The position numbers were made by a program, and so were the translations under genes. A stretch of DNA of 64,000 nt, from sequence record OZ035771.1. One strand, given 5' to 3'. The notes beneath the pieces are model-generated. The model worked only from the letters and a program-made list of their open reading frames with translations, had not been told where the DNA came from and did not search any database. Of this stretch, positions 1-64,000 are shown piece by piece. Numbering within the stretch: the first letter of the stretch is position 1; each line of letters begins with the position of its first letter. This stretch comes from Phapecoctavirus DIJ07P2.

Positions 1-2625
1 TACATCTTTGATAGTGCTATTGTTACGATCAATGGTGTTATTCAGGTTCTGGGGGAAGCTTTCCGTATAGAAGATAGTAAGATCATCTTATCTGAACCTT
101 TGGGACACGATCCTGCAACAGGGCTGCCAAACAAGCTTTTTGCTTATATTGGTAAAATCGTAGCTTCAGCAGATACAGATCCTAATCTAGAGAACCGTCT
201 TGTTAGTTTAGAAACAAAAACGGAAGAACTAACAGAAAGCATGGATAAAGTCCCTCTGCAAACTATTGCTCGTAAATATGGTTTGTTAGATGATGAGGTG
301 GCTTACGCAACAGCAGGTCAATCGTTAACAGGGATTAAAGCTCTGTATGATCCAGTAGCACAGTCTTCCTACACATTACCTCCTAACATCGCAGGAACTT
401 TAACATCCTTGTCTGTTTCTGGAGTAATGACTTATTCTGGGGGGTCTGTAGATCTTTCTGCACTAGCTGTTGAACGTGGACAGTTTGTTCATTTGCCTAC
501 AAGCTTTGGTAATAACGTAACTCTGACAGCTAAAAATCAGACGATTGGACGTGGTGCTGGTCGTTATCGTTGGGCTGGAAGTTTACCAAAAAGTATTTTG
601 GCCTCTGATACATTGGAGACAAGCGGTGGATTAGGTCCAAATGCATGGGTTCTGACCAATACAGAAGGACTGTTAACCCCTCGTGGTGGAACATACAACG
701 ATTTATTCGATGTTGTCTACTTGTCAGAATTTGCTAACAACACAACAACATATACCACACCAGAAGCGGCTTTCCAAGCGGCACTGTTAGCAGCAAAAGC
801 TTCGAAAAGCAAGATTCTCGATGCTTACGGTTGCGATATGACTTTCACGACAAGCTCTTTTGATATTCAAGGTATCACTTTGCGTGGGGGTGTGTTCCGT
901 GGTCAACGCGACTATCGTGTGCAAAATGCTACAGTAGAAGGCACAACTTTCCGTAACTCTCGTGTTATGTATTGGGGTGGTGCTGTGCGCATGTTCGATT
1001 GTTTGTGGGACGGTGCTCCTCGCGCAGGTCAAGTTGGTAGCTTGGTATTCCAAGGCAACCCAATATCAGGTACTTTTGAAATTGATAATTGTACTTTTAA
1101 AAATGGGTTATATGGCATCCTTCAACAAGGAACAGGGAAACCAGTAACACGCGGTGTCTTCCGTAACCTTACCTTCATGGATATGCAAGGTGATGCAATA
1201 GAACTGAACGTCATCAATAAACATTACGATGATGGTTGTGTGATTGAGAATATTTACCTGTCTAATATCGATGGGACTAACGCTCCTATTCCTCTGTCCA
1301 ACTGGGGTATCGGTATCGGTGTAGCTGGTAAAGGACCATATGGTTACGGAATCCCTGATGATCAATATTGCAAGAATATTACAATTCGTAACGTTTTTGC
1401 AAAACGTTGCCGTCAGATTGTCCACGTAGAAGTTGGTCGTAATATTTCTATCGAAAACATTCATGGCGATCCAGATCAAACCGTATCTGTTGGGACAGGT
1501 TTGGCAACTGGCGCAGTTGTAATGTATGGAAGTAAAGATTTTACGATTGACGGTGTTTATGGAGAGCCTAAAACAGACGGTAGCACACTTGCAAGTAATA
1601 TCCGTATGATTTATTTGGAGTGGGGAACTAACGCAGTTCTGGACGAAGAGGGTAATCCGGTAGTTCCGGCACAGGGCAGACCTTCAAACCCATGCTTTAA
1701 CTATTCTGTTCGTAACATTCACACCAAAACTGGGCGTGTTTTTGCAGGAGTTTCCGCTGGGCCAGGCTATGAAAACAGAGTCAGCTTTGAGAATATCCGT
1801 TGTGCTGCGTTGCAGTTGTTCGGTGTAGCTTCTTGGCTTTCAATGTCTAACATCACCTGTAATATCTTTGATTGTGTTGGTCAACCTGAATCTGGTCCAG
1901 GAACATTTTATGACGGATTCTTCCGTAGAGAAAAATCTGTTCTTGAGATGGTTAACGTAAACTGTTACCCAGATGGCAAGACGATGGTTACTGGTCGTCC
2001 ACAGTGGAGCCGTTGCCGTTACTCGGATATTCATCGTGTCAACTGTAATGTTGAAGCTAATATGTATACCAATATCGCAGGTGGTATTGGAGCTATTGTA
2101 GGGACAACGGGCAAAGTTTATTACTTAGAGCCTAATCCTAGTCGAAACATTGATGGAATGCATTTCCCAACAGGGAAAGAGTTTGACAAAGGTGATATGA
2201 TAGTCAAAGCGGATAATACGTTCTTCCTTGTAACAACAAGTGGGGCATATATTCCAGATATCCCAGCTTTCGGTATTCGAGCTACACAGGCAGGAGATAC
2301 CTTCCTGACACAGAACTTGACTCCTAACGGGACAGCAACAAATGCTTCTTGGTTGTATCATTACCCTCTGTCAGCAGGGACACGTATCCGTATTCCTGGT
2401 GCTGGCGTAGGTGGAGCAGATTTGGACACAGTTATTACTCGTGCACCTTATCAAGATAATGATACGTGGACTAACCCAGTTAAAATAGACATTGCAGATC
2501 CAATTGTAACGCCTACAAGTGCTGGAGTTAGAATTAAAACCATACCTAATGATTCCAGTAATGTTTCTGTAGGTAATACTGCGGTTATTCGCCCAACGCC
2601 AGTAGTAGATGTGCCAACAACCTAA
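1..2625 (+). CDS. tailspike/tail fibre-like protein with parallel beta-helix-type repeats; 5' end lies upstream of window
   Basis: frame open from nt 1 into track ORF 100..2625; Gly/Asn/Thr-rich; repeated rung-like motifs (NITIRNV, ISIENIHG, VRNIHTK, VSFENIRC); hairpin terminator follows. Confidence 0.5.
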   Translation, partial: YIFDSAIVTINGVIQVLGEAFRIEDSKIILSEPLGHDPATGLPNKLFAYIGKIVASADTDPNLENRLVSLETKTEELTESMDKVPLQTIARKYGLLDDEVAYATAGQSLTGIKALYDPVAQSSYTLPPNIAGTLTSLSVSGVMTYSGGSVDLSALAVERGQFVHLPTSFGNNVTLTAKNQTIGRGAGRYRWAGSLPKSILASDTLETSGGLGPNAWVLTNTEGLLTPRGGTYNDLFDVVYLSEFANNTTTYTTPEAAFQAALLAAKASKSKILDAYGCDMTFTTSSFDIQGITLRGGVFRGQRDYRVQNATVEGTTFRNSRVMYWGGAVRMFDCLWDGAPRAGQVGSLVFQGNPISGTFEIDNCTFKNGLYGILQQGTGKPVTRGVFRNLTFMDMQGDAIELNVINKHYDDGCVIENIYLSNIDGTNAPIPLSNWGIGIGVAGKGPYGYGIPDDQYCKNITIRNVFAKRCRQIVHVEVGRNISIENIHGDPDQTVSVGTGLATGAVVMYGSKDFTIDGVYGEPKTDGSTLASNIRMIYLEWGTNAVLDEEGNPVVPAQGRPSNPCFNYSVRNIHTKTGRVFAGVSAGPGYENRVSFENIRCAALQLFGVASWLSMSNITCNIFDCVGQPESGPGTFYDGFFRREKSVLEMVNVNCYPDGKTMVTGRPQWSRCRYSDIHRVNCNVEANMYTNIAGGIGAIVGTTGKVYYLEPNPSRNIDGMHFPTGKEFDKGDMIVKADNTFFLVTTSGAYIPDIPAFGIRATQAGDTFLTQNLTPNGTATNASWLYHYPLSAGTRIRIPGAGVGGADLDTVITRAPYQDNDTWTNPVKIDIADPIVTPTSAGVRIKTIPNDSSNVSVGNTAVIRPTPVVDVPTT

Positions 2626-2631
2626 TGGAGT

Positions 2632-2656
2632 AGAGGGGGATTCCCCCTCTTCTTCC
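2632..2656 (+). terminator. rho-independent terminator
   Basis: agagggggattccccctct hairpin plus T-rich tract directly after stop 2623-2625. Confidence 0.6.
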
Positions 2657-2686
2657 AATAGAATGGTCTAATGATAGGAGAGATAA

Positions 2687-4711
2687 ATGAATTTAACAAG
2701 ACCTAATAGTGCGATAGCCGATCTGGTAGAAGCTACTTATCGAAAACGTCGCAGCTTTGAGGCAGGTTTTACATTACGTAATTCCCGTGAAGTTTTGCTG
2801 TTAGCAGCAGAAGGGAATTATTACCAATGGAAAGGAACTTTTCCTAAAGTAGTTCCAGCAAACTCTACGCCAGCCACCACAGGTGGTATTTCTTCCCTTG
2901 CATGGCAAAGTGTTGGGACCGCTGATGATATAGCAATTATCAATGCCAAGTTTACGGCAATGCAGCAACAGATTGATGATCTGTCGGAAACAATACCTGA
3001 AGCTGGTAAATCGGCTTATCAGATCGCACTTGATAATGGTTTTGTTGGAACAGAAGCACAATGGCTTGCTTCTTTGAAAGGGGATACTGGTGCTCAACTT
3101 AATATTAAAGGATCATTAGCAAGCACTAGTGAACTACCATCTACAGGTAACGTAGCAGGTGATGGTTATATTGTAGGAGATGTAATCTACGCGTGGGATG
3201 GGGCTGTTTGGAAACTTATTTCTTCTCTTGGACCAGAAGGGAAATCAGCTTACGAGGTATGGTTGGCAGAGGGTAATACAGGATCTGTTTATGACTTTCT
3301 TGCCTCTATAAAAGGTGATAAAGGAGACGTTGGTCCTACAGGTCCACAGGGTGCACCTGGTGTCAACGCTAATGGTTTTGATTACCGTGGAGATTTGCCT
3401 TCTACAAGTAACTTACCACAACCTAACTCTGAAAACGTAAGCCAAGCTTATTCTATTAATGGTAATCTTTATGTCTCTAATGGGACAGCTTGGGTCAACA
3501 TGGGTAATATTGTTGGTCCTCAAGGTCCACAAGGTGAGGCAGGTAAAGACGGTCTAGATGGAACAGATGGAGACGAAGGGAAATCTGCATATCGAAGTTG
3601 GCTGGACGCTGGTAATGAAGGGACAGAAGTAGATTTTATTGCCTCGCTTAAAGGTCCAAAAGGAGACAAGGGAGAGCAAGGAGAACGAGGACCACAAGGC
3701 GAATTAGGTCCACAAGGACCAGTGGGTGCAACAGGATCAGGTTTAGAGATTATCGGGGTTCTGAACAGCGAAGCTGAACTTCCTCCGACTGGAGAAGTAG
3801 GTGATGCATATAAAATTAATAATGATTTGTATGTTTGGGTTCAAGATGCTACAGAATGGATGAATGTTGGCAGTCTTGGAGGAACATCAATTACAGCCAA
3901 AGGTCATGTTCCGAACAGCGAGGCTCTCCCTGTTTATAATAACTATGGTGATGCCTACTTAACTGAAGACACTAGTAATCTTTACATCTATACCTACGAT
4001 CAAGACACCAATTCCGCATCTTTTGTTGACATGGGAAGTATTAAAGGTGACAAAGGTGAAAAAGGGGATAAAGGAGATAAGGGTGATCCTGGAACAAACG
4101 GAACCAACGGTACTGATGGGACCAACGGTAAGGACGGCGCACAGTGGTTTGTAGCAACAACTAATCCAGTCGCAGGAGATGGTGTTATCAATGATTACGC
4201 CTTCAATACTACCACTGGGGCAGTGTTTAAGAAAACGGACTCTTCTACGTGGACACTTATAGGAACTCTTCCTAGTATACCAGAAGCTCCTCAAGACGGG
4301 TTGACTTATGGTCGCTCTGATGGAGACTGGATAGAAATATCGGGGTCAGATCCTACGGAAGCTATAACACCAACTAGAGTTACAGCAGGTTTCATGGAAC
4401 TTGAAACAACTACTGCCAACTCTGGAGCATCTTGGACTCCTTCTGGAACTTCCAATATGTATGTTGTTACAGTAACTGACGCTTTGACAGTTGGAGCATG
4501 GCCTGGTGTTACGAGTTCTACAAAACCTAAAGCATTTTCAGCAATGATTTATTTGATTCAAGATACAACGGGACACACGGTTACACTAGATGCGTCTTAT
4601 GGAGCACTGAATGATACAGAAATAGCAACTACTGCTAACGCAGTAACAATTTTGCAATTAACGTATCCTGGTGTGGGTGATATCGTGGACATGGTTGTTG
4701 TAACACGATAG
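2687..4711 (+). CDS. tail fibre protein with collagen-like Gly-X-Y tracts and internal repeats
   Basis: ATG 2687 with SD taggagag; Gly-X-Y runs (KGDKGDVGPTGPQGAPG; KGPKGDKGEQGERGPQGELGPQGPVGATG; KGDKGEKGDKGDKGDPGTNGTNGTDGTNGKDG); 3-4 repeats of GKSAY..W...G..G...F.AS.KG. Confidence 0.6.
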   Translation: MNLTRPNSAIADLVEATYRKRRSFEAGFTLRNSREVLLLAAEGNYYQWKGTFPKVVPANSTPATTGGISSLAWQSVGTADDIAIINAKFTAMQQQIDDLSETIPEAGKSAYQIALDNGFVGTEAQWLASLKGDTGAQLNIKGSLASTSELPSTGNVAGDGYIVGDVIYAWDGAVWKLISSLGPEGKSAYEVWLAEGNTGSVYDFLASIKGDKGDVGPTGPQGAPGVNANGFDYRGDLPSTSNLPQPNSENVSQAYSINGNLYVSNGTAWVNMGNIVGPQGPQGEAGKDGLDGTDGDEGKSAYRSWLDAGNEGTEVDFIASLKGPKGDKGEQGERGPQGELGPQGPVGATGSGLEIIGVLNSEAELPPTGEVGDAYKINNDLYVWVQDATEWMNVGSLGGTSITAKGHVPNSEALPVYNNYGDAYLTEDTSNLYIYTYDQDTNSASFVDMGSIKGDKGEKGDKGDKGDPGTNGTNGTDGTNGKDGAQWFVATTNPVAGDGVINDYAFNTTTGAVFKKTDSSTWTLIGTLPSIPEAPQDGLTYGRSDGDWIEISGSDPTEAITPTRVTAGFMELETTTANSGASWTPSGTSNMYVVTVTDALTVGAWPGVTSSTKPKAFSAMIYLIQDTTGHTVTLDASYGALNDTEIATTANAVTILQLTYPGVGDIVDMVVVTR

Positions 4712-4715
4712 TAGA

Positions 4716-4740
4716 AGCCCCGAAAGGGGCTTTCTTTTTA
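4716..4740 (+). terminator. rho-independent terminator
   Basis: agccccgaaaggggct hairpin followed by ttcttttta. Confidence 0.6.
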
Positions 4741-4752
4741 TGGAGGGTTTAA

Positions 4753-7425
4753 ATGTTTCCAATTCCAATATTTACTATTATGACCAGCACTGGTGTCGTT
4801 CCTCTGCCAGCGGGTATTGTTAAAAAAGTAATCACTTTAGATTACCCAGACAATGCTGGTAATTCTAACAGCAGTTTAGCAATTTTGCTTAACGATGGTA
4901 GATTGTTTACTCAAGGTGCAAACCTTTTTGGTGAGATTGCAGATGGAACTCGTAGTGCACGATGCAACAATTTCTACTTAGCTTCTACTGTAGTAGCAGA
5001 TGTGTTTACCGCAGATCGTTGTTTTGTTATTAAAACTAACAGTGGGGGATGGCAATATTCAGGACTGACAGCAGGGTTAGTAGGATCTATAGCAGCAGGT
5101 GGTACGGATGCATGTGTAACTACTTGGACCAGCTTTCCATCTGTAATAACAGGGACTATCTCTTTAGCCAATCTTAAAGAGGTTAAGGGAGGATATAACA
5201 ACACTCTCTGGTTAATGAATAGTGGTGTTCTTTATGGATCGGGTCAAAACACAGTAGGCAGTTTAGGTGCAAGCACTACTAACGAAGTTTCTACTCCTCG
5301 TCAGATAACAAGCGCAGCAGTTGCTTTTGATGCAGGTTACAACCAATGCTCTTATGTCAACAATGTGGGAACCTTGCGTGTTTGTGGAGCTAGTAAAGGT
5401 TTAGCAGGTAATAATAACACAACAAAAGCTTTTGTAAATGCTACGATATCCACTACTGAAACAGTGTATGTCAAAGATTACATCAATACCGTTTCCCAGA
5501 CAATAGTTGTAGGAGATACCTCCGGTGGAACTGGTACAACAAACTACCTTTATGTTAGATCTAATACAGAAACAACCTACACTAAGCTGGATACCTTTGC
5601 AGCAGGTTTCTCAACATGGAAGTTTCCACCGAGCCGTCACTCTTTTTTCGTTGGGATTAATAATTCCTTGTGGGCTATCGGTAAGAACTATACGGCAAAC
5701 TTAGGTCTGGGGTATGATTCTGCGAGCGGAGATCCACTCCAAGTGGGAAAACCAGTTAAACCTGAAGGAGTGGGTTCCTGGGATATAAACAAGCTCACAA
5801 GCGTTCATACGCTGAATATGGATGTTACTAACCAATTAGGTTATCAAGGAACATTTTTCGTTTATAATGGAAGTATGTATTATTCCGGTATTTGGAAAGA
5901 TGGGAAAGCGTCATATCTGTTCAATAGCGGTCTAAACTATAATAAATTCACACCAATAGCAAGCTCCGTGATTACGGGTGATGTGCTGGCAACTAGCTTA
6001 ACTACAGATTCTTTAGGAATTTGTATTGTAGGTGGAACTAAACAGTTGACACATTCTGTTAGCCCAGAAGGAGGTAAACTTTTCAATATTAAATACACTT
6101 CTTCTGCCCCTGCAAACATGACAATATCATCTACTGGCTTAATGACTTTCCAAGCAGAAGGTGGTTTTGATGCAGGTATGACAGCCTTAAACGCTGAAGG
6201 AACAACTCTATCAGATATCTCTGGAGGATATGCTTCAACATTGAGCGTTTACACCCCTAGCTTATCTGCGATGGATGTAGGAACAACACAAACAATGGTA
6301 GCAGAAATAACGCCAACAGGAGCAGCAAGCTTACCTGGTATGGTTGTTGAGTATACAACTACAGATCCTAGTGTTGCTACAGTAGATCCTACAACTGGCG
6401 TAATAACTGGAGTTGGTGATGGTGGTTGTAGAATTGGTTGCACAGCTACGTATCAAGGTGTTGTTACCGCTTCTGATAGTTCTTATTTAACGGTGAACGC
6501 TGTTGCGGGAAAGGAGTTAGCTCCATCTCCGAGTAGTAGTTTAACGGTTCTAAACGGATATTTCAACCACTCGGCAGATGGGGCGATTACGTTCCCAACT
6601 TTATCGGGTACTGTTACACCAGCTAACTTTGTAGTTAAGGTGGATGACGTTGTAGTTCCTTCAAGTAAAGTAATATTTAGAAATAAAGCTTTCTCTACAG
6701 TGGATAGTTATCCAGCAGGAGAATATAGACTGGCTATTGAATTTGCAAGTGCTTCTGTAGTTAATAATGTTGAGGTATCTATGGAAGCAAATCCAGATCT
6801 TTTAGAATTGTGGGGCGGCAACAGGATTGGTTATTCTACAAGCCCAGCCTCACAGTTCTTAAAAGGTTGTGCTAACTTAAGACGAATAACCTCTGATTGT
6901 TTTAGTAACACATCTTACACCGGAACGTCTATAAGTGGTATTTTCTCTGGCTGCACAAGTTTGACAGCTATCCCTGAAGGATTATTCAGCGATACTTTAT
7001 TTCCTTCGATGACAACAATGTCAAGCACGTTTGAAGGTTGTACGTCTTTAACATCTATTCCTTCTGATTTATTTAAAAATTTATCAAAAGTTACAAGATA
7101 CTCTTACACCTTTAAAAATTGCACCTCTCTTGCAGAAGTTCCAGCCGGAATGTTTGACAATATTCCAACGAAAGTAACCTCTTTAACAGCTACGTTCCAA
7201 GGTTGTTTAGCACTTACAGATTTTAATAAAATCTTTAATGACAACCCAGGGTTAACGGTTTGTGGTCAACGTGGAGCATTGTCTTCTTTCTTTAGTGGAT
7301 GCACAAATCTTACAGGAACAGGAGTAACATTAACAAGCACATTAGGTGGAGCAGCTAATAGTTACCTATTCAGGTATTGCACAAAACTTTCTGATTATAA
7401 CAACATTCCTTCGGGTTATAAATAA
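4753..7425 (+). CDS. tail fibre/receptor-binding protein with Ig-like segment and C-terminal BspA-type leucine-rich repeats
   Basis: ATG 4753, SD ggaggg; C-terminal repeats FSGCTSLTAIPEGLF, FEGCTSLTSIPSDLF, FKNCTSLAEVPAGMF, FQGCLALTDF; Ig-like stretch VTVDPTTGVITGVGDGG. Confidence 0.55.
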   Translation: MFPIPIFTIMTSTGVVPLPAGIVKKVITLDYPDNAGNSNSSLAILLNDGRLFTQGANLFGEIADGTRSARCNNFYLASTVVADVFTADRCFVIKTNSGGWQYSGLTAGLVGSIAAGGTDACVTTWTSFPSVITGTISLANLKEVKGGYNNTLWLMNSGVLYGSGQNTVGSLGASTTNEVSTPRQITSAAVAFDAGYNQCSYVNNVGTLRVCGASKGLAGNNNTTKAFVNATISTTETVYVKDYINTVSQTIVVGDTSGGTGTTNYLYVRSNTETTYTKLDTFAAGFSTWKFPPSRHSFFVGINNSLWAIGKNYTANLGLGYDSASGDPLQVGKPVKPEGVGSWDINKLTSVHTLNMDVTNQLGYQGTFFVYNGSMYYSGIWKDGKASYLFNSGLNYNKFTPIASSVITGDVLATSLTTDSLGICIVGGTKQLTHSVSPEGGKLFNIKYTSSAPANMTISSTGLMTFQAEGGFDAGMTALNAEGTTLSDISGGYASTLSVYTPSLSAMDVGTTQTMVAEITPTGAASLPGMVVEYTTTDPSVATVDPTTGVITGVGDGGCRIGCTATYQGVVTASDSSYLTVNAVAGKELAPSPSSSLTVLNGYFNHSADGAITFPTLSGTVTPANFVVKVDDVVVPSSKVIFRNKAFSTVDSYPAGEYRLAIEFASASVVNNVEVSMEANPDLLELWGGNRIGYSTSPASQFLKGCANLRRITSDCFSNTSYTGTSISGIFSGCTSLTAIPEGLFSDTLFPSMTTMSSTFEGCTSLTSIPSDLFKNLSKVTRYSYTFKNCTSLAEVPAGMFDNIPTKVTSLTATFQGCLALTDFNKIFNDNPGLTVCGQRGALSSFFSGCTNLTGTGVTLTSTLGGAANSYLFRYCTKLSDYNNIPSGYK

Positions 7426-7430
7426 GAAAA

Positions 7431-7457
7431 GGAGCCATTTGGCTCCTTTCTTTTATT
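7431..7457. terminator. probable bidirectional terminator between convergent genes
   Basis: ggagccatttggctcc hairpin flanked by T-rich tract on plus strand and A-rich tract upstream. Confidence 0.55.
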
Positions 7458-7489
7458 CAGCGTTCAACCTCATACACTTGAAACAAACC

Positions 7490-8422
7490 TTAGAAGCAAT
7501 GCAGGAAGTTTCTACCATATTGCAGTCCAATAGGGGCAAATGGAATATCATCGTCGAAGTCCATTGGAGGTTCTTCTTGATTACTTGGAGTTGGTTCTGG
7601 TTGTGGTTCAGGTTTCTTAACTTCTTTCTTCTCTTCTTTCTTAGGCTGTTCTGCGGAACCACGAATGGCAGCAGCAACTTTATCAGACAGAGCCAGAACT
7701 TTACGAGCAGAATCAATCAGATCTTCTACAGAGACAGTCTTAATGGTATGGTCTTTACAAGCATTGAGAATAGCGTGACCAACAGATGCCCCAAGATCAT
7801 AATCATTAATATCAACACCACGAGATTCAGCAACTTCCGATTTCAGCGTGACGGTTGCAGATTGAACAACCCCAGCGATATCGAAAGCATCGCCTTTAAC
7901 ACCATTACGAATCAGTTCCAGTGCACCATTTACTGCGTGACCAGTTTCCAGACCTACAGTATCACGTTTTTTATAGGACTGCTTAGGAGCAGCATCGTTG
8001 GAACCTTTATTGCCAGAAGATTTGTTAGACTTCTGAACACCATCGGTAGACAATACTGTAATACGAGATTTTTTAGTATTGTAGTAAGTCTTACCGCCTT
8101 TATTATCAACGCGATCAATATCAATACTTACTTCTACACCTTTTTCAATAGTGATCCAATTATCACCTTCTTTGACTTGCAGGTTTTCATAACCTTCTTT
8201 CAGTTCAATGTCACCAAGAGAAATCCAAACACCTTTCTCATCTGGTTTAGCACCTTTCTCTTTCAGAACAAGAGAAGCTCGGTGAGTTGAAACAATCGTT
8301 TTTCCTTCCCAATGAAAAGTTTTAGGTTCAGCGAATTTATCCAGTTTAACGTAGTCTACGATACCAGTTGCATAAGTTACGGTTTTGCCTTTACGATCAG
8401 TTTCAGTATTAATTACGGACAT
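7490..8422 (-). CDS. SSB-like ssDNA-binding protein candidate carrying an E. coli SSB-type acidic tail motif
   Basis: ATG 8422 with SD gaggag; Lys/Glu/Pro-rich linker then EEPPMDFDDDIPF (last 9 residues as I recall the E. coli SSB C-terminus), followed by 15 further codons before the stop. Confidence 0.45.
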   Translation of the reverse strand: MSVINTETDRKGKTVTYATGIVDYVKLDKFAEPKTFHWEGKTIVSTHRASLVLKEKGAKPDEKGVWISLGDIELKEGYENLQVKEGDNWITIEKGVEVSIDIDRVDNKGGKTYYNTKKSRITVLSTDGVQKSNKSSGNKGSNDAAPKQSYKKRDTVGLETGHAVNGALELIRNGVKGDAFDIAGVVQSATVTLKSEVAESRGVDINDYDLGASVGHAILNACKDHTIKTVSVEDLIDSARKVLALSDKVAAAIRGSAEQPKKEEKKEVKKPEPQPEPTPSNQEEPPMDFDDDIPFAPIGLQYGRNFLHCF

Positions 8423-8438
8423 TATTATCTCCTCTATA

Positions 8439-8831
8439 TTACATTAATTTTGCACAGAAAGAGCGGAGTCTTTCCATATCATCTTGCTCTAACAGGTATT
8501 TACCTTTACCTATTCCAACTCCAATTTCACCATTAGGAAAATGAACTATTTGCACTGGGAAACCTCCGAGTTTAATTGTGGCAGCTTTGCCTTCTTCGTC
8601 TATAACGTTTCGGATTGTATCTTGCAGTGAAATGAATTCTTTGTTTGTAACAGTGGTTTCAATTATTTCAGATGTTCCAACACGAGCGGTTAGCTTCTTG
8701 TCGCCACCTTGAATAACCAAAATTTGAAAATAAAAAGAGTTGTCAAGACCTACAACATTTTTCTCAACTAGTGTCAAACTGGTGTAGTTTCCATAAACAG
8801 TTTCAACAGCTATCTTAGAACGTTCAGTCAT
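8439..8831 (-). CDS. hypothetical protein (130 aa)
   Basis: track ORF; co-directional tight packing; own promoter upstream. Confidence 0.45.
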   Translation of the reverse strand: MTERSKIAVETVYGNYTSLTLVEKNVVGLDNSFYFQILVIQGGDKKLTARVGTSEIIETTVTNKEFISLQDTIRNVIDEEGKAATIKLGGFPVQIVHFPNGEIGVGIGKGKYLLEQDDMERLRSFCAKLM

Positions 8832-8839
8832 TGAATGCT

Positions 8840-8869
8840 ATCCTATCATAAAATGTTTAATATTGTCAA
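8840..8869 (-). promoter_or_regulatory. sigma70-like promoter (TTGACA-N18-TAGGAT) on minus strand
   Basis: plus-strand tgtcaa at 8864-8869 and atccta at 8840-8845, just upstream of ATG 8831. Confidence 0.4.
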
Positions 8870-8876
8870 GCTTTAA

Positions 8877-9470
8877 TTACCAAGGAATATCATCTTCTTC
8901 CAATCGGGTATCTACTTGAGGTGGACGTGGAACCTTAACCTCTTTCACAAAACGAAGATACGGGAAACGTGTAGCAATTTTAATAACGTGTTTGGCATCT
9001 TCTCTAACATCTTTGTGCAAGAAGCAGATCCCTGTTTCCAAAGTTGTTTCAAAATCTTTAGAGTAATAACAATCCTTTCCATCAAATGCAGCCTGGCAGA
9101 TGGACAGATCAAACTCATTTAGAAAGGTTGTCATTACGCTTGGTTCCATAATCATAAGGTTGCAAAGCTGACCATCACGTTCAAACTCAAAAACGTGTTT
9201 AAGACCAGTAACACCTTCATAATTGTCAGAAGCCTCTTTGTTTCCTAGTTTACGAATATTGGTTCCCATTAAAGCAGATGCAATTAATCCTTGTATTTGT
9301 TCTTCAGTCCGATGTGCAGGAAGGGACGTATAGAAATCCAGATCACGTCCAGCAATATCAAGAATACGCCAATCACGAACAGCACCGCCAGCCAAGACAG
9401 AATTAGGATCAGCGATCTTTAATACGGTAAGAATTTCTTTGGCAATATTGATTTGTTTTGATTTAGTCAT
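8877..9470 (-). CDS. Pol-beta-superfamily nucleotidyltransferase (CCA-adding/poly(A) polymerase head-like)
   Basis: motif LAGGAVRD-x9-GRDLDF (GGxVRD...DxD); C-terminus ...RLEEDDIPW resembles an SSB-type tail. Confidence 0.45.
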   Translation of the reverse strand: MTKSKQINIAKEILTVLKIADPNSVLAGGAVRDWRILDIAGRDLDFYTSLPAHRTEEQIQGLIASALMGTNIRKLGNKEASDNYEGVTGLKHVFEFERDGQLCNLMIMEPSVMTTFLNEFDLSICQAAFDGKDCYYSKDFETTLETGICFLHKDVREDAKHVIKIATRFPYLRFVKEVKVPRPPQVDTRLEEDDIPW

Positions 9471-9681
9471 TGATACGCTCCACAGTTACTTTTACAACAT
9501 CGTCCATATTAATCTCATCCCCCAAGACCTCAATAACACCTTCCTCATAAAGTCTAGCACATTCTTCCCACACTTCAGCTTCCGTCATTCCACCTGCAAT
9601 CTTATTTGCAAGACCTTTAATAACATCTTCATTTTGTTCATCAACAAGAATTGAAACATTAAAGCTCACTAATTTACGCAT
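9463..9681 (-). CDS. hypothetical protein (72 aa)
   Basis: track ORF; ATG 9681 with SD aaggag. Confidence 0.4.
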   Translation of the reverse strand: MRKLVSFNVSILVDEQNEDVIKGLANKIAGGMTEAEVWEECARLYEEGVIEVLGDEINMDDVVKVTVERIND

Positions 9682-9691
9682 TGTTTTCTCC

Positions 9692-9859
9692 TTATACTTC
9701 TAAACGGAAAGTTTCTTTAGATACAAAATCGTATCCACCTTTTTCAAGCCAATCATTGTAAACCTCATCGGCTTGAGACTCTATCATAAAATACCGAGTG
9801 GTAACTTCGTCTCCGACAATACGCACAATTTTATAGCAAATCATGATACCATTTCCCAT
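9692..9859 (-). CDS. small hypothetical protein (55 aa)
   Basis: ATG 9859 overlapping upstream stop (TAATG), SD ggagga; stop at 9692-9694; below track length cut-off. Confidence 0.3.
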   Translation of the reverse strand: MGNGIMICYKIVRIVGDEVTTRYFMIESQADEVYNDWLEKGGYDFVSKETFRLEV

Positions 9860-10050
9860 TAATCTTCCTCCAGATCAATTTCATTATAACAATGTATACA
9901 GAAACCATCATTGTGCATATGTTGTTCATAAGACATATCTTTACCACAAGACCAACAACGGATATCCCCATCGTCCCATTCACGTTCTTCTTCGCCTTCA
10001 AATTCATCTGGTAGGTAAGGCATACCAAAATAATCTAAATCGTAACTCAT
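9859..10050 (-). CDS. small zinc-ribbon protein (63 aa)
   Basis: internal ATG 10050 with SD aggagaag preferred over track start 10155 (which would overlap the polymerase 3' end); CWSCG...CIHC. Confidence 0.4.
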   Translation of the reverse strand: MSYDLDYFGMPYLPDEFEGEEEREWDDGDIRCWSCGKDMSYEQHMHNDGFCIHCYNEIDLEED

Positions 10051-10059
10051 ATCTTCTCC

Positions 10060-10080
10060 TATAAAGGGGCAGAAGCCCCT
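10060..10080 (-). terminator. terminator/attenuator-like hairpin after DNA polymerase gene
   Basis: ggggcagaagcccc hairpin between polymerase stop (10100) and next start; followed on minus strand by TTTATAGG. Confidence 0.3.
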
Positions 10081-10099
10081 TATAAAACAATACGTTAGA

Positions 10100-12697
10100 T
10101 CAATGACAGGATGCCCAGGAATTACCCACATCATATCCGGCAGTAAGCTGAACATTAAGATTGTAAAATTCTCCAGCCTTAGTAACAGCTAAGGCAGCAA
10201 GTTCACCTGCCCGACTATAGGCTGTAAACCATCCACCTTTGGGAGATTCATGAATGTTAGCCCAAATTTGCCCTGTCTCTTTTTCCTTATTATGCTTCCA
10301 TTCTTCGACTTTAGCAAGGCATTCTTTATCAATCTTCTTTTGTTCTTCAGGATCGTCTACTTTCTTCCAACCTAATGATTCAGGTGAAAACCATTTAAAT
10401 TCTACAAGGTTACGAGAAACTTCAAGCTGGGCTTCATCGTGATATGCAATCATTTGTTGCACGAAATCTTTATTCTTCCAGTCATCTTTAAAGAAGTCAA
10501 CACTTAGTCCTTCTTCTTCGATCATGTCGTCATAAATAACCATTGCACGTTTAGCACAGATAACCCCACCACTTTGGAACAGAGAGTTAAGAATCGCGTG
10601 AGCAGAACGAGTAGGAACCTTACGACCGTCAATACCCAAAACATATTGTTTACCAGTCTTAACCCAAAAATCGTTTAAACGTTCTTTAAGACGCGCCAAT
10701 GGGAATGCAGCTTCCCAGAAAGCATCAAACACCAATTGACCTGTAAACTTATCGCTACCAATTGTTTTAGCAACCTTGTCGGCTTGTGCACCATAGGTAA
10801 TACCATACTTAACAGATTTAGCAGGACTACGTTCAAATTTACGTCCAATAGTTTCAGTGATACGTTTTGCCATCATTGTGTGAACATCGTTAGGTTTCTC
10901 TAACAACAGAGCGTTACAATATTCGTGTGGCTCCGGCTCGTACCGCCAACAGTAGTGTGATTCAATTTTTGCTTCCAAAGAGTCGAAGTCGTAGCCGATC
11001 TGGAAGTATTTAGGAACCTCTACACCAAACAAGTTACGCATCTCCCATCCAAACAAAGATGTGACACGAGGGATATTGGCTACAGACCTATGCTTCATAC
11101 GAGAGGTTGCAGCATCACATGTAGCGGCTGGGGTAGGAATACGCCCATCTGCCCTTACTGCGGCTAAGAAACCTTTATCGTATTCTTGATCTTCTTCATC
11201 TTCTTCCCAATCAGCACCGCCACCTAAAATAGAGTTCCTACGATGCTTATACGTTAAGTATTCTACAATCTGAGTAGCATAAGGAAATTTCTCACCCAAA
11301 GCTTGCAGGTTAGGACAAATTTCTTTTTCCTGACCTTTGGTAAAACATGGGTTAGTCAATACTTTAAGACCGCGACCTTTACCTTTTGCTATACGCTCTT
11401 GAATCTTCCTTTCCAAGGTTTCCGGTGTGCACTCCAGATGATCACAACGATCCTGACAAAAATTAGAAGATAGAGTTTGCTCAACGTAAGCTCGAATACC
11501 TTTCTGAAGTTCTTCCTCGCTCTTTTTAATCTTGGTGCCAGATTTAAGAGTCAAGTCTTTATCTTTATATTCAGACGGTACCCAACCTAATCCTACAAGC
11601 CAGTTTTTAATATGGGTTGTATCGTTCAATGTTGCAGGGATATTAGGATCACACAAAGGCTCATCTGCTGCAACTGGCAGTTTCCACTCTTTACCCAACA
11701 TAACTAACCACCAATCGCCATCCCTCTCTTCCAAATGACCATCATGTTTCTTAGCAAAATTGATCATATGGTTAGTTGGCTCTAAGTTCTTTTTAATTTG
11801 CAACTTAGGTGGAATAAAAGCCTTAAGATAACCTTTTGTTGCTGGTTTAGGTGGCAAAATAGGCTCAACGAGTAAACGAAGACGCTCCATTTCTGCATCC
11901 AAAAAAGCAAGGTTCTCTTCTGCTTGCTTCATGTTAAAAGCAAACCCACGGTGTTCCTGGCGTGTAATAATGTCTGCTACACGTTGTTCAAGTTCAAATG
12001 GACCTTCCCATTTATCATAATCACCCCATTCTTCCATGAGGTAATTATATACACTTGTGTTGGCTTTGTTATCATAGATACAGTAATAAAGCATATCCGC
12101 AGCAAAAGTCTTAAATCGATCTTCTTCTGGAATCTCTTTACGGAAATCTATTTTTACATCACCCCCTGCCTTTCGAGAAAGTGCTGCCAAGCTATGTCCT
12201 GATTTGCCCTCAATCTTTCGATCTGGGTTTAACACTTTACTCAAAATCAAGGAGTCAATAAGTTTTACCTTATTTTTGCCCCACGTATTATATTTAACAC
12301 TGTAATCTAAGCCATAAAACAGTTTTGTAGCCAACCAGTCATAGTTGATACCGTTGTGAGCCACAGCCATTTCAACCAGATATTCAGGCTTATCTTTAAA
12401 ATAACCTTCATGATTAATAAAGTCTGGGAAATCTTTTAGTTGAAAATGTGTGTAATCTTGCGCCACATACTCTTTAAGAACATATGTGTATTTACCATCT
12501 GACTCTTCATAAGGACGCCCATCAAAGATGTATTTAGGGCCATCGTGGAAAGCTACTATTTCTCCTGTTTCATGGTTCTCTAAGACAATACAGTGCATTT
12601 GAAATGTGTCTTTGAGACGATAAGGACTAGCTAAATAATCGATAGTATCATTATTCAACAATCCATTTGCTTCAATATCCCATGTAAACTTACTCAC
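10100..12697 (-). CDS. DNA polymerase, family A, with 3'-5' exonuclease domain
   Basis: 865 aa; Exo I-like FTWDIEANGL; motif B-like RSPAKSVKYGITYGAQ; motif C-like IAYHDEAQLEV; GTG start 12697 with SD aaaggagg. Confidence 0.85.
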   Translation of the reverse strand: MSKFTWDIEANGLLNNDTIDYLASPYRLKDTFQMHCIVLENHETGEIVAFHDGPKYIFDGRPYEESDGKYTYVLKEYVAQDYTHFQLKDFPDFINHEGYFKDKPEYLVEMAVAHNGINYDWLATKLFYGLDYSVKYNTWGKNKVKLIDSLILSKVLNPDRKIEGKSGHSLAALSRKAGGDVKIDFRKEIPEEDRFKTFAADMLYYCIYDNKANTSVYNYLMEEWGDYDKWEGPFELEQRVADIITRQEHRGFAFNMKQAEENLAFLDAEMERLRLLVEPILPPKPATKGYLKAFIPPKLQIKKNLEPTNHMINFAKKHDGHLEERDGDWWLVMLGKEWKLPVAADEPLCDPNIPATLNDTTHIKNWLVGLGWVPSEYKDKDLTLKSGTKIKKSEEELQKGIRAYVEQTLSSNFCQDRCDHLECTPETLERKIQERIAKGKGRGLKVLTNPCFTKGQEKEICPNLQALGEKFPYATQIVEYLTYKHRRNSILGGGADWEEDEEDQEYDKGFLAAVRADGRIPTPAATCDAATSRMKHRSVANIPRVTSLFGWEMRNLFGVEVPKYFQIGYDFDSLEAKIESHYCWRYEPEPHEYCNALLLEKPNDVHTMMAKRITETIGRKFERSPAKSVKYGITYGAQADKVAKTIGSDKFTGQLVFDAFWEAAFPLARLKERLNDFWVKTGKQYVLGIDGRKVPTRSAHAILNSLFQSGGVICAKRAMVIYDDMIEEEGLSVDFFKDDWKNKDFVQQMIAYHDEAQLEVSRNLVEFKWFSPESLGWKKVDDPEEQKKIDKECLAKVEEWKHNKEKETGQIWANIHESPKGGWFTAYSRAGELAALAVTKAGEFYNLNVQLTAGYDVGNSWASCH

Positions 12698-13491
12698 TAT
12701 TCCTCCTTTCTAATGTTCTCCAGAACCCACTGAAGTTCTTTTAAACTTAAACTTCTTACTCCCGCAGTTTTACTAGCTTCAGTTTTAAGTAACGGGTAAG
12801 CCTCAATGATACGTGTTTTAAGATCAGAAGTCAAGGCTTTTAAAAAATAGGTAGATGCTTCAGATAAAGAATCTTCTTCTGTTAGCACTTTACCTGCGCT
12901 TGCTCCGGCTCTCCTAACGGCTATGTCGTAGTCTTTGCTGTTACCTAATACGAACAGTCGATTCTCTCCTAAAACAACGGGAGAACGCTTCTGGCTGCGT
13001 TTAATCCATATTTGGAATACACAAGGAACATCCCAAGGTTCTCCATGAAGAATAAAAGATCCTTTGGGACACTCTTCTTCGTGAAGAAGATGCATATAAG
13101 GATTTAGTTTGTGTGCAAAAAAGATTTTTTGAAATGTGCGAGGTAAGATAAAACAAATACCACCTTCGTTATCCAGCATTTCAGCGCAATGGTTAAAGAA
13201 CTTAATGGCAAGACTAGCGTTTTTTCCGAATGGAGGATTACCAACAAAAGCCGTTACACTACCAACAGACTCAACAGATTGAGCTAAAAAATCTGCCTCA
13301 ATACAATCTTCAAACTTAGGGTCAATATCAAAAGAAGTTATGTTTTTAAAGCAAGAAGAGAAAGCTCCTTCTCCCGCAGATGGTTCTACGTAGTTAGCTT
13401 CCTCTCCAAAAATTTCTTTGATCTTATCACATAAGAACCCCGCATAAGCGGGGTTAGTGTAATATTGATCAAGTGTGTTCAACTTGCTCAA
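12697..13491 (-). CDS. DNA N6-adenine methyltransferase
   Basis: motif I-like EPSAGEGAF and motif IV NPPF; TTG start 13491 with SD aaggagg. Confidence 0.55.
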   Translation of the reverse strand: MSKLNTLDQYYTNPAYAGFLCDKIKEIFGEEANYVEPSAGEGAFSSCFKNITSFDIDPKFEDCIEADFLAQSVESVGSVTAFVGNPPFGKNASLAIKFFNHCAEMLDNEGGICFILPRTFQKIFFAHKLNPYMHLLHEEECPKGSFILHGEPWDVPCVFQIWIKRSQKRSPVVLGENRLFVLGNSKDYDIAVRRAGASAGKVLTEEDSLSEASTYFLKALTSDLKTRIIEAYPLLKTEASKTAGVRSLSLKELQWVLENIRKEE

Positions 13492-13500
13492 TAGTCCTCC

Positions 13501-13932
13501 TTAGTTGTTAGCGAACTCAATAGTGAGGTCAACTTTACCATCATCAGAAATAACCATGTTTTTGGTATTTTTAAAGATGATATCTACTTTACCTTCACTT
13601 ACACGACAGAATGCAACACCATCTGCAACTTTATCGATATAATATTTGTAAGAAAGAATACCCACTTTACTACGACCAGCACCTTTTGTGAAAGAAGGGC
13701 TTACATCGAAACGGAAACCTTTAGAAGAAACAACACGGTAAGAACGTCCAGTTGGGATATGTTCAATAACAGAGACATTGTTCTCAACAACTTTTACAGC
13801 AAACTCTTCAGGATGATCCTCAACAATCATGTGTGGGATGGCAAATGCCAACGCTTGTTTGTGTTTAATAACACCAGCACCCAGAGCACCAGCAGCTTTA
13901 ACTTTTGCATTCAGATCGATTGTCATACGCAT
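13501..13932 (-). CDS. hypothetical protein (143 aa)
   Basis: track ORF; ATG 13932 with SD aagaggag; own promoter upstream. Confidence 0.45.
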   Translation of the reverse strand: MRMTIDLNAKVKAAGALGAGVIKHKQALAFAIPHMIVEDHPEEFAVKVVENNVSVIEHIPTGRSYRVVSSKGFRFDVSPSFTKGAGRSKVGILSYKYYIDKVADGVAFCRVSEGKVDIIFKNTKNMVISDDGKVDLTIEFANN

Positions 13933-13965
13933 TTTTACTTCTCCTCTTGTTTGGTTGATGAGACA

Positions 13966-13994
13966 AGTATAAGTCCCTTCCGCAAAGTTGTCAA
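13966..13994 (-). promoter_or_regulatory. sigma70-like promoter (TTGACA-N17-TATACT) on minus strand
   Basis: plus-strand tgtcaa 13989-13994 and agtata 13966-13971; lies between terminator and ATG 13932. Confidence 0.45.
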
Positions 13995-14000
13995 CAGGTA

Positions 14001-14024
14001 TTTTTAATAAAAGGGCCGAAGCCC
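14001..14024 (-). terminator. rho-independent terminator after primase-helicase gene
   Basis: gggcttcggccc hairpin immediately after stop, followed on minus strand by TTTTATTAAAAA. Confidence 0.55.
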
Positions 14025-15803
14025 TTAGTAGTTGCTATCCGTAGGCAAATTAGCAGGATTGTTGAAATACTGCTCTTTGTCATGCAGAGTTGCAGTTCTA
14101 ATGTCATAGTAAAACTGCCCTGCTGGACCAGTCTCTGAGAACTCACGGTTTTTTAGGATAAAGCAATGAGTTGTATTACGTTCTACAGGGTCTTCAGCGG
14201 CTTTATCTCGTTCCAAAGCCAAAGTAATACCAGCGCCTTTAGCCAAGAAACTACTACCCATTGCATCGTCCTCTGTTAAGTGTTCATTGCCACCATTTGC
14301 CGATTTCTTAACGTGTGAGATGACGATAATAGTTATAGCATACTCTTTCATGATGCGCTTCAACCATGTTGCTAACTCTTCCTGGGCTTGAACATCCATA
14401 CCAGAAAGCAAATCAGAATAAGGGTCGATAACAAGAATTGTTACTCCAAAATAGATGATCATCTCCAAAACTTTTTCTTTGATAGACTCCACATCTGCTC
14501 CACGATCATCACACACATAAAAACGTGGTGATCCATCTTCTCTTTCGTAAAAATCTAGGATTTTTTCTTTATTCTCTTCCAAGATTTGAAATTTCTCTTC
14601 CGGTGTTTTCCTGTGTAGAGGAATATGCAGGAACGAGGACAACAGGTTACGAGAATATTTCTTATAAGTTGCTTCCAAGGACAGAATACCTAGGGTATGT
14701 TCTGGGTGCGCAACAATAATATGTTTGGTGATCTCGTTTACCATCAAAGTTTTACCGATACTGGTCTTTGCCAGGATGACTGTAATCTCTTCCTCTACTA
14801 AACCACCACCCAGCATATTTGCAGCAACACGCATAAAAGGAGGCAAGGTAATCATCTTGGATTCCAAGCATTCTAATGCAGCTTCATACAAGACATTAGA
14901 AGCATAAACACCTGCTGGGGTGTATAGACGAGCACTCCAAAAAGCTTTTACGAAATCTTTTGCACGACCTTCTTCCAGATACTGATTGGCATCCTTAAGA
15001 TCCATCTGCATACGGTAGACTTTGTTACGAGGCAGCACCTTAACAATATTTTCAAATGCCTCATTACCTGCTTTGTCATTATCCATGCAAACAATAATCT
15101 TCTTAAATTTTTCAAAGAAAGGGTATTGTGCCTGAACTTGTTTATACATACTGGTTTCACCAGTTGTGCCACTAACTACTGCTGGAAGTTCATATTTGTT
15201 GTCCAAGTTTTCAGACAGCATTTGATAAGCTGCCAGAGCATCGTGTTCACCACCTGTAATTACCACAGTATGAGAACGGTCTGCAAAACGAATTTGTCCA
15301 AAAAGATCTACATCTTTACCTACTTGACCAATAGGTTTACTGAAATCTTTAGGATGAATACGACGCTTAAAACCAACCAATTCTTTACCGATAGTAGTTG
15401 GATATAAACAACTTTCTACTACCATCTGATCCCCTTCCTGACGGTATTCATAACGAACACCATAGAAAGATGAAACTTTTTCTTTAATGCCTCGATAACC
15501 ACGTGGGTTGGTTGATGTTTCTTGAACAATTTTACGATGAATCTGTTTATTAAATTCCGAACCCACAATCTCCTCCTCTTCTTCTAAAACTTCACCATTT
15601 TCTCGTAACCATTCTACGCTAGGAATAGTGTATTCACACGCAAAGCACTTAGCACCTTTATGCTCTCCATTAGAATCTAATCCATAAACCATCAGGTTAT
15701 TACGAGAGCGATCCTTGCCATTTTTCATGCAGCGCGGACAACCTGTATGCCCTTCCTTGCTAAGATCAACATCAAATCCATATTTAGTTATAATGTGCGA
15801 CAC
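14025..15803 (-). CDS. bifunctional primase-helicase (T7 gp4-like)
   Basis: N-terminal Cys4 zinc ribbon (CPRC...CFAC); C-terminal Walker A ILAKTSIGKTL; GTG start 15803 with SD aggag. Confidence 0.75.
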   Translation of the reverse strand: MSHIITKYGFDVDLSKEGHTGCPRCMKNGKDRSRNNLMVYGLDSNGEHKGAKCFACEYTIPSVEWLRENGEVLEEEEEIVGSEFNKQIHRKIVQETSTNPRGYRGIKEKVSSFYGVRYEYRQEGDQMVVESCLYPTTIGKELVGFKRRIHPKDFSKPIGQVGKDVDLFGQIRFADRSHTVVITGGEHDALAAYQMLSENLDNKYELPAVVSGTTGETSMYKQVQAQYPFFEKFKKIIVCMDNDKAGNEAFENIVKVLPRNKVYRMQMDLKDANQYLEEGRAKDFVKAFWSARLYTPAGVYASNVLYEAALECLESKMITLPPFMRVAANMLGGGLVEEEITVILAKTSIGKTLMVNEITKHIIVAHPEHTLGILSLEATYKKYSRNLLSSFLHIPLHRKTPEEKFQILEENKEKILDFYEREDGSPRFYVCDDRGADVESIKEKVLEMIIYFGVTILVIDPYSDLLSGMDVQAQEELATWLKRIMKEYAITIIVISHVKKSANGGNEHLTEDDAMGSSFLAKGAGITLALERDKAAEDPVERNTTHCFILKNREFSETGPAGQFYYDIRTATLHDKEQYFNNPANLPTDSNY

Positions 15804-15815
15804 TTTGTTCTCCTG

Positions 15816-16094
15816 TTAAAATGGTTCGTTAGTCTCCATCATATATTCTGCTTCTAGTTCTTCCATGTGCTTTCTAAATTGGAAAGCAATTTCTGCTACA
15901 GTTACATTTAAATCTTTTTCAAAAACTTCTGTAGATCCTTCATAAAAACGAATACCGTCAATTAAAAGCCCTCCGTGGTAATCCCAATCACTTTCACGAG
16001 AAAGCGGATTAGGTTCTTCATAATAGTAATCCACCTCCACAACCAAGGCTTTCCCGTTATGAGTGGTGTATTCAAAATCAAAAGTGTTAATCAT
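15816..16094 (-). CDS. hypothetical protein (92 aa)
   Basis: track ORF; tight packing upstream of primase-helicase. Confidence 0.45.
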   Translation of the reverse strand: MINTFDFEYTTHNGKALVVEVDYYYEEPNPLSRESDWDYHGGLLIDGIRFYEGSTEVFEKDLNVTVAEIAFQFRKHMEELEAEYMMETNEPF

Positions 16095-17038
16095 TATAGC
16101 TCCTCAAATAAAAGTCTACGACGCTCATTCAACACATCAATGTGATAATGAGTCCTGACATACTTAGCTAATGCTAATCCTTTCTCCATGCAAACATCGG
16201 GAGCACTTAATAAGTATTCCGTAATATCTTTCCACTCGGAAGGTGTTTCAGCAAAGAATAACAAATCTTTAAACTCTTGTGTATGATAATTCTCACGAGG
16301 AGAGCAGATTAAAGGTAAACCCTTAGCACCTGCCTCAAGAATTTTAAGATTGCTTTTTGCATTATTAAACACGTTATCGACCAATGGTGCAAGACTGATT
16401 TGATGACCATCGTAAGATTCCATGTAGTTGGCATATGGTCTTACACCTTCATAAACACTAGTTGGTGCTACATTTTCTCTAATTACAGACCATTCACGAC
16501 TACTTAAAACTTCAGAATCCCTACGAAAACCACATATTGTAAGATCTTTACCAAAATCGGGCAAGATAGCCAAATCTTGTTTATGTGTTTCACTTCCAGC
16601 CCAGACTAATGGAGTTTTGGAGTAGCGATCACGGGTCAACACAAATTGACCTTCATCATAAGGAAGTCCATTAGGGATTATGTGCACATTATCATTGTAT
16701 TGTGAAAGTTCAACTTGCAAGGCAGGTGTCGTAGTTGTAACAAGATCACTGTGCTCTAAAAACCATTTTAAATGTTCACGAATACCTGATTCAAAAATAC
16801 CTTCTAACATGTGTCCTTTTGGAATAACTAAAGAGTCATCCAAATCCATAACCATTTTAAAGCCCAGGTTTTTAAGGGCTAAAAAGCCCTCTTTACCTTT
16901 TGTTGGCACTCCGTTAAAAACGAAAACGTTGTGTTTAGGTTGTGAAGAGAACTGCCTTGAGTAAGGCAGCACTACCCTATGGAAATCGCAGACACTATAA
17001 TTGATTCCGTTATGATTGTCAAGAATTATTTGTCCCAT
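16094..17038 (-). CDS. glycosyltransferase, GT-B fold (GT4-like), paralogue 1
   Basis: C-terminal motif NLKILEAGAKGLPLICS (E-x7-E-like); clear paralogy with next gene. Confidence 0.45.
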   Translation of the reverse strand: MGQIILDNHNGINYSVCDFHRVVLPYSRQFSSQPKHNVFVFNGVPTKGKEGFLALKNLGFKMVMDLDDSLVIPKGHMLEGIFESGIREHLKWFLEHSDLVTTTTPALQVELSQYNDNVHIIPNGLPYDEGQFVLTRDRYSKTPLVWAGSETHKQDLAILPDFGKDLTICGFRRDSEVLSSREWSVIRENVAPTSVYEGVRPYANYMESYDGHQISLAPLVDNVFNNAKSNLKILEAGAKGLPLICSPRENYHTQEFKDLLFFAETPSEWKDITEYLLSAPDVCMEKGLALAKYVRTHYHIDVLNERRRLLFEEL

Positions 17039-17045
17039 ACTTCAC

Positions 17046-18032
17046 CTACAAACTTTCAATAACCTGGCGTCGCAATTCGTTTGCATCTGCCAGATTATAA
17101 TGTGTTCGAACATGTTCCGCTAAGAACAAGCCGCGATCTTCCCGATAGTTCGGATTTCGAAGAAGCTTAACAATTTCGTAATGCCATTCTGCTTTATTCT
17201 CTGCATAAGCAACAGCGCGAGCATCTACAGGGTTAAAATAAGGTAATACCTTAGAACAAACAATCGGAATACCTTTTGCCCCAGCTTCAAGGATTTTGAG
17301 ATTACTTTTACAATTATTAAAATCATTATCTACCAAAGGAGCTATAGCAATAGCATGACTTTCGTAAACACTCATGTAATTATCTAAATCTTTTACAGCA
17401 GCTTTATATTTGGCATTTGGTAAATTTCTACGGATTTTAATCCACTCTTGCCCTGTGATACTCTGCGAAGCTTCATACCCCGCAATAGTAAGAAGTTCAT
17501 CATCAAAAGTGTTAGAGACTAGTCGTAAATCGGGTTCGTGACTAGCACCTCCAGCCCATACAATAGGGGTACCGGATGAACGATCATTTGACAAAGTGAA
17601 TTGTCCACTATCAAAAGGAAGTGCATTTCGGATCACAACAACATTCCTATTTAAGTGACGGATCTTATATGCCAAGTATTCCGTAGTCACAATAACCACA
17701 TCAGCAAGCTTAACCATAGCCACAATAGCATGAGTGTTTGACTCGTATAAACTTGCCAAATAATGCTCTGGATTAAGTTGGTAGAAATCATCTAAATCTA
17801 CAACAATCTTAACACCTTGACGTTTCAGGGACAGAACATATTCTGCCCCTTTAGAATGAATACGGTTAAACACGACAACATCTTTCTTAGGCTGAAAATT
17901 ATTGTTGTTAAATGGTACAACAATACGATGATAATCACAACCACTGTGAGGTTTTGCATCAATTTTCAGTTTAGTCCATTTTTTATTTGACATGTGCCAG
18001 TGCCTCCTCATAAGAAATTCGGATTTTCCCAT
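17046..18032 (-). CDS. glycosyltransferase, GT-B fold (GT4-like), paralogue 2
   Basis: C-terminal motif NLKILEAGAKGIPIVCS; similar length and shared blocks with 16094..17038. Confidence 0.45.
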   Translation of the reverse strand: MGKSEFLMRRHWHMSNKKWTKLKIDAKPHSGCDYHRIVVPFNNNNFQPKKDVVVFNRIHSKGAEYVLSLKRQGVKIVVDLDDFYQLNPEHYLASLYESNTHAIVAMVKLADVVIVTTEYLAYKIRHLNRNVVVIRNALPFDSGQFTLSNDRSSGTPIVWAGGASHEPDLRLVSNTFDDELLTIAGYEASQSITGQEWIKIRRNLPNAKYKAAVKDLDNYMSVYESHAIAIAPLVDNDFNNCKSNLKILEAGAKGIPIVCSKVLPYFNPVDARAVAYAENKAEWHYEIVKLLRNPNYREDRGLFLAEHVRTHYNLADANELRRQVIESL

Positions 18033-18666
18033 TTTTAATATCTTCTAAAGACGCTTTATATTCTTCCCAGTTAATGCCAATAGCAGCTTCTTTCTCTTCT
18101 TTTGTCAGATTAGCAAAAGGCATAGGATTGTTTCCAAAAACATCGTCTGGGTGGATATAAGCCATGATACGAAGTGGACAAGGTATTGCCTGAATACCCT
18201 GATTCAAACCAGCAGCTTTCAAACGGTGTACCCATTCAGCATCTTCAAAACCATAACCGTGAGTGTAAGGGCGGAAATAACCCATCTTCTCAACAACGGC
18301 ACGAGAATACATTGCAAATTGACACATTGCAAGTTCCCAGAGAATAACTTCTCCTTTACTCCCAACAACTTTATCTTTGAAATACTCCGGCATACCAAAG
18401 AAATCCCATCCTCCAGAGACAGCTTGATCTACAAAATATGTTTCCCATCCCTCCATGATTGGGTAGCAATCGTCGTCAAAAATAAACCAATAATCATAAC
18501 CTTCTTCATAAAACTGGTGCATAAGTTCATTCCTGGCGTAAGCTACACCTTTACGATCTGGATCGTTGAATACTCGAAAATCTGCATGTGGATCTGTTAC
18601 AAGATAGTCTTTAAGTGGACGGACACCTACAGTGATAACACCCACTCCGATTTTAATATTTTCCAT
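17983..18666 (-). CDS. putative glycosyltransferase (GT-A-like, acidic DDD motif)
   Basis: WFIFDDDCYP motif; 3' end overlaps next gene start by about 50 nt. Confidence 0.3.
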   Translation of the reverse strand: MENIKIGVGVITVGVRPLKDYLVTDPHADFRVFNDPDRKGVAYARNELMHQFYEEGYDYWFIFDDDCYPIMEGWETYFVDQAVSGGWDFFGMPEYFKDKVVGSKGEVILWELAMCQFAMYSRAVVEKMGYFRPYTHGYGFEDAEWVHRLKAAGLNQGIQAIPCPLRIMAYIHPDDVFGNNPMPFANLTKEEKEAAIGINWEEYKASLEDIKNGKIRISYEEALAHVK

Positions 18667-18674
18667 TTTCTCTC

Positions 18675-19238
18675 CTAGATAGTTTTACTGTGATCGTGAC
18701 AGTGTAATAAATGATGTATAGACCGTTGAGGATTTGTTTGACCTAATCTGTAAATGTGAAACAGATACATTCCCCGCATCAATCCTAACCTCTTTCCTTT
18801 TTCATGTAAAGTGCGAGAGAAAATTAGGTCGAATTGGATAGATTTTTCTTCGAAAGGAATTTCATTCCACAATGATTTTCTAAAAAGCAAAAAGAAACCT
18901 GCCAGAGGTGTTCCGAAAGGAACTTCTTCAACACTCACTTTATGATATTCTCTTGCAATCTTAGCATATTCTATATGGTTTAGAATATCTGGATCATCGT
19001 TAATTTGGTTAGAGAAAAGCTGATAACCACTACCTAACCTGTTACAAGTTGCACCTATTACATCAAAAGGCGGGTTTGACATAACAAGCTCTTCAAGCAT
19101 AGATGGTTGATCAGGTAGGAGGAACATTGTATCGGTATCTCTTAAGCACACCCAACTATCATCTGGAAGAACGGCAATAGCTTCATTGATAGCCTTGCCG
19201 ATATTTCCTGTCAGATAGGGAGTAATATAATAAATCAT
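18675..19238 (-). CDS. putative nucleotide-sugar transferase-like protein
   Basis: CLRDTDTMF acidic motif after N-terminal YYITPYLTGNIGKAINEAI; weak assignment. Confidence 0.3.
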   Translation of the reverse strand: MIYYITPYLTGNIGKAINEAIAVLPDDSWVCLRDTDTMFLLPDQPSMLEELVMSNPPFDVIGATCNRLGSGYQLFSNQINDDPDILNHIEYAKIAREYHKVSVEEVPFGTPLAGFFLLFRKSLWNEIPFEEKSIQFDLIFSRTLHEKGKRLGLMRGMYLFHIYRLGQTNPQRSIHHLLHCHDHSKTI

Positions 19239-19254
19239 TCTCCCCTCCGTTATA

Positions 19255-19446
19255 TTAACTGTCAGCTACAATCCCACGTTTAATCATCTCTTGTTGGATC
19301 TGGATCACACGATCTCGTGCTTCCATATATTCTTTAAAAGATTCTTGGAGATGATCACGAGCTACATCCCGTAGTTTAATCAGTTTGTCGTTTGTCACTT
19401 CTTGAAGAGAGATCTCGCCAGTTTCATTGGTCCCAAGCGTTTTCAT
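19255..19446 (-). CDS. hypothetical protein (63 aa)
   Basis: track ORF in tight gene string. Confidence 0.4.
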   Translation of the reverse strand: MKTLGTNETGEISLQEVTNDKLIKLRDVARDHLQESFKEYMEARDRVIQIQQEMIKRGIVADS

Positions 19447-19654
19447 TTACAACCTCCTTAATAGCTACTGCACAGTTCTTACAAATACATTGACCTTTGT
19501 TCTTAGAAATTTCAATGTAAGGTTCATTTTCGTTTTCTCCGCGTCGTGAGTCGTATATTACTGTATTGAAGCAGACAACGCAAATGTTTTTAATAACGAC
19601 ATATTTTTGCACTTTCTGTTTAGTGCGAAAATTGACTTCAATGACTTCTCCCAT
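19424..19654 (-). CDS. small zinc-ribbon protein (76 aa)
   Basis: ATG 19654 in ATGA overlap with upstream stop, SD ggggag; CVVC...CKNC. Confidence 0.4.
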   Translation of the reverse strand: MGEVIEVNFRTKQKVQKYVVIKNICVVCFNTVIYDSRRGENENEPYIEISKNKGQCICKNCAVAIKEVVNENAWDQ

Positions 19655-19938
19655 CAATGAATCTCCCCTAAAATGTTGTTTTGAGACATTACTGCGGAGC
19701 ATTCTACAGCATCATGAGTCCTTGCAAAACGCTCCCACAACACAGCATCTACTTTAAGAACCATACAAGGATAAATACTGTCGTTGATCATGTCAATGCT
19801 ATATTTATCTACATCCTTTTCATCTTCCATAAACAAAGTAGCGTATGCTTCTAAATGCTTACGGGTGTAGTATACATCCTCTTCAGTAAGACCGACAACC
19901 AGGTAACTTGCTACAACAACAGTATTATCTTCTTGCAT
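19654..19938 (-). CDS. hypothetical protein (94 aa)
   Basis: internal ATG 19938 with SD aggggag, directly after upstream stop; preferred over overlapping track start. Confidence 0.4.
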   Translation of the reverse strand: MQEDNTVVVASYLVVGLTEEDVYYTRKHLEAYATLFMEDEKDVDKYSIDMINDSIYPCMVLKVDAVLWERFARTHDAVECSAVMSQNNILGEIH

Positions 19939-19939
19939 T

Positions 19940-20461
19940 TTAACTCCCCTTTGGTAGATAGAAACCATGCACTTTATCTCGATAAACAAGACGCATATCA
20001 CGTTCCCAGTGTGTCCTTATATTCCGTTTCTTGAAGTATAGAGCACCTTTAGTAACATCTAAAACAGACCGCAATTCAGGAAAATGTTTCTCTAAATAAA
20101 GTAAACGCTCCGCTATTGCTTTTGCTTCCTGCCACTTATCTTTCTCTGTCACGTTAAAAGTTTTCGCATATGAGAATTGCCCTTTCTGGAACAAGACTCC
20201 TCTAACTGTGTTAGGGAAGTAGGTATCATTTCTTCTGTTGATTACCACATTCCCAACGGCATTCATTCCTTTTTTACCCAGACCGCGACCTTCTGCGTAA
20301 ATTGCACAAGCTAATAGAATTTTATCATTATATTGCTTTGTACATTTGTGAACTACTTTAGCGGTTTTTACGTTTGCAGCTTCGGCTTTCGCCACAACAG
20401 GTGTAAATGTAAAAGCAGTTAAGGATAGTAACGCAACTGTTACAAAGTTTTTTATCAGCAA
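19940..20461 (-). CDS. secreted cell-wall hydrolase (SleB/Hydrolase_2-like)
   Basis: signal peptide MLIKNFVTVALLSLTAFTFTPVVAKA; LACAIYAEGRG...NVVINR block; TTG start with SD aaaggagg. Confidence 0.5.
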   Translation of the reverse strand: MLIKNFVTVALLSLTAFTFTPVVAKAEAANVKTAKVVHKCTKQYNDKILLACAIYAEGRGLGKKGMNAVGNVVINRRNDTYFPNTVRGVLFQKGQFSYAKTFNVTEKDKWQEAKAIAERLLYLEKHFPELRSVLDVTKGALYFKKRNIRTHWERDMRLVYRDKVHGFYLPKGS

Positions 20462-20493
20462 ATTTTGCCTCCTTTTTAAGTTAACGAATTTCT

Positions 20494-20544
20494 AGTATAA
20501 CACGATAGAGGCTTTATTGCAAGAGGGGGATTTCTCCCCCCCTC
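20494..20544 (-). promoter_or_regulatory. GC-rich inverted repeat followed by sigma70-like promoter (TTGCAA-N17-TATACT)
   Basis: gagggggatttctccccccctc hairpin 20523-20544 downstream of TerD-like stop; promoter elements 20494-20522. Confidence 0.4.
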
Positions 20545-20562
20545 AAAATCATTTGTTAATTA

Positions 20563-21165
20563 TTATGGACATTCATACCATTCTTTTTTACCACCGAAGG
20601 CCATCACCACATCACAAATATCCAGACCAGCTTTACCTACACCATATGCTTTCAGCTTCCATTCCCCATCTTCACGAACCAAGGAAGCCACGTGGCAGAT
20701 TGTGTTACCAGCTACTTCAGGAGCCAGGAAGTCAAAATCCAGAATTTCCACATTACGCTCGGAGTCGAAGATTTTAAGCATACCTTCAGAAGCATGACCA
20801 AAACGTTTCAGACCTGTATCATCATCAATGGTCAGAACAAAGGCAATCTCTTGTGCATCAGGAGAGATTTTAGCCAGAGTAATATCAATCTGCTCCATGC
20901 TGCCAGTCCCATCACGAACATCGTCACCAGCGAAGGTAGAACGTTCAGGATCAAACTTGTTAGCATAGCAAACCAGATGACGTGCGGACAGCATTTCAGG
21001 ATTGCCAGCGGCATTATGACGACAAACCAGTGCACTTACATCCAGATCCAGTTTAGAATCAGATTTCCAAGAGAATTCCAGGCGCAGTTCTTTCAGAGCC
21101 GGAGCAACTTTCTTCAGGGAAATTTTTTCGCTAGAGCCTTTTTTCAGGGAAATTTTATCAGTCAT
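20563..21165 (-). CDS. TerD-family protein
   Basis: 200 aa; N-terminal ISLKKGSSEKISLKK and length typical of TerD/general stress 16U family. Confidence 0.65.
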   Translation of the reverse strand: MTDKISLKKGSSEKISLKKVAPALKELRLEFSWKSDSKLDLDVSALVCRHNAAGNPEMLSARHLVCYANKFDPERSTFAGDDVRDGTGSMEQIDITLAKISPDAQEIAFVLTIDDDTGLKRFGHASEGMLKIFDSERNVEILDFDFLAPEVAGNTICHVASLVREDGEWKLKAYGVGKAGLDICDVVMAFGGKKEWYECP

Positions 21166-21180
21166 CTTTTGTCTCCTCTA

Positions 21181-21450
21181 TTATTTAAGTGTAATACCAG
21201 TTACAGTCAATTCTACTTCCAAAAGCTTAGATGTGTTTTGGATTGATACTAATTGTGCATGATGGTTTAGTTCTACAGCAGAATAATCATTTTCCCCATC
21301 ATCTACTTTTAAATAAACAATGATTTCACTAAGGTCTAAACCATTTTCGTCAAATGCATTTTCATAGACGAAAGTATCTCCTACATCCAAATCTTTAATG
21401 GTAAGGCATCGTTTATTTACTTTTTGCTCATCAATTTCGAAGTTTAACAC
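21181..21450 (-). CDS. hypothetical protein (89 aa), paralogue of 22472..22750
   Basis: shared block DLDVGDTFVYENAFDENGLD versus DLGIGDTFMYYDAYEDAGLD; SD aggagg. Confidence 0.45.
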   Translation of the reverse strand: MLNFEIDEQKVNKRCLTIKDLDVGDTFVYENAFDENGLDLSEIIVYLKVDDGENDYSAVELNHHAQLVSIQNTSKLLEVELTVTGITLK

Positions 21451-21679
21451 TTCTTCCTCCTAATGTTATCTCCGGTTTGTATATACGAAGAATTATAGCA
21501 TTTTCATTTTCTTTGTCAACCCATTCTTCATAATCGGGCCATACATGAATCTCTACTCTACTTACAATATCTTCCATTCGCACAGTCCCAATGAAATACT
21601 CTTTGAGACTGCGCATAATGAAAGCTTCTCTCTCGCGCCAATAATTTTCTACGACTTGAGAGGCAAGCTCGTCGATCAT
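21431..21679 (-). CDS. hypothetical protein (82 aa)
   Basis: track ORF; overlaps neighbours at both ends. Confidence 0.4.
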   Translation of the reverse strand: MIDELASQVVENYWREREAFIMRSLKEYFIGTVRMEDIVSRVEIHVWPDYEEWVDKENENAIILRIYKPEITLGGRSVKLRN

Positions 21680-22470
21680 TTTTTAGCACCTACTTTAACA
21701 ACCCACTCTCCGAACTCTTCAGATAAGAGTTTGTCATAAAGCTCTGAATCTGTCAAGTCTAAATCTTTAATGCCAATAAAACCAACATTATCATAAGCAT
21801 TTGCCAGTTCTTTCAGGAAGCCAAACTTCTCATTACCAACGCCAACCATGAACCAATAAATAGGTTTATTCTTATTCTCTTCAATAAGACGACGAACAGC
21901 ACTAGGATCACCATTCTCACCATCCGTCTGGAAGAATACAACACCAGGGGTAACGTCAGCACCTGGTTCAGATACAGCTACAACTTTTTCACGCTCTACA
22001 GACACTGTTTCAGTTTTACCAAGCAGACGATTAAAGAAGCCTTTCTTTGGAGCCTCCTCTTGTACCACTTGTTTAGTGGTAATATATTTGGTAACAGTGC
22101 CAAAATACTCATCGTAGATATCTGCCATTACAGGGGCGTAATTTGTTCCACCTCCGATACGAACATTGCGCATACATTTACCAACATAGTCATCGTAAAC
22201 GTCTGCTGTTGCTGGAGTAAGCTCTTGGGAACTCGTATTGAAGGCCCACATATCAATTTGTTGATTATCGTCGAACAGCATACCAAAAGGAAGCAGTTTA
22301 CCTACAAAATCACTCACTACCCCACTAGAATATAGGCCATGCATACTACCAGAAATATCTAGAGCACATGCTACACGAAGAACAATCTTACCTTCATTCA
22401 GGTTCTTATTCTTTTTCAGAGAGAAAGCAAGGTTTTCTTGACGTTTTTTCAGGCTGATTTTCTCGGACAT
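21676..22470 (-). CDS. von Willebrand factor A (vWA) domain protein, TerY-like
   Basis: MIDAS-type DxSxS motif ALDISGSMHG; N-terminus MSEKISLKK resembles the adjacent TerD-like start. Confidence 0.55.
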   Translation of the reverse strand: MSEKISLKKRQENLAFSLKKNKNLNEGKIVLRVACALDISGSMHGLYSSGVVSDFVGKLLPFGMLFDDNQQIDMWAFNTSSQELTPATADVYDDYVGKCMRNVRIGGGTNYAPVMADIYDEYFGTVTKYITTKQVVQEEAPKKGFFNRLLGKTETVSVEREKVVAVSEPGADVTPGVVFFQTDGENGDPSAVRRLIEENKNKPIYWFMVGVGNEKFGFLKELANAYDNVGFIGIKDLDLTDSELYDKLLSEEFGEWVVKVGAKK

Positions 22471-22471
22471 A

Positions 22472-22750
22472 TTATTTCTCCTTCTTAAGTGTAATATTGG
22501 TAACTTCTAAATCTACTTCCACCATATTTGTATCTGGCGGGATGCAATGAGTATAGCCTCGTTGTGCTAGTGATCCATTAATACAGATCGCACTGTTTGT
22601 GGAATTTTTAATGAACACCAAGTTACGGTAGGTATCCAACCCTGCGTCTTCATAGGCATCATAATACATGAATGTGTCCCCTATGCCAAGGTCTTCGAAA
22701 GCAATAGGTAAATCCTGACACTTTTCTTCTTGAATATTGAATCTAAACAC
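22472..22750 (-). CDS. hypothetical protein (92 aa), paralogue of 21181..21450
   Basis: GTG 22750 with SD gaggagg matches the paralogue's N-terminus; track start 22816 would overlap upstream gene by 74 nt. Confidence 0.4.
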   Translation of the reverse strand: MFRFNIQEEKCQDLPIAFEDLGIGDTFMYYDAYEDAGLDTYRNLVFIKNSTNSAICINGSLAQRGYTHCIPPDTNMVEVDLEVTNITLKKEK

Positions 22751-23306
22751 GCATACCTCCTCTACCAATTTTGAAGCCCAAATCGTAAGCTTCCTTAGTG
22801 ATCTTTTGTAACTCACTTATAGAAAGTGTTACAAGAGGATCATCTTCTTCAATTTCCATCTTGTCATCTTCTGTTTCAATGAGAGTATTATGCACTTTGT
22901 GATAAGGGTTGTCAACACGTTTAAACTTATTCTTTTCTGTGCTGAAAAAACAATCTGGATCTTCTTCACCATCACCCCAACCTTGGTTAGGATCTCCGTC
23001 AGATTGTTCTGTAGGGATTTCACCTGTAAAGTACTTTTCCAGCACCATAGCGATACCGTCTCTTGGATTTGAGGAATGCATTAAATCACAAACCTTACCC
23101 CAATCCATAGCCCATTCGAACCGTTCACGAACGCCATTTTCATCCTCCTTTCCAGAGAAAACACAACCATAACTATCATAGTTGCCATACATCTCTTCAA
23201 TAACAACACCATCCTTCAAAAGAAAGAGATAGCAAGGTGATCCGTCGAAAGAAGTAGAAAGGGCAGCTTTGCCCGATTCCTTACACAAAAAGCTAAAACA
23301 ACCCAT
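22743..23306 (-). CDS. hypothetical protein (187 aa), acidic
   Basis: track ORF; no recognisable motif. Confidence 0.45.
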   Translation of the reverse strand: MGCFSFLCKESGKAALSTSFDGSPCYLFLLKDGVVIEEMYGNYDSYGCVFSGKEDENGVRERFEWAMDWGKVCDLMHSSNPRDGIAMVLEKYFTGEIPTEQSDGDPNQGWGDGEEDPDCFFSTEKNKFKRVDNPYHKVHNTLIETEDDKMEIEEDDPLVTLSISELQKITKEAYDLGFKIGRGGMRV

Positions 23307-23503
23307 TACAAACCCTCCTTCAGATTATCAAGAGCTATAGTGGTTTCACAAAAGTCTCCATACGCTTTATGATGTTCTAGAAAAGCTTCAGGTCCACCCC
23401 AATCATTATCTTGTGTATTCCAACCATCAATAAAAGCATCTTCAATGATTGTGATCAGTTCCTGTCGAGTCAACGTAATGGTATCAGGTTTTGGATTATG
23501 CAT
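23306..23503 (-). CDS. hypothetical protein (65 aa)
   Basis: track ORF; start overlaps upstream stop. Confidence 0.35.
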   Translation of the reverse strand: MHNPKPDTITLTRQELITIIEDAFIDGWNTQDNDWGGPEAFLEHHKAYGDFCETTIALDNLKEGL

Positions 23504-23669
23504 CTTCTTCCTCCTCTAAAATACGAAACCCATAGTTACAATAGTCCTGAAAGGTTTCGTGTGCAAGATCTTCTATATCCTCTTGAGACATATCATCTTC
23601 AATTTCGATATCCACAACCTCATTGCATCCACACCAAGCAGTTTCAATATTCACTCGTAAAGTTTTCAT
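23496..23669 (-). CDS. small acidic protein (57 aa)
   Basis: ATG 23669 in ATGA overlap with upstream stop, SD gaggaag; below track cut-off. Confidence 0.3.
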   Translation of the reverse strand: MKTLRVNIETAWCGCNEVVDIEIEDDMSQEDIEDLAHETFQDYCNYGFRILEEEEDA

Positions 23670-23872
23670 TCTTCTTCCTCATTAAATTCCACATCAGAAA
23701 TAACTTTAAATCTACCAAAGTTACGACAACCTTCATAGATATATCCATCACGACAAGCTGCAAAAATATCTGGAGTTTGTAGCTGGGTCATTGGGGCAAA
23801 GCGTTTCTCTTCGTCATAACGAACACCTATTTCTCCAGCTTGTTCGTCAAGCATGTATACACGGATTCTCAT
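23666..23872 (-). CDS. hypothetical protein (68 aa)
   Basis: track ORF; acidic C-terminus. Confidence 0.35.
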   Translation of the reverse strand: MRIRVYMLDEQAGEIGVRYDEEKRFAPMTQLQTPDIFAACRDGYIYEGCRNFGRFKVISDVEFNEEEE

Positions 23873-24981
23873 TTACCCAACCCCTTCTTAACAGCGTCAA
23901 CCATCCCATCTTCGAGAGATTGAACTTCATTGATATAATCAACACGGGCAGCACGGGCTTCCGTATTGATGCGGTTAGTTTCTTCCAACATCTTAACCAA
24001 GTTTTCCTGATCGTGACGCAGAGTTTCAATATCCAACACTTGACGGTTAGCCAGTGCTGCTGCTTCGATCTGATTCTGTGTGGCAAGATCGCTACCCAGT
24101 TTAATTGCCAGGTTAAATTCATCAAGAACGTTATTCTGTGTCTCTGCGGCTTTCATTTGACGTAAGCTCTCAATATACATTGAGAAGTTAGCAGAGTAAG
24201 CAGGAATAACATTATTTACTATGTTACGCGCAGATCGCATTAAGCTTGCAGAAACTTTTTGCATACCTTGCACACGTGGTCCCATTTGGACACACAGTAG
24301 GCGCAATGCTTTTAAATCCGCAATACGAATCTCCAGAAGATCCAAAGTATCTCGGATCGCTTGTCGCTGTTCTACCGCATCTTCTGGAAGAGCAGCCAAA
24401 GCTTGTTCTTCTTTTTCATAGGTTGCTGTTAGAAGCTGCATATCTCGGTTCAAACTTGCAGCATATTGTCCAATAGCTTGATGTAGCTTTTCAAGATATA
24501 CCAAGGAATCTTCTTCTTTGCGAATATCCATTTGAAGGTTCTTTACCAACTCTTCAATACGGTTATTAACATTATCAAACTCCCCAAACAGGTCTTCTTT
24601 CATACCCATAACTTTTTTAATGAGTTTAGTAATACCTTTGCTTTGTTTAATAGAGTTTGGATCAAGTTGTTTTGCCTGTTTAATCAAAGCTGTGAGTCGT
24701 TCACTCATCTGATCGCCTTGATTACTACGTTGATGTTTTAATACCTCGGCATTCAAGGAACGCAAGGTTGTTCCTGCCTCTGCCCCGATCTCTTCGATCT
24801 CTTGTCGTGTCATAGAAGGTAAAACTGGAACTTCTTGCGGTGCCGCTGGTGCATAAACAGGACTGGCATCTAACACGCTTGGAGCGAATACAGATTTACT
24901 TGCATCTGTTGTTGCAGCAAATACGCTCATTTCAGGTTTCTTCTGACAGCCAGTAGCTGCTTTTAAAAATGGACTTGTCAT
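23869..24981 (-). CDS. TelA-like (toxic anion resistance family) coiled-coil protein
   Basis: 370 aa, predominantly helical/charged, size and genomic context (next to TerD, vWA, TerC) fit TelA/KlaA family; weak by sequence alone. Confidence 0.4.
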   Translation of the reverse strand: MTSPFLKAATGCQKKPEMSVFAATTDASKSVFAPSVLDASPVYAPAAPQEVPVLPSMTRQEIEEIGAEAGTTLRSLNAEVLKHQRSNQGDQMSERLTALIKQAKQLDPNSIKQSKGITKLIKKVMGMKEDLFGEFDNVNNRIEELVKNLQMDIRKEEDSLVYLEKLHQAIGQYAASLNRDMQLLTATYEKEEQALAALPEDAVEQRQAIRDTLDLLEIRIADLKALRLLCVQMGPRVQGMQKVSASLMRSARNIVNNVIPAYSANFSMYIESLRQMKAAETQNNVLDEFNLAIKLGSDLATQNQIEAAALANRQVLDIETLRHDQENLVKMLEETNRINTEARAARVDYINEVQSLEDGMVDAVKKGLGK

Positions 24982-25568
24982 TCTTCATTCTCCTCTTCTG
25001 CATCTCTTATATATGGTGAAACACCGTACTCTTTAGCTACTTTAACCCAATCGTCCCATTTATACAACCATAATTTTCCTTCGGTCCCTTCTTTATCTGA
25101 TTTCAACCACATATTAGGTTGCTTACCTGGGTACATGCGATTAGGTTTACGATTATAACCTCTAACACATCTTGTCGCAAACCTATCTACCAGAACAAGA
25201 ACATATTTATATTCGTGGTTCAACGGCTCTTTGGAAGTGGCTTTAGGATTAGCCCCTAACTCTGCTGCCAGTTTTTGCCAATGAGCACCGTGTCTACTAA
25301 ACTTACCCATACAACCATCAATAGCATGAGCAATTTCGTGCTTCATTGTATCCACGATCATATCTCTTGTAGAGTTCTTATGCAAGTGCCAATTTACAAC
25401 AACAATTTTATCTCGGTAATTGCACCAACCAAAAGAGTTATTCACTTTGTTTCTAACGCAAGCTTTATATCCTGCTTCACGTAACATGTTGTAGTAAACA
25501 GGAAAATCTTCTTTTATTTCCTGCATCACTTCCCACCACAAGAGTTGCAAGTCTCTCTCGGTATGCAT
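24978..25568 (-). CDS. SprT-like zinc metallopeptidase-domain protein
   Basis: HExxH motif in MKHEIAHAIDG followed by GAHWQKLAAELG. Confidence 0.4.
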   Translation of the reverse strand: MHTERDLQLLWWEVMQEIKEDFPVYYNMLREAGYKACVRNKVNNSFGWCNYRDKIVVVNWHLHKNSTRDMIVDTMKHEIAHAIDGCMGKFSRHGAHWQKLAAELGANPKATSKEPLNHEYKYVLVLVDRFATRCVRGYNRKPNRMYPGKQPNMWLKSDKEGTEGKLWLYKWDDWVKVAKEYGVSPYIRDAEEENEE

Positions 25569-25571
25569 AAC

Positions 25572-26165
25572 TTACACCTTAAAAGTGAAATGCGTGGTCG
25601 TGGCTTCAAAATCAGGACCAGATAAACGTGCACTGAAATCTGAAATATTTGTAATTAAAAAGCTTTTATGCATACCTAACACAGCCACGCTTTCAATATC
25701 TTCTACTAACATTTCAATCATGTTAGAAACATGGCTGAACGTAGGGTTTTGTTTTTTGATGGTGTAGAAAGAAAGATTCCCACCTGCTGTATAAGATACC
25801 TCTTCAAAATCTTTAATCGTATATTGTGTGCCATCAGTAAAGAAAATGGTAGCTTTATTAGTAGCACGTTTCTTGTTTTTTGGTCCTTTTTTACGTTTAC
25901 TGCGAGTAGGCAAACCGTTTGGGAACACCATAGCTACAAATTCTTCAGGAGAAACCTCCTTACCGAAATCATAACCATAAGAAACAGCGTCTATAAACTC
26001 GTCGTCTTCATTTTTAAAATAATGAAAATAGGGCCAATTTGAGAGATTATCGAGCATCTTATGCTCATCCACAGCAGAGAACGTATCCCTCAAAGCACGT
26101 GTGATTTGCAAAGCATTAGGCAAACTTTTAACACCTGTAATGGAAGTACGAATAGAAATTGTCAT
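25572..26165 (-). CDS. hypothetical protein (197 aa)
   Basis: track ORF; basic patch RSKRKKGPKNKKR. Confidence 0.45.
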   Translation of the reverse strand: MTISIRTSITGVKSLPNALQITRALRDTFSAVDEHKMLDNLSNWPYFHYFKNEDDEFIDAVSYGYDFGKEVSPEEFVAMVFPNGLPTRSKRKKGPKNKKRATNKATIFFTDGTQYTIKDFEEVSYTAGGNLSFYTIKKQNPTFSHVSNMIEMLVEDIESVAVLGMHKSFLITNISDFSARLSGPDFEATTTHFTFKV

Positions 26166-26179
26166 TGTTTTTCTCCTTA

Positions 26180-26617
26180 TTAACGTCGCTTGCTACGAGA
26201 TGAACTCTTTTTACTTAAAGGGCTATTGTAAGATTTACGAGTTGTATAGCTACTATTTGTTTTAAAAGTTTGTCTCGGCTTTTCATAAGTTTTTGTCTCT
26301 TGTTTAGGCTTACCATAAAAATTAGTTTTCGGTTTAGGTGTATTATAATGCTTATTAATAATCGTTCTGTTATCGTTATAATCCCCGCCACTACGATTAC
26401 TACCACCGCTCATCATATGCCCTAACAACATACCTGTAGCAAACTCACCAACACCGCTACTACTAGAACCGCCACCATTGTTGATAATAGTTGTATCTCC
26501 ATCAGATCCTTGTTGGGCGTATTGTTGAGGAGGTTGTTGGTATTGTGCAGGATTTGTTTCATCCTCGCAAGCTGTTAAAAAGATACAACCAATTAAAATC
26601 AGGGCTAGTTTTTTCAT
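26180..26617 (-). CDS. lipoprotein with glycine-zipper and Gly/Ser-rich region
   Basis: start moved to ATG 26617 (SD gaggaaag); signal peptide plus lipobox MKKLALILIGCIFLTAC; GVGEFATGMLLGHMMSGG. Confidence 0.5.
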   Translation of the reverse strand: MKKLALILIGCIFLTACEDETNPAQYQQPPQQYAQQGSDGDTTIINNGGGSSSSGVGEFATGMLLGHMMSGGSNRSGGDYNDNRTIINKHYNTPKPKTNFYGKPKQETKTYEKPRQTFKTNSSYTTRKSYNSPLSKKSSSRSKRR

Positions 26618-26804
26618 ATTTGCTTTCCTCATTTTGACTATTAATACATCTGTGTTTGAAATCTCCAGAGAAGCAATAAATTTGCTCTCCATCTCGGTAT
26701 AAACTCACTTTACTGCCGTTGATTACGCTTGTCAATACAAAAATTACAACAAACAACCCTATTGCAAAACAGATATTTTCAAACACAACCAACAAGTATT
26801 TCAT
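26559..26804 (-). CDS. small membrane protein candidate (81 aa)
   Basis: track ORF; hydrophobic N-terminus; ATGA overlap with upstream stop; 3' end overlaps lipoprotein start by about 59 nt, so uncertain. Confidence 0.3.
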   Translation of the reverse strand: MKYLLVVFENICFAIGLFVVIFVLTSVINGSKVSLYRDGEQIYCFSGDFKHRCINSQNEESKYEKTSPDFNWLYLFNSLRG

Positions 26805-27151
26805 TTTAAAAATACCTCATCATCAGTTTCATTATCCCAGAAGAACAAATCCCAACCATTTGGATCGTTCCATTTGGCTGCTGGAGAAGTCCATATTTGC
26901 TCGATATCAATATTCAAAACTTCACCGTTTCGTTTTGAAACAGCTTTAGTTAATTCCCAACGGGATACAGGCTCCACTTCCCCTGAACCACTCCCACAAC
27001 AAGCTACCACATTAGGAGGCAAATTAATTGGATCTTTGGTCACGATCATAACGCTTACCCCAGGGTAAACTTTTGAAAGATAATCTAAAACGTAATCCAC
27101 ATCACCAGATAAATCCCAAACAAGTTCTTGAATTTCATCAAAATTATTCAT
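26801..27151 (-). CDS. hypothetical protein (116 aa)
   Basis: track ORF; acidic, Trp-rich. Confidence 0.45.
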   Translation of the reverse strand: MNNFDEIQELVWDLSGDVDYVLDYLSKVYPGVSVMIVTKDPINLPPNVVACCGSGSGEVEPVSRWELTKAVSKRNGEVLNIDIEQIWTSPAAKWNDPNGWDLFFWDNETDDEVFLK

Positions 27152-27193
27152 AAGTCTCTCCTATAAAATAGCCTCCCGAAGGAGGCTCATCTA

Positions 27194-28168
27194 TTAAACA
27201 GCAGCTTCTTCTTTTTCAGGGAAGATAAAGCTTGCAATAACACCAAGAGCTAATGTGCCTAGAACAATCATCAGACTTACGTTAGGGGAAATATCATGCG
27301 GGAGGAATGACCACTTGGCATGAAGTGTTTCACCGAACGGGTGATACATAAGTTTAGCACCGACAAACACCAGAACCACAGCAACAGCTTTCTCTAAGTG
27401 AACCAGATATTTCACAGCTACACTTAACACAAAGAAAAGTGCACGTAAACCAAGAACAGCCATCAACATTGCAGAATAAACTAGCAGAGGTTCTTGTGTC
27501 ACACCGATCACAGCCGGAACTGAATCAAAAGAGAAGACAATATCTGTAAGCTCAATTACAAACACACAAAGAAGAGCAGGAGTTGCATATTTAATACCAT
27601 TCTTAATGGTAATGAACTTTTCACCATCCAGTGCATTGTGCACAGGCAGAACTTTACCTACTAAACGAACAGCCCAATGCTTAGAGTAATCAATATCCTC
27701 TTCTTCGTCACCACCTTTGATGATAGCCACGGCAGACCAAGCTACAATCAAACCGAACAACACTTGGACCGACCAATGAAGGTTAAACAAAGCGGTCCCT
27801 GCTGCAACAAAAATACCTCGGAAGACAATGGCTCCTGCAATCCCCCAAAGTAGAATCTTATGTTGGAGATGTGTGCTCTTAATTCCAAAGCTTGCAAAAA
27901 TTGCCATGAACACCATTAGGTTATCTACAGAAAGACTCTTTTCCAACACATAGCCACTTAGGAAAAGCGCGGCAAACTCTTTACCATGTTCTACCCAAAT
28001 GAATGCGTAATACCCTAAAGCTAAAGCAATCCAAAAAACAGACCAAAGCAAAGCAGATTTAATTCCAATTTCTTTATTCTCTTTATGACCAAAGAAATCG
28101 ATACCAATAGACAATGCTAAAATACCAACTAAAACAACTACATCAATAATTGGGAAACCGAGTTGCAT
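27194..28168 (-). CDS. TerC-family integral membrane protein
   Basis: multiple TM helices; characteristic SLSVDNLMVF and FSFDSVPAV motifs; ATG 28168 with SD gagaggag. Confidence 0.6.
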   Translation of the reverse strand: MQLGFPIIDVVVLVGILALSIGIDFFGHKENKEIGIKSALLWSVFWIALALGYYAFIWVEHGKEFAALFLSGYVLEKSLSVDNLMVFMAIFASFGIKSTHLQHKILLWGIAGAIVFRGIFVAAGTALFNLHWSVQVLFGLIVAWSAVAIIKGGDEEEDIDYSKHWAVRLVGKVLPVHNALDGEKFITIKNGIKYATPALLCVFVIELTDIVFSFDSVPAVIGVTQEPLLVYSAMLMAVLGLRALFFVLSVAVKYLVHLEKAVAVVLVFVGAKLMYHPFGETLHAKWSFLPHDISPNVSLMIVLGTLALGVIASFIFPEKEEAAV

Positions 28169-28185
28169 TCTTTTCTCCTCTCTTT

Positions 28186-28244
28186 GCGGGGAACTATTCC
28201 CCGCTTCATGTGATATATCTTACTCTTTTTAAGAACTATGTCAA
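28186..28244 (-). promoter_or_regulatory. sigma70-like promoter plus 5' GC stem-loop cassette (same design as early-gene array) upstream of TerC gene
   Basis: minus strand TTGACA-N16-TAAGAT then atatcacatgaa and stem-loop gcggggaatagttccccgc, SD, ATG 28168. Confidence 0.5.
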
Positions 28245-28247
28245 CAC

Positions 28248-28469
28248 TTATTTTGTTGAATGAGAGGAAAAGATTCCTCGTAATACCGCCAAAATAAACG
28301 AAACACAAACCACGGTCCAGAAGGTTACTGGGACAGTGATATCTGCATGACCCATAACTTCAGCAACATAGTTGTAAGCCAGCAACAGTAACCAAGCTGG
28401 AATCAAACTAAGCATAAAAGCAATAACAAAAAAGCTTACCACTGCAACAATACCTGCAAAAACACCCAT
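28248..28469 (-). CDS. small membrane protein (73 aa)
   Basis: track ORF; two hydrophobic helices. Confidence 0.45.
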   Translation of the reverse strand: MGVFAGIVAVVSFFVIAFMLSLIPAWLLLLAYNYVAEVMGHADITVPVTFWTVVCVSFILAVLRGIFSSHSTK

Positions 28470-28481
28470 ACTAATCTCCTC

Positions 28482-28955
28482 TTAAAGTTTATAAATAGTC
28501 ACATCGTGACCTGTTTTTACTAAAGTTTCTTCAATCATCACTTGGATGATAGCCCAATTACCTCCGGCATGTCCCGCTCCAATCATAGGTAAACCGATCT
28601 TACATTTTTGGTCACGGAGAAGCAAATCATTAGCCATAGCTATTAGTGCATCGTAAAGTGCATCATAGTCCAACTGACGACCTTTACTATTGTATCCATA
28701 ACGATACTGTCCATAAAGGTTGTATACCATAGGGTTAGGATAATCTTCTGGTTCCCCTAAACTAAAAGAACCAAGCTTTTTCTGGTTTCCTGCTCCTGTA
28801 GCTAAATCTGCTTCGTATGCATATGGAAACGCATATTTTATTTGTGGGGCAATACCTGCCCCCATATTACACATACAGTTGCAACAATGAGCAATAACAG
28901 TTACTTCACCTGCTTTAGCGGCATCAATAAGATTACCTGTTTTCATTTTAAGCAT
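28482..28955 (-). CDS. macro domain-like protein
   Basis: start moved to ATG 28955 (SD taaggag) to avoid 92-nt overlap; IAHCCNCMCNMGAGIA and IGLPMIGAGHAGG resemble macro-domain glycine-rich blocks. Confidence 0.4.
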   Translation of the reverse strand: MLKMKTGNLIDAAKAGEVTVIAHCCNCMCNMGAGIAPQIKYAFPYAYEADLATGAGNQKKLGSFSLGEPEDYPNPMVYNLYGQYRYGYNSKGRQLDYDALYDALIAMANDLLLRDQKCKIGLPMIGAGHAGGNWAIIQVMIEETLVKTGHDVTIYKL

Positions 28956-28968
28956 TTTTAGCTCCTTA

Positions 28969-29796
28969 TTACAGAATGTGTTGTTTTGTGTAACGATCCA
29001 AGAATTCAAAGTTTTCAGCATACTTTGAAATTCGGTTGTAACCTTCTCCCAAGCATCCAAAGAAAAGTTGCTCTACATAGTAGTGTGGCAATTGACTAAG
29101 AATGATTTTGAAGTCTTCATGATTTTGGCCCATAAGATATTTAATAGGACGAACAAGACACTGTGCATCACGTTCTTCATTAATCATTTTAACAAACGCT
29201 TCTGGTGTATTAATGTAGTTAAAATTCAGTTTAGCTTCGGTATCTGCTTGATTACCTTCATATTTTGCAAAATACAGGAAGTAAACATCATTTTTAACTT
29301 GATTTTCATCAAGGATCTCAATCAGTTTGTCTTCATGCGTTCCAGTGATATTTACATCATCAATGAATACAAGCTTCTTATCACCCCAGAATTCTTTGTT
29401 ACAGTAGAATGTATCCCCATCAATAAGTTTCTTACGACTAGCTTTATCCAAGAAGCCATAATCGTTAATATAGCTAACTTTACGATGAATAATATCCAGT
29501 TCTGCTGAACGACCTTGATTATATTGTGATTGCAACATGTTAAAGTAATTAATAAAATGATCTGTCATCATTGTTGCAGCATTATGCACATGGTTGTAAG
29601 GAGAAGGAATGATAACAAATTGTTCCCCAATATGTTTCATTGCCACTTGAGCAAAAAACTGAAGTGCCAATTCTTTACCCATACGACGCGCGGCTTGGTT
29701 ACTACCAAATTTCAATTTTGAATAATCTTGGATATCAAAAGTAGCAGTTTCCAGGTCATCAAATTTATTTGCAAAAATTTGAGTTTGATTACGCAT
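28969..29796 (-). CDS. phosphoribosyltransferase (PRTase)-like protein
   Basis: PRPP-binding-type motif KLVFIDDVNITGTHED. Confidence 0.4.
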   Translation of the reverse strand: MRNQTQIFANKFDDLETATFDIQDYSKLKFGSNQAARRMGKELALQFFAQVAMKHIGEQFVIIPSPYNHVHNAATMMTDHFINYFNMLQSQYNQGRSAELDIIHRKVSYINDYGFLDKASRKKLIDGDTFYCNKEFWGDKKLVFIDDVNITGTHEDKLIEILDENQVKNDVYFLYFAKYEGNQADTEAKLNFNYINTPEAFVKMINEERDAQCLVRPIKYLMGQNHEDFKIILSQLPHYYVEQLFFGCLGEGYNRISKYAENFEFLDRYTKQHIL

Positions 29797-30445
29797 TTAC
29801 AATTTCTCCTCTTTTAAGTTTCTCTAGTAAGTCGTTAGGGTTCTTAATATGACAGAAGTTAAATCCTAAGTCAACACATTTTCCATCATATTCTTCACTA
29901 TCGCCTACGTGCAATACTTCGTGCCCTAACAGAGGGATCGGAGAATATGTGAGCGTGCGAGCAAAGAATCGCGGATCTGGTTTACAAAGTAAAGCTTCAT
30001 CCGAGAAATGGGTGAACTCAAAACAATTCCAACTATCAAACTTACAAGCACGACGCAGGATATCCCCTGATATAAAGTTGGTATTGCTCTTAATACTCAA
30101 ATCATAACGTCCCGAAAGATACAGCAAGTACATCGGCAGATCCACGGCTACGTGTGGTGGAAACTTAAGGAACCACTGTTCACACTCGAAACGAAGCTTT
30201 GCAGACTTCCAAGGTGTTATCCCAAGTTCAGAACCAAGTCTTTCCCAGGCGTATGCTGCACACTCGGCTTTGCCTTGAAGTGCTGCATTATCCAGTTCCT
30301 TTTTGATCTTCTTATAAGCTGCTCTTGCTTCCACTTCCGTAATATCTCCATATTTTGCGATAGTCCAGGCTCGCATGTCTGCGTAATTGGAGTTTGCTGT
30401 GATCAGTGTGTTCCATACATCAAAAGAGATATGTTTAATAGTCAT
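29789..30445 (-). CDS. HAD-superfamily hydrolase (dehalogenase-like subfamily)
   Basis: motif I ISFDVWNTLI, motif III LCKPDP, motif IV HVGDSEEYD. Confidence 0.55.
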   Translation of the reverse strand: MTIKHISFDVWNTLITANSNYADMRAWTIAKYGDITEVEARAAYKKIKKELDNAALQGKAECAAYAWERLGSELGITPWKSAKLRFECEQWFLKFPPHVAVDLPMYLLYLSGRYDLSIKSNTNFISGDILRRACKFDSWNCFEFTHFSDEALLCKPDPRFFARTLTYSPIPLLGHEVLHVGDSEEYDGKCVDLGFNFCHIKNPNDLLEKLKRGEIVNA

Positions 30446-30446
30446 A

Positions 30447-31052
30447 TTAAGCCCACCATGCGTCTAAGTTAAGATTACTGTCCACTACCACTTGTTCTAT
30501 GTGGTAGCCTTTTATCTGTATCCCACTGTTCAAGAGCATATCATACGCTTCATTGAAACGCAACTTATCTTCTGCGGAATATAAGCGAGCATTATAAAAT
30601 CGGTAATCAATTTCTTCAGCATTAGAAGAAATACGGAAGAAGTTTGTTTCTACTTCGGGATCACTTGCTGAAGTCTTAATGTGAACTTCTCCATAATTTT
30701 CTTTACTTAGATCCATGAAAAGAACACAGGCAACATGTTTAAACATTCGTTCCAGTTTGTAACGAACAACATTGAAACCTGCATTCTCAAGTTTTTCTAC
30801 ACACTGCAACATTAAAGTAGTGTCGAGATCGCTTTGATACTTTGTTAACATACGATCACGTTGAGACTTTGTATCCCGATGTAAATCAATTGTTGTGCAT
30901 TTGGCACCAATAATCTTAGCTGCTTTCATCAACTCTTCAGAACTAACGTTAGATAAAGTAAGATGAAAATGGGCTTTCCACACTTTTTTAGCAGGGACAC
31001 CAAAAGATTTATCCCCATTATTCGGCATGTTGACTACTACACTATGTTGCAT
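30447..31052 (-). CDS. hypothetical protein (201 aa)
   Basis: track ORF; ATG 31052 with SD gaggag; possible HxT-type motif AHFHLTL, too weak to assign. Confidence 0.45.
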   Translation of the reverse strand: MQHSVVVNMPNNGDKSFGVPAKKVWKAHFHLTLSNVSSEELMKAAKIIGAKCTTIDLHRDTKSQRDRMLTKYQSDLDTTLMLQCVEKLENAGFNVVRYKLERMFKHVACVLFMDLSKENYGEVHIKTSASDPEVETNFFRISSNAEEIDYRFYNARLYSAEDKLRFNEAYDMLLNSGIQIKGYHIEQVVVDSNLNLDAWWA

Positions 31053-31067
31053 TACTTATCTCCTCAC

Positions 31068-31259
31068 TTAAAATGGAAGTCTTTGAAGTTCATCTCCTCC
31101 GATATCAAGTAATTTAGCAACATCTCGATCAGAAAGCAACTCTTTTCTTTGTAAAATATCCACAAGGGTTGCAAGAATCTCCTTAACGTCCCGATCACTG
31201 TTCTTCAACAGTTCTCCTGCCGTCCCTACTCTATCTCCTACAGCAAAATATGTAACCAT
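31068..31259 (-). CDS. hypothetical protein (63 aa)
   Basis: internal ATG 31259 with SD taggaggt preferred over track start that overlaps nrdG. Confidence 0.4.
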   Translation of the reverse strand: MVTYFAVGDRVGTAGELLKNSDRDVKEILATLVDILQRKELLSDRDVAKLLDIGGDELQRLPF

Positions 31260-31272
31260 GAAACCTCCTAAG

Positions 31273-31743
31273 TTAATCTGATTGCCAACCACTTGCCGTT
31301 TTGGTCCATAATCTTTGATTATCTGACCCTCTGAAAGGTTTTGTAGTTGGATTGTTTATTTCATACTTTCCGTCTACAATAATGTCAACAAGATTTTTAA
31401 TATATAAAGGCACTTCCTCAAAAGTATATCCTGTATACACCATTATATCTTTGCTTGACCCATAAACGTCTCTAACCTTTTCTATAAGGCTTTTAACATT
31501 GTAAATATTCTGCGGATCTAATGGTTCTCCTCCTAAAATTGTTAAACCTTTTACAAACGGTCTTGACAAATCTTTTAAAACTTGCTCTACATTTTCGTGA
31601 GTAAACGGTTTCCCGTAAGAATAAGACCAGGCTTTTTGGTTAAAACAGCCACGACAACCGTGGCTACAACCACTAACCCAGAGGGAGCACCTAACTCCCT
31701 CGCCATTAATAAGATCTACAGGTTCATATCCTGCAAAATTCAA
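31273..31743 (-). CDS. nrdG: anaerobic ribonucleotide reductase activating protein (radical SAM)
   Basis: CxxxCxxC cluster CSHGCRGC near N-terminus; about 156 aa; immediately downstream of nrdD; TTG start in TTGA overlap with nrdD stop. Confidence 0.8.
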   Translation of the reverse strand: MNFAGYEPVDLINGEGVRCSLWVSGCSHGCRGCFNQKAWSYSYGKPFTHENVEQVLKDLSRPFVKGLTILGGEPLDPQNIYNVKSLIEKVRDVYGSSKDIMVYTGYTFEEVPLYIKNLVDIIVDGKYEINNPTTKPFRGSDNQRLWTKTASGWQSD

Positions 31744-32711
31744 AGATGTTTCTCCCTTTGCAAAACTTCCTGCATTTTACCTTTGTTGTAAGGGCGTGAA
31801 TTAGGGGCAGAAAGATACCCTGACACACGTCTAACTACAGAAATAGTTTCTTCTTCATGGTTGCCACAATCAGGACACTCAAACCCTTTAGCCGTTGCCT
31901 TAAATTCTCCATGAAAACCACACTTAAAGCATTGATCCACGGGCTGATTAATACCAAAATAGTGAATATGTTCATAAGCGTAGTCTACTAAAGTCTCCAA
32001 AGCTTCTAAGTTATTCTTTAAGTTTGGTGTTTCGACATAACTTATGTTACCACCATTGCTAATCTGTGCAAAACCTGCTTCATAATCCCATTTTTCAAAA
32101 GGATTTGTTACCAACCATACAGGTTGGTGAAAAGAGTTGGTAAGATAATCTCTTTCTACCAAACCTGGGTATTTTTCATTTAAAGCTGTTGCAAACTTAT
32201 AGCACAAGGATTCTGCTGGAGTTCCATAAAGACTAAACGCCAAATTAGATCGTTCTTTAAACACAGCACACACATCTTTCATATGTTGCAGAATGCTTTT
32301 ACCAAGTTCCTTTTTATCTTTTTCTTCTGGATAAAGGATTTCCAAAGCTTCGGCAAGACCTACATAACCAATACTAATAGAAGCATAACCACCTTCAAAC
32401 AAAACACCAATTTCATCATTGGCATTTAAACGCGCTAAAGCCCCTTCCATGAAAAGAATAGGGTTTTCAGATGCTTTGGTATGCCTAATACGGTTTACAC
32501 GTAACATGTGAGCATCGTAGGCTATCTCCATATGTTTATTAAGGAGGTCGGTGAAAGATTCTCCTTTACTTCTCGCTTCCGCAGCAATCAGAGGTAAATT
32601 GATAGAAACTACTCCAAGGTTGAATCGTCCATCATATTTTTCTCCTTGCTCTGTTGCATAGTATGACAAGAAACTTCTACACATTATGTTCAAAGTGGCT
32701 CGCAAGGCCAC
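31740..32711 (-). CDS. nrdD: anaerobic ribonucleotide reductase, C-terminal part (glycyl-radical domain)
   Basis: C-terminal Cys4 (CFKCG...CPDCG) and glycyl-radical motif RVSGYL; separated from N-terminal part by HNH endonuclease insertion. Confidence 0.75.
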   Translation of the reverse strand: MALRATLNIMCRSFLSYYATEQGEKYDGRFNLGVVSINLPLIAAEARSKGESFTDLLNKHMEIAYDAHMLRVNRIRHTKASENPILFMEGALARLNANDEIGVLFEGGYASISIGYVGLAEALEILYPEEKDKKELGKSILQHMKDVCAVFKERSNLAFSLYGTPAESLCYKFATALNEKYPGLVERDYLTNSFHQPVWLVTNPFEKWDYEAGFAQISNGGNISYVETPNLKNNLEALETLVDYAYEHIHYFGINQPVDQCFKCGFHGEFKATAKGFECPDCGNHEEETISVVRRVSGYLSAPNSRPYNKGKMQEVLQREKHL

Positions 32712-33442
32712 TCCCGCACCATTACGTGCTGCTGCATGTCACCATGCAGATCAGACTATATCTTCATGCTTAAAGCATGTCTACCATTTGGGGTGTCATA
32801 GGCTTACACCCTACGCTGCTACATTCATCACAGCTAGTCGTTAGGCATTTCGTAACAGAACTCATAATCATAATTATTTGGTGCTCCTTGCTTTAAGATT
32901 GCAGATATTCTTTTTCTGTCCAACCCTAAAGCGTCAGCACAACATCTCAGACTTTTAAAGTAAAAAACTTCACCAGTAGCCTTATGAGTAGCTTTTACAC
33001 TGTGACACCTTGTGTAGAAAGCATAACAGTTATTATCGTAACCCTCTTGCGTGTTGTCTGGACAAGATCCCCACTCAAGATTGTATACACTGTTGTCTTT
33101 CCTATTGTCACCTTTATGCTTCACATAAGGTAAATTGTCTGGATTGGGTAAAAACGCTTCAGCTACAAGTCTGTGCACCCGAAAGCAAACAGTTTTCTTG
33201 TTTTTACGTATTCTGACAAGTTGGTATCCTGTGTTTATTTCTTCCCACGAGCGAAGGATTCTTTCATCCTTATACCTGGTACAATAAACATTTCCAAGCT
33301 CGTCAATTTCATACCCTTCAAAATCACGAATTTGTTTTCTCATATCAGTACCCCCTTCTTCTGTGTTGGGAGTTCTGTTACGTTTAGCACGGGATTGTCT
33401 CTGTTGAGAGTTCCCCCGTTTAGGCAGATTTTACATGAGCAG
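32712..33442 (-). mobile_element. intervening sequence in nrdD carrying an HNH homing endonuclease gene (group I intron or free-standing insertion)
   Basis: about 730 nt between the two NrdD reading frames; roughly 100-120 nt of non-coding flank on each side of the HNH ORF. Confidence 0.5.
32834..33343 (-). CDS. HNH homing endonuclease
   Basis: FRVHRLVAEAFLPNP...KHKGDNRKDNSVYNLEW pattern typical of phage HNH endonucleases. Confidence 0.65.
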   Translation of the reverse strand: MRKQIRDFEGYEIDELGNVYCTRYKDERILRSWEEINTGYQLVRIRKNKKTVCFRVHRLVAEAFLPNPDNLPYVKHKGDNRKDNSVYNLEWGSCPDNTQEGYDNNCYAFYTRCHSVKATHKATGEVFYFKSLRCCADALGLDRKRISAILKQGAPNNYDYEFCYEMPND

Positions 33443-34324
33443 TTATAGTTTACCCATACTCGTAACGGTACCATCTGCTGATCCCGTAACTTCTTTGTTC
33501 AAAGGGACAGAAATAAAATCTGGATAAATACGATCAGCACAACATGCCAAAGCTTGTTGCTTAAGGTCGTAGTTAGGATCACTAGGTTTCATGTTAACAC
33601 CTTCTTGTAAAAAGAAAATAACTTTAGGGAATACAGGCGTTACATGATCTTTGCCTAGACCGTTACTATGCACTTTAAGATAGTTAGCTGTGATCATTCT
33701 GCCAAAAACAGAGGTATCCAGACCCATACTGATTGTAATAAAAGGAGATTGTCCATTAACACTCATTAAAGTGTTAACCTGATACAAAAGAGTTTGCATA
33801 GCGTCATATACATCTTGTTCGGTCATTTCTAGGGCTTCTTTCCTTGCATAACAACCGTAGCGACGTTTGGTTATCTCCATGTTTTTAAGGAAACTGGCTT
33901 CAACATAAGGACTAAGACCTTTATCAATGTGCGCACACGTCTGACCTCCATACTGACTGGAGGCAACAGCTTGAATGATTTGAGTTAGCACTGTAGTAGC
34001 TACTCCAATAGATTTTGGTTTTTCTATCTGTGCAGCACCGATCTTAAAACCATTCTCTAACATATCTTGATAATTAACAAGACAACAGTTTGTAAGAGGA
34101 GAGAGTAGGTAATCCAAGTCGTGAATATGTCCAAAACCTTCTGTATGCCATTCTGACAAGTTTTTTGGCAGTATCTGTGTCATTGCCATATGTTTGCTTA
34201 AAATCCCCGCCAAGAGATCTCTATGCGTGTTAACGAGGTGGGAAGGTTTGTTTGCATTCTCTCTAGTGTATGTTTCTGAAGTGCGATCTAAAAAAGAAAA
34301 AACATCTTGGTACAAATCTTTCAT
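33443..34324 (-). CDS. nrdD: anaerobic ribonucleotide reductase, N-terminal part
   Basis: 293 aa frame immediately upstream of insertion; combined length with C-terminal part about 616 aa, as expected for NrdD; assignment rests on context and length. Confidence 0.55.
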   Translation of the reverse strand: MKDLYQDVFSFLDRTSETYTRENANKPSHLVNTHRDLLAGILSKHMAMTQILPKNLSEWHTEGFGHIHDLDYLLSPLTNCCLVNYQDMLENGFKIGAAQIEKPKSIGVATTVLTQIIQAVASSQYGGQTCAHIDKGLSPYVEASFLKNMEITKRRYGCYARKEALEMTEQDVYDAMQTLLYQVNTLMSVNGQSPFITISMGLDTSVFGRMITANYLKVHSNGLGKDHVTPVFPKVIFFLQEGVNMKPSDPNYDLKQQALACCADRIYPDFISVPLNKEVTGSADGTVTSMGKL

Positions 34325-34390
34325 TATTAATCCTTATTTTGTGAGTAGAACTATTATTCTACCTCTTCCAACCGAAAAAAGCTTTGAGGG

Positions 34391-34417
34391 AAATCAAAAA
34401 AGGCGCAAAGTGCGCCT
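34391..34417 (-). terminator. rho-independent terminator (possibly bidirectional)
   Basis: aggcgcaaagtgcgcct hairpin flanked by A-run upstream and T-rich tract downstream on plus strand. Confidence 0.5.
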
Positions 34418-34427
34418 TTAAGTTTTA

Positions 34428-35774
34428 TCATTTGGAGAGGAATTGTCTTCCCATGATCTTACCGTTCTTCACAGCAGTCCCATCGTGTCCATTGTAATCC
34501 CAGGTTCCATCGATATTACGCAAGAAGCTATCACGAACAGTATAGGCTTTACCGTTCTCTACTTTACTTTCTTCCACAATGATTGCCATAACAAGCTTAT
34601 TTTCAATTTCGGTAGTAACCGATTCTTTGATACCCTCTGTAACTTCACGATCATATTGGATATAAACTCGCTCCTCGGTTACTTGCACGTCTACCACATT
34701 TTTAAATGTGTAGGTCTGTTGCGTAGTGTAGAGGACACGAACGACACTCTTCTTACCTACTGGCGGCTTCTGACGACGCTTGCGGTAACGTGGAGACGGG
34801 TTAAGTTTAATATAACCTACAATATCTGATCCATCTCCAGAGTGGCTCCAATACAACGTCTCTGCCAACAAACCTTTTCCTTGGTCCCCATTTCGAAAAA
34901 GAACATTAACAGGACCATCACAAGGGCGTCTACCTCCGATGTGGGCTTGGTATTTTGCTGTTCTTGGGAGAACAAAATATTCTTCAATCTGCCATTCACT
35001 ATCGTATTTCTCCCATTCAAAGTGGTTGGCTTTACATACTTCTAAAACACCATTTTTGTAACGGACTTGAACAAAGTCTTCACAAGGTTGAATACCTGTA
35101 TTAGGAATATAGGTAGGCTCTGTGTCTTCTGGTTCAAAAGTCTCTTTTTGTTGTTCCACATCTTCCACTTTTCTTACATGCTTAGTATAAAACATATCTT
35201 TAAACTCCTGTGCTTCAACCTCAACTGCAAATTCATGTTCTCTGACAGCCGGAGGCACAAGGCTTCCACACTCAAGATGTAGAGCATCCAGACCTGCCAT
35301 TTTATCGTAAAAGATAACTTTTCGATACTTCTTACCGTCTTCTGGAATAGCAGGGTCTACTCGTTTAAGACGGGAAGCATCGCTTTTAGTCCAAAAACTC
35401 TTCCCTGTTGTATTATTGAAAGTAGTAATCATTTCTTCAATTTCTTCTTCAGAAAGGTTACTAGTGTCTGTGTAAACATCTTCAATTTTTAGCGTTTTAG
35501 TTTTCTTAAAAATTAAATCTAGCATTGCATCTCCTGTAAAACGTAGTTCATTATCTCCTACTGTCGGCTCTCCAGTAAATTCATCGGTCCCAACTGTGTG
35601 ACAGATGTATGGAAAATTTGTGCAACCGTGTAAAAGAGCATATTGTCCTGTAAGTTTAGGATCTGTCTCTTTAGTCCAACCATATGCAATCTCAATAGCT
35701 TTGCAAAGCCTATCAAACAAGCCACGATTGTTTGCCGCTGTTACCAAATCCTGTTTATGTGCATATACATTCAT
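34428..35774 (-). CDS. hypothetical protein (448 aa)
   Basis: track ORF; no motif recognised. Confidence 0.5.
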   Translation of the reverse strand: MNVYAHKQDLVTAANNRGLFDRLCKAIEIAYGWTKETDPKLTGQYALLHGCTNFPYICHTVGTDEFTGEPTVGDNELRFTGDAMLDLIFKKTKTLKIEDVYTDTSNLSEEEIEEMITTFNNTTGKSFWTKSDASRLKRVDPAIPEDGKKYRKVIFYDKMAGLDALHLECGSLVPPAVREHEFAVEVEAQEFKDMFYTKHVRKVEDVEQQKETFEPEDTEPTYIPNTGIQPCEDFVQVRYKNGVLEVCKANHFEWEKYDSEWQIEEYFVLPRTAKYQAHIGGRRPCDGPVNVLFRNGDQGKGLLAETLYWSHSGDGSDIVGYIKLNPSPRYRKRRQKPPVGKKSVVRVLYTTQQTYTFKNVVDVQVTEERVYIQYDREVTEGIKESVTTEIENKLVMAIIVEESKVENGKAYTVRDSFLRNIDGTWDYNGHDGTAVKNGKIMGRQFLSK

Positions 35775-36325
35775 AATAATCCTCCTCGTTTTATTGCAAT
35801 AGATGCCCTAGGCTCTGCGATACCAGTGGCGTATAAATATGGATGACCTTGTGGAGAAGTTCTCATCCCAAACGAACCTAATTCTAACCCATACATATCT
35901 TCCACGTCAAGACCAATATCTGTCTCTATGATTTGAGTTTGAACTTTGTAATACGTCCAAAAGAAATAGCGCATAGTTTCGGCATACTCTTTGATGGACG
36001 CTCCTGGATAAAACTCAATAATTTCCAACTTCAAGAAAATGTTAAAATGAACATCATCTAATTCTTCCTCTGTTCGGTAGCAAGGTGTTAGAGCCATATA
36101 AGGATGATCTGTTGAAAATTCAAAACCATCTTTCTCCATCTGGAGGAAAGACTGCTCTGCACTGGCTACGTAGAACTTACCATTAGGATGCCCCAAGGGG
36201 CGATCCTCTTTACCTTCTGGTAATGTATATGCAAGGATATCTGCATCTACAAGATAAGGGACTTCCAACATCTCCGCAAACCGTCCATAGTAATCAATAG
36301 CTTGAGCAATAACAGCTACGTTCAT
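35771..36325 (-). CDS. hypothetical protein (184 aa), weak class-II aminoacyl-tRNA synthetase-like motifs
   Basis: ALTPCYRTEE and GLELGSFGMR stretches; not sufficient for assignment. Confidence 0.4.
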   Translation of the reverse strand: MNVAVIAQAIDYYGRFAEMLEVPYLVDADILAYTLPEGKEDRPLGHPNGKFYVASAEQSFLQMEKDGFEFSTDHPYMALTPCYRTEEELDDVHFNIFLKLEIIEFYPGASIKEYAETMRYFFWTYYKVQTQIIETDIGLDVEDMYGLELGSFGMRTSPQGHPYLYATGIAEPRASIAIKRGGLL

Positions 36326-36573
36326 GATCTTCCTCCTGTGCGGAAAGCGCGTTTAGTAATGTTGGACATAATGATTAAATCTTGTAAAGTCATATCTGGG
36401 AACTGTTGTTCTAAAACTCCCTCGACAGCCCCTATAATATCTGACAATTCAACAAGTTGCATTATTTTGCAATCCTGCTCAACAGCATCAAAAAGTTCTT
36501 CTACTTCCTCTTTAATCTTTTCTATGCTGCCATAAGGTTGTTTCTTAATGTCTGTTATGTGATACCCTGCCAT
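36322..36573 (-). CDS. MazG-like all-alpha NTP pyrophosphohydrolase
   Basis: 83 aa; EEVEE-x15-ELSD pattern (E-x2-E ... E-x2-D). Confidence 0.45.
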   Translation of the reverse strand: MAGYHITDIKKQPYGSIEKIKEEVEELFDAVEQDCKIMQLVELSDIIGAVEGVLEQQFPDMTLQDLIIMSNITKRAFRTGGRS

Positions 36574-39204
36574 TTAACGATCCTCTCTGATTTGATTAAT
36601 CTTACGAGCAAGGGCAGCTATAAGCTTATCTTCTTCAGATACAGGAGCCGTGCTCTTACCTAAACGATGCATGTCTAAAATCTCTTGAACAGTTCGGTTC
36701 CATTGCAGACATTTAATACAACGTGTATGTGCAACATACAGAAGATTTCGTTCTGATTCTTCAAGACCTACCCACTCACCCTTCTTATCGTAATTAGAAG
36801 GGAAGTCATTTGCAACAATAACCTGATCCCATTCCAAACCTTTTGATTTGTGGGCTGTAGTTAAAGTAACTTTAGCCGTTGGAGAGTTACGGTGCATACG
36901 TAAAGTGTATGCAATATTATTAGCTTTACCAGAAACAACAATGTTTAAAAGTCGTTTTGCATCAGGATCTGATTCTGCACACTCTACAAATTCTTCCCAA
37001 GAAGTGTAAGGTAGAACTGTCTCATGCTTAACTTTGTCCAAATCACCTCTACGTAAAGCATTAACACTATCAACCATAGAAATGAAATCTTTGGTATCTA
37101 CGTTAATAATAATCTCTTCTCCGTTAGCGATTCGATCCATTGCCTCCATAAGCAAGGTTAAATTCTTGCGAAAGATGATAGTGTAAGGTTTTGTATAGTC
37201 TACAACATCTGATTTGTAGCTACCTACTACAGTATCAAAGCCTTTACCAACCAAAGGATGACGCAAAGGTTCTTTATCGCTTAAAATCATATTGGCAATG
37301 TTTGCCACTTTGGGGCCAAAACGGAAGCAAGCAGTTAATGGAAGCTCTGCCCCATACTTAGCTGTTTCAATCATCATATTAGAGCTACCTCTAAATTGAT
37401 AAATGCAGTTGTGGCTAAGAATTTCATTGCCAAAGAAGTTAGCAGTATCCTCTACTTCAATATCATAATAGATACCCTCACTATCTACAATGTCCACAAT
37501 CTCTTCTGCCGTTACAGTATCACCATCTTTTACCAACACAGACATGCCTTTAAACAAACCCGCTGCCGGAATTAAGTTATATTTGGCAGTGTCTACAGAG
37601 GACATGCATTCTTTTAAAGATGCAAACGGAACTATTTCAAGGATCTTTTGTGCAAAACTCAATGCTTCACAATAAGAATTGAAATATTTACGTACACGGT
37701 AACGACCTTCCAATTTAGCAACACTTACGCTTACACCTGCTTTAATGAGTGAAGCATAGATCGGCATTTCACTTTCTGTCCACTCAAAACTGACTTGTGT
37801 TCCTTTACAACCTTGTGCTCGCAAAGTCACTGTTAACATTTTTCTTTCATCTACTGCACAATTGATGCTGTGCCAATGTGGATAAGCAAAATGATAGTCT
37901 TTATCCTCTAAAAGTTTAAAACCATTCTGTCCGAATTGTTCAAAGATGTTATTGATCCTTTCTTGATTAATGCCGCGTGAACTTGCTTCAAATACACAAG
38001 TAGGAATGCCATATTGTAAACTGTATGCCATTTCTTTTTCCATAGCAGCTTCGCGATTTTCAACAATGTCCAACACCCATAATTTCTGTGCTTTTTCAGA
38101 ACGTGTACGTTGCCCCAGTTTAGAAAAACCTTCTTTATCATCGAATTTGTTAGTGATCCCTACTCGGAAACCTAAATCTTTCCTCCACATTAGGTATACC
38201 ACCATCTGGTCATCTTTCAGAACATAAGATGAAGCCCAAATACGATGGTTATGTGTCATATCTAAAGTTTTACCTGTAGCAGTAATAATATTCCTACCTT
38301 TTGTACGTGTAGATAAAGTCTTATTTGTTACTTTTCTAAATGTAACTTTACCATTAGAATAAGACTCTACCTTATCACCGATTTGCAGGTCTTTCATTGT
38401 AACCTGACCATTCTCGGTGTTAAGTACCGTGTTTTCCGACACACATTGAAATTCATCACCCACAACAACAATACGTTTAGCCGATTTAGCATTACGAAGG
38501 ATAGACAGGAATGCAGGGTTAACATCCTGGAATTCATCTCCAAAAATAATATCGTATCCTAAATCTTCTTTGCTCAATTCAAAGAGTTTCACATAGGTGT
38601 CATGAGTCATAATGGTTTCTGATTTAGGATCAATACGCTCACGCCAAAGTTGCTTCGCATATTTAACAACTTCGTTAATAAGTTTTTGTTCGTTGATGTT
38701 TTTACGTTTTAGGTCTGACATGTGCACTTTAGGAAAATGTTTATGTCCGATATGTTCATCGTCAGAAAACTCATATTTAGCTAAAGTTTGTTTTACCATT
38801 AACCCGATCATTGCACGAGTCAGTAGCACTTTACCATTCTTATCGATCAAGTTCTGAATCTTAAATTTCTTGGCAATCTCACTACCAGTTCCAGCTACGT
38901 TAACATATTGACCTTCTGGACGAGATAATTTGTGTCGAAGGTTTTGTGGAAGACGCTGGTAACAGATAGAATGTAGCGTTCGGCACATAACATTGGGCGG
39001 CATTTTACGTCGAGCTTCCTCTGCCATACTTTTGTTAAATGCCAAATATAGAATACTATCATTTGTGCCATTAGCCAACATATACAGTGTTGACGTTTTA
39101 CCTGATCCAGATTTAGCTTGAATTGTAACGAAACGATTTTCTTTATACCCGCTTTCAATAGCGTATTGTTCATCAGTAGGTGTAAAACTCAATTGTGTAG
39201 ACAC
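36574..39204 (-). CDS. SF1 (UvrD/PcrA-like) DNA helicase containing an in-frame intein
   Basis: Walker A AKSGSGKTS; motif II FGDEFQDV; motif III VVVGDEFQ / CIYQFRGS split by a 346-aa insertion. Confidence 0.7.
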   Translation of the reverse strand: MSTQLSFTPTDEQYAIESGYKENRFVTIQAKSGSGKTSTLYMLANGTNDSILYLAFNKSMAEEARRKMPPNVMCRTLHSICYQRLPQNLRHKLSRPEGQYVNVAGTGSEIAKKFKIQNLIDKNGKVLLTRAMIGLMVKQTLAKYEFSDDEHIGHKHFPKVHMSDLKRKNINEQKLINEVVKYAKQLWRERIDPKSETIMTHDTYVKLFELSKEDLGYDIIFGDEFQDVNPAFLSILRNAKSAKRIVVVGDEFQCVSENTVLNTENGQVTMKDLQIGDKVESYSNGKVTFRKVTNKTLSTRTKGRNIITATGKTLDMTHNHRIWASSYVLKDDQMVVYLMWRKDLGFRVGITNKFDDKEGFSKLGQRTRSEKAQKLWVLDIVENREAAMEKEMAYSLQYGIPTCVFEASSRGINQERINNIFEQFGQNGFKLLEDKDYHFAYPHWHSINCAVDERKMLTVTLRAQGCKGTQVSFEWTESEMPIYASLIKAGVSVSVAKLEGRYRVRKYFNSYCEALSFAQKILEIVPFASLKECMSSVDTAKYNLIPAAGLFKGMSVLVKDGDTVTAEEIVDIVDSEGIYYDIEVEDTANFFGNEILSHNCIYQFRGSSNMMIETAKYGAELPLTACFRFGPKVANIANMILSDKEPLRHPLVGKGFDTVVGSYKSDVVDYTKPYTIIFRKNLTLLMEAMDRIANGEEIIINVDTKDFISMVDSVNALRRGDLDKVKHETVLPYTSWEEFVECAESDPDAKRLLNIVVSGKANNIAYTLRMHRNSPTAKVTLTTAHKSKGLEWDQVIVANDFPSNYDKKGEWVGLEESERNLLYVAHTRCIKCLQWNRTVQEILDMHRLGKSTAPVSEEDKLIAALARKINQIREDR
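37408..38445 (-). mobile_element. intein (346 aa) within helicase motif III
   Basis: begins with Cys (CVSENTVL), block B-like DMTHNHR, ends ILSHN followed by +1 Cys; removal restores GDEFQ-CIYQFRG. Confidence 0.65.
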
Positions 39205-39218
39205 GTATTTCTCCTCTC

Positions 39219-39734
39219 TTAATAAAAACTCTTGACAATCCTCATCATTTCCTTAGCTCTGCTGGCGTAAGGTTCTTTTAGATTAGGTGGCAAATGTGCA
39301 TTAATGTACCCCATTTGTTTTTCCCATGTCCACTTATCTTTAAATCTTGGCATGGTGTCTCCTGCTAAACTGTTTTCTTTTCGTGTTTGAATAATCCAAT
39401 TACATGGAAAATGCACACCACCTTTACGGAAGGGAATATAATGTCCCAATGTGAATGCCTTATTGTTCTTTAAACGTCCAGCTAAATTAAGATTAACAAT
39501 AAGACTACGAAACACGTAGTATTGATAAAGATTGTCAACAGTATATACAGAGTAGTATGCTCTAAGTGCATTATCTCTACTAAGATTACCAACATCCAAA
39601 CTGCACCAGTTTAAATTACTTGGATCGTAGTTGTGATTATCAATCCATTCTTCTCTTTCCTCAAATTCTGCATTAACAGCAGACTGCCCTGCTGTAGATA
39701 CAAAAAGAGAATTTGCATCAAAGAACATACTCAC
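39219..39734 (-). CDS. hypothetical protein (171 aa)
   Basis: track ORF. Confidence 0.45.
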   Translation of the reverse strand: MSMFFDANSLFVSTAGQSAVNAEFEEREEWIDNHNYDPSNLNWCSLDVGNLSRDNALRAYYSVYTVDNLYQYYVFRSLIVNLNLAGRLKNNKAFTLGHYIPFRKGGVHFPCNWIIQTRKENSLAGDTMPRFKDKWTWEKQMGYINAHLPPNLKEPYASRAKEMMRIVKSFY

Positions 39735-39742
39735 TCCCCCCT

Positions 39743-40096
39743 TTAGTTTACATCGTTTAGAGCATTACCAATCTTTAAGATAATAACATCGTTAAGAGCT
39801 TCTTCTCCATTAAGGCCAGAGAAAGCAGGAGTAACGAAAGTTACCATGTAATAATGGTCTTCTTGTAGGATTGCGATAACGCCGTCTAGTTTAACATCTC
39901 CTGTGAAACGAAAAACTTTCAACTTTTGTTCTAAAGGAAGATCTCCTTCGACATTTAAAACCATATCTCCGACACCAAACTTTTCTGCCCCGATGTAGAT
40001 GTAAGCTTGGTCCTCTTTTTTATGGTAATACAATGTTGCTTGTTTGTCTTGTAGTGTTGTGATACCAAACACATCTACATCAATAATATTTTTCAA
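39743..40096 (-). CDS. hypothetical protein (117 aa)
   Basis: track ORF; TTG start with SD aagaggag. Confidence 0.45.
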   Translation of the reverse strand: MKNIIDVDVFGITTLQDKQATLYYHKKEDQAYIYIGAEKFGVGDMVLNVEGDLPLEQKLKVFRFTGDVKLDGVIAILQEDHYYMVTFVTPAFSGLNGEEALNDVIILKIGNALNDVN

Positions 40097-40209
40097 AAAA
40101 TTCTCCTCTTATTTTGTGTTGACCTTATTTCGCATTAACCTGTGGGATACAGAGTTGCGAGATCTGTTTAGAACCTTACCAATCCCTGCATGACTATACC
40201 CTTCACTAT

Positions 40210-40572
40210 TTAACCTAAACACATACGTGCGATCAGACCCTGGATGAGTTTATCTGCTTCTTCACGATCATAGTCGGTATCTTCTATACCACCATCTTCG
40301 TCACGATAAACTTTACCTTCCAGGTACCCAGCATCGATCAAACCAATAATCAAATCGAACTGCCAACAAGAATTACCGAAAGGACGTTTTCCACTGAAAC
40401 TGTCTTCTTCTTCCCAAAGTGTAGAGAGCAGTCGTCTGAAATATTCACGCACAGTAACAGTGCCAAGATCATCGTCTTCAAAAACAACATCTAAAGCATC
40501 TGGTTCAGCTTTATCTACAACAGGCACATAACGTTGACCATTAATAACAACATCTACAATCGTTTCTCTCAT
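40210..40572 (-). CDS. hypothetical protein (120 aa), acidic
   Basis: track ORF. Confidence 0.45.
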   Translation of the reverse strand: MRETIVDVVINGQRYVPVVDKAEPDALDVVFEDDDLGTVTVREYFRRLLSTLWEEEDSFSGKRPFGNSCWQFDLIIGLIDAGYLEGKVYRDEDGGIEDTDYDREEADKLIQGLIARMCLG

Positions 40573-40928
40573 TTTTCCTCCTTCTTGTATTCTAAGAACA
40601 TGTCAACTTCATAAGCTGTCCGTTCATCAAATTTGCTAGGATCTACTAAAATAAAAAGTTGTTTATTTATATCTTGAAACTCTTTTACTACAATGTAAAG
40701 GTGTTTCTTACAAGAGAAGCCTGTTGCTTGATAAGCATCACCCCAATCATCCACACCTTTTAATGTTTCTACATACTTACATTTTATTTTATCTTTACCA
40801 TCTTGGTAAAGTGCTTCACCTCCGAACCATGTGAAGAATTTAGTGCGATCTGCCCCAACCTTGAAGCCGTCACGAGCAGAAGCACTGACAGACACCGCCA
40901 ACATTAGGACAAACAGCAACTTTTTCAT
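40569..40928 (-). CDS. secreted protein (signal peptide)
   Basis: N-terminus MKKLLFVLMLAVSVSASA. Confidence 0.45.
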   Translation of the reverse strand: MKKLLFVLMLAVSVSASARDGFKVGADRTKFFTWFGGEALYQDGKDKIKCKYVETLKGVDDWGDAYQATGFSCKKHLYIVVKEFQDINKQLFILVDPSKFDERTAYEVDMFLEYKKEEK

Positions 40929-41236
40929 TACATCTCCTCGTCAGACTTTTTGTTTTTGTCGAAGACAACGTGCCACTGGCTACCACACCCATCGTTGATG
41001 TAGAACATGATGTAGTTATCATCTTCATCTACAGCATGTCGGTATTCCAATTCGTAGCTATACAGATGAACATTACCTTCGCAACTAGGAGGATTCCAAA
41101 AGTAGACTTCATCATGAGTTTCACACCACTTGTATTGGCTTAAGTCTTCAAATACCAGTGAAGAAGGGTTTGGATGATCCTTAACAGCTTCTTCGTATGC
41201 CTGGTGAACTTCCACTGCTTTCGTTAATGTGCTCAT
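40928..41236 (-). CDS. hypothetical protein (102 aa)
   Basis: track ORF; SD gaggagg. Confidence 0.45.
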   Translation of the reverse strand: MSTLTKAVEVHQAYEEAVKDHPNPSSLVFEDLSQYKWCETHDEVYFWNPPSCEGNVHLYSYELEYRHAVDEDDNYIMFYINDGCGSQWHVVFDKNKKSDEEM

Positions 41237-41409
41237 TATGCCTCCTCATAAGCCTTACAGATGACCAAACGCCAAGTCTGCTTGTAGTGTTCTCTTTTCG
41301 CAAGAGCCTCTTTGTAAGAGGGTATACGTTGCGACAGAAGCATCCATTCACAATCTGCACCCATTCTTCCATAAAGCGCGTAACGGATGTTACTTTGTTT
41401 ATCTCCCAT
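41236..41409 (-). CDS. small hypothetical protein (57 aa)
   Basis: ATG 41409 with SD aaggagg; stop overlaps next ATG (TAATG); preferred over out-of-frame track ORF 41181..41372. Confidence 0.35.
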   Translation of the reverse strand: MGDKQSNIRYALYGRMGADCEWMLLSQRIPSYKEALAKREHYKQTWRLVICKAYEEA

Positions 41410-41452
41410 AAATGCCTCCTTAATCTTGTTTACAAGTATACCCTCTAATTAG

Positions 41453-41650
41453 TTACACTTTTTCCCAAGTACCAAAAGCACAGGAAGGGTAGATTCCAAC
41501 TTGAGGGTTTCCGTTATCATCTTTGAAAGTAAAACTGTTGTTGTCTTTATCAAGAACTGTAGAATAAATCTTACCAACAGTAACGCAGTTGGAAGCTTGA
41601 CCCAGTTCAGTGAGAGTAAGACATTTCATTTTCTGTTTCTTTGTAGCCAT
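41453..41650 (-). CDS. hypothetical protein (65 aa)
   Basis: track ORF. Confidence 0.4.
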   Translation of the reverse strand: MATKKQKMKCLTLTELGQASNCVTVGKIYSTVLDKDNNSFTFKDDNGNPQVGIYPSCAFGTWEKV

Positions 41651-41680
41651 TTATAAAATCTCCTTAGTAAGTGAATCTTT

Positions 41681-41710
41681 ATTCTACACAAAGAGCTTTG
41701 CACATGTCAA
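41681..41710 (-). promoter_or_regulatory. sigma70-like promoter (TTGACA-N18-TAGAAT) on minus strand
   Basis: plus-strand tgtcaa 41705-41710 and attcta 41681-41686 upstream of ATG 41650. Confidence 0.4.
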
Positions 41711-41732
41711 GTAACTCTTTGTCAGATTAGTC

Positions 41733-42002
41733 TTAATGATTGGTGATGTTGATCACAATCTTGGTTTCAACTTTAGCCCAACAGGAGTCTGCTTCATTAA
41801 AACGACTATTCACAATGTATTCTCCTGCACGAGAACCTGTTAAACACACTGCACCTGTATCTGTAGCCAAATAGTATTCTCGTTCTTGTTCATCTACTTC
41901 TGCAATGTAATAGTAGAAAACAGACATAGGTTCAATTTCAGATAAACGGTATAACTTTGGAACAGGGGATTTCTCGATAAACTCAACAGAAGTTTTACTC
42001 AT
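41733..42002 (-). CDS. hypothetical protein (89 aa)
   Basis: track ORF. Confidence 0.4.
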   Translation of the reverse strand: MSKTSVEFIEKSPVPKLYRLSEIEPMSVFYYYIAEVDEQEREYYLATDTGAVCLTGSRAGEYIVNSRFNEADSCWAKVETKIVINITNH

Positions 42003-42235
42003 TTGTTTTCTCCTAGATCTAAACTAATTAAGAAGTCACGAAGGATGATCATTTGTTCTGTAGACAATGATAATACACCTTCTCCATAAATATCACCAGA
42101 CCATTCAGCAGTAAAATCTAACACACCAGTACCAGGGAACCAGTCTACTGTGATCTGATTACCATTAGAATCAGGTAGTACACCATTAACTAACATAACA
42201 CACTCTCCTATTATTGTTCTTGATCTTACGATCAT
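41999..42235 (-). CDS. hypothetical protein (78 aa)
   Basis: track ORF; 135-nt leader with TTGACT promoter-like site upstream. Confidence 0.4.
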   Translation of the reverse strand: MIVRSRTIIGECVMLVNGVLPDSNGNQITVDWFPGTGVLDFTAEWSGDIYGEGVLSLSTEQMIILRDFLISLDLGENK

Positions 42236-42372
42236 CTACCGATAAGAACAAGTACTTAAATCTCTGTTCTTCGAACATCTAACGATAGAGATTAATCTAT
42301 TACATAATCTACACTCGCTATCGCTCGACCCTTCGGGGTTAGGGTAGCATATTTTTTGAAAAAAGTCAACAC

Positions 42373-42723
42373 TTATTTTTTGGTAAGTAGATAAATCAAT
42401 TGTTCACCTGCTTCTGGTGCATATAGTGCTTTAGTATCGAAGTCAAAGAAGTGAGTGACCCCTGTTACTTTGGATACCCGGATAGATAATCGTGCAAGCT
42501 TAAGCAGATTATCCATTTCCGCAATCTTTGCACGAAACACTGCACGTGTAGCGTCAAAAGCTGCATGTGGCATGTATTTACGATTTAGACTACTACGTTT
42601 AAATTTACGATAATCTGCAATGATCTTGTTGCGTTCTTTGTTCAAGTGCTTTACCAGTGCAGTGTATACATGTGGTTCTTTGTTAGCCATTGTTAATCTC
42701 CTCTTCATATGTTGGTAGTGCAT
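42373..42723 (-). CDS. hypothetical protein (116 aa), basic
   Basis: track ORF. Confidence 0.45.
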   Translation of the reverse strand: MHYQHMKRRLTMANKEPHVYTALVKHLNKERNKIIADYRKFKRSSLNRKYMPHAAFDATRAVFRAKIAEMDNLLKLARLSIRVSKVTGVTHFFDFDTKALYAPEAGEQLIYLLTKK

Positions 42724-42895
42724 GGTATGCGATCACAGGTGCCAAGTCAAAATAAAAATGACCATTGATAACAGCTATCGTGCCATTGCGTGTTTTGTTA
42801 ACTTCACAGAATCCCTTCTTGCCGTTTGCCATGATTACAAGCCACTCTCCGATAGGAACATCCTCGGTACCAGATACTTTAATCCATCCACTCAC
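42683..42895 (-). CDS. hypothetical protein (70 aa)
   Basis: track ORF; 3' end overlaps next gene, start uncertain. Confidence 0.35.
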   Translation of the reverse strand: MSGWIKVSGTEDVPIGEWLVIMANGKKGFCEVNKTRNGTIAVINGHFYFDLAPVIAYHALPTYEEEINNG

Positions 42896-43149
42896 TTTAC
42901 TTCCCCTTTGTAATCGGACACTATACCAGGTCTTACTTTTGCCTTAAGATGTTTCAACTCTACCATAGGAGTTGCCACTTGTATAGGGCTAACTTCAACC
43001 TTGTAGATAGTATATTCATAAGTCGCATATTTACCGATGGAATGCAAATACTTAATTGCGTGTTCAGGGGAATCTGCTTCAACATACCCTAAATCTTTCG
43101 TAGTACGACCTTCGGTATCGCCTTCAGTGGTTACGTGATAAAGTGTCAT
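42892..43149 (-). CDS. hypothetical protein (85 aa)
   Basis: track ORF. Confidence 0.4.
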   Translation of the reverse strand: MTLYHVTTEGDTEGRTTKDLGYVEADSPEHAIKYLHSIGKYATYEYTIYKVEVSPIQVATPMVELKHLKAKVRPGIVSDYKGEVK

Positions 43150-43469
43150 AAAACCTCCTTCTGGTTGGCTGCTTCAATCATAACGTTAAGAGTCTCCATA
43201 CCGCTTTCAACTGCTTGAGCAATCTCTTGGAACACTGTTTTCTTAAAGATGTATAAAGATCCTGCCTGTAAGCGTTGCACACAGCATAAGAGGGTTTGGT
43301 GATCCATAACAAAGTCTCCATAAGCACAATCAATTTTCCCTGTGATTGGGTTGTCTCGTGAGCGAGGATCGTATTCTAATGTGATATGCGTTACACCAGG
43401 TAAAGTAACAAACTGACAACGGATGTTGACACGTGGTGCAATTGACACGCTAAACAAACTGTTTGACAT
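43146..43469 (-). CDS. hypothetical protein (107 aa)
   Basis: track ORF; SD gaggagg. Confidence 0.45.
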   Translation of the reverse strand: MSNSLFSVSIAPRVNIRCQFVTLPGVTHITLEYDPRSRDNPITGKIDCAYGDFVMDHQTLLCCVQRLQAGSLYIFKKTVFQEIAQAVESGMETLNVMIEAANQKEVL

Positions 43470-43616
43470 TTAAACCTCCTCGTAGTAAGGCAAAGCTTTG
43501 ATCAGCTGTTCTGAAGTGCCATTCTCTGTCCATGTAACCCCGTTGTCAAGAGAAACATACCCTTTCTTATCGATAAATTTACGGAGACAACCAGTGAACT
43601 TGTTTTTGTAGATCAT
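43470..43616 (-). CDS. small hypothetical protein (48 aa)
   Basis: ATG 43616 in ATGA overlap with upstream stop; own stop abuts next ATG; below track cut-off. Confidence 0.3.
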   Translation of the reverse strand: MIYKNKFTGCLRKFIDKKGYVSLDNGVTWTENGTSEQLIKALPYYEEV

Positions 43617-44047
43617 TTCTTCTTTCCTTTCTTTAATTTGTTGTGACCTTTACCCTTATAAAGCTTGTGATTACGAGCAGATGGGTTATTTTGGTTCTCC
43701 AGTCGGCTAACAGGTGTATTCCAAAGATTTCCTGCTACAAAAGATGCTGCCACAAGTTCTTCCAGGTATACGAAATCCAAAGCAGGTATCTTTGTTTCCC
43801 TCATCTTGCGTTCTACATTAGACAACACGCCTTCTTCCTTACTGTCTTCTTTTTCAATTACAGACCAACCCTCTTCCTGCCAAGCTTCCCCTCTGAACCA
43901 AGTTTCCATGTTATAACCGTGTTCGTCGAGAATAACACCATCTCGCATCTCAAACCATTCACCACCGCAAAAATAGCTGTGCTCAACACGTCTACCTTCC
44001 TTCATTGCTTCTTTAGCTTCGGTCCAAGTCAGTTTGATGTTTTGCAT
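43613..44047 (-). CDS. hypothetical protein (144 aa), first gene of leftward block
   Basis: track ORF; ATG 44047 with SD gagaggag; Lys-rich C-terminus. Confidence 0.45.
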   Translation of the reverse strand: MQNIKLTWTEAKEAMKEGRRVEHSYFCGGEWFEMRDGVILDEHGYNMETWFRGEAWQEEGWSVIEKEDSKEEGVLSNVERKMRETKIPALDFVYLEELVAASFVAGNLWNTPVSRLENQNNPSARNHKLYKGKGHNKLKKGKKK

Positions 44048-44077
44048 TTGTTTTCTCCTCTCGTTTTGTATGAGTTG

Positions 44078-44105
44078 ATCTTAACAGGACTAAAAAGCAT
44101 GTCAA
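44078..44105 (-). promoter_or_regulatory. sigma70-like promoter (TTGACA-N16-TAAGAT) for leftward gene block
   Basis: plus-strand tgtcaa 44100-44105 and atctta 44078-44083; same -10 flavour as early array. Confidence 0.45.
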
Positions 44106-44108
44106 TAC

Positions 44109-44137
44109 TTGATCTGAAATTATTTTCAGGTATCATA
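44109..44137 (+). promoter_or_regulatory. sigma70-like promoter (TTGATC-N16-TATCAT) for rightward gene block
   Basis: back-to-back with the leftward promoter in the 114-nt divergent intergenic region. Confidence 0.35.
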
Positions 44138-44161
44138 TATGAATATTAACAAGAGAGGTAG

Positions 44162-44455
44162 ATGATGAACATTACTTTAGCAACTAAGAATATTTCTGAA
44201 ACAATTAACGGTTTTGGTGTCATTGTAGCCTTACACGGTAACAACGAGAAATGGTTGGCTTCTTTTGAAGAGGATCGTCAGCACAACATTATTTTAGATG
44301 CTCCTATAAAAATTATGCATATTGTTGGTGAAAGCAAAGTGCTCACTTCCTCCCGTTCAAAAGAACAAATTACAAATGAATTAGTAAAACTGCTTGACAA
44401 TGTTCTTAACATGTTTGATAATGCACCCATCGATACAAAACGTGTCTTAATGTGA
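44162..44455 (+). CDS. hypothetical protein (97 aa)
   Basis: track ORF; SD agagagg. Confidence 0.45.
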   Translation: MMNITLATKNISETINGFGVIVALHGNNEKWLASFEEDRQHNIILDAPIKIMHIVGESKVLTSSRSKEQITNELVKLLDNVLNMFDNAPIDTKRVLM

Positions 44456-44467
44456 GAGGAGAACAAA

Positions 44468-44752
44468 ATGTACTATTCACAAGACGAAGCAGCAAACATT
44501 AAACTGGCAGTTGGCGATCTTATTGTGTCACCTAACTACCATTGGGATAACACAGATTTGGTTGAAGTAGTAACTCATGTTGGGTTTGAGGGCGTTGTGC
44601 TCTACACCCTGGGCGGAGGTGTTGTTGGGGAAATGGAACGTTATACAACAACGAAGAAACTGGTAAGCTCTTATCGCATGTTTTTACACCAAGGTTCGGA
44701 AGAGTATACAGCTTTCTTGTTGAAATTAGACGCAGATCGGGAGAAGGCATGA
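44468..44752 (+). CDS. hypothetical protein (94 aa)
   Basis: track ORF; SD gagaggag. Confidence 0.45.
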   Translation: MYYSQDEAANIKLAVGDLIVSPNYHWDNTDLVEVVTHVGFEGVVLYTLGGGVVGEMERYTTTKKLVSSYRMFLHQGSEEYTAFLLKLDADREKA

Positions 44753-45108
44753 TGAAAATTGTACACGATGAAATTCAAATAGAAGAAAGTGACCTGATGG
44801 ATTTGGATGCAGCTTTGGGGAAGGTAATCTATGCAGGAATTAAAGCCTTCCGTGAGAAGGCAAACAATAGCACGTTTGTCATGATCCCCACTAAACTGAT
44901 GCGTGTTTTGTATCCAAATAGAAGTGCGCCGTATACAGATGAAGAAGAGGAGACAGGTAGAAGGGAGTGGTTAAATATTTTAGAAAAGATGGAGAATGCT
45001 TTTATTGATAGCGGTAATCCAGAAATCGTGTATGCTGAAGATCAAAGGAAGGCACGATTAGAGGGCCGTCTTTTATTCGCTAGTTATTTTGATAATCTTT
45101 GGAGCTAA
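44749..45108 (+). CDS. hypothetical protein (119 aa)
   Basis: track ORF; ATGA overlap with upstream stop. Confidence 0.45.
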   Translation: MMKIVHDEIQIEESDLMDLDAALGKVIYAGIKAFREKANNSTFVMIPTKLMRVLYPNRSAPYTDEEEETGRREWLNILEKMENAFIDSGNPEIVYAEDQRKARLEGRLLFASYFDNLWS

Positions 45109-45110
45109 AT

Positions 45111-45287
45111 ATGTCTGAATTCTTCACAATGGCTTTCTTAGGGATCTATCTGATTATTAGTGCTGTTGGCTTAATCATGTCTCTAATAGAAGAAATGGGA
45201 ATTAATTGGAATTGTGCATTCGGTATAGCTCTTATGCTCACTCCGGTTTGGATCTACATCTGCAAAGCAGTTGAACTAATTGGTTAA
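45111..45287 (+). CDS. small membrane protein (58 aa)
   Basis: ATG 45111 with SD ggag; two hydrophobic helices. Confidence 0.4.
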   Translation: MSEFFTMAFLGIYLIISAVGLIMSLIEEMGINWNCAFGIALMLTPVWIYICKAVELIG

Positions 45288-45298
45288 TAGGGGGTAAT

Positions 45299-45550
45299 AT
45301 GATTCAGTTCCAAAAAGGTCAAAAGATGACGGTATACGACGCAAAAGATATGGAATTTGCACTTGAACTTCTCGAAGATGCAGGTTTTGTGTGGATCAAC
45401 GGCGGAGAGAAGCCTACGGCTTGGCTTCCACATGAAAAAGTAGTCAACCACACCTTTCCTGACAGTATCAACTGGCATTCTGATGGTAAGATTTGCCGTG
45501 GAAGTTACCCAACAGGTGTCGAGTGGACCATTAAATTAGGAGGGCTTTAA
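45299..45550 (+). CDS. hypothetical protein (83 aa)
   Basis: track ORF. Confidence 0.4.
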   Translation: MIQFQKGQKMTVYDAKDMEFALELLEDAGFVWINGGEKPTAWLPHEKVVNHTFPDSINWHSDGKICRGSYPTGVEWTIKLGGL

Positions 45551-45551
45551 T

Positions 45552-45890
45552 ATGTTTAGTAAAGAGATGAGAGACGTAATTGCCACTCTGGTAGTTGATC
45601 ATGGTGTTGAAGTTGAGCGTCACGTTTGGAAAGATGAGCCTCCTTTCTTTGATTTGGCATCACGGGCTAAAAGTCACATGTATCTCCTTGAAGACGATAA
45701 GGATTTTATTCTGCGTATGCGTTATGATCGAGAGTTTAGAATTCCTCTTGACACAGATCCTGATGATGTAGTATTGTGGTTGGCAGAGCATTTCGCATTT
45801 AACGCTCTACACGGAAGAAGTTTTGGTAATGAACGTTGGGATACCATTTGTCGTAAACATAATATTGAACCAGAATACGGGAGTCTTTAA
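45552..45890 (+). CDS. hypothetical protein (112 aa)
   Basis: track ORF. Confidence 0.45.
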   Translation: MFSKEMRDVIATLVVDHGVEVERHVWKDEPPFFDLASRAKSHMYLLEDDKDFILRMRYDREFRIPLDTDPDDVVLWLAEHFAFNALHGRSFGNERWDTICRKHNIEPEYGSL

Positions 45891-46141
45891 TGCTAAATAT
45901 CAAGCCTAAGATGATTACTGAAGATCAAAAAGATTACATTTATAAATGTGGTCGGGTGTGGAAAGAATACACTAAAGGTAATGAAGTTATTGTAGTTACG
46001 GAACATGCTATTTCTTTATCAGATCTTTTTGGTGATTATTTGCAAGTCATTAAAATTGGTATTGACAGAGGTTTGGTGCAGGTGTTAACATTATCCCAAG
46101 TTGAAGCAGAACACTTAGACAAAATCATTGTCGAGTTCTAA
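45890..46141 (+). CDS. hypothetical protein (83 aa)
   Basis: track ORF. Confidence 0.4.
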   Translation: MLNIKPKMITEDQKDYIYKCGRVWKEYTKGNEVIVVTEHAISLSDLFGDYLQVIKIGIDRGLVQVLTLSQVEAEHLDKIIVEF

Positions 46142-46154
46142 GAGGAGAAAGAAT

Positions 46155-46319
46155 ATGATCTCTTTAGAATCAATAGCTTTTAAGAAGGGGTATACCGCAG
46201 GGTTCAAGTTTGGTATGTTTAATAAAGTAAATCCATATTGTCCAAAGACACACAAAAAGGAATTCGAAGAATGGGAAGATGGATTTTCTAAAGGCTACCA
46301 GGCAAAGGGTTGGTTGTAA
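46155..46319 (+). CDS. small hypothetical protein (54 aa)
   Basis: ATG 46155 with SD aagaggag, preferred over track start 46128. Confidence 0.4.
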   Translation: MISLESIAFKKGYTAGFKFGMFNKVNPYCPKTHKKEFEEWEDGFSKGYQAKGWL

Positions 46320-46328
46320 GGAGAGAAT

Positions 46329-46493
46329 ATGATTTTAAACTTCATCATCAACTTGTGTTTGACATTGGGACTACTCTGTGCAATAGTATCCCCTCTGGTT
46401 GGTGAATATTTTTCTGAACTGGCGATGTTTATAGTTCTTGGTGCGGCTGTTGCTAACATGTTTGTCGCTGCGATTTGTATGTTGTGGGAATAG
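46329..46493 (+). CDS. small membrane protein (54 aa)
   Basis: ATG 46329 with SD aaggagag; hydrophobic throughout; stop TAG 46491-46493; below track cut-off. Confidence 0.4.
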   Translation: MILNFIINLCLTLGLLCAIVSPLVGEYFSELAMFIVLGAAVANMFVAAICMLWE

Positions 46494-46504
46494 GAGGGAA
46501 GTTT

Positions 46505-46861
46505 ATGAAAAAATTAATCTTAGCCACATTGCTGGCTACCGTAAGCTTCACCACTTACGCTCAAAAATTTGTAGCAGTTAAAACAGATATTGGTAAAGAT
46601 GTTGTGATCACAGGCAACAAGTTTTACTATACACCTGGGAATGGTGTTCTAGAAGAGTGCAAAGATGTTGAGGCATATACAGGAAAAGAAGATAACACGG
46701 AACGTCCTTTTTATTCGATTATAGCTACTTGCAAAAATGAAATAGTAGCTATTAAACAATACAAAGATGCACCTGGAGGAGAGTACTTATTAATCAAGAA
46801 TATTAAGAGTGAAAAAACTGCAAAGTTTACAGTAATTATTTTAAAAGGAGAAACGTTCTAA
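46505..46861 (+). CDS. secreted protein (118 aa)
   Basis: ATG 46505 with SD aggaggg; signal peptide MKKLILATLLATVSFTTYAQ. Confidence 0.45.
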   Translation: MKKLILATLLATVSFTTYAQKFVAVKTDIGKDVVITGNKFYYTPGNGVLEECKDVEAYTGKEDNTERPFYSIIATCKNEIVAIKQYKDAPGGEYLLIKNIKSEKTAKFTVIILKGETF

Positions 46862-48000
46862 TGAAATACACTATTTTTGGAGATGTGGCTGTTGTAAATA
46901 AGGAATATGGTGTTGAAGCTAATAAACTTCCTGCTGGAGTTTGGGTTGTCAACTGCGATCCGCACGGTAACTACTCTTTAGTGCGTGGCGAAAGTTTCTC
47001 TCTTCCGAACACTCTTTATGGGGAAACTAAAGACCGCGCCGCACATATTATTAAAACATTTGCTCGTCGTAGTAAAGAAGGTAAAAATACTGGGGTGTTA
47101 CTGACAGGGACAAAGGGCAGTGGTAAGACGATGTTAGCTAAACTGATTAGCATGTCCCTAATGTCCACAGAAGGTTTAGGTATTCCAACCATTTTGGTGA
47201 CACAGCCTTACACAGATGCTGGATTCTTAGAATTTATGAGTAAAATTACAGATCGTGCTGTTGTTTTATTTGACGAGTTTGATAAAGTGTACGCTAAGAA
47301 AGAAGATCAGGAAGCACTGTTGACCTTGTTGGATGGAACAGGAAGTGGAAATAAACTTTACATCCTCACTAAAAATAGTGGCTATATCTCGGAATATTTT
47401 GTAAACCGTCCTAGTCGTATCTACTACAGTTTCAATTACGATAAACTGTCTAGTGAAACTATGTTAGATTACTTGGATAAGAACTTGGTAAATAAAAAGC
47501 ACGTAGATAACTTCCAACGTTTATGGGATGTTAGCACAGAGTTGTCTTTCGATGTTATTCAAGGCATTGTAGAAGAATTGAATTTCTATCCAAAAATGAC
47601 TTTTAAAGAATGTCTGGAAATGATGGGTATTTCTTTAGGCAACGATGCTAAATGGAATGTGGCTTCTATCGTAGCTAATGGCAAAACACTGAAGGTGAAT
47701 TGGATCAATAACTGGCACGACTTCACCCCTACTAAGTTTTTGTCGGGTGCTTGTTCCCTGAACATCTATCTGCAAAGCTTGAAAGATGATGAAGTTGAAG
47801 CAATGGAAACCAACAGTTATGTTATCCTGGATGAAGATGGTGATCCACATATTGATCTATGTGCAACGGCGGATGGTCTAACTTGTGATCTGATTGAAGG
47901 TGGTAAGATTCTGGTTATGAGCACTACACCAGGAAACACTCTGCGAGTGGTGCTGGAGCCTGTAACACAACGTTCCACCACACTGGGTAGCGTGTTCTAA
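46861..48000 (+). CDS. AAA-type ATPase
   Basis: Walker A GVLLTGTKGSGKTMLAKLI and Walker B VVLFDEFDKV. Confidence 0.55.
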   Translation: MKYTIFGDVAVVNKEYGVEANKLPAGVWVVNCDPHGNYSLVRGESFSLPNTLYGETKDRAAHIIKTFARRSKEGKNTGVLLTGTKGSGKTMLAKLISMSLMSTEGLGIPTILVTQPYTDAGFLEFMSKITDRAVVLFDEFDKVYAKKEDQEALLTLLDGTGSGNKLYILTKNSGYISEYFVNRPSRIYYSFNYDKLSSETMLDYLDKNLVNKKHVDNFQRLWDVSTELSFDVIQGIVEELNFYPKMTFKECLEMMGISLGNDAKWNVASIVANGKTLKVNWINNWHDFTPTKFLSGACSLNIYLQSLKDDEVEAMETNSYVILDEDGDPHIDLCATADGLTCDLIEGGKILVMSTTPGNTLRVVLEPVTQRSTTLGSVF

Positions 48001-48015
48001 TAAGGCTACCTTATT

Positions 48016-48042
48016 AAACCCGCTTCGGCGGGTTTTGTTATA
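48016..48042 (+). terminator. rho-independent terminator
   Basis: aaacccgcttcggcgggttt hairpin plus tgttat. Confidence 0.55.
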
Positions 48043-48077
48043 TTGATTTCAGTTTAATAGGAAGAGAATTGTTAGAT

Positions 48078-49076
48078 ATGCCAGTAAAGAAGAGTATTGA
48101 AACATATATGGAAGAATGTAAGCCGATAGCTGAGGCTAAAGGGATTACCATTCTCGGCACGTATGGAGAAGATAAAGGTGTGCATACGAAGATGATCAAT
48201 AGTTGTGAGCATGGTCATGAATGGAATACTACAACGTTTCACAGTTTTAAAGATGGTCGAGGTTGTCCTAAGTGCGCCTACAGGGAACGTTCGAAAAAGA
48301 GAAGCAAAGCTATCACTATTCCAGACCAGCAACACATACAAGATTTTATGAAGGTAGGTAAATTTAAGGAAGGCACTATTTTCACCAATACAGGGGAACG
48401 TAAAGGGTGTGATATAGTATGGATGGTTGAATGTCCTGTTTGCTCTCATGATGAATATGTGGAAGCTGGGGTGTGTGATGGTAAATTCTATGCTACCGGA
48501 AGTCATCTTAAACGTGGGTGTCTCCCTTGCCGCTGTTCTACGAGTTACAAATACACAGAGGATCAGACCACCTATAGAACAAGAAAGGAAGTAGAAAGGA
48601 GAGGATATATATTGGTAGGATGGATCGGTAAACCTTCAACAATGGGTAAGTTTAAATATAGATGTAAGGAGCACGGGGAACAGATAGGGCGTGCAGATGG
48701 TTTGCTACATAAGGGGAGTGGGTGTCCGCAGTGCGGGGGCCAAAATCAACAACAATGTTACATTAATCATATTTATGATGAAGATGGTATTCTTTGTGCA
48801 CTGAAGTTTGGTATTGCCAATAGTAGTGATCGCCGTATCAAAGAACAGAATAGCCGCAATGTGTTTACTATGAGACAAGTTCAAGTGTGGCAGTTCCCCA
48901 CTGTGAAGCAGTGTAAAAATTCAGAAAAGTATTGCAAAAAGGTGTTAGACACAGAAGCAGTGAGCAAATATGCTATGCCAGACGGCTACACAGAAACAGT
49001 GGAGCTATCTTGTCTGGCATCAATACAAAACATTTATAAACTTTATGGTGGAATATTACAGGAGGAAACATGTTAG
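48078..49076 (+). CDS. zinc-ribbon-rich protein with C-terminal GIY-YIG/T5orf172-like region
   Basis: four CxxC pairs (CPKCAY, CPVCSH, CLPCRC, CPQCGG); C-terminal YINHIYDEDGILCALKFGIANSSDRRIKEQ; ATG 48078 with SD aggaagag. Confidence 0.4.
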   Translation: MPVKKSIETYMEECKPIAEAKGITILGTYGEDKGVHTKMINSCEHGHEWNTTTFHSFKDGRGCPKCAYRERSKKRSKAITIPDQQHIQDFMKVGKFKEGTIFTNTGERKGCDIVWMVECPVCSHDEYVEAGVCDGKFYATGSHLKRGCLPCRCSTSYKYTEDQTTYRTRKEVERRGYILVGWIGKPSTMGKFKYRCKEHGEQIGRADGLLHKGSGCPQCGGQNQQQCYINHIYDEDGILCALKFGIANSSDRRIKEQNSRNVFTMRQVQVWQFPTVKQCKNSEKYCKKVLDTEAVSKYAMPDGYTETVELSCLASIQNIYKLYGGILQEETC

Positions 49077-49435
49077 TTGACGTTCAAATTATGCGCAACG
49101 AAAGAATGGACTTCTTTGAAGCAGTAGAGAAACATCTGATCAGATGGGACTATGAATTTGTTCCTGCTGGATGTGGACCAGTAGAGCATTTAGCGGAAGA
49201 CGACGATGTATACATGATCATTCGTCAAGTGTACCAGACAGACCAGTGTGAAGAAACTCCCGAACTGATTTTGTTTGAGTGTAAAGATCTTGCAAAATAT
49301 TTTGACTATGGCGGAAAAGAGGGTCATAATCTCTCCAGATACAATAAACGTCTACTTATCTTAGACTACATGCGGAACAATAAACACAAACTCATCGACG
49401 CAGACGCAGTTTATGGCTACTGGTGGATGGATTAA
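49070..49435 (+). CDS. hypothetical protein (121 aa)
   Basis: track ORF; SD aggagg. Confidence 0.45.
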   Translation: MLVDVQIMRNERMDFFEAVEKHLIRWDYEFVPAGCGPVEHLAEDDDVYMIIRQVYQTDQCEETPELILFECKDLAKYFDYGGKEGHNLSRYNKRLLILDYMRNNKHKLIDADAVYGYWWMD

Positions 49436-49448
49436 CAAAGGAGAAACT

Positions 49449-49628
49449 ATGGCACGTTTAGCAGACCATGAAATCTTTAAACCTATTCTGAACCACTATG
49501 ATGAACTTAAAGCAGTGTTGGATTGTTATAGAGAGGATGAAGAACGTTTGGAAGTCAATCTTAAGATAGTTCTGATGAAAGCTTTTCAAGACGGGCAAGC
49601 TAAAGTTTTAGAAGGCATGAAAAAATGA
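49449..49628 (+). CDS. small hypothetical protein (59 aa)
   Basis: ATG 49449 with SD aaaggag, preferred over track start 49413. Confidence 0.4.
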   Translation: MARLADHEIFKPILNHYDELKAVLDCYREDEERLEVNLKIVLMKAFQDGQAKVLEGMKK

Positions 49629-50167
49629 GAATAACTGATGAATATGTATTCTTCTTTTCACATAAAGATGTGTTTAGTAATTGGTATATTGCACCCTTTA
49701 CAGAAACTGAACCAGGTTACAATGAGACTTTCTGTTGTGTTGAGCAATATATGATGTGGCGTAAGGCTTTGCTGTTCAAGGATCATGCGATTGCAGCAGC
49801 TATCCTTGATCACTCAACTATACGTGACAACGAGAGGAAACAAGCATACTACAAACGTATGGGTCGAGCGGTATCTGGTTTTAATAATGATATGTGGGAA
49901 GAGAACCGTGAGCGTATTGTTATGCGAGGTTTATGCTTGAAATATGTACAGAATCCAGATTTGTATGCAGACTTACACCTTTACCAATACAAAACGTTTG
50001 TTGAAGCAAGTCCTTACGATAAGGTTTACGGTATTGGAATGGGAATGTATGAACCAGGGGTGCTAAATCCGGTCAACTGGAAAGGGCAAAATCTTTTAGG
50101 TAAATATCATAACAAACTGATCGAAATACTTTTCCCAGACAAAATACCGCAAAGACGATATTTGTGA
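49625..50167 (+). CDS. NADAR (YbiA-like) domain protein
   Basis: FSNWYIAPF ... VEQYMMWRKALLF ... YKRMGRAV ... WEENRERIVMRGLCLKYVQNPDL ... EASPYDKVYGIGMG matches YbiA/NADAR pattern. Confidence 0.65.
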   Translation: MRITDEYVFFFSHKDVFSNWYIAPFTETEPGYNETFCCVEQYMMWRKALLFKDHAIAAAILDHSTIRDNERKQAYYKRMGRAVSGFNNDMWEENRERIVMRGLCLKYVQNPDLYADLHLYQYKTFVEASPYDKVYGIGMGMYEPGVLNPVNWKGQNLLGKYHNKLIEILFPDKIPQRRYL

Positions 50168-50222
50168 TATTTTAACTTTTTTCATTTTTAGAACAAAGGT
50201 GTCACTTTGTAGCACAGAAATA

Positions 50223-50260
50223 AGGCTCCTACAGCACCGTAGAGAGCCTATTATTTTGTC
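50223..50260 (+). terminator. rho-independent terminator after rightward early block
   Basis: aggctcctacagcaccgtagagagcct interrupted hairpin followed by attattttgtc. Confidence 0.5.
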
Positions 50261-50390
50261 CTATACAAACCCTTGTCTTTTTCAGTTTGCATCACTAGGA
50301 TTCGATCTGAGTGGGTTCCTGAAGGTCTGCCAATAAGATTAAAGGTTATCTCAAATTCCCACTACCTATTATCTCAAAAATCCCTCAAAT

Positions 50391-50596
50391 TATTTAAACT
50401 TTTTAAGAATTTACAAAAGTGAAAGTTGAAAACCAAAATTTAAAGTTTAGGAAAATTATCTTAAAATGTCAGATACAAAACAAAACTCAAAAGTCAAGGA
50501 AAATTTTAAAAATTTTGCGCGCCCACAGTATTTAAAGTTTTTTTGCTTTTACAAAAATGAAAGTACAAAAGCAAAATTTAAAGTTTACAAAAATTT
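50391..50596. repeat. AT-rich direct repeats (two ~65-bp copies plus a degenerate middle copy)
   Basis: tatttaaaCtttttaagaatttacaaaaGtgaaagt...caaaatttaaagttta versus tatttaaaGtttttttgcttttacaaaaAtgaaagt...caaaatttaaagttta. Confidence 0.6.
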
Positions 50597-50607
50597 ATGC
50601 AGATGGG

Positions 50608-50721
50608 AATGAGAAGAGTTCTCATATGGAAATGCAAATGATAATGATTCGCATTTAGGTTTATAAATGAGATTGATTCTTATTTGATAAGGTAAATGAT
50701 AATCATTCTCATTTAGAGAAT
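50608..50721. promoter_or_regulatory. cluster of palindromic TTCTCAT/ATGAGAA-type boxes resembling Fur boxes
   Basis: atgagaaGAGttctcat (perfect IR); aaatgataatgattcgcattt; aaatgataatcattctcatttagagaatg (cattctc-N5-gagaatg). Confidence 0.45.
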
Positions 50722-50972
50722 GACGCGCAGGGGCGGTGTTTGTCTCGCGCTCCCGTGTCCCCTCGCCATGTAATAAGAATAACAGATCCAGCCAGGAAAG
50801 CAAGCGATTATTTTATCTTTACATTTCTTTACAAATATATAGCGCCCAGCCTACCGGCGATCAACCTTCCAACCAGCGCCCTGGTATGTTAGCCCCGCCT
50901 TTACGCCGTGGGGGTGGCGCTTCCTCTTCTGTATGTAAAACAGTATAAGCCCGATCCCTGGGCTTGTCAAGA

Positions 50973-51239
50973 TTATTTTTTGTTTTCTTGCCAGGTTAGG
51001 ACACCTAGCCAAAAATGAATATCACCTTTTCCCCAATGTGGTATATTGCTTTCTTTCCCACCTTCACGCGCCCAGGTAAAACCGCCCGTGTAACTTTGTA
51101 ATTGATAACTATCCTCGACCTTATAATCTGATAGGTTGAGAACTGTTTCAACCTTTAAGCCCGTTGCGCTTGCTACCTGGTGCACCGTGCCGCCTTGCCA
51201 GCCCAATGAGTGCATAAGGTGTAATGTAGTATTTGTCAT
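50973..51239 (-). CDS. hypothetical protein (88 aa), isolated leftward gene
   Basis: track ORF; only weak SD; sits inside otherwise non-coding GC-rich island, so uncertain. Confidence 0.3.
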   Translation of the reverse strand: MTNTTLHLMHSLGWQGGTVHQVASATGLKVETVLNLSDYKVEDSYQLQSYTGGFTWAREGGKESNIPHWGKGDIHFWLGVLTWQENKK

Positions 51240-51348
51240 GGTGTCGCCCTTTCTTTGTTGTGCGCCCTGGTTGGCGCGGTAGAAAGATGATAGCCCTTTC
51301 CTTTATATATAGCAAGCAAAAAGAAAATAAAAAAGATTGAAAAAGTGA

Positions 51349-51406
51349 TTGACGTTCGCCAGGTGGCGGCATAATATTTACCACGTAGGGCGGCAATGGT
51401 GCCGCT
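51349..51406 (+). promoter_or_regulatory. early promoter + 5' stem-loop cassette, unit 1
   Basis: TTGACG, N16, ATAATA; ccacgtaggg then stem-loop ggcggcaATGGtgccgct; ATG 51427. Confidence 0.55.
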
Positions 51407-51426
51407 CATTATTTGGAATTAAGATC

Positions 51427-51624
51427 ATGGCAACATTGCACATTGTGGCGAAAGCTGGACAAATCAACGTAGTAGTAAACGGTTTTACTGAGTTCAGTCA
51501 TCCCCAGGATGATCATGAAACGGTTTTATCTTTCATTGATTCACTGTTAGAAATGGGAGTCATTACAGAAGACCAGCACGCTACAAAATGCAAACGCGTT
51601 AATCAGATTGCAGGAATAGAATAA
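51427..51624 (+). CDS. small early protein (65 aa)
   Basis: first ATG downstream of cassette 1; track start 51349 lies in promoter. Confidence 0.5.
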   Translation: MATLHIVAKAGQINVVVNGFTEFSHPQDDHETVLSFIDSLLEMGVITEDQHATKCKRVNQIAGIE

Positions 51625-51630
51625 AAAGTA

Positions 51631-51690
51631 TTGACAACAACCAACAACCTGATAAGATGTATCACATAAGGCGGGAAATGGTTTCCCGCT
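51631..51690 (+). promoter_or_regulatory. early promoter + 5' stem-loop cassette, unit 2
   Basis: TTGACA, N16, TAAGAT; stem-loop ggcgggaaaTGGtttcccgc; SD gagag; ATG 51714. Confidence 0.6.
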
Positions 51691-51713
51691 CACAACAGAA
51701 GAGAGAAATCATC

Positions 51714-51986
51714 ATGGCATCATATAGCGCAACAATGATCGTAGCTGGTACCACTGGTAAACCTATGAGCGGTGGCGGATCTTTCGCTAATATTAATATT
51801 GATGGGCGTTTATCCCTGGACGCAGCGATCACCGTGGCGCGGGAAACATTTAAGAAAGAATGTGATTTCAACAAGCAAGATTATTTAGGTTTTGCTATTG
51901 AAAAAACGGCGCGTTTTGTTGATTATAAAAGTCCGAAAATGGTTGATACTACACTAAAAGCGCAAGATGTAGCCTTTTTGCTTTAA
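51714..51986 (+). CDS. small early protein (90 aa)
   Basis: ATG 51714 with SD; track start 51657 lies in -10 region. Confidence 0.5.
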   Translation: MASYSATMIVAGTTGKPMSGGGSFANINIDGRLSLDAAITVARETFKKECDFNKQDYLGFAIEKTARFVDYKSPKMVDTTLKAQDVAFLL

Positions 51987-51988
51987 GG

Positions 51989-52046
51989 CTTGACATTAAC
52001 GAATAATTTGTTAATATGTTACATAAAGCGGGAACTATTCCCGCTA
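51989..52046 (+). promoter_or_regulatory. early promoter + 5' stem-loop cassette, unit 3
   Basis: TTGACA, N16, TAATAT; stem-loop agcgggaaCTAttcccgct; ATG 52063. Confidence 0.6.
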
Positions 52047-52062
52047 TTTGTAAGGTGGTAGA

Positions 52063-52320
52063 ATGTTTTACATCAAATTAAAAGGTCACGTGATCGCGTT
52101 CAAGGATAACGCTTTTTACAGATTAGCAAAATATGCGTTAATACATCCCCATTATGTTTATATAAGGGGGCGTGATGAAATAAATATCTTTGATCAAACA
52201 ACATGCGAGAACATCGAGATCCGCAAGGTTGGCGTACGTGACTATCGTACATCTTTCTACCCTTGCAAGGATTCAGCAAGTCTTTTTAAAGTATGCCAAT
52301 TGTTGAAAAAAGGTGGTTAA
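52063..52320 (+). CDS. small early protein (85 aa)
   Basis: track ORF; SD aaggtgg. Confidence 0.5.
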   Translation: MFYIKLKGHVIAFKDNAFYRLAKYALIHPHYVYIRGRDEINIFDQTTCENIEIRKVGVRDYRTSFYPCKDSASLFKVCQLLKKGG

Positions 52321-52321
52321 T

Positions 52322-52879
52322 ATGGGCCGCGAATATGTGATCCAGTCTTGGGTAAAACATGAAGCAGATGATCCGCGCATCATTCCTGATTATCTTGTCG
52401 ATGAATCCACGGGCTATAGCGGGGAGCAAATAGGTAACAGATTAGCACGTAGTAACGGCAACGTAAAAGCGCGTTATGTGCGCCCTGGCTGGCTGGCAAA
52501 TGGTAACGCTGATTTATCCAGTGCGGAAGATGCGAGCGACGGCGCGAAAGATAATCCTTTGTACAAAGTTGATCCGGCTTTTCGTGTCCTGGATGAATAC
52601 CCCAGCAAGATAGCGGCGCTCGATCAGGCCCTGGAAAGTAAGCGCATCACCTGGACCGCTTACAACATGGCAAAAAACGTACTTGATGGTAAATTGATTC
52701 AAGCTGAAAGAAAATTAGCCAAAATTGCAGCCATAGCCCAGGAGGAAGACGAGGAGACAACGGAAGAGGAAGAGTACGAAGAGATCCCGCCGTTGTTGTG
52801 TGTTGATGCTTTTCCTGATTATCAGCCGACAGAGGAAGAAAAAAGGATCGCACTAGAAAACTTTGAAAATAGTCTTTGA
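52322..52879 (+). CDS. early protein (185 aa) with acidic C-terminal region
   Basis: ATG 52322 with SD aaaggtgg; EEDEETTEEEEYEE tract; second cistron of unit 3. Confidence 0.5.
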   Translation: MGREYVIQSWVKHEADDPRIIPDYLVDESTGYSGEQIGNRLARSNGNVKARYVRPGWLANGNADLSSAEDASDGAKDNPLYKVDPAFRVLDEYPSKIAALDQALESKRITWTAYNMAKNVLDGKLIQAERKLAKIAAIAQEEDEETTEEEEYEEIPPLLCVDAFPDYQPTEEEKRIALENFENSL

Positions 52880-52934
52880 CATATCGCCGCCACTGGCATA
52901 ATATTTACCACGTAGGGCGGCAATGGTGCCGCTC
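52876..52934 (+). promoter_or_regulatory. early promoter + 5' stem-loop cassette, unit 4
   Basis: TTGACA, N16, ATAATA; stem-loop gggcggcaATGGtgccgct; ATG 52962. Confidence 0.55.
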
Positions 52935-52961
52935 ATAGTGAAATTATGCAAGAGGCTTACA

Positions 52962-53057
52962 ATGATTAATAAAGGAAATAGCTTGACGGTTGGAACGATT
53001 AACGCTATCATTCTCGCCGTTCCATTTTGGGTTGTAGTAGCGGCTATTATTTTCTAA
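52962..53057 (+). CDS. hydrophobic micro-protein (31 aa)
   Basis: only ORF between cassettes 4 and 5; SD agagg; MINKGNSLTVGTINAIILAVPFWVVVAAIIF. Confidence 0.35.
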   Translation: MINKGNSLTVGTINAIILAVPFWVVVAAIIF

Positions 53058-53066
53058 AAAATATTC

Positions 53067-53127
53067 TTGACAACGTTTTTTAATCTGATAAGATGTATCA
53101 CATAGGGCGGCGGAATACTTCCCCGCC
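53067..53127 (+). promoter_or_regulatory. early promoter + 5' stem-loop cassette, unit 5
   Basis: TTGACA, N16, TAAGAT; stem-loop ggcggcggaatacttccccgcc; ATG 53149. Confidence 0.6.
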
Positions 53128-53148
53128 AAAACAAAAAAGGGTAACACA

Positions 53149-53511
53149 ATGAGCAAGCAAATCAATACTATCATGTTTAATCTGGTATCTTTCCGCGATG
53201 ATATGAAAAATTTACCACGTGAAACGGTTGATATTCATGTTTCAGCTTATCGCGCCCTTATTGACATGTTACCGCTAAAACGTGATCAACATGCCGCTAA
53301 TATGATGCTTAATGCTATGCTTAAAAAGATGATTCAAACGGATCTCACCCTGGCATATGAGTATCAAGGGCGCTTATATGCAAATTACAACAGAGCGGTA
53401 CCTGGTCTGGGAAGTACTGAAGAGTTGCACGGCTTAAACCTGGATCAAAACACTTGGGATAGTATGCGCCGCGTTATGGTATGGGCCGAAAGCGGTAAAA
53501 TTTACGAATAA
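53149..53511 (+). CDS. small early protein (120 aa)
   Basis: track ORF; SD aaggg. Confidence 0.5.
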   Translation: MSKQINTIMFNLVSFRDDMKNLPRETVDIHVSAYRALIDMLPLKRDQHAANMMLNAMLKKMIQTDLTLAYEYQGRLYANYNRAVPGLGSTEELHGLNLDQNTWDSMRRVMVWAESGKIYE

Positions 53512-53517
53512 AAACGG

Positions 53518-53574
53518 TTGACACTGTTTTTTATTCTGGTATAGTTTATCACGTAGGGCGGCAATGGTGCCGCC
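53518..53574 (+). promoter_or_regulatory. early promoter + 5' stem-loop cassette, unit 6
   Basis: TTGACA, N16, TATAGT; stem-loop gggcggcaATGGtgccgcc; ATG 53595. Confidence 0.6.
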
Positions 53575-53594
53575 AACAATAAAAGGTTAACATC

Positions 53595-53774
53595 ATGACC
53601 ATCATTGCAAAAACTGAGATTATAGGTTTAGATTCGATCCTCCTGGCTTATGAGGAAACTTTAAAAATGTATGTAGTGACCTATGGTGATTATGTGCGTG
53701 AATACGAATACATTGATCTTGCTTTCGAATGTTACATTCGCCAGGTCAATAAAGCCTATAACGATTATCGTTAA
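53595..53774 (+). CDS. small early protein (59 aa)
   Basis: ATG 53595 with SD aaaagg; stop 53772-53774; below track cut-off. Confidence 0.45.
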   Translation: MTIIAKTEIIGLDSILLAYEETLKMYVVTYGDYVREYEYIDLAFECYIRQVNKAYNDYR

Positions 53775-53793
53775 AAGTTTTAGTCTTATACTA

Positions 53794-53846
53794 TTGACAA
53801 TGAGTGATAGTATAAGCATAATAACTTTTATCGGGAATACTTCCCA
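53794..53846 (+). promoter_or_regulatory. early promoter + short 5' stem-loop cassette, unit 7
   Basis: TTGACA, N17, CATAAT; short stem gggaaTACttccc; ATG 53871. Confidence 0.5.
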
Positions 53847-53870
53847 CTAACCAAAAAAGAGAGTAATATC

Positions 53871-54236
53871 ATGGCTATTAATATCAATGTTTCCTCTTAT
53901 GCTACCCTGGCTGACACGGCTAAAATTGAATTATCCAGCATTGAGGCGGTGCATATTAGCGCCCGTCGTTGGTTTCAACAGTCCTACGGTAACACATATT
54001 TTTCTTTAATGGTTGACGTTGAGATCGGCGGTAAACTGATCGAGGTGGTTAACGTTCCGTTTCAATATGGTTATGGTGATCATTTTGATACCGTCGCCCT
54101 GGAAGAATTTAGCAAGGTTATTAATATGGAAGGTAAAGAGTTTTCACGCGGCGCGTATCTTTCCCGTTTTTGCCGTGATAATGGGATCACTGTATACAGT
54201 CATGCGAGCGATGTTAAACGTAAAAAAGATTTATAA
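53871..54236 (+). CDS. small early protein (121 aa)
   Basis: track ORF; SD agagag. Confidence 0.5.
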   Translation: MAININVSSYATLADTAKIELSSIEAVHISARRWFQQSYGNTYFSLMVDVEIGGKLIEVVNVPFQYGYGDHFDTVALEEFSKVINMEGKEFSRGAYLSRFCRDNGITVYSHASDVKRKKDL

Positions 54237-54242
54237 AAAGCA

Positions 54243-54302
54243 TTGACAGCACGAATAAAAAGAGTAAACTGTATTACATAGAGAGCGGGAACACTTCCCG
54301 CC
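54243..54302 (+). promoter_or_regulatory. early promoter + 5' stem-loop cassette, unit 8
   Basis: TTGACA, N16, TAAACT; stem-loop gcgggaaCACttcccgc; ATG 54327. Confidence 0.6.
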
Positions 54303-54326
54303 TCACTGAAAAAAGAGATTAACATC

Positions 54327-54566
54327 ATGGCTAAATCAAAAATGTTCTTAGGTCACAAAAATAAAACTCATTGGAATGTAAGCCTTTGGATTAATAACGA
54401 TGAATCGTTATATCGGTTGGCGAAAGAATTTATCGCCGCTAATACTAATCGTAATGATGCTGCCCGTGATATGATGTTATTCCTGGAACAAACTGGACAA
54501 GATAAAACTCCAGACGGTTTCAAGTATAGCACTACAGCGATCCGCGCCGCGATGGTTGGAATGTAA
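54327..54566 (+). CDS. small early protein (79 aa)
   Basis: track ORF; SD agagat. Confidence 0.5.
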   Translation: MAKSKMFLGHKNKTHWNVSLWINNDESLYRLAKEFIAANTNRNDAARDMMLFLEQTGQDKTPDGFKYSTTAIRAAMVGM

Positions 54567-54579
54567 AGGAGATATAAAA

Positions 54580-54660
54580 ATGAAACATCGTTCTACCTAT
54601 CTAACAAAACGTTTTAGCTTAGATCATAAATTGGGCTATTACGGAAGAAATAGAAAATAA
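54580..54660 (+). CDS. basic micro-protein (26 aa)
   Basis: ATG 54580 with strong SD aaggag 7 nt upstream; MKHRSTYLTKRFSLDHKLGYYGRNRK; second cistron of unit 8. Confidence 0.3.
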   Translation: MKHRSTYLTKRFSLDHKLGYYGRNRK

Positions 54661-54661
54661 T

Positions 54662-54722
54662 TTGACAACGTTTAAAATTAGTGTAAGATGTATCACATAG
54701 GGCGGGAAGTGGTTTCCCGCCA
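54662..54722 (+). promoter_or_regulatory. early promoter + 5' stem-loop cassette, unit 9
   Basis: TTGACA, N16, TAAGAT; stem-loop ggcgggaagTGGtttcccgcc; ATG 54744. Confidence 0.6.
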
Positions 54723-54743
54723 ACAACAGAGAGATTAAAGATT

Positions 54744-54971
54744 ATGGCTATCAATATTGTTCGCGTATCCGGCACCGTTGGCACTTCCCAAGTTATTGCA
54801 GTTGTAACAAACAAAAAGATTAATGATGTATGTGAAAGCTTGAATAAGTGGGCTATTGTTAATTTTGGGGAATATGCAAGCGTCGAGTACATCGAATCCT
54901 ACCAGGTGCCAACCATCAGCCTAACCGATCTCAACGTTGATCGCTTGTTGTGCCTGGATGAATTAATCTGA
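54744..54971 (+). CDS. small early protein (75 aa)
   Basis: track ORF; SD agagat. Confidence 0.5.
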   Translation: MAINIVRVSGTVGTSQVIAVVTNKKINDVCESLNKWAIVNFGEYASVEYIESYQVPTISLTDLNVDRLLCLDELI

Positions 54972-54981
54972 AAAAAGATTG

Positions 54982-55039
54982 TTGACACCGGAAAGAAAAA
55001 GAGTAGAATATATTACATAGGGCGGCAATGGTGCCGCTC
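54982..55039 (+). promoter_or_regulatory. early promoter + 5' stem-loop cassette, unit 10
   Basis: TTGACA, N16, TAGAAT; stem-loop gggcggcaATGGtgccgct; ATG 55063. Confidence 0.6.
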
Positions 55040-55062
55040 ACAACAGAAGAGAGATTATCACG

Positions 55063-55278
55063 ATGGCTAATATCCGCACTTTACTGAAAAATGCAAGTCA
55101 AGTTTTATTTTCAGATGATGAGTATTTCAATAAAGACATTACAGGCGTGAAAAATTTAAAAGACGTGAAGGATGTTATCGGTATTCGTGGATCTTTACGT
55201 AAAGGTGACTACTATGGTAACAAGGTGCAATATAAACTGTCAAAGGATTACAATTTTACTTTGACAATTATTTCATAA
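55063..55278 (+). CDS. small early protein (71 aa)
   Basis: track ORF; SD agagag. Confidence 0.5.
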   Translation: MANIRTLLKNASQVLFSDDEYFNKDITGVKNLKDVKDVIGIRGSLRKGDYYGNKVQYKLSKDYNFTLTIIS

Positions 55279-55284
55279 AACCGC

Positions 55285-55346
55285 TTGCAATACTGCAAAA
55301 ATAAAGTAAACTGTATTCATCAAGGCGGTGGAATAGCCAACCGCCT
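55285..55346 (+). promoter_or_regulatory. early promoter + 5' stem-loop cassette, unit 11
   Basis: TTGCAA, N16, TAAACT; stem-loop aggcggtggaatagccaaccgcct; ATG 55370. Confidence 0.5.
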
Positions 55347-55369
55347 AACAAAGAGAAGAGGAAAACATC

Positions 55370-55537
55370 ATGATCACTTTCGCTACCCGTGAAGCCGCTC
55401 GCAACGTTGCACGTAAAGTTAACGCCGCCAACCTGGGCGCTACGCTTAAAGCTCCGGTAAAAGATGAATCAGGCAAATGGATCTTCCCTGGTCTGCGTCA
55501 TGCTGACAAGTTAGGTACTTTAAGCCTTAAAAAATAA
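55370..55537 (+). CDS. small early protein (55 aa), basic
   Basis: ATG 55370 with SD gaggaaaa; stop 55535-55537; shares MITFA N-terminus with next gene; below track cut-off. Confidence 0.45.
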   Translation: MITFATREAARNVARKVNAANLGATLKAPVKDESGKWIFPGLRHADKLGTLSLKK

Positions 55538-55540
55538 TCG

Positions 55541-55580
55541 TTGACTTTTCGTTATAGCGCCTTACAATGGGCGCTATAGA
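55541..55580 (+). promoter_or_regulatory. early promoter with -10 embedded in palindrome, unit 12
   Basis: TTGACT, N16, TACAAT lying in loop of agcgccTTACAATGggcgct; ATG 55613. Confidence 0.45.
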
Positions 55581-55612
55581 GAAGAGAAACCACTACTAAC
55601 AAGGAAACCATT

Positions 55613-55834
55613 ATGATCACTTTCGCTATTGTCGCCGTTGTTGCTGGTCAAGTTTACGTAAATGAGACATTTACTACAGAAGACAAGGCAGCAGGAGATA
55701 TAACCGCCGTTTACAATGAGTGCAAGGCAGTAGAAAGGATGTTAGCGCCTTGTATGCTAATGAGTGAACGCCAGGACGGAATAACAGTATTTACTAACAT
55801 TGGAACAGGGTACCAAATGGTAGTAACAAAATAA
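55613..55834 (+). CDS. small early protein (73 aa)
   Basis: track ORF; hydrophobic N-terminus MITFAIVAVVAG. Confidence 0.5.
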   Translation: MITFAIVAVVAGQVYVNETFTTEDKAAGDITAVYNECKAVERMLAPCMLMSERQDGITVFTNIGTGYQMVVTK

Positions 55835-55837
55835 AGC

Positions 55838-55896
55838 TTGACACCGATTTAATTTTTAGTAAACTGTTACACGTAGGGCGGGAATAGTTCCCGCTC
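55838..55896 (+). promoter_or_regulatory. early promoter + 5' stem-loop cassette, unit 13
   Basis: TTGACA, N16, TAAACT; stem-loop gggcgggaaTAGttcccgct; ATG 55914. Confidence 0.6.
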
Positions 55897-55913
55897 AAAA
55901 AGAGAGAAAGATC

Positions 55914-56267
55914 ATGAAAGCACAAAATGCAATTAAAGAGTACATCCTTGCCGCTATCGGTTTTAATGATTACGGTATTACAACAGAAAAAGAGAAGATC
56001 GCGGAATTGATGCGCCGTTTTAATTCCGAGTACTGGTACCCTGATAACCAATCACGTTTTAATTATAGTATTGTTAAAGCACTTGCATCATGGTTACAAG
56101 GTTTGCCATCAGATATTAATATCGCTTTCGAATATTGGGAAGTGGATCGCTTGTTAACATCCTGGGGATACATTAAAGAGAATAGCAGCGATGATAAAAT
56201 CCAACGAGAAAGGGAAAATTATTGGCTTTATATTGCAGGCGTGATCCTTGCTTGCTCTTATGAATGA
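55914..56267 (+). CDS. small early protein (117 aa)
   Basis: track ORF; SD agagag. Confidence 0.5.
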   Translation: MKAQNAIKEYILAAIGFNDYGITTEKEKIAELMRRFNSEYWYPDNQSRFNYSIVKALASWLQGLPSDINIAFEYWEVDRLLTSWGYIKENSSDDKIQRERENYWLYIAGVILACSYE

Positions 56268-56273
56268 TAAACC

Positions 56274-56327
56274 TTGACAATTTTACAAAACAGTTTAAAT
56301 TAACAATATAGCGGCAATGGTGCCGCT
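56274..56327 (+). promoter_or_regulatory. early promoter + 5' stem-loop cassette, unit 14
   Basis: TTGACA, N16, TAAATT; stem-loop agcggcaATGGtgccgct; ATG 56347. Confidence 0.5.
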
Positions 56328-56346
56328 CATATAAAGAGGAAACAAA

Positions 56347-56493
56347 ATGAATACATCTAATCGCGCAGAAAAAATTCAATCTTCCAAGATCCGCAAGGCC
56401 TGGAACGAGGAAGTGATCCGCAAAGGCGACAAGCGTAATAAAACAAAGCGCGGGAAGAGTGACAAATATAATTGGATGGATTTAGAGGATTAA
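56347..56493 (+). CDS. basic small protein (48 aa)
   Basis: ATG 56347 with SD aagagg; Lys/Arg-rich; stop 56491-56493; terminator follows. Confidence 0.45.
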   Translation: MNTSNRAEKIQSSKIRKAWNEEVIRKGDKRNKTKRGKSDKYNWMDLED

Positions 56494-56500
56494 CATAACA

Positions 56501-56528
56501 AGGGCGCACCAAGCGCCCTTTCTTTTTA
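56501..56528 (+). terminator. rho-independent terminator (conserved caagggcgcacNaagcgccc type)
   Basis: gggcgcaccaagcgccc hairpin followed by tttctttttat. Confidence 0.6.
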
Positions 56529-56548
56529 TATGCAGAGGATAAACAAAG

Positions 56549-56734
56549 ATGACTTTAAACGAGCTTAAAACAGCCTACAACGCAACATTAAAAATAGCCG
56601 TGCGTTACCGTGATGCGTATGGTTTTATCGCGCAGGGCGTGATCCTGGGCTTTTCTGACGATGGTTTGATCTATGTTGATGCACATCACAACAAGGTTAA
56701 ACCTGAAAACGTCATTAATATAAAATATCTTTAA
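56549..56734 (+). CDS. small early protein (61 aa)
   Basis: track ORF; no cassette of its own (follows terminator). Confidence 0.4.
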   Translation: MTLNELKTAYNATLKIAVRYRDAYGFIAQGVILGFSDDGLIYVDAHHNKVKPENVINIKYL

Positions 56735-56740
56735 AAATGG

Positions 56741-56800
56741 TTGACACCATAACCGGACCTGTTAAACTGTATTACATCAGGCGGGGAATAGTTCCCCACC
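56741..56800 (+). promoter_or_regulatory. early promoter + 5' stem-loop cassette, unit 15
   Basis: TTGACA, N16, TAAACT; stem-loop aggcggggaaTAGttccccacc; ATG 56820. Confidence 0.6.
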
Positions 56801-56819
56801 ATACAAAAAGGTAAATATT

Positions 56820-57026
56820 ATGATCACCGCAAAACAAGAAAAAATCATTATCGACGTTGCAGCCGTTGCCGCTATCGCTATTATTGGATCTTATTATGAT
56901 ACCCGTTTCCCGTCGGCTATGCATGAGGTCGCCGCCGTTGCATCAGTTGGCGTACTGTTTTACGTTGGTAAACGCTATTTATCACCAATGATTAACAAGC
57001 TGACACCGTGGAAAAATAAAGGTTGA
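56820..57026 (+). CDS. small membrane protein (68 aa)
   Basis: track ORF; hydrophobic VAAVAAIAIIG and VAAVASVGVLFYV segments. Confidence 0.5.
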   Translation: MITAKQEKIIIDVAAVAAIAIIGSYYDTRFPSAMHEVAAVASVGVLFYVGKRYLSPMINKLTPWKNKG

Positions 57027-57080
57027 TCCTGTTTTACATTATGTTATAGTTATCGTGTAGGGCGGCAATGGTGCCGCGCC
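57023..57080 (+). promoter_or_regulatory. early promoter + 5' stem-loop cassette, unit 16
   Basis: TTGATC, N16, TATAGT; stem-loop gggcggcaATGGtgccgcg; ATG 57098. Confidence 0.5.
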
Positions 57081-57097
57081 CCTTTGAGGATGCAATC

Positions 57098-57382
57098 ATG
57101 AGTAAAGCTAACACCGTGCTAATGTTTTCCCTGATTAATGATCTCGCTTACTTGTCCAACATGACGCAGGAGGGTAACACATTAACGGCAACATTCACCA
57201 ATAAGCTTGACCGAGTGATCATCGTCTCACTGAAAACAGTTAGTAAAGGCTTTTACTTGTTAGCTTATCATTGTATCACTGATACCGATGAGACAAGCCA
57301 GGACTATAGCGCCCCTTTCCCTGAATCAATGGCACGGGAGATCATCGCCGCCGTTGTAAATGATGGTTTGTTTACTGCATAA
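57098..57382 (+). CDS. small early protein (94 aa)
   Basis: ATG 57098 with SD gagga; track start 57068 lies within stem-loop. Confidence 0.5.
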   Translation: MSKANTVLMFSLINDLAYLSNMTQEGNTLTATFTNKLDRVIIVSLKTVSKGFYLLAYHCITDTDETSQDYSAPFPESMAREIIAAVVNDGLFTA

Positions 57383-57400
57383 AATAATTTAGAAAAAGGC

Positions 57401-57458
57401 TTGCAATCATTTTGAGATAGTGTATATTTAATTCATAGGGCGGCGGGAATAGTTCCCA
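57401..57458 (+). promoter_or_regulatory. early promoter + 5' stem-loop cassette, unit 17
   Basis: TTGCAA, N16, TATATT; stem-loop gggcggcgggaatagttccc; ATG 57481. Confidence 0.5.
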
Positions 57459-57480
57459 AAGCAAACGAGAGGATTACACG

Positions 57481-57600
57481 ATGAGCAAGTACACAGTAGA
57501 ATACACGGTAGAGAATCCGGCAGTATCCGAAGGTAAAAAGATGACATTTACCATCAGTATAATCGCTTTCGTTGTCACTATCTTATCAATCATCTTATAA
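57481..57600 (+). CDS. micro-protein (39 aa) with C-terminal transmembrane helix
   Basis: ATG 57481 with SD gagagg; MSKYTVEYTVENPAVSEGKKMTFTISIIAFVVTILSIIL; stop 57598-57600. Confidence 0.4.
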   Translation: MSKYTVEYTVENPAVSEGKKMTFTISIIAFVVTILSIIL

Positions 57601-57610
57601 GGTGCACACC

Positions 57611-57772
57611 ATGAAAACAACAGATATTATCAAAGAGATCGCCCTTGCCGCTGGCGTTGAGATCGAGGAAGTGATCGCGCTCAATCTTACAGAAAACGAT
57701 CTGCGCAACTATGAAGCGGAAAGCGTGAAAGCAAGTGGCGCGGTCCTGGCATATAATCCGGCTAACAAATAG
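57611..57772 (+). CDS. small early protein (53 aa)
   Basis: ATG 57611 with SD aaggtg, preferred over track start 57572 which overlaps previous micro-ORF. Confidence 0.4.
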   Translation: MKTTDIIKEIALAAGVEIEEVIALNLTENDLRNYEAESVKASGAVLAYNPANK

Positions 57773-57773
57773 T

Positions 57774-57830
57774 TTGACAAGCTGAATCAACCTGATAAGA
57801 TGTATCACATAGGGGCGACAAGCGCCCCGC
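57774..57830 (+). promoter_or_regulatory. early promoter + 5' stem-loop cassette, unit 18
   Basis: TTGACA, N16, TAAGAT; stem-loop ggggcgACAAgcgcccc; ATG 57850. Confidence 0.6.
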
Positions 57831-57849
57831 CTAACAGAGAGATAGAATC

Positions 57850-58128
57850 ATGACCATCGCCAAATTATCCGCCGAAGAAATCGAACAAGTGCTAACTACT
57901 AACCTGGAACAATGGAAACGTGAGGCAGATATACAATCAGCACAATGGCTTAACGAGAAGTTAACACCGGATGATCTGAGTAAGATTATAGATCCTCAAT
58001 TCTACGAAGATATTCACGACACCGTTTTAAGCGTCGAGGATGTACTTGATAAGCATTATATTGCTACTGATTTGCAGGTTTACGGGCGTAAAAACTTTAT
58101 TACTATTCACGACATTTACAATAACTAA
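57850..58128 (+). CDS. small early protein (92 aa)
   Basis: track ORF; SD agagag. Confidence 0.5.
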   Translation: MTIAKLSAEEIEQVLTTNLEQWKREADIQSAQWLNEKLTPDDLSKIIDPQFYEDIHDTVLSVEDVLDKHYIATDLQVYGRKNFITIHDIYNN

Positions 58129-58136
58129 GGGATAAC

Positions 58137-58265
58137 ATGAATCCGAAAGATATGCAAGCATGGAAAGGGTACGACGATCTAAGCGCCTTGCGCAATAAGT
58201 CAAGCCGTAACCTTAGACGGTTAGAAGCAAAGAAAAAGAAAAAACAGTTTGACAAGTCCGCTTAA
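58137..58265 (+). CDS. Lys-rich micro-protein (42 aa)
   Basis: ATG 58137 with SD aaggg; ...RNLRRLEAKKKKKQFDKSA; 3' end overlaps next -35. Confidence 0.35.
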   Translation: MNPKDMQAWKGYDDLSALRNKSSRNLRRLEAKKKKKQFDKSA

Positions 58266-58305
58266 TCTGGTAAAGTGTATCTCGTAGGGCGGCAATGATG
58301 CCGCT
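58249..58305 (+). promoter_or_regulatory. early promoter + 5' stem-loop cassette, unit 19
   Basis: TTGACA, N16, TAAAGT; stem-loop gggcggcaATGAtgccgct; ATG 58326. Confidence 0.6.
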
Positions 58306-58325
58306 CACAAGAAGAGAGAAAAATC

Positions 58326-58610
58326 ATGAAGATCACAAAAAGCCTAACTAATTATGCAGCACGTCGCGGATTATGCTTAACCGTTGAAAACTCAGGGAAA
58401 GAAGACTTTTTGTGTTTTTGGGAGCTTGAAAATGATTGCGAGTGGATGTTTTCTTATTCTATCTGCGAAGATCAAAACGGTTGTTTGTTAACCTGGCGCG
58501 GTAATATCTATTTACCGGAAGAAATTAAAGAAGAGTTACCAGGTACGATCATGACAGAGAGACAGCTTAAGGAAGTGATCAATTTTGTAGGGCAAAACAT
58601 TAAAAAATAA
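58326..58610 (+). CDS. small early protein (94 aa)
   Basis: track ORF; SD agagag. Confidence 0.5.
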   Translation: MKITKSLTNYAARRGLCLTVENSGKEDFLCFWELENDCEWMFSYSICEDQNGCLLTWRGNIYLPEEIKEELPGTIMTERQLKEVINFVGQNIKK

Positions 58611-58612
58611 TT

Positions 58613-58673
58613 TGACAGCACGCAAACAACGTAGTAAAGTTTACCACATAGGGCGGCGGAATGGTCCACCGCT
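58613..58673 (+). promoter_or_regulatory. early promoter + 5' stem-loop cassette, unit 20
   Basis: TTGACA, N17, TAAAGT; stem-loop ggcggcggaATGGtccaccgc; ATG 58696. Confidence 0.6.
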
Positions 58674-58695
58674 CACAACAGAAGAGAAACAAATC

Positions 58696-58866
58696 ATGAT
58701 CCCGACTATGTTTTATGTATCGCGCAAAGGTCACAATATTTTTTGGTCTGAAGATTTAAATGAAGCCATGACGTTTGCCCGTGATCGTGTTGCTATCGGT
58801 GGCGTTAACATCACCGTAACCGATGAAAATGGCATTGAATACTATAACGGCGACGATGAAGAGTAA
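58696..58866 (+). CDS. small early protein (56 aa)
   Basis: ATG 58696 with SD agaga; track start 58612 lies in promoter. Confidence 0.45.
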   Translation: MIPTMFYVSRKGHNIFWSEDLNEAMTFARDRVAIGGVNITVTDENGIEYYNGDDEE

Positions 58867-58871
58867 TTAAT

Positions 58872-58893
58872 AAGGCGGGGAATACTTCCCGCC
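58872..58893 (+). promoter_or_regulatory. cassette-type GC stem-loop located downstream of a gene (terminator or RNA processing/stability element)
   Basis: ggcggggaatacttcccgcc directly after stop 58864-58866, not followed by a clean T-tract. Confidence 0.35.
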
Positions 58894-58932
58894 ACGCAGT
58901 GAATTTTCCGTTTGGGAAGTAAAAAATAAATC

Positions 58933-58994
58933 TTGACGATAATTTGTTATCTGATAGAATGTATTTCGTAGGGCGGGGCAATAAGGCAAGCCCA
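58933..58994 (+). promoter_or_regulatory. early promoter cassette with weak stem-loop, unit 21
   Basis: TTGACG, N16, TAGAAT; gtatttcgtagggcgggg then weak gggc..gccc stem; ATG 59011. Confidence 0.5.
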
Positions 58995-59010
58995 CAAAGA
59001 GGAAAATAAA

Positions 59011-59379
59011 ATGAGCAAATCAGCAATTAAAGCACTTGAAAAAGCACAAGAAGTGATCGCAACGTCAACCACTGGCGCAAAGGTTAATCTCGTTTGTTAT
59101 CTGACAGATGAAACTATCCGTAAAAATTGGCGTAATGCTGATTTACTGGCTTGCTTATTGATTAATAGTGTCGCTAATGCTTTCCAGTGTGAAACAGCCG
59201 AGAGCCTGGAGGAAAACTTGTTTGATAATATGGATCAAGCCATTGAAACCTATATACAATCAAACCTGGATAGCTGGAACAGTAAAACATGGCCCGACAA
59301 TTTACGCGATACAACTGATCAACTGATCCGCCTTGCCCTGATGGTTGAACGCGATAACGTTTACAACAGCACAAAGTAA
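59011..59379 (+). CDS. small early protein (122 aa)
   Basis: track ORF; SD agagga. Confidence 0.5.
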   Translation: MSKSAIKALEKAQEVIATSTTGAKVNLVCYLTDETIRKNWRNADLLACLLINSVANAFQCETAESLEENLFDNMDQAIETYIQSNLDSWNSKTWPDNLRDTTDQLIRLALMVERDNVYNSTK

Positions 59380-59387
59380 GATTATAC

Positions 59388-59410
59388 AAGGGCGCACTAA
59401 GCGCCCTTTA
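59388..59410 (+). terminator. rho-independent terminator (conserved caagggcgcacNaagcgccc type)
   Basis: gggcgcactaagcgccc hairpin then tttaacg. Confidence 0.5.
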
Positions 59411-59443
59411 ACGTAAAGAAATGTAAATAATGCGCTATCCCTA

Positions 59444-59475
59444 TTGACAGGGGATCGGCGTTATATTATATTTAA
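59444..59475 (+). promoter_or_regulatory. early promoter without GC stem-loop, unit 22
   Basis: TTGACA, N16-18, TATATT; ATG 59518. Confidence 0.45.
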
Positions 59476-59517
59476 CTTACTGGCAGCAAACAACGAAACG
59501 AAACAAAGGACAACATC

Positions 59518-59937
59518 ATGAACATTAAATCAAATAATCCAGCTTACTCCTTCGATAACGCTTTTTGTCACGGTAGCGCCGCCAAAGGCTTCGAAATCGA
59601 TGGTAAATTGGTTATCGTGAACGTTGACGGGGAAGAGGTTGCAGTGTATCCGGTAAACGATGTTAAAAGCCGTTTACAATGCCGCATGGATGTTACCGCA
59701 TATCAGCTTGATCCGGTCCGTGTAGTTGCCCTGGTATTAGAGGAAGAGATCAAAGCAATGCATCACAGTAATAAGTTTATTGGTGACGCGCAGGATAATA
59801 TGAACGTTTGCCGCCATAAAGTTAATGAAGCATTGAAAGAATGCGGTTTTAAGGATCTGATGATTAAACGTGATGAAAAATTCCGCTTTCGTAATGACCT
59901 GGCAAACCGGATCTACTCAATCTATGAAGCTTTATAA
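59518..59937 (+). CDS. small early protein (139 aa)
   Basis: track ORF; SD aaagga. Confidence 0.5.
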   Translation: MNIKSNNPAYSFDNAFCHGSAAKGFEIDGKLVIVNVDGEEVAVYPVNDVKSRLQCRMDVTAYQLDPVRVVALVLEEEIKAMHHSNKFIGDAQDNMNVCRHKVNEALKECGFKDLMIKRDEKFRFRNDLANRIYSIYEAL

Positions 59938-59952
59938 TCGACAACAAAACAA

Positions 59953-59980
59953 GGGGCGCACAAAGCGCCCTTTCTTTTTG
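59953..59980 (+). terminator. rho-independent terminator (conserved caaggggcgcacaaagcgccc type)
   Basis: ggggcgcacaaagcgccc hairpin followed by tttctttttg. Confidence 0.6.
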
Positions 59981-60059
59981 CCCGAACAATGTTGATAGCT
60001 TTCGCCTATGAAAAACCGACACAGAACAAAACTGAATAAATCGCGGTATCGAGCTAATC

Positions 60060-60480
60060 AACCAGCAAACGAATAACCATACCTCCCAGGGTTACAGGCT
60101 GTTAGAGAGCCATTTAGAGCGGTTAAAATCGATCAACAACCAACAACAAACCATCAAAAACACCCTTTTACCTCCTTTCTAGTGCAATGATAACCATTAT
60201 CATCTACCCATGATTATCTATGCAATATAAGCGCATAATTATAATGTTGATAATAGTTCGCAACAACTAACCAACAAACAACATAAAACAATAAGCAAAC
60301 TAATCATAATCAAAGGAATAATAGCAAGATGATTGATAACGACAAACAATCGAACCATGATGAATACTAAGCAAGATAACGATAACACGACAAAACAACC
60401 AACTAACGAACAATAACAAACGAAACCATTAAAATAATAACTATTAGCAAAATAGTGCCTGAATGAAATCATTACAAAAC
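60060..60480. repeat. strand-biased A+C-rich (plus strand) non-coding tract with short caacaa/gataacga-type repeats
   Basis: plus strand nearly devoid of G and T runs, e.g. caaccaacaacaaaccatcaaaaacaccc and gataacgacaaacaatcgaacc / gataacgataacacgacaaaacaacc. Confidence 0.5.
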
Positions 60481-60507
60481 GAATCATTCACAGAGTCATC
60501 ATTAGCA

Positions 60508-60660
60508 CGCTATGCCGGACACATAGCGAGCTAATAATAAGCCAACTACACCCCAACAATCATAACCATCGGTGACGGTTATTTCTTGTTACTGCGTAGC
60601 TTGCAATAATTGCAAGCGTAATGACGCTTACACTTATTGCGCTGGCTTATTATTAGCATT
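60508..60660. repeat. nested inverted repeats (potential cruciform / large stem-loop)
   Basis: cgctatg-N7-catagcg (60508-60528); 14-bp arms gctaataataagcc (60530-60543) and ggcttattattagc (60644-60657) flanking perfect 19-bp palindrome gcttgcaataattgcaagc (60599-60617). Confidence 0.55.
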
Positions 60661-60964
60661 ATATGTAATTACCAAGATCATAACATTAGCGCAATAACAA
60701 TAGTCATTGTAATAATTACATGAGTTATCACTATCGTTCAGTGTGATCATCATTAGCACAGTGAATAATTGCACGTAGCAACATGAGCGAATAGCGACAG
60801 GTTGCATAGTGTGCACATAGTGTATAAACATACAAGAAAATAAAGGCTAATCTTTTGGGGGCGAATACTATCGCGTAGCGATATGTTGAGCACCTTCTCT
60901 TAAACGTAAATAAAATCAGAAAATTCTTGATTTATTTTAGTTTTTATGTTAATAAACGTTTAAA

Positions 60965-60983
60965 TAATAATCATTCTCATATA
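60965..60983. promoter_or_regulatory. TTCTCAT-type Fur-box-like site
   Basis: ataataatcattctcatat. Confidence 0.4.
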
Positions 60984-61140
60984 AATAATAGTCTGCTTGT
61001 CATGAGCGGGATTAGTTGACAATGTTCCGTCATATGATGAAGTTGCCAAGCCATTGATAAATAAGTGTTTGTGTGATTTATAATCAGGTGGCCCACCTTG
61101 TCGCTATGTTGGCATGAGCCTTGCATAAGTCATTGAATAC

Positions 61141-61166
61141 GAATGATAATTATTCTCATTCGCATG
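61141..61166. promoter_or_regulatory. TTCTCAT-type Fur-box-like palindromic site
   Basis: gaatgataattattctcattcgcatg (gaatga-N9-tcattc). Confidence 0.4.
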
Positions 61167-61501
61167 ATATTTGGGAATTGTCGCTGCGTGGACCTGACGG
61201 CCCGAAAATTCGCGTTAAGCACTTCTTACGTATACGCCATGATTTTTGCCATATGATATTGATTCTATTAGATATTCTTGCCATTATTGCCATGAAACAT
61301 GGTGTCCCGAAATAATCTCTCCCCGTAGATATTTTGGGTTACTTTTTATACAAGAGTGGGGTGTCAAAAATAATCAGTATATATGGGATAATTGATAGGA
61401 ATCCCCTATGATAATTCGATTGTAATTCCCTAAGATTGATCGTATGATGTTGGTGATTGATGATTGCCATGAAAGATGGCTAACGATGAGAGGAGATTGT
61501 C

Positions 61502-61876
61502 ATGCAAGAGAGTAAAAATGTTCCGTTGAGTAGTGCAACATTGCTTCGCTTCTATAAAGCATGGATTGCCAACTATCCTGCAATGAATCGCACAACGAGT
61601 GGCTTATGTGGTTGTCTGGTAGATTATGTAAATGATTTTGTTGGTGAGACAACTAGAGAAGAAGATAGAAGATGGCGGGATAGTTTGTTGGACCGTTTGA
61701 AATATGAAATGAGGAAACAATTTACATGTGCAGGGCTGGACTATAATCTTCCGTTCAATGCAGATTGCATGGATTACCTTTCAGAGTGTATAAACTTGGC
61801 GTGTCATACCAACACGTTACGTCTTCAGTGGGTGAAAGACAGAATTGAAGATGCAAATAATGCTTGCATTGAATAA
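61502..61876 (+). CDS. hypothetical protein (124 aa), Cys-rich
   Basis: track ORF; SD gagaggag. Confidence 0.5.
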   Translation: MQESKNVPLSSATLLRFYKAWIANYPAMNRTTSGLCGCLVDYVNDFVGETTREEDRRWRDSLLDRLKYEMRKQFTCAGLDYNLPFNADCMDYLSECINLACHTNTLRLQWVKDRIEDANNACIE

Positions 61877-61925
61877 AGATGTTTGTATAATGGATGACAT
61901 AACAGATAGCCAATGAGGAGATGAA

Positions 61926-62135
61926 ATGAAGAATTTGAAAACTGTCACAATGTTCTTGACTAATCCTACACGTGTGCAAGCACTGGCTAAAGCCAGCCGT
62001 GTAGCTGTAGAATTCCAAAACTTTAAGCCGTCCGTTGTGACAGGCAGTGAAACGTGTGTTATCGATTTCATTAACGAATACTTCCGAGGGAATCCGGTTG
62101 GTCGTTACTTTATTAAGGGTCTGAAGGATGCATAA
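61926..62135 (+). CDS. hypothetical protein (69 aa)
   Basis: track ORF; SD gaggag; TTGTATAAT -10-like site upstream. Confidence 0.45.
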   Translation: MKNLKTVTMFLTNPTRVQALAKASRVAVEFQNFKPSVVTGSETCVIDFINEYFRGNPVGRYFIKGLKDA

Positions 62136-62358
62136 CATGAAACGCATGAAAATTCGTATTGAGAATGATGGTGGTTATAAAGGATTGGCACATGCAAAAT
62201 TTCCACTTGTGTTGGAAGCTACGGTGGAATACAGTGGGCTTGCTCATGTGCGATTCTCGAAGATGATGGAAGTGCAGGAATGGTTTTGGGACGAGATAGA
62301 TGCACGAGAAGGAGAAGATTATGTTTTCTTTCCTCACGAATATAACATTGTCTATTAA
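62128..62358 (+). CDS. hypothetical protein (76 aa)
   Basis: track ORF; overlaps upstream gene by 8 nt. Confidence 0.45.
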   Translation: MHNMKRMKIRIENDGGYKGLAHAKFPLVLEATVEYSGLAHVRFSKMMEVQEWFWDEIDAREGEDYVFFPHEYNIVY

Positions 62359-62361
62359 AGG

Positions 62362-62610
62362 TTGTGTGCAATGATCACACCACAACAGAATGAAGCAGCA
62401 ATGGATCTTCTTGATAGTTTGTATTTCGATAATTGGTACTCTGAATGTGAATGGATGAATATGCAAACTCTGAAAGAGAAGACAAAAGCGTTGATTACAG
62501 TAGATCAATTTCTTGCAGAGACGGAAAGAATGAATTATGATATGGCATCTCGCGCACGACGCGTTTCCATTTTCAATAAAATGTTAGCATTATGGGGAGG
62601 TAGAAAATGA
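62362..62610 (+). CDS. hypothetical protein (82 aa)
   Basis: track ORF. Confidence 0.45.
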   Translation: MCAMITPQQNEAAMDLLDSLYFDNWYSECEWMNMQTLKEKTKALITVDQFLAETERMNYDMASRARRVSIFNKMLALWGGRK

Positions 62611-62834
62611 GACAATTCACTATACTGGAAGCACATGTGCAATGTGTTGCAGATTATGTCAAAGAACATTCAAGTTTGTTGGATGTAACCTGTGCAGTGC
62701 AAAATGATGTAGGTATTGTCTGTGTGCAACATATCCTATCTGAAACTCGTTACGAAGTATTCCGTGCTACCTTGTTTGGATGTGATCGTGTGAACTGGGT
62801 AAAAGAACGTGTAGCAGAAGAAATAATTGGTTGA
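62607..62834 (+). CDS. hypothetical protein (75 aa)
   Basis: track ORF; ATGA overlap with upstream stop. Confidence 0.45.
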   Translation: MRQFTILEAHVQCVADYVKEHSSLLDVTCAVQNDVGIVCVQHILSETRYEVFRATLFGCDRVNWVKERVAEEIIG

Positions 62835-62859
62835 CAGAAGGATCTGTCTTTGTCATAAT
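62831..62859 (+). promoter_or_regulatory. sigma70-like promoter (TTGACAGAAG type, N17, CATAAT)
   Basis: ttgacagaaggatctgtctttgtcataat upstream of ATG 62889; no GC stem-loop. Confidence 0.45.
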
Positions 62860-62888
62860 CATCTCATCGAAACAGAGAGGAGAAAATC

Positions 62889-63302
62889 ATGAAAAAGTTT
62901 ATTTGCACCCGTTCCACTAACAGTGATATCCTTGTAGGTAAGGTTATCAAAGGAGAACTCTTCCATGCAAACGGTAAGAAATATATTCTGCTGAAAGATT
63001 CTTTCAACGGGGAATATCCGCGCTGCACTTTCTTCAATTACAACACTCCATTTGCTTTAGAAGGAGATGCTTGGGAATGGGCTGAACTCAATCCTTGTTG
63101 TGAGGAAGAAGAATCTATGTTCTTAGGTTTAAACGTTTACCGTGTAGATTACACCATGTGCGGAGCGGAACATTCTGTTCGCGTAGAAGCCGAATCCAAA
63201 CTACAAGCACCTTTCAAGGCAGGATTGACTTTGGGTCATTGTTTGGCAAACATTGAAGATGTTGTGATCCAAAGAGTTGTTTTAGAGAAAGAGGCTATTT
63301 GA
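62889..63302 (+). CDS. hypothetical protein (137 aa)
   Basis: track ORF; SD agagaggag. Confidence 0.5.
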   Translation: MKKFICTRSTNSDILVGKVIKGELFHANGKKYILLKDSFNGEYPRCTFFNYNTPFALEGDAWEWAELNPCCEEEESMFLGLNVYRVDYTMCGAEHSVRVEAESKLQAPFKAGLTLGHCLANIEDVVIQRVVLEKEAI

Positions 63303-63327
63303 CAGAAGACGGTACAATATTTAAAAT
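63299..63327 (+). promoter_or_regulatory. sigma70-like promoter (TTGACAGAAG type, N17, TAAAAT)
   Basis: ttgacagaagacggtacaatatttaaaat overlapping upstream stop; ATG 63357. Confidence 0.45.
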
Positions 63328-63356
63328 ATAAAGATTAACCACAAAAGGAGAGAAAC

Positions 63357-63656
63357 ATGCAAGTTGAAGACCTGATCAAGATTCTGAATAAAGCCAAAGA
63401 GAAGGGTGCTATCAAAGACTGGAAACGTGAAACAAGTGAAGATTTATCTCATTGTTGTCGAGAATTTTACATTGAAGGTATTGCTAACGATCATTATACT
63501 ATTGAATGGTATATTAACTTAATGACTCTTAAACACGGTTCATTTGAGGTTTGGTTTGATGACATTGATGTAAATGGTTTTCATCCTGGCTATAAAATCG
63601 CTATGCAGTTATCTTATCGTAGAGAAGTTGTAGCACATTTGGGTTTACATAACTAA
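63357..63656 (+). CDS. hypothetical protein (99 aa)
   Basis: track ORF; SD aaaggagag. Confidence 0.5.
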   Translation: MQVEDLIKILNKAKEKGAIKDWKRETSEDLSHCCREFYIEGIANDHYTIEWYINLMTLKHGSFEVWFDDIDVNGFHPGYKIAMQLSYRREVVAHLGLHN

Positions 63657-63666
63657 GGAGAAAAGA

Positions 63667-63990
63667 ATGCAAGCAGTTGTTAACGAAGCTATTATGAACT
63701 TATCCTTCTTGTTAGCTGGTTTAGGAGGTGTTCTCATAGGTTTGGCTCTTATCTGGTGTATTCGTCGATTAATCGGGTACCGACAAAAAGGTGTTTCATG
63801 TTTTGTATCTTACAATTTTACAACTGCTTACAGCAATGAGGTTGGATCTGGTAATGCTCAAGCATTTTTACCAACATATCCTCCTACGGTGGAGGATATT
63901 CGAAACTTGGAAGTAGAACTTATGGGACTAAGTGATAACTATACATCTCTCGTTATTCAAAATATTTTTCGACTAAAACAGGAGGCGTGA
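63667..63990 (+). CDS. membrane-anchored hypothetical protein (107 aa)
   Basis: track ORF; SD aaggagaaaag; N-terminal TM helix LSFLLAGLGGVLIGLALIWCI. Confidence 0.5.
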   Translation: MQAVVNEAIMNLSFLLAGLGGVLIGLALIWCIRRLIGYRQKGVSCFVSYNFTTAYSNEVGSGNAQAFLPTYPPTVEDIRNLEVELMGLSDNYTSLVIQNIFRLKQEA

Positions 63991-64000
63991 ATGAAGGCAC

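Follow-up and report, generated by a model that had tools for sequence, protein, structure and literature searches.

A probable early region at the right end of a Phapecoctavirus chromosome, with palindromic boxes similar to those of the T5 injection-stop region

The segment between positions 50,168 and 61,501 of the window (the whole 64,000-nt stretch that was analysed, from Phapecoctavirus DIJ07P2, OZ035771.1) is best explained as the right-terminal early region of the phage chromosome, crossing a collapsed end-to-end junction, and we consider this reading probable. The same 19-bp palindrome marks both chromosome ends, with two boxes in a short terminal repeat, and the inner border of a block of tiny genes located just inside the right end (Table 1). 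The short terminal repeat was known previously; the tie between the boxes here and those of phage T5 appears to be new.

The window's phage belongs to Phapecoctavirus, with 95-96% identity to phapecoctaviruses (about 95% to tuntematon and Schickermooser). It is a phAPEC8-like coliphage. For Schickermooser, the published report describes a 328-bp terminal repeat and virion DNA ends mapped via abrupt read ends (PMC6563267). The first and last bases of Schickermooser align to window positions 60889 and 61217, within the right flank, and its record is 96.7% identical over 60889-61500. At least six further records begin or terminate at positions matching 60889 or 61217, and the segment between these positions is found at both genome ends in six related records and is 96-98% identical to the phapecoctavirus repeat region, with equal boundaries. 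Homology to relatives with mapped ends thus puts the chromosome ends at 60889 (left) and 61217 (right), in agreement with the original prediction that the region is terminal. The repeat is single-copy in the window because the window reads across the collapsed junction. As both ends lie inside the right flank, the gene block adjoins the terminus and is not itself the terminal repeat.

Table 1. Features of the right-terminal region and the adjoining left end (window coordinates; strand left empty where none applies).
Feature	Position	Strand	Basis or remarks
Terminator-like hairpin AGGCTC...GAGCCT then ATTATTTTGT, ending the upstream operon	50223-50259	+	Read from sequence
AT-rich direct repeats, 22.5% GC	50386-50595		Repeat families D14, D16
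Four Fur-operator-like palindromic boxes (50608, 50637, 50666, 50695)	50608-50716		29-bp period; similarity to T5 injection stop signal (iss)
GC-rich non-coding element	50717-50940		About 70-91% nucleotide identity across genera of Stephanstirmvirinae and Vequintavirinae
Sigma-70-type promoter-like site, TTGACA-17-TATACT, 11/12	50942-50970	-	Sequence scan
88-aa gene, function-unknown family	50973-51239	-	PHROG 19316, E 9e-53; annotated tuntematon_49
21 promoter sites before tiny genes, many with hairpin	51349-59472	+	Sequence scan
About 26 tiny early-type genes (39-188 aa)	51427-59937	+	ORF list, PHROG matches
Intrinsic terminator closing the block, GGGGCGCACAAAGCGCCC then TTTCTTTTT	59951-59973	+	Annotated terminator in Schickermooser
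End-proximal spacer without supported gene	59980-60888		A/C-rich, G-poor to about 60600 (42% A, 14% G)
Equivalent of the 329-bp direct terminal repeat	60889-61217		Homology to Schickermooser's ends; start and stop positions of other records
Box within terminal repeat, 74 nt from left end	60963-60981		87% conserved vs phiWec188, surroundings about 50%
Box within terminal repeat, 57 nt from right end	61142-61160		78% conserved vs phiWec188
Leader of the left end, with short direct repeats and promoter-like sites	61218-61501	+	Sequence

Both repeat boundaries are straddled by GTTRAGCAC, with the boundary falling between GTTR and AGCAC; this motif occurs four times in the window, two of the four at the boundaries. 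Comparison with phiWec188 reveals conserved islands at the left end (96%), the two boxes (87% and 78%) and the right end (88%), separated by stretches of 43-52% identity, and identity, as given with this footprint, falls from about 93% to 69% near the left boundary of the repeat. At the counterpart of the box at 61142, phiWec188 carries an inserted GATAAT hexamer. Short repeats are reported across both Stephanstirmvirinae and Vequintavirinae (Gotham, 459 bp; KPP-1, 514 bp; BME3, 342 bp). The window's repeat agrees with that of phapecoctaviruses in flanking gene order as well as in boundaries, and no difference from the known repeats is detectable; this part is already known. In the portions of the published accounts of these repeats available to us, we found no mention of the boundary motif or of boxes within the repeat. 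The repeat would serve T7-type cutting and duplication at packaging.

All genes of the block are transcribed toward the chromosome end. PHROG families, all of them function-unknown, were matched by 24 of the 25 block ORFs tested (E 1e-15 to 1e-113), and a Pfam scan of eight larger block ORFs yielded no domain in any. The gene content of the block differs among close relatives, in which its coverage is patchy. We call the block early on account of promoter type alone; host RNA polymerase would express it once its DNA is inside the cell.

A search for sigma-70 near-consensus sites (at least 10 of 12 matches to TTGACA-N16-18-TATAAT) between 51301 and 59500 returned 19 on the plus strand versus 2 on the minus strand. 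Markov shuffles gave a mean of 1.9 sites and a maximum of 6. About 10 nt past the -10 hexamer, 17 of the 21 promoters in the block have a hairpin that is GC-rich (-10.8 to -17.7 kcal/mol), the stems being of at least five different sequences; most block transcripts would start with such a hairpin, 3-5 nt from their 5' end. Downstream of most hairpins comes CACAACAGAAGAG in place of a U-run, the hairpin at 51388-51407 being the sole one flagged as terminator-like. The promoter-hairpin cassettes are repeated (repeat families D1-D9): all 42 nt agree between the copies at 51368-51409 and 52895-52936, and the window has just one other copy, at 28244 on the minus strand.

This layout recalls the promoter-early stem-loop (PeSL) cassettes known in T4-like phages (Arbiol 2010; Comeau 2014, PMC4122927), in which a host-type early promoter and a stem-loop are likewise repeated among the tiny ORFs of a variable region. 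As with PeSLs, cassette copies flank an indel between close relatives. In the one relative compared, tuntematon, one cassette-flanked indel was viewed in detail: a 2.7-kb insertion in tuntematon has sequence matching window 58887-59002 at each of its borders. Indels relative to tuntematon fall at cassettes, with other breakpoints at 54654 and 55597. The window's phage belongs to a different lineage, however, and the likeness is one of layout. Because most of the hairpins have no U-tract, they are unlikely to act as terminators, unlike PeSLs as described; located 3-5 nt into the transcript, they resemble stabilising 5' hairpins more than the terminator part of a terminator/promoter composite. 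The hairpins would stabilise short mRNAs, and the cassettes would supply homology by which accessory genes are gained and lost, a role proposed for the T4-like cassettes.

The block of tiny genes with host-type promoters anticipated by the original prediction is thus real, with 26 ORFs found in place of the 27 genes counted there. The related boxes expected on both sides are present, and so are the direct repeats (50386-50595) and the inverted repeats (60521-60666). The description of both flanks as non-coding does not hold for all of the left flank, where there is an 88-aa gene on the minus strand, and the right flank contains the chromosome ends.

The 19-bp palindromic box (AATGATAATCATTCTCATT) occurs with at most three mismatches at six distinct sites in 64 kb (0.03 expected), all of them in the flanks: 50637, 50666 and 50695 on the left and 60186, 60963 and 61142 on the right. 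A weaker fourth left copy at 50608 completes an array phased at 29 bp that sits 10.5 kb from the right end. The boxes resemble the E. coli Fur operator, both as the iron box (GATAATGATAATCATTATC) and as the 7-1-7 motif (TGATAATnATTATCA). Three sites match the 7-1-7 motif with one mismatch and three more with two; within two mismatches, the window holds seven sites (0.89 expected), six of the seven in the flanks. Compared with published natural Fur iron boxes (PMC10665472), the window boxes differ at 2-4 of 19 positions. They form phased arrays, as at strong Fur sites, but the preferred half-site is TGAGAAT/ATTCTCA and not the TGATAAT of the consensus, and, in contrast to classical Fur operators, the boxes show no clear overlap with strong promoters. 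A BLAST search of E. coli genomes with one box region gave no match.

The left array shows significant similarity to hundreds of T5-like phages in a database BLAST search. Window 50630-50684 matches T5 9655-9709 at 80% (E 2e-4 database-wide, 3e-9 pairwise), inside the annotated iss feature of T5 (9140-10149), and perfect matches of 27-29 nt are found in the T5-like phages VSe12 and DT57C. From this similarity we take the left array to share ancestry with the boxes of T5's injection-stop region. In the literature searched we found no paper that connects T5 and Fur boxes.

We take the boxes to be putative binding sites of an abundant protein that the cell already contains, most likely host Fur. 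Such putative binding might pause or tether entering DNA, insulate early transcription or help end recognition. Alternatively, though somewhat improbably, the boxes bind a phage protein (e.g. the terminase recognition subunit or an early regulator) that acts in end recognition or cutting at packaging. The position of boxes 57-74 nt inside each end, where together with the cut sites they make up the conserved islands of the repeat, is consistent with such a role, as are the several boxes in the Gotham repeat, the consistent departure of the half-sites from the Fur consensus and the location of the T5 array, which is about 0.5 kb away from the inner edge of T5's long repeat, an edge that terminase cuts as well. 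The array 10.5 kb away is not at a cut site, however, and the 27-29-nt identities with T5-like phages would need a shared binding protein; none was identified, and a tblastn search of the window with T5 terminal-repeat proteins revealed no protein in common.

Upstream of the left array, the last gene of the preceding operon encodes a NADAR-domain protein (49625-50167; Pfam PF08719, E 8e-35). The direct repeats that follow consist of a 72-nt unit present twice (82% alike) and a 29-nt unit present three times. Beyond the array lies the GC-rich element, whose left edge bears a well-conserved box. Indels in this element are not multiples of three, covariation is weak, the RNA folding z-score is -1.15 and Rfam gives no match. 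The promoter-like site next to it, which overlaps the 88-aa gene's terminator hairpin, is directed into the conserved element, with both hexamers broadly retained in other genera. The 88-aa gene is the sole minus strand gene of the span, and Pfam finds no domain in it.

These parts could also be read as a lytic replication origin, in which the promoter fires into the G-rich element and primes DNA synthesis, the boxes being iterons and the AT-rich repeats an unwinding element; we regard this as unlikely. The order of the parts fits (minus strand promoter-like site at 50970-50942, conserved element, four-box array, 22.5%-GC repeats), and conservation of the element across genera, without signs of coding or strong RNA structure, fits an element acting at the DNA level. 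Against an origin, neither flank contains an occurrence of the DnaA box (TTWTNCACA), cumulative GC skew has no inflection at the left flank, the same boxes are present in the terminal repeat, and the homologous T5 array is not regarded as an origin.

The resemblance to T5 extends to the layout. Both phages have an end-adjacent block of about 10 kb with small genes under host promoters, a cluster of the same (DRC/pal-type) palindromic boxes at its inner border and one box near a chromosome end (T5 233-247). In T5, however, the terminal repeat is about 10 kb long and contains the pre-early genes, whereas here it is 329 bp without the block; the window has no A1/A2 homologue, DnaA boxes are absent from both flanks, a LexA-like palindrome and DRD repeats are likewise missing, and the window's phage is a myovirus of another family. 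Tblastn with 15 T5 terminal-repeat proteins against the 64-kb window (of a genome of about 150 kb) gave no A1/A2 match at E up to 10. The original prediction saw the arrangement as analogous rather than homologous to that of T5; the T5 analogy has more in its favour than was supposed there, the left array being similar in sequence to the T5 iss. The Vequintavirus Gotham has the same layout as the window: a repeat annotated at 1-459, a spacer of about 1 kb, tiny genes at 1498-10941 pointing to the end, and the conserved element together with boxes at 11.0-11.4 kb, with boxes also within the terminal repeat.

By analogy with T5, the right-terminal 10.5 kb might enter the cell first and halt at the left array until products of the tiny genes admit the remaining DNA, a scheme we consider quite doubtful. 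In its favour are the sequence resemblance of the left array to the array that lies within the annotated iss of T5, the position of Davison's calculated first-step shear point (9618, in the coordinates of a different T5 record) in or beside that T5 array, the size of the segment (10.5 kb in the window, about 11 and 14 kb in Gotham and Schickermooser, respectively, comparable to the 10.2 kb of T5) and the tiny host-promoter genes aimed at the end like A1, A2 and dmp of T5. However, the long terminal repeat is absent, as are an A1/A2 homologue in the window and the DnaA boxes, a central feature for Davison. The boxes also sit in the terminal repeat and are thus not specific to an inner stop, and the literature searched yielded no experimental account of DNA entering in two steps in this phage group.

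The terminal-repeat reading of the original prediction, with the entire block as a long repeat that was collapsed in assembly, is very improbable: although related boxes flank the block on both sides and a single window copy would be expected then too, relatives with mapped ends (94-98% identity) have a 328-329-bp repeat and the block at the right end only, the left end of Schickermooser starts with different genes, and most listed records are about 145-152 kb, leaving no space for a second 10-kb copy.

The spacer before the terminal repeat contains, besides one box (60186-60204), a compound inverted repeat (60505-60685), the region of which has a folding z-score of -6.2; most relatives have no annotated CDS in its counterpart. 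Beyond the repeat, the leader precedes the first gene of the left end (61502-61876), whose transcription runs away from that end, and part of the leader (61326-61498) is conserved in Justusliebigvirus.

The region between the two repeat-rich flanks is probably a right-terminal accessory block, driven by host-type promoters and carrying shuffling cassettes, in a phage with short direct terminal repeats, followed by an end and packaging region. This reading is the best supported and is an ordinary one. Escherichia phages of the genus Phapecoctavirus (Stephanstirmvirinae), among them tuntematon, Ro121c4YLVW, Mt1B1_P17 and nieznany, share 94-96% identity with positions 50170-61500, with patchy alignment coverage (63-96%, in 6-10 aligned pieces). 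For the same region tuntematon is annotated with ~35 hypothetical proteins; its left flank bears two features labelled 'repeat_region', and its right flank (1.6 kb) has no annotated gene.

The chromosome ends lie in the right flank. According to Korf et al. (PMC6563267), genomes were linearised where reads end abruptly, and the terminal repeat of the phapecoctavirus Schickermooser is 328 bp. In the Schickermooser record, which starts AGCAAGTTCTCTTAAACG and finishes CCCGAAAATTCGCGTTA, the first 329 bases equal the last 329, and these termini align to positions 60889 and 61217, from which it follows that the window crosses a collapsed junction. The sequence from 61218 onward is the left chromosome end, with genes directed inward. 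The records of Ro121lw, 10C3_SA_NWU, WPEC4 and WPEC6 start at the base equivalent to 60889, that of Mt1B1_P17, in reverse orientation, stops there, and the BI-EHEC and WPEC1/2/4/6 records start or stop at the base matching 61216-61217. Of the four GTTRAGCAC copies in the window, two lie across the repeat boundaries, one at each; they share one orientation, and the cut follows GTTR. A short terminal repeat is already known for the genus, and reports for other members of both subfamilies (Stephanstirmvirinae and Vequintavirinae) give short repeats of 342-514 bp. The block as one long terminal repeat was rejected on the basis of relatives with mapped ends: Schickermooser carries it only at ~137-150 kb, and its left end opens with different genes. 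The original prediction of a terminal-repeat region was thus right in location but wrong in extent.

Comparison of the 329-bp repeat with phiWec188, a phage of a proposed separate genus, gave 69% identity overall, distributed unevenly (left end, 96%; right end, 88%; the two boxes, 87% and 78%; the sequence between them, 43-52%). Identity to phiWec188 is ~93% over 59011-60816 and then 69-76% through the repeat and the genes of the left end, so that with this drop at 60817-60889 the chromosome end coincides with a mosaic breakpoint between lineages. We rejected exceptional conservation of the A/C-rich spacer, which at ~93% to phiWec188 matches the adjacent genes. A compound inverted repeat at 60505-60685, with a 15-bp outer stem around two hairpins (−56.5 kcal/mol, z = −6.2), precedes the repeat's left boundary by ~200-380 bp, is kept in phiWec188, and may be a cruciform or part of a packaging signal.

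The block comprises ~26 small plus-strand ORFs (51427-59937), close to the 27 tiny host-promoter genes first predicted, and is the final transcription unit ahead of the right chromosome end. PHROG matches were obtained for 24 of the 25 ORFs tested, all to families of unknown function, and a Pfam scan of eight of the larger proteins found no domain in any. The plus strand of 51301-59500 carries 19 sites that match TTGACA-N16-18-TATAAT at 10 or more of the 12 positions, against 1.9 expected from shuffles (maximum 6) and two on the minus strand. We found no tRNA or tmRNA across the window, no Rfam match in 49500-62500 at E values up to 1, and, in a literature search, no transcriptome study of the two subfamilies.

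A GC-rich hairpin (−10.8 to −17.7 kcal/mol) follows 17 of 21 block promoters, ~10 nt past the −10 hexamer. The stems are of at least five different sequences (e.g. GGGCGGC/GCCGCTC, GGCGGGAA/TTCCCGCT and GGGGCG/CGCCCC), so pairing has been kept while sequence changed; two cassette copies are identical across 42 nt. Downstream of most hairpins comes a purine-rich ribosome-binding region and not a U-run, and we read them as 5′-terminal mRNA hairpins. Stabilisation of mRNA by 5′ hairpins is established in E. coli, and by analogy the block mRNAs may be stabilised in the same way. The alignment to tuntematon breaks at 54566/54654, 55592/55602 and 58879-59002, and both borders of a 2.7-kb tuntematon insertion align to 58887-59002, which is the pattern that recombination between cassettes should leave. 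Promoter-early stem-loop (PeSL) cassettes of T4-like phages have been proposed to mediate such recombination (PMC4122927). The cassettes here are PeSL-like and so of a known kind, our literature search found no description of them for this phage group, and they suggest that the gene shuffling known from T4-like phages operates here too, which would help explain why therapeutic coliphages of the genus differ mainly in the block. In the equivalent block of the Vequintavirus Gotham, similar hairpins follow 4-5 of 10 promoters. The sole cassette outside the block (28244-28217, minus strand; TTGACA-16-TAAGAT, then GCGGGGAATAGTTCCCCGC) precedes a minus-strand gene amid a replication and metabolism region.

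The layout of repeat, tiny genes, and element with boxes is conserved with Gotham, which has an annotated 459-bp repeat at 1-459 (PMC7471380). This repeat is followed by ~1 kb without genes, a terminator, ~30 tiny genes with predicted promoters, all directed at the end (1498-10941), and the conserved element (11019-11380), which holds boxes at 11165 and 11301; the repeat itself carries more. The element is 11.3 kb from the record start in HdK5, EdH4 and the bov phages, and the distance from array to right end is 10.5 kb in the window and ~14 kb in Schickermooser. A short terminal repeat with an early-gene block is ordinary for this phage group.

Features of the left flank and sites of the 19-bp box
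Feature	Position	Strand	Remark
Terminator-like hairpin	50223-50259		closes upstream operon
AT-rich direct repeats	50386-50595
Four-box array	50608-50716
GC-rich element	50717-50940
Promoter-like site	50970-50942	−	overlaps terminator hairpin of 88-aa gene
88-aa gene	50973-51239	−
First block promoter	51349
Box sites	50637, 50666, 50695, 60186, 60963, 61142

Both flanks had been predicted to be non-coding, which holds for the right flank, where no gene is supported, but not for the left, which contains the 88-aa gene. The GC-rich element and its adjacent box are the only part of the flank still alignable in distant genera (Justusliebigvirus, Vequintavirus, Mydovirus, Seunavirus and Certrevirus). 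This ~230-bp element with its Fur-like box is conserved in nucleotide sequence across at least seven genera of Vequintavirinae and Stephanstirmvirinae, in which the flanking genes are unalignable; counterparts lie in the compared loci L006 (~3030-3345), L007 (~3001-3280), L008 (~3010-3290) and L009-L013. Comparisons with several loci (including L003 and L014) were done by eye or by sequence search. Some records call the element a 'hypothetical protein', and we take it to be non-coding, as its indel lengths are not divisible by three. As a small gene it was rejected, its ATG not being conserved, and as a structured RNA it was likewise rejected (weak covariation on either strand, with 4 and 1 compensated pairs; folding z-score, −1.15); it has no Rfam match. 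The last gene ahead of the flank (49625-50167) encodes a NADAR domain (Pfam E value 8e-35), a family implicated in ADP-ribose removal from DNA, and the gene before it (48069-49076) has endonuclease and HNH-endonuclease PHROG matches.

A search of the 64 kb for the box, AATGATAATCATTCTCATT, with up to three mismatches revealed six distinct sites, all in the flanks (0.03 expected), and a weaker copy at 50608 completes the left array of four with a 29-bp period. The related boxes first noticed on both sides are thus confirmed, and the box and promoter counts together place the earlier observation far from chance. Schickermooser has no copies in its first 50 kb other than the two within its terminal repeat. 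When up to two mismatches are allowed, the 7-1-7 Fur motif TGATAATnATTATCA occurs at seven window sites (0.89 expected), six of them in the flanks. Literature Fur 'iron boxes' include TGTAATGATAACCATTCTC, ATAAATGATAATCATTATT and GATAATGAGAATCATTATT (PMC10665472); the window differs from TGTAATGATAACCATTCTC at 2 of 19 positions at 60183 and from ATAAATGATAATCATTATT at three positions at 50692, so that the boxes fall inside the variation seen among natural Fur operators. BLAST of one box region against E. coli genomes gave no match, probably owing to query length and filtering. The boxes resemble operators of an abundant host protein, and they may be bound by a pre-existing host protein, most likely Fur, an assignment that we hold tentatively.

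In BLAST searches, the left flank and subsequently the array by itself matched hundreds of T5-like phages (Demerecviridae). Where positions were listed, these matches lie ~7-10 kb from a record end or at the equivalent place in the right-hand repeat. The T5 match (9655-9709) is within the long terminal repeat (1-10219) and the annotated injection stop signal (iss, 9140-10149), in an array at ~9549-9719 with boxes such as TTAAATGAGAATCATTATCATTTGCATTT; perfect matches to the window reach 29 nt in VSe12 and 27 nt in DT57C. T5 and the present phage show the same departure from the Fur consensus in the second box of the aligned pair, AAATGAGATTGATTCT(T/C)AT, which points to shared ancestry of the module and not to convergence on one binding site. 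A preprint by Davison on the T5 iss describes the same part as DRC repeats with palindromes palE-palJ, puts the shear point calculated for first-step DNA at 9618 (coordinates of another T5 record), and mentions neither Fur nor these myoviruses; our literature search found no paper linking T5 with Fur boxes. In two myovirus subfamilies, members of the box family stand at both ends and at the inner border of the block, and the family has sequence in common with the T5 iss array. It thereby ties these subfamilies to the T5 injection stop. We know of no explanation for the halt of T5 DNA after ~8% entry, which precedes any phage gene expression.

Binding of the boxes by a phage protein has a modest chance, and no such protein common to T5 and the window was found. 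A replication origin in the left flank, which carries AT-rich direct repeats, is unlikely; host-factor searches found no Chi site in the whole window, no DnaA or LexA box in either flank, and a single IHF-like site. The T5 region has both DnaA boxes and a LexA-like palindrome. T5-like staged DNA entry is possible but unlikely despite the common array, with no long repeat, no A1/A2 and no DnaA boxes; the T5 pre-early proteins have no homologues in the window (best match, dmp, E value 0.007, outside the block). We find it doubtful that the boxes are a horizontally shared DNA module bound on incoming DNA by host-resident Fur. If they were, phAPEC8-like and rV5-like myoviruses would, much like T5, stage DNA entry or tether the chromosome end, expression would start from the right-terminal 10-14 kb block, and the T5 iss, whose mechanism is still not understood, would in part be an array of Fur-binding sites. 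The phage-protein, origin and staged-entry readings are not mutually exclusive and can coexist.

We also observed further operator-like sites in the T5-like phages. A LexA-box-like palindrome, TACTGTATAAATATACAGTA, lies beside the Fur-like array in the T5-type iss (~655-760 of T5 8755-10609; ~2770-2990 of the phiR2-01 locus L004); with DnaA boxes, LexA-like and Fur-like sites, the T5-type iss looks like a cluster of sites resembling operators of host DNA-binding proteins. A perfect Fur 7-1-7 motif, TGATAATCATTATCA, is located ~150-250 bp in from the left terminus in T5-like genomes (T5, 233-247; phiR2-01, 149-163). As it lies inside the dmp coding sequence (DDNDYQ, minus strand), it may be a coincidence, and it could be either functional or a product of coding.

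Coliphages of the genera compared here share 82-98% identity with records labelled Campylobacter phage (B15, A147 and others), Acinetobacter phage ABPW7 and Pseudomonas phage PsgM04F; these records are probably mislabelled as to host, or come from contaminated samples. The phapecoctavirus records WPEC1/2/4/6 and vB_EcoM_REC are 155-161 kb long, against the usual ~150 kb, and the WPEC1 left flank is ~24 kb from the end, against 11-14 kb elsewhere. In these long records either the block is much expanded or the assembly contains a duplication.

Follow-up and report, generated by a model that had tools for sequence, protein, structure and literature searches.

AT-rich direct repeats in an ORF-free module of phAPEC8-like coliphages: a candidate origin-like or boundary element

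What role could a cluster of AT-rich direct repeats play in a gene-free stretch of a virulent phage genome? The question is raised by a 64-kb window of sequence record OZ035771.1 (the window being the whole 64,000-nucleotide stretch of DNA that was analyzed), which derives from a member of Phapecoctavirus, that is, a phAPEC8-like coliphage. The repeats are found in an ORF-free gap of 805 bp (50168-50972), approximately 10.6 kb inward of the physical genome end, which carries a terminal repeat of 329 bp (the equivalent of the direct terminal repeat [DTR] being located at 60889-61217). A previous, sequence-only reading of this DNA had placed them in a non-coding region separating a rightward small-gene block from a promoter array, and this location is borne out: the rightward block, containing the NADAR gene, ends at 50167 with its terminator to the left of the repeats, and the early small-gene array lies to their right, its first promoter (51349) being approximately 750 bp away with other conserved elements in between.

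Architecture of the repeat array

The repeat search recovered a direct repeat of 72 nt, the 2 copies of which (units 1 and 3; Table 1) are 82% identical and offset by 138 bp. The 2 units match at 59 of 72 positions, compared to 37.7 ± 1.7 (maximum 44) in 300 dinucleotide-preserving, composition-matched shuffles of the 271-bp AT-rich stretch itself, and hence the repeat is not explained by AT-richness. The 2 direct repeats of about 65 bp described previously are thus present and share identical boxes (AAAATTTAAAGTTTA at 50435 and 50573; TTTACAAAARTGAAAGT at 50410 and 50548), but the description "nearly identical" was somewhat generous given the identity of the whole units. The degenerate copy reported between them was recovered as the third, weaker member (50477-50505, 79%) of a 29-nt repeat family, within the decayed unit 2.

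The units are bipartite and 66 to 72 bp long, each with 2 boxes sharing the core ATTTAAA(G/C)TTT. Overall, the array contains 5 or 6 boxes between 50389 and 50587, all on one strand, with box starts spaced by 46, 20, 27, 45, and 46 bp. The exact core 11-mer occurs 3 times in the array, which additionally contains one copy with a single mismatch (ATTTAAACTTT, 50392), and has no exact copy elsewhere in the window or in positions 1-100 kb of ESCO5 (approximately 150 kb in all). This confinement of the boxes rules out a dispersed phage promoter motif, and T4-late-like TATAAATA and TTTAAATA motifs are not enriched. Promoters of the sigma-70 type inside the units were also rejected: the arrangement TTTACA-18-CAAAAT scores 9/12 and the units of VEcB, inspected by eye, lack a matching −10 element.

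The left limit of the module is the hairpin at 50224-50259, which is kept in ESCO13, tuntematon, and phiWec181 and is missing from the output of the terminator scan, which permits no bulges. On the opposite strand, the hairpin is followed by TTATTTCT and, given this sequence, may also stop leftward transcripts. The short tandem repeat detected by Tandem Repeats Finder to the right of the hairpin abuts and overlaps unit 1; it is 90% to 97% conserved within the genus and 67% in phiWec181, and a pattern search revealed no DnaA consensus in it.

Table 1. Features of the ORF-free module and its right border (positions in the 64-kb window)
Feature	Position	Strand	Description
Terminator hairpin	50224-50259	+	GGCTC-CTAC / GTAG-a-GAGCC with T-rich tail, read from the sequence; ends the upstream rightward block
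24-bp tandem repeat	50346-50394	+	2.1 copies of TTATCTCAAA(t/a)(t/a)CCC...; 76% matches, score 54
Direct-repeat unit 1	50386-50457	+	boxes A1, central, B1
Box A1	50389-50404	+	ATTATTTAAACTTTTT; unit 1
Central element	50410-50426	+	TTTACAAAAGTGAAAGT; unit 1
Box B1	50435-50449	+	AAAATTTAAAGTTTA; unit 1
Decayed middle unit 2	50455-50523	+	boxes A2, B2; GCGCGCC clamp at 50517-50523
Box A2	50455-50469	+	ATTATCTTAAAATGT; unit 2
Box B2	50482-50496	+	AAAACTCAAAAGTCA; unit 2
Direct-repeat unit 3	50524-50595	+	boxes A3, central, B3
Box A3	50527-50542	+	AGTATTTAAAGTTTTT; unit 3
Central element	50548-50564	+	TTTACAAAAATGAAAGT; unit 3
Box B3	50573-50587	+	AAAATTTAAAGTTTA; unit 3
Four Fur-box-like 19-bp palindromes	50608-50626, 50637-50655, 50666-50684, 50695-50713		consensus AATGAGAATCATTCTCATT; 29-bp period
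Predicted sigma-70 promoter P_L1	50776-50803	-	−35 TTGCTT (50798-50803), 16-bp spacer, −10 TATTCT (50776-50781)
Invariant 20-mer	50816-50835	-	TCTTTACATTTCTTTACAAA; GTAAA-N5-GTAAA on the minus strand, matching the CpxR-box consensus (regex match)
GC-rich conserved block 2	50836-50941	-	directly downstream of P_L2
Predicted strong sigma-70 promoter P_L2	50942-50970	-	TTGACA-17-TATACT, 11/12
88-aa ORF	50973-51239	-	at this position in Stephanstirmvirinae only; absent from Vequintavirinae

No 200-bp duplex in the window is less stable than that of the array (−227.5 compared to −256.8 ± 8.7 kcal/mol; z of about +3.4), the kind of instability expected of the AT-rich DNA-unwinding element of iteron origins, and the array lies at or beside the local stability minimum in 8 relatives (z from +1.0 to +2.3). 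By contrast, the RNA of the repeats folds worse than shuffled sequences on both strands (z of +1.0 and +1.5) and the region has no Rfam match at E ≤ 1, which argues against a structured RNA and favors a role at the DNA level. A small protein gene was likewise discarded, since the only ORF across the repeats (50466-50612, 48 aa) lacks an ATG in phiWec181. The repeats are a DNA-level cis element present as a single copy per genome.

The sequence-only reading had linked the repeats to the host proteins DnaA and IHF, and this part of it was not supported. The IHF consensus WATCAANNNNTTR is found nowhere in the gap in any of 8 phages. The DnaA box TTWTNCACA is absent in and next to the repeat zone and, in 6 of the 8 phages, from the entire gap; CR8 and BIS47 each contain one minus-strand match, located beyond (to the right of) the palindromes and away from the repeats. 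Fis sites were judged by eye. Intrinsic bending receives no support either: in the A/T-tract power spectra of the repeat zones of 10 phages, no 10- to 11-bp phasing is shared.

Conservation and turnover of the boxes across 2 subfamilies

Comparison with related phages showed that the repeat region is 96% to 100% identical in 63 of the 70 matching records, the surrounding 2.5 kb being mostly 90% to 95% identical; that is, the array is better conserved than the flanking genes, and the possibility that the repeats are not conserved in relatives can be set aside. Unit 1 is 100% identical in ESCO13 and tuntematon. In phiWec181, units 1 and 3 both retain 81% identity, with 59% for unit 2 and only 62% for the left spacer. 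The middle unit has decayed in Phapecoctavirus, but Justusliebigvirus and Klebsiella phage KP13-26 carry it intact.

The same layout is common to Stephanstirmvirinae and Vequintavirinae and consists of 3 direct repeats of 63 to 78 bp, followed by 3 or 4 Fur-box-like palindromes and then by GC-rich blocks which, in both subfamilies, carry 2 predicted leftward sigma-70 promoters without ORFs. Two boxes per unit are recognizable in VEcB, JohannJBalmer, KP13-26, phiWec181, CR8, BIS47, and nomo. The sequence of the boxes differs by subfamily, TTTAAAGTTT in Stephanstirmvirinae versus CGATCGTATT in Vequintavirinae, the latter being of the CGATCG type, and the units of CR8 (Vequintavirinae) have a quite different composition, with 47% GC. 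In the FBKp34 lineage, 2 promoter-like 45-nt repeats take the place of the 3-unit array. A gapped pattern scan of other viral contigs recovered the unit type only in a phiWec-like contig (twice), along with single chance hits.

Box B is uniform inside each genome, at positions which vary from one genome to the next: it reads AAATTCTAAAGTTTACG in both units of phiWec181 and AAA(G/C)TTCAA in 3 of 3 units of VEcB. Concerted evolution of whole units was considered and rejected, because units 1 and 3 of one genome resemble each other (identity 0.80) about as much as orthologous units of different genomes do (0.83 to 0.86), and only box B changes in parallel. Change of the box sequence between lineages with retention of the layout points to a phage-encoded binder rather than to a shared host architectural protein, and we infer that the boxes are probably bound by a sequence-specific protein encoded by the phages themselves. 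Collectively, conservation, the layout common to 2 subfamilies, the unique core, and the least stable duplex support the proposal of a functional, iteron-like cis element rather than a product of chance, even if the host proteins named for it do not fit.

Palindromes, predicted promoters, and GC-rich blocks next to the array

The palindromes, which adjoin the repeats in every lineage, give 14 strand-hits in comparison to the 0.5 expected. Their best match to the Fur consensus GATAATGATAATCATTATC, a string present in PMC4506495, is 16/19 at 50692, with matches shifted by 6 bp at 50686 and 50698; such overlapping, hexamer-shifted sites are typical of Fur operators, a comparison that concerns the palindromes and not the repeats. 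With up to 5 mismatches, the Fur consensus has 27 matches in the window, concentrated at this site and near the terminal repeat, compared to 5.8 in shuffles. The half-site of the palindrome consensus is TGAGAAT, not TGATAAT, and it is possible that the palindromes are bound by something other than Fur.

To the right of the palindromes, the predicted promoter P_L1 is directed at the palindromes and repeats. Its hexamers are kept in position in 12 lineages (TTGCAA-17-TATATT, TTGATC-16-TATTAT, and others), with variable spacers. The 20-mer TCTTTACATTTCTTTACAAA, which resembles the CpxR-box consensus (PMC4846824), is 100% conserved in all aligned phages and lies 12 to 13 bp (3 bp in other lineages) upstream of the −35 element of P_L1; it also precedes the −35 elements of other sigma-70 promoters by 7 to 8 bp, both in the terminal repeats of T5-like phages and in further phages. 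The second predicted promoter, P_L2, is kept in 12 lineages, in which its spacers are unrelated; among them are Vequintavirinae, where the 88-aa ORF is missing. In the window, the P_L2 spacer coincides with the hairpin following the stop codon of that ORF. No ORF is found downstream of either promoter in the leftward direction. Block 2 is 88% to 95% conserved, compared to 40% to 60% in the flanking DNA, and contains a hairpin with a variable loop, in which CCAG/CTGG is replaced by CCGG/CCGG in CR8. RNAalifold yielded −1.9/−3.7 kcal/mol for block 1 and −14.4/−14.6 kcal/mol for block 2 on the 2 strands; neither block shows decisive covariation, and block 2 has no Rfam match and is a candidate for the 5′ part of a leftward non-coding transcript.

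Possible functions of the array

Most likely, judging from the sequence features, the repeats are protein-binding sites of either a replication-origin-like or a boundary element. The reading that we favor, tentatively and at less than even confidence, is that transcription activates the array as an iteron-type replication origin or unwinding site. A phage-encoded protein would occupy the ATTTAAA(G/C)TTT boxes of the array, itself the arm of the conserved non-coding module that melts readily; transcripts from P_L2 and P_L1, one of which is preceded by the CpxR-box-like site, would run leftward via the 4 palindromes into the array; and the bound protein together with leftward transcription would open the least stable duplex, allowing the phage replisome to load. 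We infer both the activity of the 2 promoters and the replication role from the sequence, and the origin function is plausible. As in the iteron origins of lambda, P1, and plasmids, short boxes in the same orientation are clustered once in each genome, within or next to the least stable DNA, and are uniform within a genome, as expected of the sites of one protein. Transcription-activated origins offer a further parallel. The primary origin of T7 comprises 2 tandem promoters and an AT-rich region, and T4 oriF and ori(34) combine a promoter with a downstream unwinding element. Similarly, the 2 predicted promoters here are in tandem, have no gene to express, and are directed into AT-rich, readily unwound DNA bordering the early region. 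Unlike in T7 and T4, these promoters are predicted to be of the host sigma-70 type and are accompanied by host-regulator-like boxes, approximately 190 to 350 bp of palindromes and GC-rich blocks separate them from the AT-rich array, and a primer or R-loop is hypothetical; the leftward RNA would be U-rich, which disfavors a stable R-loop primer.

Several observations speak against an origin. The boxes of about 11 to 16 bp at 20- to 46-bp spacing, in long bipartite units, are unlike classical iterons of 17 to 22 bp spaced by approximately 22 bp; FBKp34 lacks the 3-unit array and the zone of CR8 is only mildly unstable (z of +1.0). Whereas in iteron origins the initiator gene adjoins or contains the iterons, the neighboring genes examined here include no initiator or helicase-loader gene, and there is neither a DnaA box beside the repeats nor an IHF consensus in the gap. 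The neighbors are the NADAR gene, a homing-endonuclease-like gene (CapR/T5orf172-type), the gene for the 88-aa protein, and small ORFs without assigned function. A generic AAA ATPase (46861-48000), 2.4 kb from the array, is unsupported as an initiator, having only generic AAA and PHROG "ATPase" matches, and the 88-aa protein is unsupported as the repeat binder, with no match to a DNA-binding fold and no ORF in Vequintavirinae. GC skew, which in this window is dominated by gene orientation, does not change sign at the array and reaches its cumulative minimum at approximately 44 kb, where gene orientation diverges. The T5 region with the same palindromes was reported not to be an origin (Davison, bioRxiv 10.1101/866236), and a literature search returned nothing relevant on an origin, repeats, or Fur in the phages considered here.

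The missing origin hallmarks (initiator gene, DnaA boxes, skew switch) would suit a regulatory boundary element, a possible though somewhat doubtful alternative, in which the boxes would bind a phage regulator and act as a roadblock, silencer, or insulator without a role in replication, controlling or stopping the 2 leftward promoters and separating the terminal early-gene block from the rightward block. The array sits exactly in the interval separating the rightward-block terminator from P_L1/P_L2, at the inner border of the early array, and never occurs without operator-like palindromes and an activator-like box; lineage-specific boxes in a conserved layout also fit a co-evolving phage regulator. 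However, no candidate regulator was found, the 88-aa ORF failing on the grounds given above, a hairpin terminator is already present 130 bp to the left, and a roadblock has no need of extreme duplex instability. A role at the RNA level is quite unlikely: the repeats would form the unstructured, U-rich 3′ portion of a predicted leftward non-coding RNA of 550 to 700 nt from P_L2 or P_L1, which could, for example, titrate an RNA-binding protein in the manner of a sponge. Two conserved predicted promoters directed into the region, the possible terminator at 50224-50259, the depletion of secondary structure in the repeat RNA (z of +1.5), and conservation of the GC-rich blocks downstream of the promoters are consistent with this, but the transcript is hypothetical, Rfam matches and covariation are lacking, and the units of Vequintavirinae differ in composition. 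We consider it very improbable that the repeats are a functionless relic of an old local duplication. Decay of the middle unit in Phapecoctavirus and the lack of the 3-unit layout in FBKp34 could be read this way, yet conservation of the region exceeds that of the adjacent genes, the layout is kept in 2 subfamilies despite complete turnover of the box sequence, and the 2 copies have changed in parallel. Least probable of all is a site for packaging or for recognition by the terminase. Short direct terminal repeats, together with a cis element present only once, might suggest one, but the terminal repeat, and hence the cut sites, are 10.3 kb away and the terminase gene of ESCO5 is approximately 70 kb away.

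A further, unlikely alternative is that the module corresponds to Repeat Region 3 of T5, which is the injection-stop region. In T5, DNA entry pauses at a stop approximately 8% of the genome in from the first-entering end, and the pre-early proteins A1 and A2 are required for the second-step DNA transfer. By analogy, the module would mark the separation of the terminal 10- to 14-kb early block during DNA entry, with the array in the role of the DRD repeats. Both regions are large and ORF-free and adjoin the inner side of a terminal block, about 10 kb long, of small early genes, and the order of terminus, early genes, palindromes, and direct repeats, read from the nearest terminus, is the same. 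The Fur-box-like palindromes are shared with T5 (palE-palJ, with DRC repeats): the BLAST match to T5-like phages covers 50608-50713, and AAATGAGAATCATTCTCATTT is present in HASG4, T5-like phages carrying these palindromes in the non-coding end of their terminal repeat. The TCTTTACAnTTCTTTACAAA box and GTAGGGCGGCAATG leader of T5-like terminal repeats are likewise found in the module. Immediately distal to the palindromes, T5-like phages carry 6 to 9 lineage-specific direct repeats (TGTGCRAATCCGACA, spacing 25 to 81 bp) (Davison). Distances to a terminus are similar, namely 9.6 to 10 kb in HASG4, 10.6 kb here, and, in relatives with mapped ends, 11.2 to 12.1 kb in HdK5/EdH4 and 14.1 kb in Schickermooser (Korf 2019). 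Conversely, the 15-bp DRD repeats (6 to 9 copies) have no sequence in common with the 3 bipartite units, the paired DnaA boxes which T5 has in its IRD′/IRC′ inverted repeats are absent, as are IRC/IRD-like inverted repeats, and tblastn of 16 ORFs from the HASG4 terminal repeat, run on the window and on ESCO5 1-100 kb, produced no match with E below 0.07 and no homologues of A1, A2, or dmp. Furthermore, the T5 region lies inside the terminal repeat and the module outside the 329-bp one, early-type genes continue on the other side of the terminal repeat too, and the identity of the T5 stop signal is itself putative; these myoviruses, unlike T5, are not known to take up their DNA in 2 steps. The 66-bp DRE repeats of T5 were discarded as a counterpart because they contain the palindromes themselves, the DRD array being the better analogue.

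More speculatively, and with little confidence, the whole 0.8-kb module, comprising the direct-repeat array, Fur-box-like palindromes, CpxR-box-like site, and ORF-less promoters, might be an early checkpoint shared by unrelated virulent coliphages (T5-like siphoviruses and rV5-/phAPEC8-like myoviruses), gating the next step of infection. Located where a terminal early-gene block of about 10 kb ends on its inner side, and depending on the iron status of the host (through Fur) and on envelope stress (through CpxR or an OmpR-family regulator), it could control whether the remaining genome enters, as in T5, or when replication begins, with the repeat array as the lineage-specific part recognized by a phage protein.

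Phages of the rV5-like and phAPEC8-like groups infect a broad range of hosts and serve in phage therapy, and no mapped replication origin or early control region is known from them. The array provides a concrete, conserved, single-copy candidate open to experiment, and the palindromes next to it tie a long-unexplained T5 region to 2 other phage groups. The boxes matching the consensus sequences of host Fur and CpxR suggest that virulent phages couple their early program to host regulators, which, if true, would bear on the relation between infection and host physiology and on the safe engineering of phages.

Anatomy of the direct-repeat array

The repeats lie in a gap without conserved ORFs, bounded by a NADAR-domain gene and an 88-aa ORF, beyond which extends an array of small rightward early genes with one sigma-70 promoter apiece. 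A repeat search recovered a 72-nt direct repeat (82% identical, offset 138) and a third, weaker copy of its 3' part at 50477-50505, bearing out the sequence-only reading, which had described two repeats with a degenerate copy between them. The outer units, U1 and U3, match at 59 of 72 positions, compared with 37.7±1.7 (maximum 44) in dinucleotide-preserving shuffles of the same AT-rich stretch, indicating that the repeat is not a by-product of its 25% G+C content. A full unit consists of box A (ATTATTTAAACTTTTT or AGTATTTAAAGTTTTT), a central TTTACAAAARTGAAAGT and box B (AAAATTTAAAGTTTA), the core ATTTAAA(G/C)TTT being common to both boxes, and the middle unit, U2, carries decayed forms of both, at 50455-50469 and 50482-50496. 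All boxes share the same orientation, with start-to-start distances of 46, 20, 27, 45 and 46 bp; the earlier label 'iteron-like' is a fair description of the repeats. The exact 11-mer is present in three copies in the array, plus one with a single mismatch, and is absent from the rest of the window and from ESCO5 1-100 kb, the two jointly spanning the genome.

In nearest-neighbour calculations, no 200-bp duplex of the 64-kb window is less stable than 50388-50587 (-227.5 vs -256.8±8.7 kcal/mol). At the 100-bp scale, the first 100 bp of the terminal-repeat equivalent are the least stable and the repeats come second. The repeat zone of eight relatives is at or beside the local stability minimum (z +1.0 to +2.3). 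A-tract phasing is not conserved. A coding function was rejected: the sole ORF across the repeats (48 aa) lacks a start codon in phiWec181. In the deposited genome of phage ETEC-TG, the record start coincides exactly with the left edge of the zone (~50339; OR786310.1 2-274), and the record contains the zone a second time; this start probably reflects a break or overlap that arose at the repeats in assembly and not a true terminus.

Features of the repeat region and of the genome-end region
Feature	Position	Strand	Description
335-aa protein gene	48069-49076	+	CapR homology; weak T5orf172 and treble-clef zinc-finger matches; PHROG 'endonuclease'
NADAR-domain (YbiA-like) gene	49625-50167	+	Pfam PF08719, E=8e-35; left border of gap
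Gap	50168-50972		805 bp
Hairpin	50224-50259		
U1	50386-50457		Direct-repeat unit
U2	50455-50523		Decayed middle unit
U3	50524-50595		Direct-repeat unit
Four palindromes	50608-50713		19 bp each, 29-bp period
Candidate non-coding RNA locus	50714-50972	-	
P_L1	50803-50776	-	Predicted; TTGCTT-16-TATTCT here, TTGCAA-17-TATATT elsewhere
Invariant 20-mer	50816-50835		CpxR-like box
P_L2	50970-50942	-	Predicted; TTGACA-17-TATACT, 11/12 to sigma-70
88-aa ORF	50973-51239	-	Right border of gap
Terminal-repeat equivalent	60889-61217		Within 1.5-kb non-coding stretch (within 60000-61500)
Fur-box-like palindromes	60186-60204, 60963-60981, 61142-61160		19 bp; inside or near terminal repeat

Conservation across phages

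Phapecoctavirus comprises phAPEC8-like E. coli myophages of ~150 kb in the Stephanstirmvirinae. The region 49500-52000 shares 94-96% identity with many Phapecoctavirus genomes, and over all matching records these 2.5 kb with the flanking genes are mostly 90-95% identical; for the intergenic part alone, identity to ESCO5 is 99.9% (BLAST). Comparison with related phages, suggested earlier as a check, upheld the conservation of the repeats, with 63 of 70 matching records showing at least 95% identity over the surrounding 271 bp. In phiWec181, the most divergent Phapecoctavirus-like phage, U1 and U3 retain 81% identity, compared with 62% for the left spacer, 59% for U2 and 60% for the palindromes. 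Genes left of the gap vary from lineage to lineage. The 335-aa protein, encoded 1.1 kb left of the gap, is a probable homing-endonuclease insertion, and records of several relatives call the NADAR gene 'GTP cyclohydrolase II'.

Three good units at 66-75-bp spacing are found in VEcB and JohannJBalmer (Justusliebigvirus) and in Klebsiella phage KP13-26. In Vequintavirinae (CR8, BIS47, nomo), three direct repeats of unrelated sequence occupy the same place at 63-78-bp spacing, each unit having two boxes of the CGATCG type with T-rich or GTAT tails after them. Thus, the layout is old and the box sequence lineage-specific. The exception is FBKp34, with two promoter-like 45-nt repeats in place of the three units. 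Box B is uniform inside each genome, at positions that differ among genomes (AAATTCTAAAGTTTACG in both phiWec181 copies, AAA(G/C)TTCAA in all three VEcB copies); whole-unit identities show no concerted evolution, so that the uniformity signal is restricted to the boxes. In CR8 (L009 1757-1950) and BIS47 (L010 1736-1936), the two boxes of each unit (CGATCG...GATCGTAT) both contain GATC, at a distance of ~20 bp from each other, and would make a pair of Dam-methylation sites; GATC is absent from the Stephanstirmvirinae units.

Palindromes, predicted promoters and the parallel with T5

Directly right of the repeats, four palindromes (AATGAGAATCATTCTCATT) match the E. coli Fur-box consensus (PMC4506495) at up to 16 of 19 positions, with overlapping matches shifted by 6 bp; one record annotates only these, as 'repeat_region'. 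Similar palindromes (AATGAGAATCATTCTCATT) recur towards the genome end, that at 61142 overlapping the -10 of a promoter-like TTGCAT-17-GATAAT. Farther right, two GC-rich blocks downstream of the promoters are kept as far as Vequintavirinae (88-96% conserved vs 40-60% in the flanks). Between them lies the 20-mer TCTTTACATTTCTTTACAAA, 100% conserved over two subfamilies, the minus strand of which reads GTAAA-N5-GTAAA, the CpxR-box consensus (PMC4846824). The predicted leftward sigma-70-type promoters P_L1 and P_L2 keep their positions in 12 lineages despite varying spacers, and both face the palindromes and repeats, with no conserved ORF downstream of either. The CpxR-like box is 3 bp or 12-13 bp from the P_L1 -35, a difference of about one helical turn. 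The hairpin left of the repeats could be the end point of leftward transcripts. The minus strand of the block region is a candidate non-coding RNA locus, absent from Rfam; the blocks show no decisive covariation, and block 2 carries a strong Shine-Dalgarno-like GGAAGGU(G/U)GAUC on that strand.

The same 20-mer lies 7-8 bp upstream of a sigma-70 promoter -35 in T5-like terminal repeats and several uncultivated phage contigs, and one compared sequence (L039) has five copies. T5-sized contigs carry it twice per genome at this distance, and the leader of that promoter, GTAGGGCGGCAATG, occurs seven times in the window's early array (51385, 52912, 53553, 55017, 55873, 57057 and 58284, plus strand; 0.16 expected). 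This leader contributes to a 5' hairpin immediately downstream of early promoters and also follows a T5-like pre-early promoter.

BLAST with the gap also matched T5-like phages over the palindromes, which in HASG4 are located at the end of the left terminal repeat that has no ORFs ('Repeat Region 3'). In T5 this is the injection stop signal region, containing palindromes palE-J, DRC and DRE repeats, DnaA boxes and nine DRD direct repeats, and Fur goes unmentioned in that account (Davison, bioRxiv 10.1101/866236). Both groups share the order from the nearest terminus: early genes, palindromes, lineage-specific direct-repeat array. However, no homologues of T5 A1, A2 and dmp were found here, and the gap lacks the paired DnaA boxes of the T5 region. 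Because the cis elements are shared without the pre-early proteins, we infer that host proteins bind them, whereas the lineage-specific repeats point to a phage-encoded binder.

Possible functions of the array

The repeats are best explained as an array of sites for a specific protein within a DNA-unwinding region, given the same-orientation boxes present once per genome, box uniformity within genomes, the easiest-melting DNA of the window and conserved, ORF-less promoters directed into the array. A specific, phage-encoded protein would bind the boxes, and P_L1 and P_L2, with no ORF to express, would fire into the easily melted array. An origin function is plausible, and a transcription-activated, iteron-type origin or unwinding site is our tentative reading. 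Nevertheless, no initiator gene adjoins the repeats, there is no GC-skew switch at the site, box spacing differs from that of classical iterons, and the corresponding T5 region is reportedly not the origin (Davison, bioRxiv 10.1101/866236). Consensus scans of the gap revealed no IHF site, nor any DnaA box close to the repeats, leaving the earlier appeal to these proteins unsupported.

A regulatory boundary or roadblock element is a somewhat weaker possibility. The palindromes and element order shared with T5-like phages would fit a DNA-entry checkpoint, which is unlikely here considering the missing A1, A2, dmp and paired DnaA boxes. Still less probable is a role at the RNA level. A structured RNA was rejected, as RNA of each strand folds worse than shuffles (z +1.0 and +1.5), and an Rfam search gave no match at E<=1. 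We consider a relic of duplication very improbable. Packaging is the most improbable function. Korf et al. reported terminal repeats of 328 bp in Schickermooser and 458 bp in two Vequintaviruses (PMC6563267), and we confirmed a 329-bp repeat at both Schickermooser record ends. Its equivalent places the physical genome ends inside the window, and the early array separates the repeats from a physical end 10.6 kb away. In Schickermooser, the distance from the module to the end is 14.1 kb; in HdK5 and EdH4, a record end is 11.2-12.1 kb from it. These distances rule out a direct role at packaging cut sites.

Literature searches found no description of these repeats, which belong to a known type of element, the phage cis-acting direct-repeat array. 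The interest of the array comes mainly from its conserved pairing with host-regulator-like sites and its parallel to the T5 repeat region.

Follow-up and report, generated by a model that had tools for sequence, protein, structure and literature searches.

The palindromic TTCTCAT/ATGAGAA boxes that occupy two stretches of non-coding DNA in Phapecoctavirus DIJ07P2 raise the question of which protein they are made for, and of what that protein would do there. A preliminary description, made from the letters alone, noted that they resemble the operators of the host repressor Fur, and offered two explanations: either the phage couples some transcription to host iron status through Fur, or the boxes are operators of a phage-encoded dimeric regulator. 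We followed this up computationally in a 64,000-nucleotide stretch of record OZ035771.1, designated 'the window'. Judged by sequence, the boxes equal proven Fur sites, exceed chance expectation, are conserved in the manner of a footprint, are confined to these regions, and are spread among unrelated phages. We lean towards the view that binding of host Fur is the property for which they have been selected, and we infer that Fur would bind them and act there as a roadblock or through an operator.

Two groups of boxes on either side of the early genes

The window belongs to a phAPEC8-like myophage of E. coli, of a genus (Phapecoctavirus) whose members have genomes of about 150 kb. One kilobase of DNA around the left boxes is 99.2% identical to the Escherichia phages SKA64 and iGC_PHA_EC001, and 94 to 98% identical to many Phapecoctavirus genomes. 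The left group of boxes lies in an 800-bp gap without any credible gene, bordered by a NADAR-domain gene and a gene for a protein of 88 amino acids. To the right of this gap, about 20 small genes on the plus strand form the 'early' array (about 51.35 to 59.94 kb). Nearly all of them have their own near-consensus sigma-70 promoter upstream (in most cases TTGACA-17-TAnnnT), and the ribosome-binding site is usually preceded by a short hairpin rich in G+C. Downstream of the array comes a second gap of about 1.56 kb (59.94 to 61.50 kb). No credible Rfam match was obtained, either at the gathering threshold for the whole window or at the E-value threshold for positions 50100 to 51500, and no tRNA gene was found in the window.

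All boxes fit a single 17-bp pattern, ATGAKAA-N3-TTCKCAT (Table 1). When up to two mismatches were allowed, the pattern ATGAKAANNNTTCKCAT gave 20 strand-matches over both strands of the window, compared to 3.2 +/- 1.9 expected, and this count was reached in none of 100 dinucleotide shuffles. The matches with at most one mismatch were all located within the two gaps; a search beyond them, in the rest of the window and in positions 1 to 90 kb of phage Schickermooser, returned no such box except for the terminal-repeat copy. Every palindrome quoted in the preliminary description was recovered (L1, L2, L4, R3 and R4 in Table 1). The earlier claim that boxes flank the small-gene array on both sides also stands; none, however, is found on the array's own promoters, about 20 of which were scanned. 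Two more strings, gataattgatagg and atgataattcg (61387 to 61422), had been taken for the same motif, but they score 10.1 and less than 6 bits on the Fur matrix described below, and belong to a separate 24-bp tandem repeat.

The left cluster consists of four boxes in exact 29-bp phase, spanning positions 50609 to 50712, and another four boxes lie on the right side. The degenerate box L3, which completes the 29-bp phase, had been overlooked in the first reading, as had R1 and R2.

Table 1. Boxes and neighbouring features in the window (bits are scores on the Fur matrix)
Feature	Position	Strand	Remarks
NADAR-domain gene	ends 50167	+	left border of the 800-bp gap
A+T-rich direct repeats	50386-50595	+	two 72-nt units, 82% alike; directly left of the box array
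Box L1, ATGAGAAGAGTTCTCAT	50609-50625		perfect 7-3-7 palindrome; 12.0 / 3.8 bits
Box L2, ATGATAATGATTCGCAT	50638-50654		two overlapping Fur-type 19-mers, 6 bp apart; 15.4 + 12.6 bits
Box L3, ATGAGATTGATTCTTAT	50667-50683		degenerate; 8.6 / 10.3 bits; in 29-bp phase
Box L4, ATGATAATCATTCTCAT	50696-50712		best box, 19.3 bits; followed by ttagagaatg
GAGAAT hexamer	50716-50721	+	a few bases past the last box
Conserved G+C-rich non-coding element	50722-50935	-	about 215 nt; always abuts the last box
Sigma-70-type promoter, TTGACA-17-TATACT	50942-50970	-	11/12, strong; points left to the conserved element and the boxes
88-aa gene	50973-51239	-	right border of the 800-bp gap
Box R1, ATGATAACCATTATCAT	60187-60203		strong, 18.0 bits; about 700 bp left of the terminal repeat
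Box R2, TTGATAATAGTTCGCAA	60247-60263		weak; 7.4 / 5.4 bits
Extra Fur-matrix match, GCTTATTATTAGCATTATA	60645-60663		16.5 bits; outside the 17-bp box pattern
Direct terminal repeat	60889-61217		329 bp; identity with both ends of the Schickermooser record
Box R3, ATAATAATCATTCTCAT	60964-60980		15.1 bits; within the terminal repeat
Box R4, ATGATAATTATTCTCAT	61143-61159		two 19-mers 6 bp apart, 17.0 + 18.4 bits; within the terminal repeat

The Schickermooser record begins and ends with the same 329 bp, to which positions 60889 to 61217 of the window correspond. This identity places R3 and R4 within the direct terminal repeat, at 75 and 254 bp from the left edge of the repeat, and R1 and R2 about 700 bp further inside the genome. 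The authors of the Schickermooser genome give a terminal repeat of 328 bp (PMC6563267), and three other phage records end at the same point as position 61217. The small-gene array takes up the final 10 kb of this linear genome, and the four-box left array is located 10.5 to 10.6 kb from the right physical end (61217), that is, at about 7% of the genome. Each genome holds eight boxes, plus two in the second copy of the terminal repeat. In Justusliebigvirus BME3, the published 342-bp terminal repeat (PMC12210895) also holds two boxes, and in VEcB the box array and the end gap are about 10.6 kb apart, in the same layout as in the window.

Resemblance to the Fur operators of E. coli

As Chen et al. 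(2007) give no site list as text, we built our own matrix for Fur. It is symmetric, has 19 columns, and was derived from the best sites of 13 intergenic regions of Fur-repressed promoters in E. coli K-12 (fepA-fes, fepD-entS, fepB-entC, fhuA, fur, tonB, cirA, exbB, ryhB, fecA, fecI, fiu and fhuE). The consensus served as its seed, and for training we chose the sites that matched best, not footprints; the matrix returns the textbook Fur consensus. In a leave-one-out analysis, the 13 K-12 sites scored 6.4 to 20.7 bits, with 11 to 16 of 19 positions agreeing with the consensus. Specificity was estimated on 55,962 non-training positions of E. coli, in which two matches of at least 12 bits were found.

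Five boxes reach 15 to 19 bits and agree with the consensus GATAATGATAATCATTATC at 14 to 16 of 19 positions, within the range of the K-12 sites. The best 19-mers of the boxes start at 50692 (19.3 bits), 61145 (18.4), 60183 (18.0), 61139 (17.0), 50634 (15.4) and 60960 (15.1); boxes L1, L3 and R2 are weakly Fur-like. The consensus from which the resemblance had first been proposed is correct; positions 50692 to 50710, in L4, fit it at 16 of 19 positions, and any match of this quality arose in only 4 of 100 shuffles. The same box fits the F-F-x-R-R arrangement of hexamers at 19 of 25 positions. Seven 19-mers of the window reach at least 16 bits, compared to 0.42 expected, and seven of the best nine matches in the 64 kb fall in the two gaps. 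When the local composition of each gap was shuffled, the observed match counts were reached in none of 500 trials, so that the proposed resemblance to Fur sites is borne out. Two matches as strong as the boxes were found in coding-like sequence, at 17312 (19.6 bits) and 3368 (16.2 bits), and a high matrix score alone is therefore no proof of function.

Direct comparison with known operators gave long exact identities: 18 bases (AATAATAATCATTCTCAT) are common to R3 and the ryhB operator, ATTCTCATTCGCA is common to R4 and the same operator, 15 exact bases are common to L4 and the entC-fepB Fur region, and 13 exact bases are shared between the boxes and fecI. The ryhB and fhuA sites are shifted by Fur (Chen et al. 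2007, PMC2189734). The internal organization of the boxes is also that of Fur sites. Each palindrome can be read as two Fur 19-mers offset by 6 bp, whose centres flank that of the box at a distance of 3 bp, and overlapping matches with exactly this offset occur at 50628/34/40, 50686/92/98 and 61139/45. Such overlapping sites are the signature of real Fur clusters, or two-dimer sites, and the Fur models for E. coli, Pseudomonas aeruginosa and Bacillus subtilis closely resemble one another (PMC2189734). The likeness to the E. coli operators (ryhB, fhuA, entC-fepB, fecI) thus extends to the 19-bp consensus, the hexamers, the 6-bp overlap and the range of scores. The consensuses of ArgR, Zur, MntR, NikR, CRP, LexA and PurR presumably fit the boxes less well than that of Fur.

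Some observations on the boxes speak against Fur, the weak likeness of L1, L3 and R2 among them. Their hexamers are preferentially GAGAAT/ATTCTC/ATTCGC over GATAAT/ATTATC, which could mark another protein with overlapping specificity. The 29-bp phasing and the location in a terminal repeat are foreign to known Fur operators. Finally, the boxes overlap no convincing promoter, the nearest strong one being 220 to 330 bp away; classical Fur operators overlap the -35 and -10 elements.

A conserved module and its spread in other phages

The left array is part of a module that we found in Phapecoctavirus, Justusliebigvirus, a Klebsiella relative, Vequintavirus, Seunavirus and two Certrevirus phages. 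In seven of seven aligned phages, it consists, in this order, of a minus-strand sigma-70-type promoter, a conserved non-coding and G+C-rich element (about 215 nt), a hexamer, and between one and five boxes; the promoter is somewhat degenerate in some relatives. A footprint was calculated on five phages, namely the window phage, Schickermooser, phiWec179, VEcB (Justusliebigvirus) and the Klebsiella relative. Pairwise identity was 82% in the box arms, 58% in the central N3 and 48% in the spacers. The boxes are under selection. The module alignment also takes in Seunavirus PVP-SE1 and the Certrevirus phages phiTE and PBES 02; Vequintavirus Murica, which has two copies of the box with the G+C-rich stretch, stands outside it. 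Among relatives, the number and spacing of the boxes drift (23 to 40 bp) and the consensus is kept. The Schickermooser equivalent of L3 scores 16.6 bits; in positions 1 to 90 kb of that genome, no match of at least 16 bits was found besides the terminal-repeat copy.

The hexamer past the last box is nearly invariant, being (G/C)AGAAT in the seven related genera, CGGAAT in phiTE and GAGAAT in the T5-like phage phiR2-01. The one at 50716 to 50721 may be a weak -10 element or else one more hexamer for Fur. In relatives and in other phages, boxes grow by hexamer units, as in GAATGAGAATGAGAATGATTCTCATTC of phiWec179 and in the four GAGAAT units of L018.

The 215-nt element is probably transcribed leftwards from the promoter at 50970 to 50942, the nearest strong promoter, and the boxes lie 220 to 330 bp downstream of it. 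Considered as RNA, the element shows some compensatory pairs, and its alignment gives the more stable fold on the minus strand (-85.5 versus -72.3 kcal/mol); z-scores for single-sequence folding were not significant (-0.85 and -0.05). Only weak promoter-like matches overlap the boxes themselves. Read by eye, the last box of PVP-SE1, PBES 02 and Murica fills the spacer of a weak, opposite-facing TTGAAT-18-CAGAAT, of which the phiTE counterpart is TTGAAT-18-CGGAAT (also read by eye); in the window, the -35 at the last box is poor.

A blastn search with the left gap linked it to T5-like phages through the box array itself, the matching part being positions 50597 to 50721. In T5, boxes occur at 9553, 9657 and 9692 (16 to 19 bits; span 9553 to 9708) and fall inside the annotated 'injection stop signal' (9140 to 10149). 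The terminal repeat of phiR2-01 contains seven boxes, with distances of 30 and 29 bp among the first three. In an analysis of this region of T5, Davison listed many direct repeats and palindromes (DRC, palE-palJ) without a function, never mentioned Fur, and proposed DnaA boxes for the stop signal. DnaA boxes (TTWTNCACA) are absent from both gaps of our phage, and their number in the whole window, 7, compares with 7.7 expected. All 18 T5 left-end proteins were compared by tblastn with the window and with positions 1 to 90 kb of Schickermooser: no match with E <= 0.01 was found for any of them, A1, A2 and dmp included. With neither DnaA boxes nor left-end homologues in common, what T5 and Phapecoctavirus share is specifically the Fur-like boxes.

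The likeness to Repeat Region 3 of T5 comprises the box sequence, a similar spacing, the blastn link between the arrays, and the position next to a block of small early genes, with an end of the genome about 10 kb away. It is a likeness at the level of the region as a whole. The two systems also differ: in T5 the boxes lie within a 10-kb terminal repeat, whereas here the repeat measures 329 bp and the four-box array is outside it; and T5 has paired DnaA boxes in inverted repeats and A1/A2-dependent transfer, whereas the gaps of the window lack DnaA boxes and no A1/A2 was detected in the phage.

Boxes are thus present in unrelated families (Demerecviridae on the one hand, Stephanstirmvirinae and Vequintavirinae on the other). 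A further 120 viral contigs were fetched by means of one exact 17-mer, a sample that is biased by having been selected on the box itself. Most of the exact matches were single and are probably due to chance or unrelated, so that multi-box loci alone are informative. At least three separate Fur-matrix clusters within 400 bp were present in 24 of the 120 contigs. Ten contigs were inspected; their G+C content ranged from 21 to 49%, one was related to the window phage, and in nine the array was located in an ORF-free gap of 336 to 1177 bp. The sharing of one motif by viruses this diverse points towards a host protein that is itself conserved, and the spread of the motif through unrelated contigs suggests that sites for host factors form a general class in phage genomes which has been overlooked.

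These data bear on the second explanation offered at the outset. The boxes could be operators of a phage-encoded dimeric protein, or of a host protein other than Fur, the likeness to Fur being coincidental or a partial overlap of specificities. The clean 7-3-7 palindrome would suit such a protein, and among the left boxes it is the most perfect one (50609) that resembles Fur sites least; the systematic preference for GAGAAT/ATTCGC arms and the regular 29-bp phasing are also in its favour, as is the presence of an all-helical protein of 88 amino acids encoded beside the module in most related phages examined. We nevertheless judge this explanation unlikely, as growth by hexamer units and double sites offset by 6 bp are hallmarks of Fur. 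Its phage-encoded version, put forward in the preliminary description, is further disfavoured by the occurrence of the same boxes in unrelated families and in contigs without DNA similarity to the window phage, by the tblastn search, which found no homologue of any T5 terminal-repeat protein, and by the lack of a regulator candidate with recognizable DNA-binding features. A Pfam search of the ORFs neighbouring the boxes detected no DNA-binding or replication domain, their PHROG families are annotated as of unknown function, and a search of the phage with E. coli Fur gave no match. Host Fur is favoured over a phage regulator because the same boxes recur in related genera, in T5-like phages and in unrelated contigs of widely differing base composition.

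The 88-aa neighbour was considered as a candidate regulator and set aside: its predicted structure, although confident (pLDDT 95), gave no significant structural match, and its 21 homologues are all without annotation.

Possible actions of Fur at the boxes

Under the preferred reading, the boxes would be multi-dimer sites for the iron-loaded Fur repressor of the host, maintained by the phage lineage in its non-coding DNA. Since each palindrome of 17 to 21 bp contains two 19-mers offset by 6 bp, in the F-F-x-R-R arrangement, at least two Fur dimers per box would be expected, and the 29-bp-phased array could carry a stack of dimers. Fur would thereby be held at two places, one comprising the terminal repeat together with the DNA adjoining it on the inner side, the other being the inner border of the terminal block of early genes, which measures about 10 kb. 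When the host is iron-replete, Fur on the array would stop or repress transcription through the non-coding unit and across the terminal repeat, and iron starvation would relieve the block.

The idea that the boxes are operators which tie the transcription of neighbouring early genes to iron does not fit their placement, in promoter-poor gaps and, for two of them, in the terminal repeat, with about 20 early promoters devoid of boxes. Given these boxless promoters, and given that the invariant neighbour of the array is a unit under a leftward promoter, the most likely action seems to us a blocking on the phage DNA that depends on occupancy, by roadblock or by repression, a view that we hold loosely. 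The chromosomal operators of E. coli differ in this respect: they sit on the -35 and -10 elements of the promoter that is repressed, whereas the phage boxes lie in long promoter-poor gaps, in a phased array and in a terminal repeat.

An architectural role, compatible with Fur, would be to stop or pause the incoming DNA, or to mark the genome end, as in the injection-stop region of T5, with the bound protein (Fur or another) delimiting a terminal block of about 10 kb that is the first to enter or to be expressed. The geometry is suggestive: the physical end is at 61217, the early array with its strong promoters fills the last 10 kb, and four boxes stand 10.5 to 10.6 kb inside, at about 7% of the genome, compared to the leftmost 7.9% that constitute the first-step-transfer DNA of T5. 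The T5 boxes within the injection stop signal, whose palindromes have no assigned function in Davison's analysis, the similarly spaced boxes of phiR2-01 (30 and 29 bp), the blastn match joining both arrays, and the same layout in Justusliebigvirus VEcB and BME3 all point in this direction. We still find such a role improbable. The left array lies outside a terminal repeat of 329 bp, not 10 kb; the gaps contain no DnaA boxes, and A1/A2 homologues are lacking; transcription of the early genes runs toward the end and not away from it; two-step transfer is not reported for these phages; and a cytoplasmic protein could hardly halt DNA that is still outside the cell.

A broader proposal can be made. 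Arrays of host Fur boxes may be a shared cis-element of large virulent enterobacterial phages (T5-, rV5- and phAPEC8-like) that marks the border of the terminal, first-expressed block, the Fur/iron signal helping to pause or gate DNA entry or the switch from early to later expression. This is a speculation to which we give a small chance of being right; if it were, the box array would be part of the long-sought injection stop signal of T5. Boxes located within that region may bear on the long-standing question of how the signal works.

Another possibility is that the boxes act as a Fur decoy. With about ten multi-dimer sites on each replicating genome, Fur would be titrated, genes for iron uptake and iron sparing would be derepressed, and the iron-dependent class Ia ribonucleotide reductase would be fed. 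The sites are, by sequence score, as strong as chromosomal operators, there are eight per genome and two in the second repeat copy, and the phage encodes NrdA, NrdB and a glutaredoxin. The principle is that of the Fur titration assay, in which multicopy Fur boxes derepress the regulon. A decoy, however, needs no conserved position, no phasing and no adjacency to a conserved non-coding element, and in T5, which is reported to degrade host DNA within minutes, it would be pointless; we regard this role as very unlikely.

Lastly, that the boxes form a replication origin (phased, iteron-like and primed by transcription) or a terminase recognition and packaging signal seems to us hardly credible. 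In its favour, four 29-bp-phased repeats adjoin A+T-rich 72-nt repeats with a strong promoter reading toward them, and R3 and R4 fall within the terminal repeat (75 and 254 bp from the left edge). Against it, DnaA boxes are absent from the gaps and no initiator gene was found nearby, and T5 has its origins near the genome centre and not in the repeat region. Moreover, a single motif would be needed for the ends as well as for an origin located 10 kb further in, and iterons and pac sites are normally lineage-specific, whereas this motif is common to unrelated viruses.

Returning to Fur, we searched the available literature for conserved multi-box Fur arrays in the non-coding DNA or terminal repeats of virulent phages, and found none; searches on Fur boxes in T5 or virulent phages, and on transcriptomes of this phage group, likewise gave nothing relevant. 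If Fur binds the boxes, these phages would read or exploit the iron state of the host directly on their own DNA. Fur boxes have so far been associated with bacterial promoters and with a few prophage cargo genes, and arrays in the non-coding DNA of virulent phages appear to be new. Among the cargo genes, stx1 is a Fur-controlled gene carried by a temperate phage. On lambdoid coliphages, a host Fur box places the phage-borne sitABCD locus in the iron regulon of the host (PMC6969025). The window boxes have no iron-related cargo gene alongside, and they differ from these single operators at prophage cargo promoters in forming arrays within the non-coding DNA of a virulent phage.

Genome ends in the right non-coding gap

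Judged from sequence records, the physical ends of the genome are placed within the right non-coding gap, because window positions 60889-61217 are identical to the 329-bp direct terminal repeat of the related phage Schickermooser, and because three other records stop at about 61216-61217. The assembly is accordingly of the circularised or concatemer style, and its junction falls inside the window. In the record of the Justusliebigvirus BME3 (PP239276; L126 / L127), about 0.8 kb of the start recurs near the end, and N's are present. The annotated 'DTR-L' of this record thus lies within a partly duplicated assembly, and caution is advisable with the terminal-repeat coordinates that the record gives.

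Motifs just beyond the terminal repeat, at 61387-61422, had been counted among the Fur-like boxes in the preliminary description; they belong instead to a 24-bp tandem repeat, located shortly upstream of the gene at 61502, the first after the terminal repeat. On the other side, in the stretch 60000-60900, A is strikingly enriched and G depleted on the plus strand (AT skew +0.21, GC skew -0.15), and there are numerous CAACAA/AACAAC runs and several short palindromes, for example gcttgcaataattgcaagc. Annotated genes are absent from this stretch in every relative.

Elements beside and within the early array

Features other than the box arrays are collected in the table.

Features of the window outside the Fur-like box arrays
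Feature	Position	Strand	Details
Isolated Fur-matrix match	3368-3386		16.2 bits
Isolated Fur-matrix match	17312-17330		19.6 bits
Direct repeats	50386-50595		two 72-nt units, 82% identical; directly left of box array
Conserved non-coding element and promoter	50722-50970	minus	element ~215 nt
Promoter-hairpin cassettes	51340-59520, intergenic segments		~15-18 occurrences
Tandem repeat GATAATTSGATWGKAATYCCCTAW	61387-61436		24 bp, 2.1 copies

A strong TTGACA-17-TATACT promoter is located upstream of the non-coding element beside the left array. The element is kept across seven related phages, whose alignment displays long invariant blocks, 1-nt indels and a few compensatory pairs. Folding of this alignment favoured the minus strand (-85.5 vs -72.3 kcal/mol); the z-scores of single sequences were not significant, and no Rfam family matched. 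Possibly, the element encodes a new non-coding RNA of the phage.

The direct repeats are embedded in very A+T-rich DNA carrying further copies of the motif TATTTAAAGTTTTT. VEcB and the Klebsiella phage have related repeats at this same position. Within the early array, nearly all small genes are preceded by their own near-consensus sigma-70 promoter, followed in most cases by a similar G+C-rich 5' hairpin (for example cacgtagggcggcaatggtgccgctca), and then by a ribosome-binding site.

Fur-like sequences beyond the boxes

The two isolated Fur-matrix matches reach the strength of the boxes, yet lie in apparently coding surroundings and lack the 17-bp palindrome. They are probably due to chance, a caution that matrix score alone does not equal function.

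Arrays of 4 to 8 near-identical Fur-like boxes were found in eight IMG/VR contigs (L004, L047, L076, L079, L046, L090, L051 and L038) from unrelated uncultivated viruses of 21 to 49% G+C. These arrays occupy ORF-free gaps of 0.3 to 1.2 kb, several of them near a contig end, and in L047 each box is followed by CGCAA or TGCAA.
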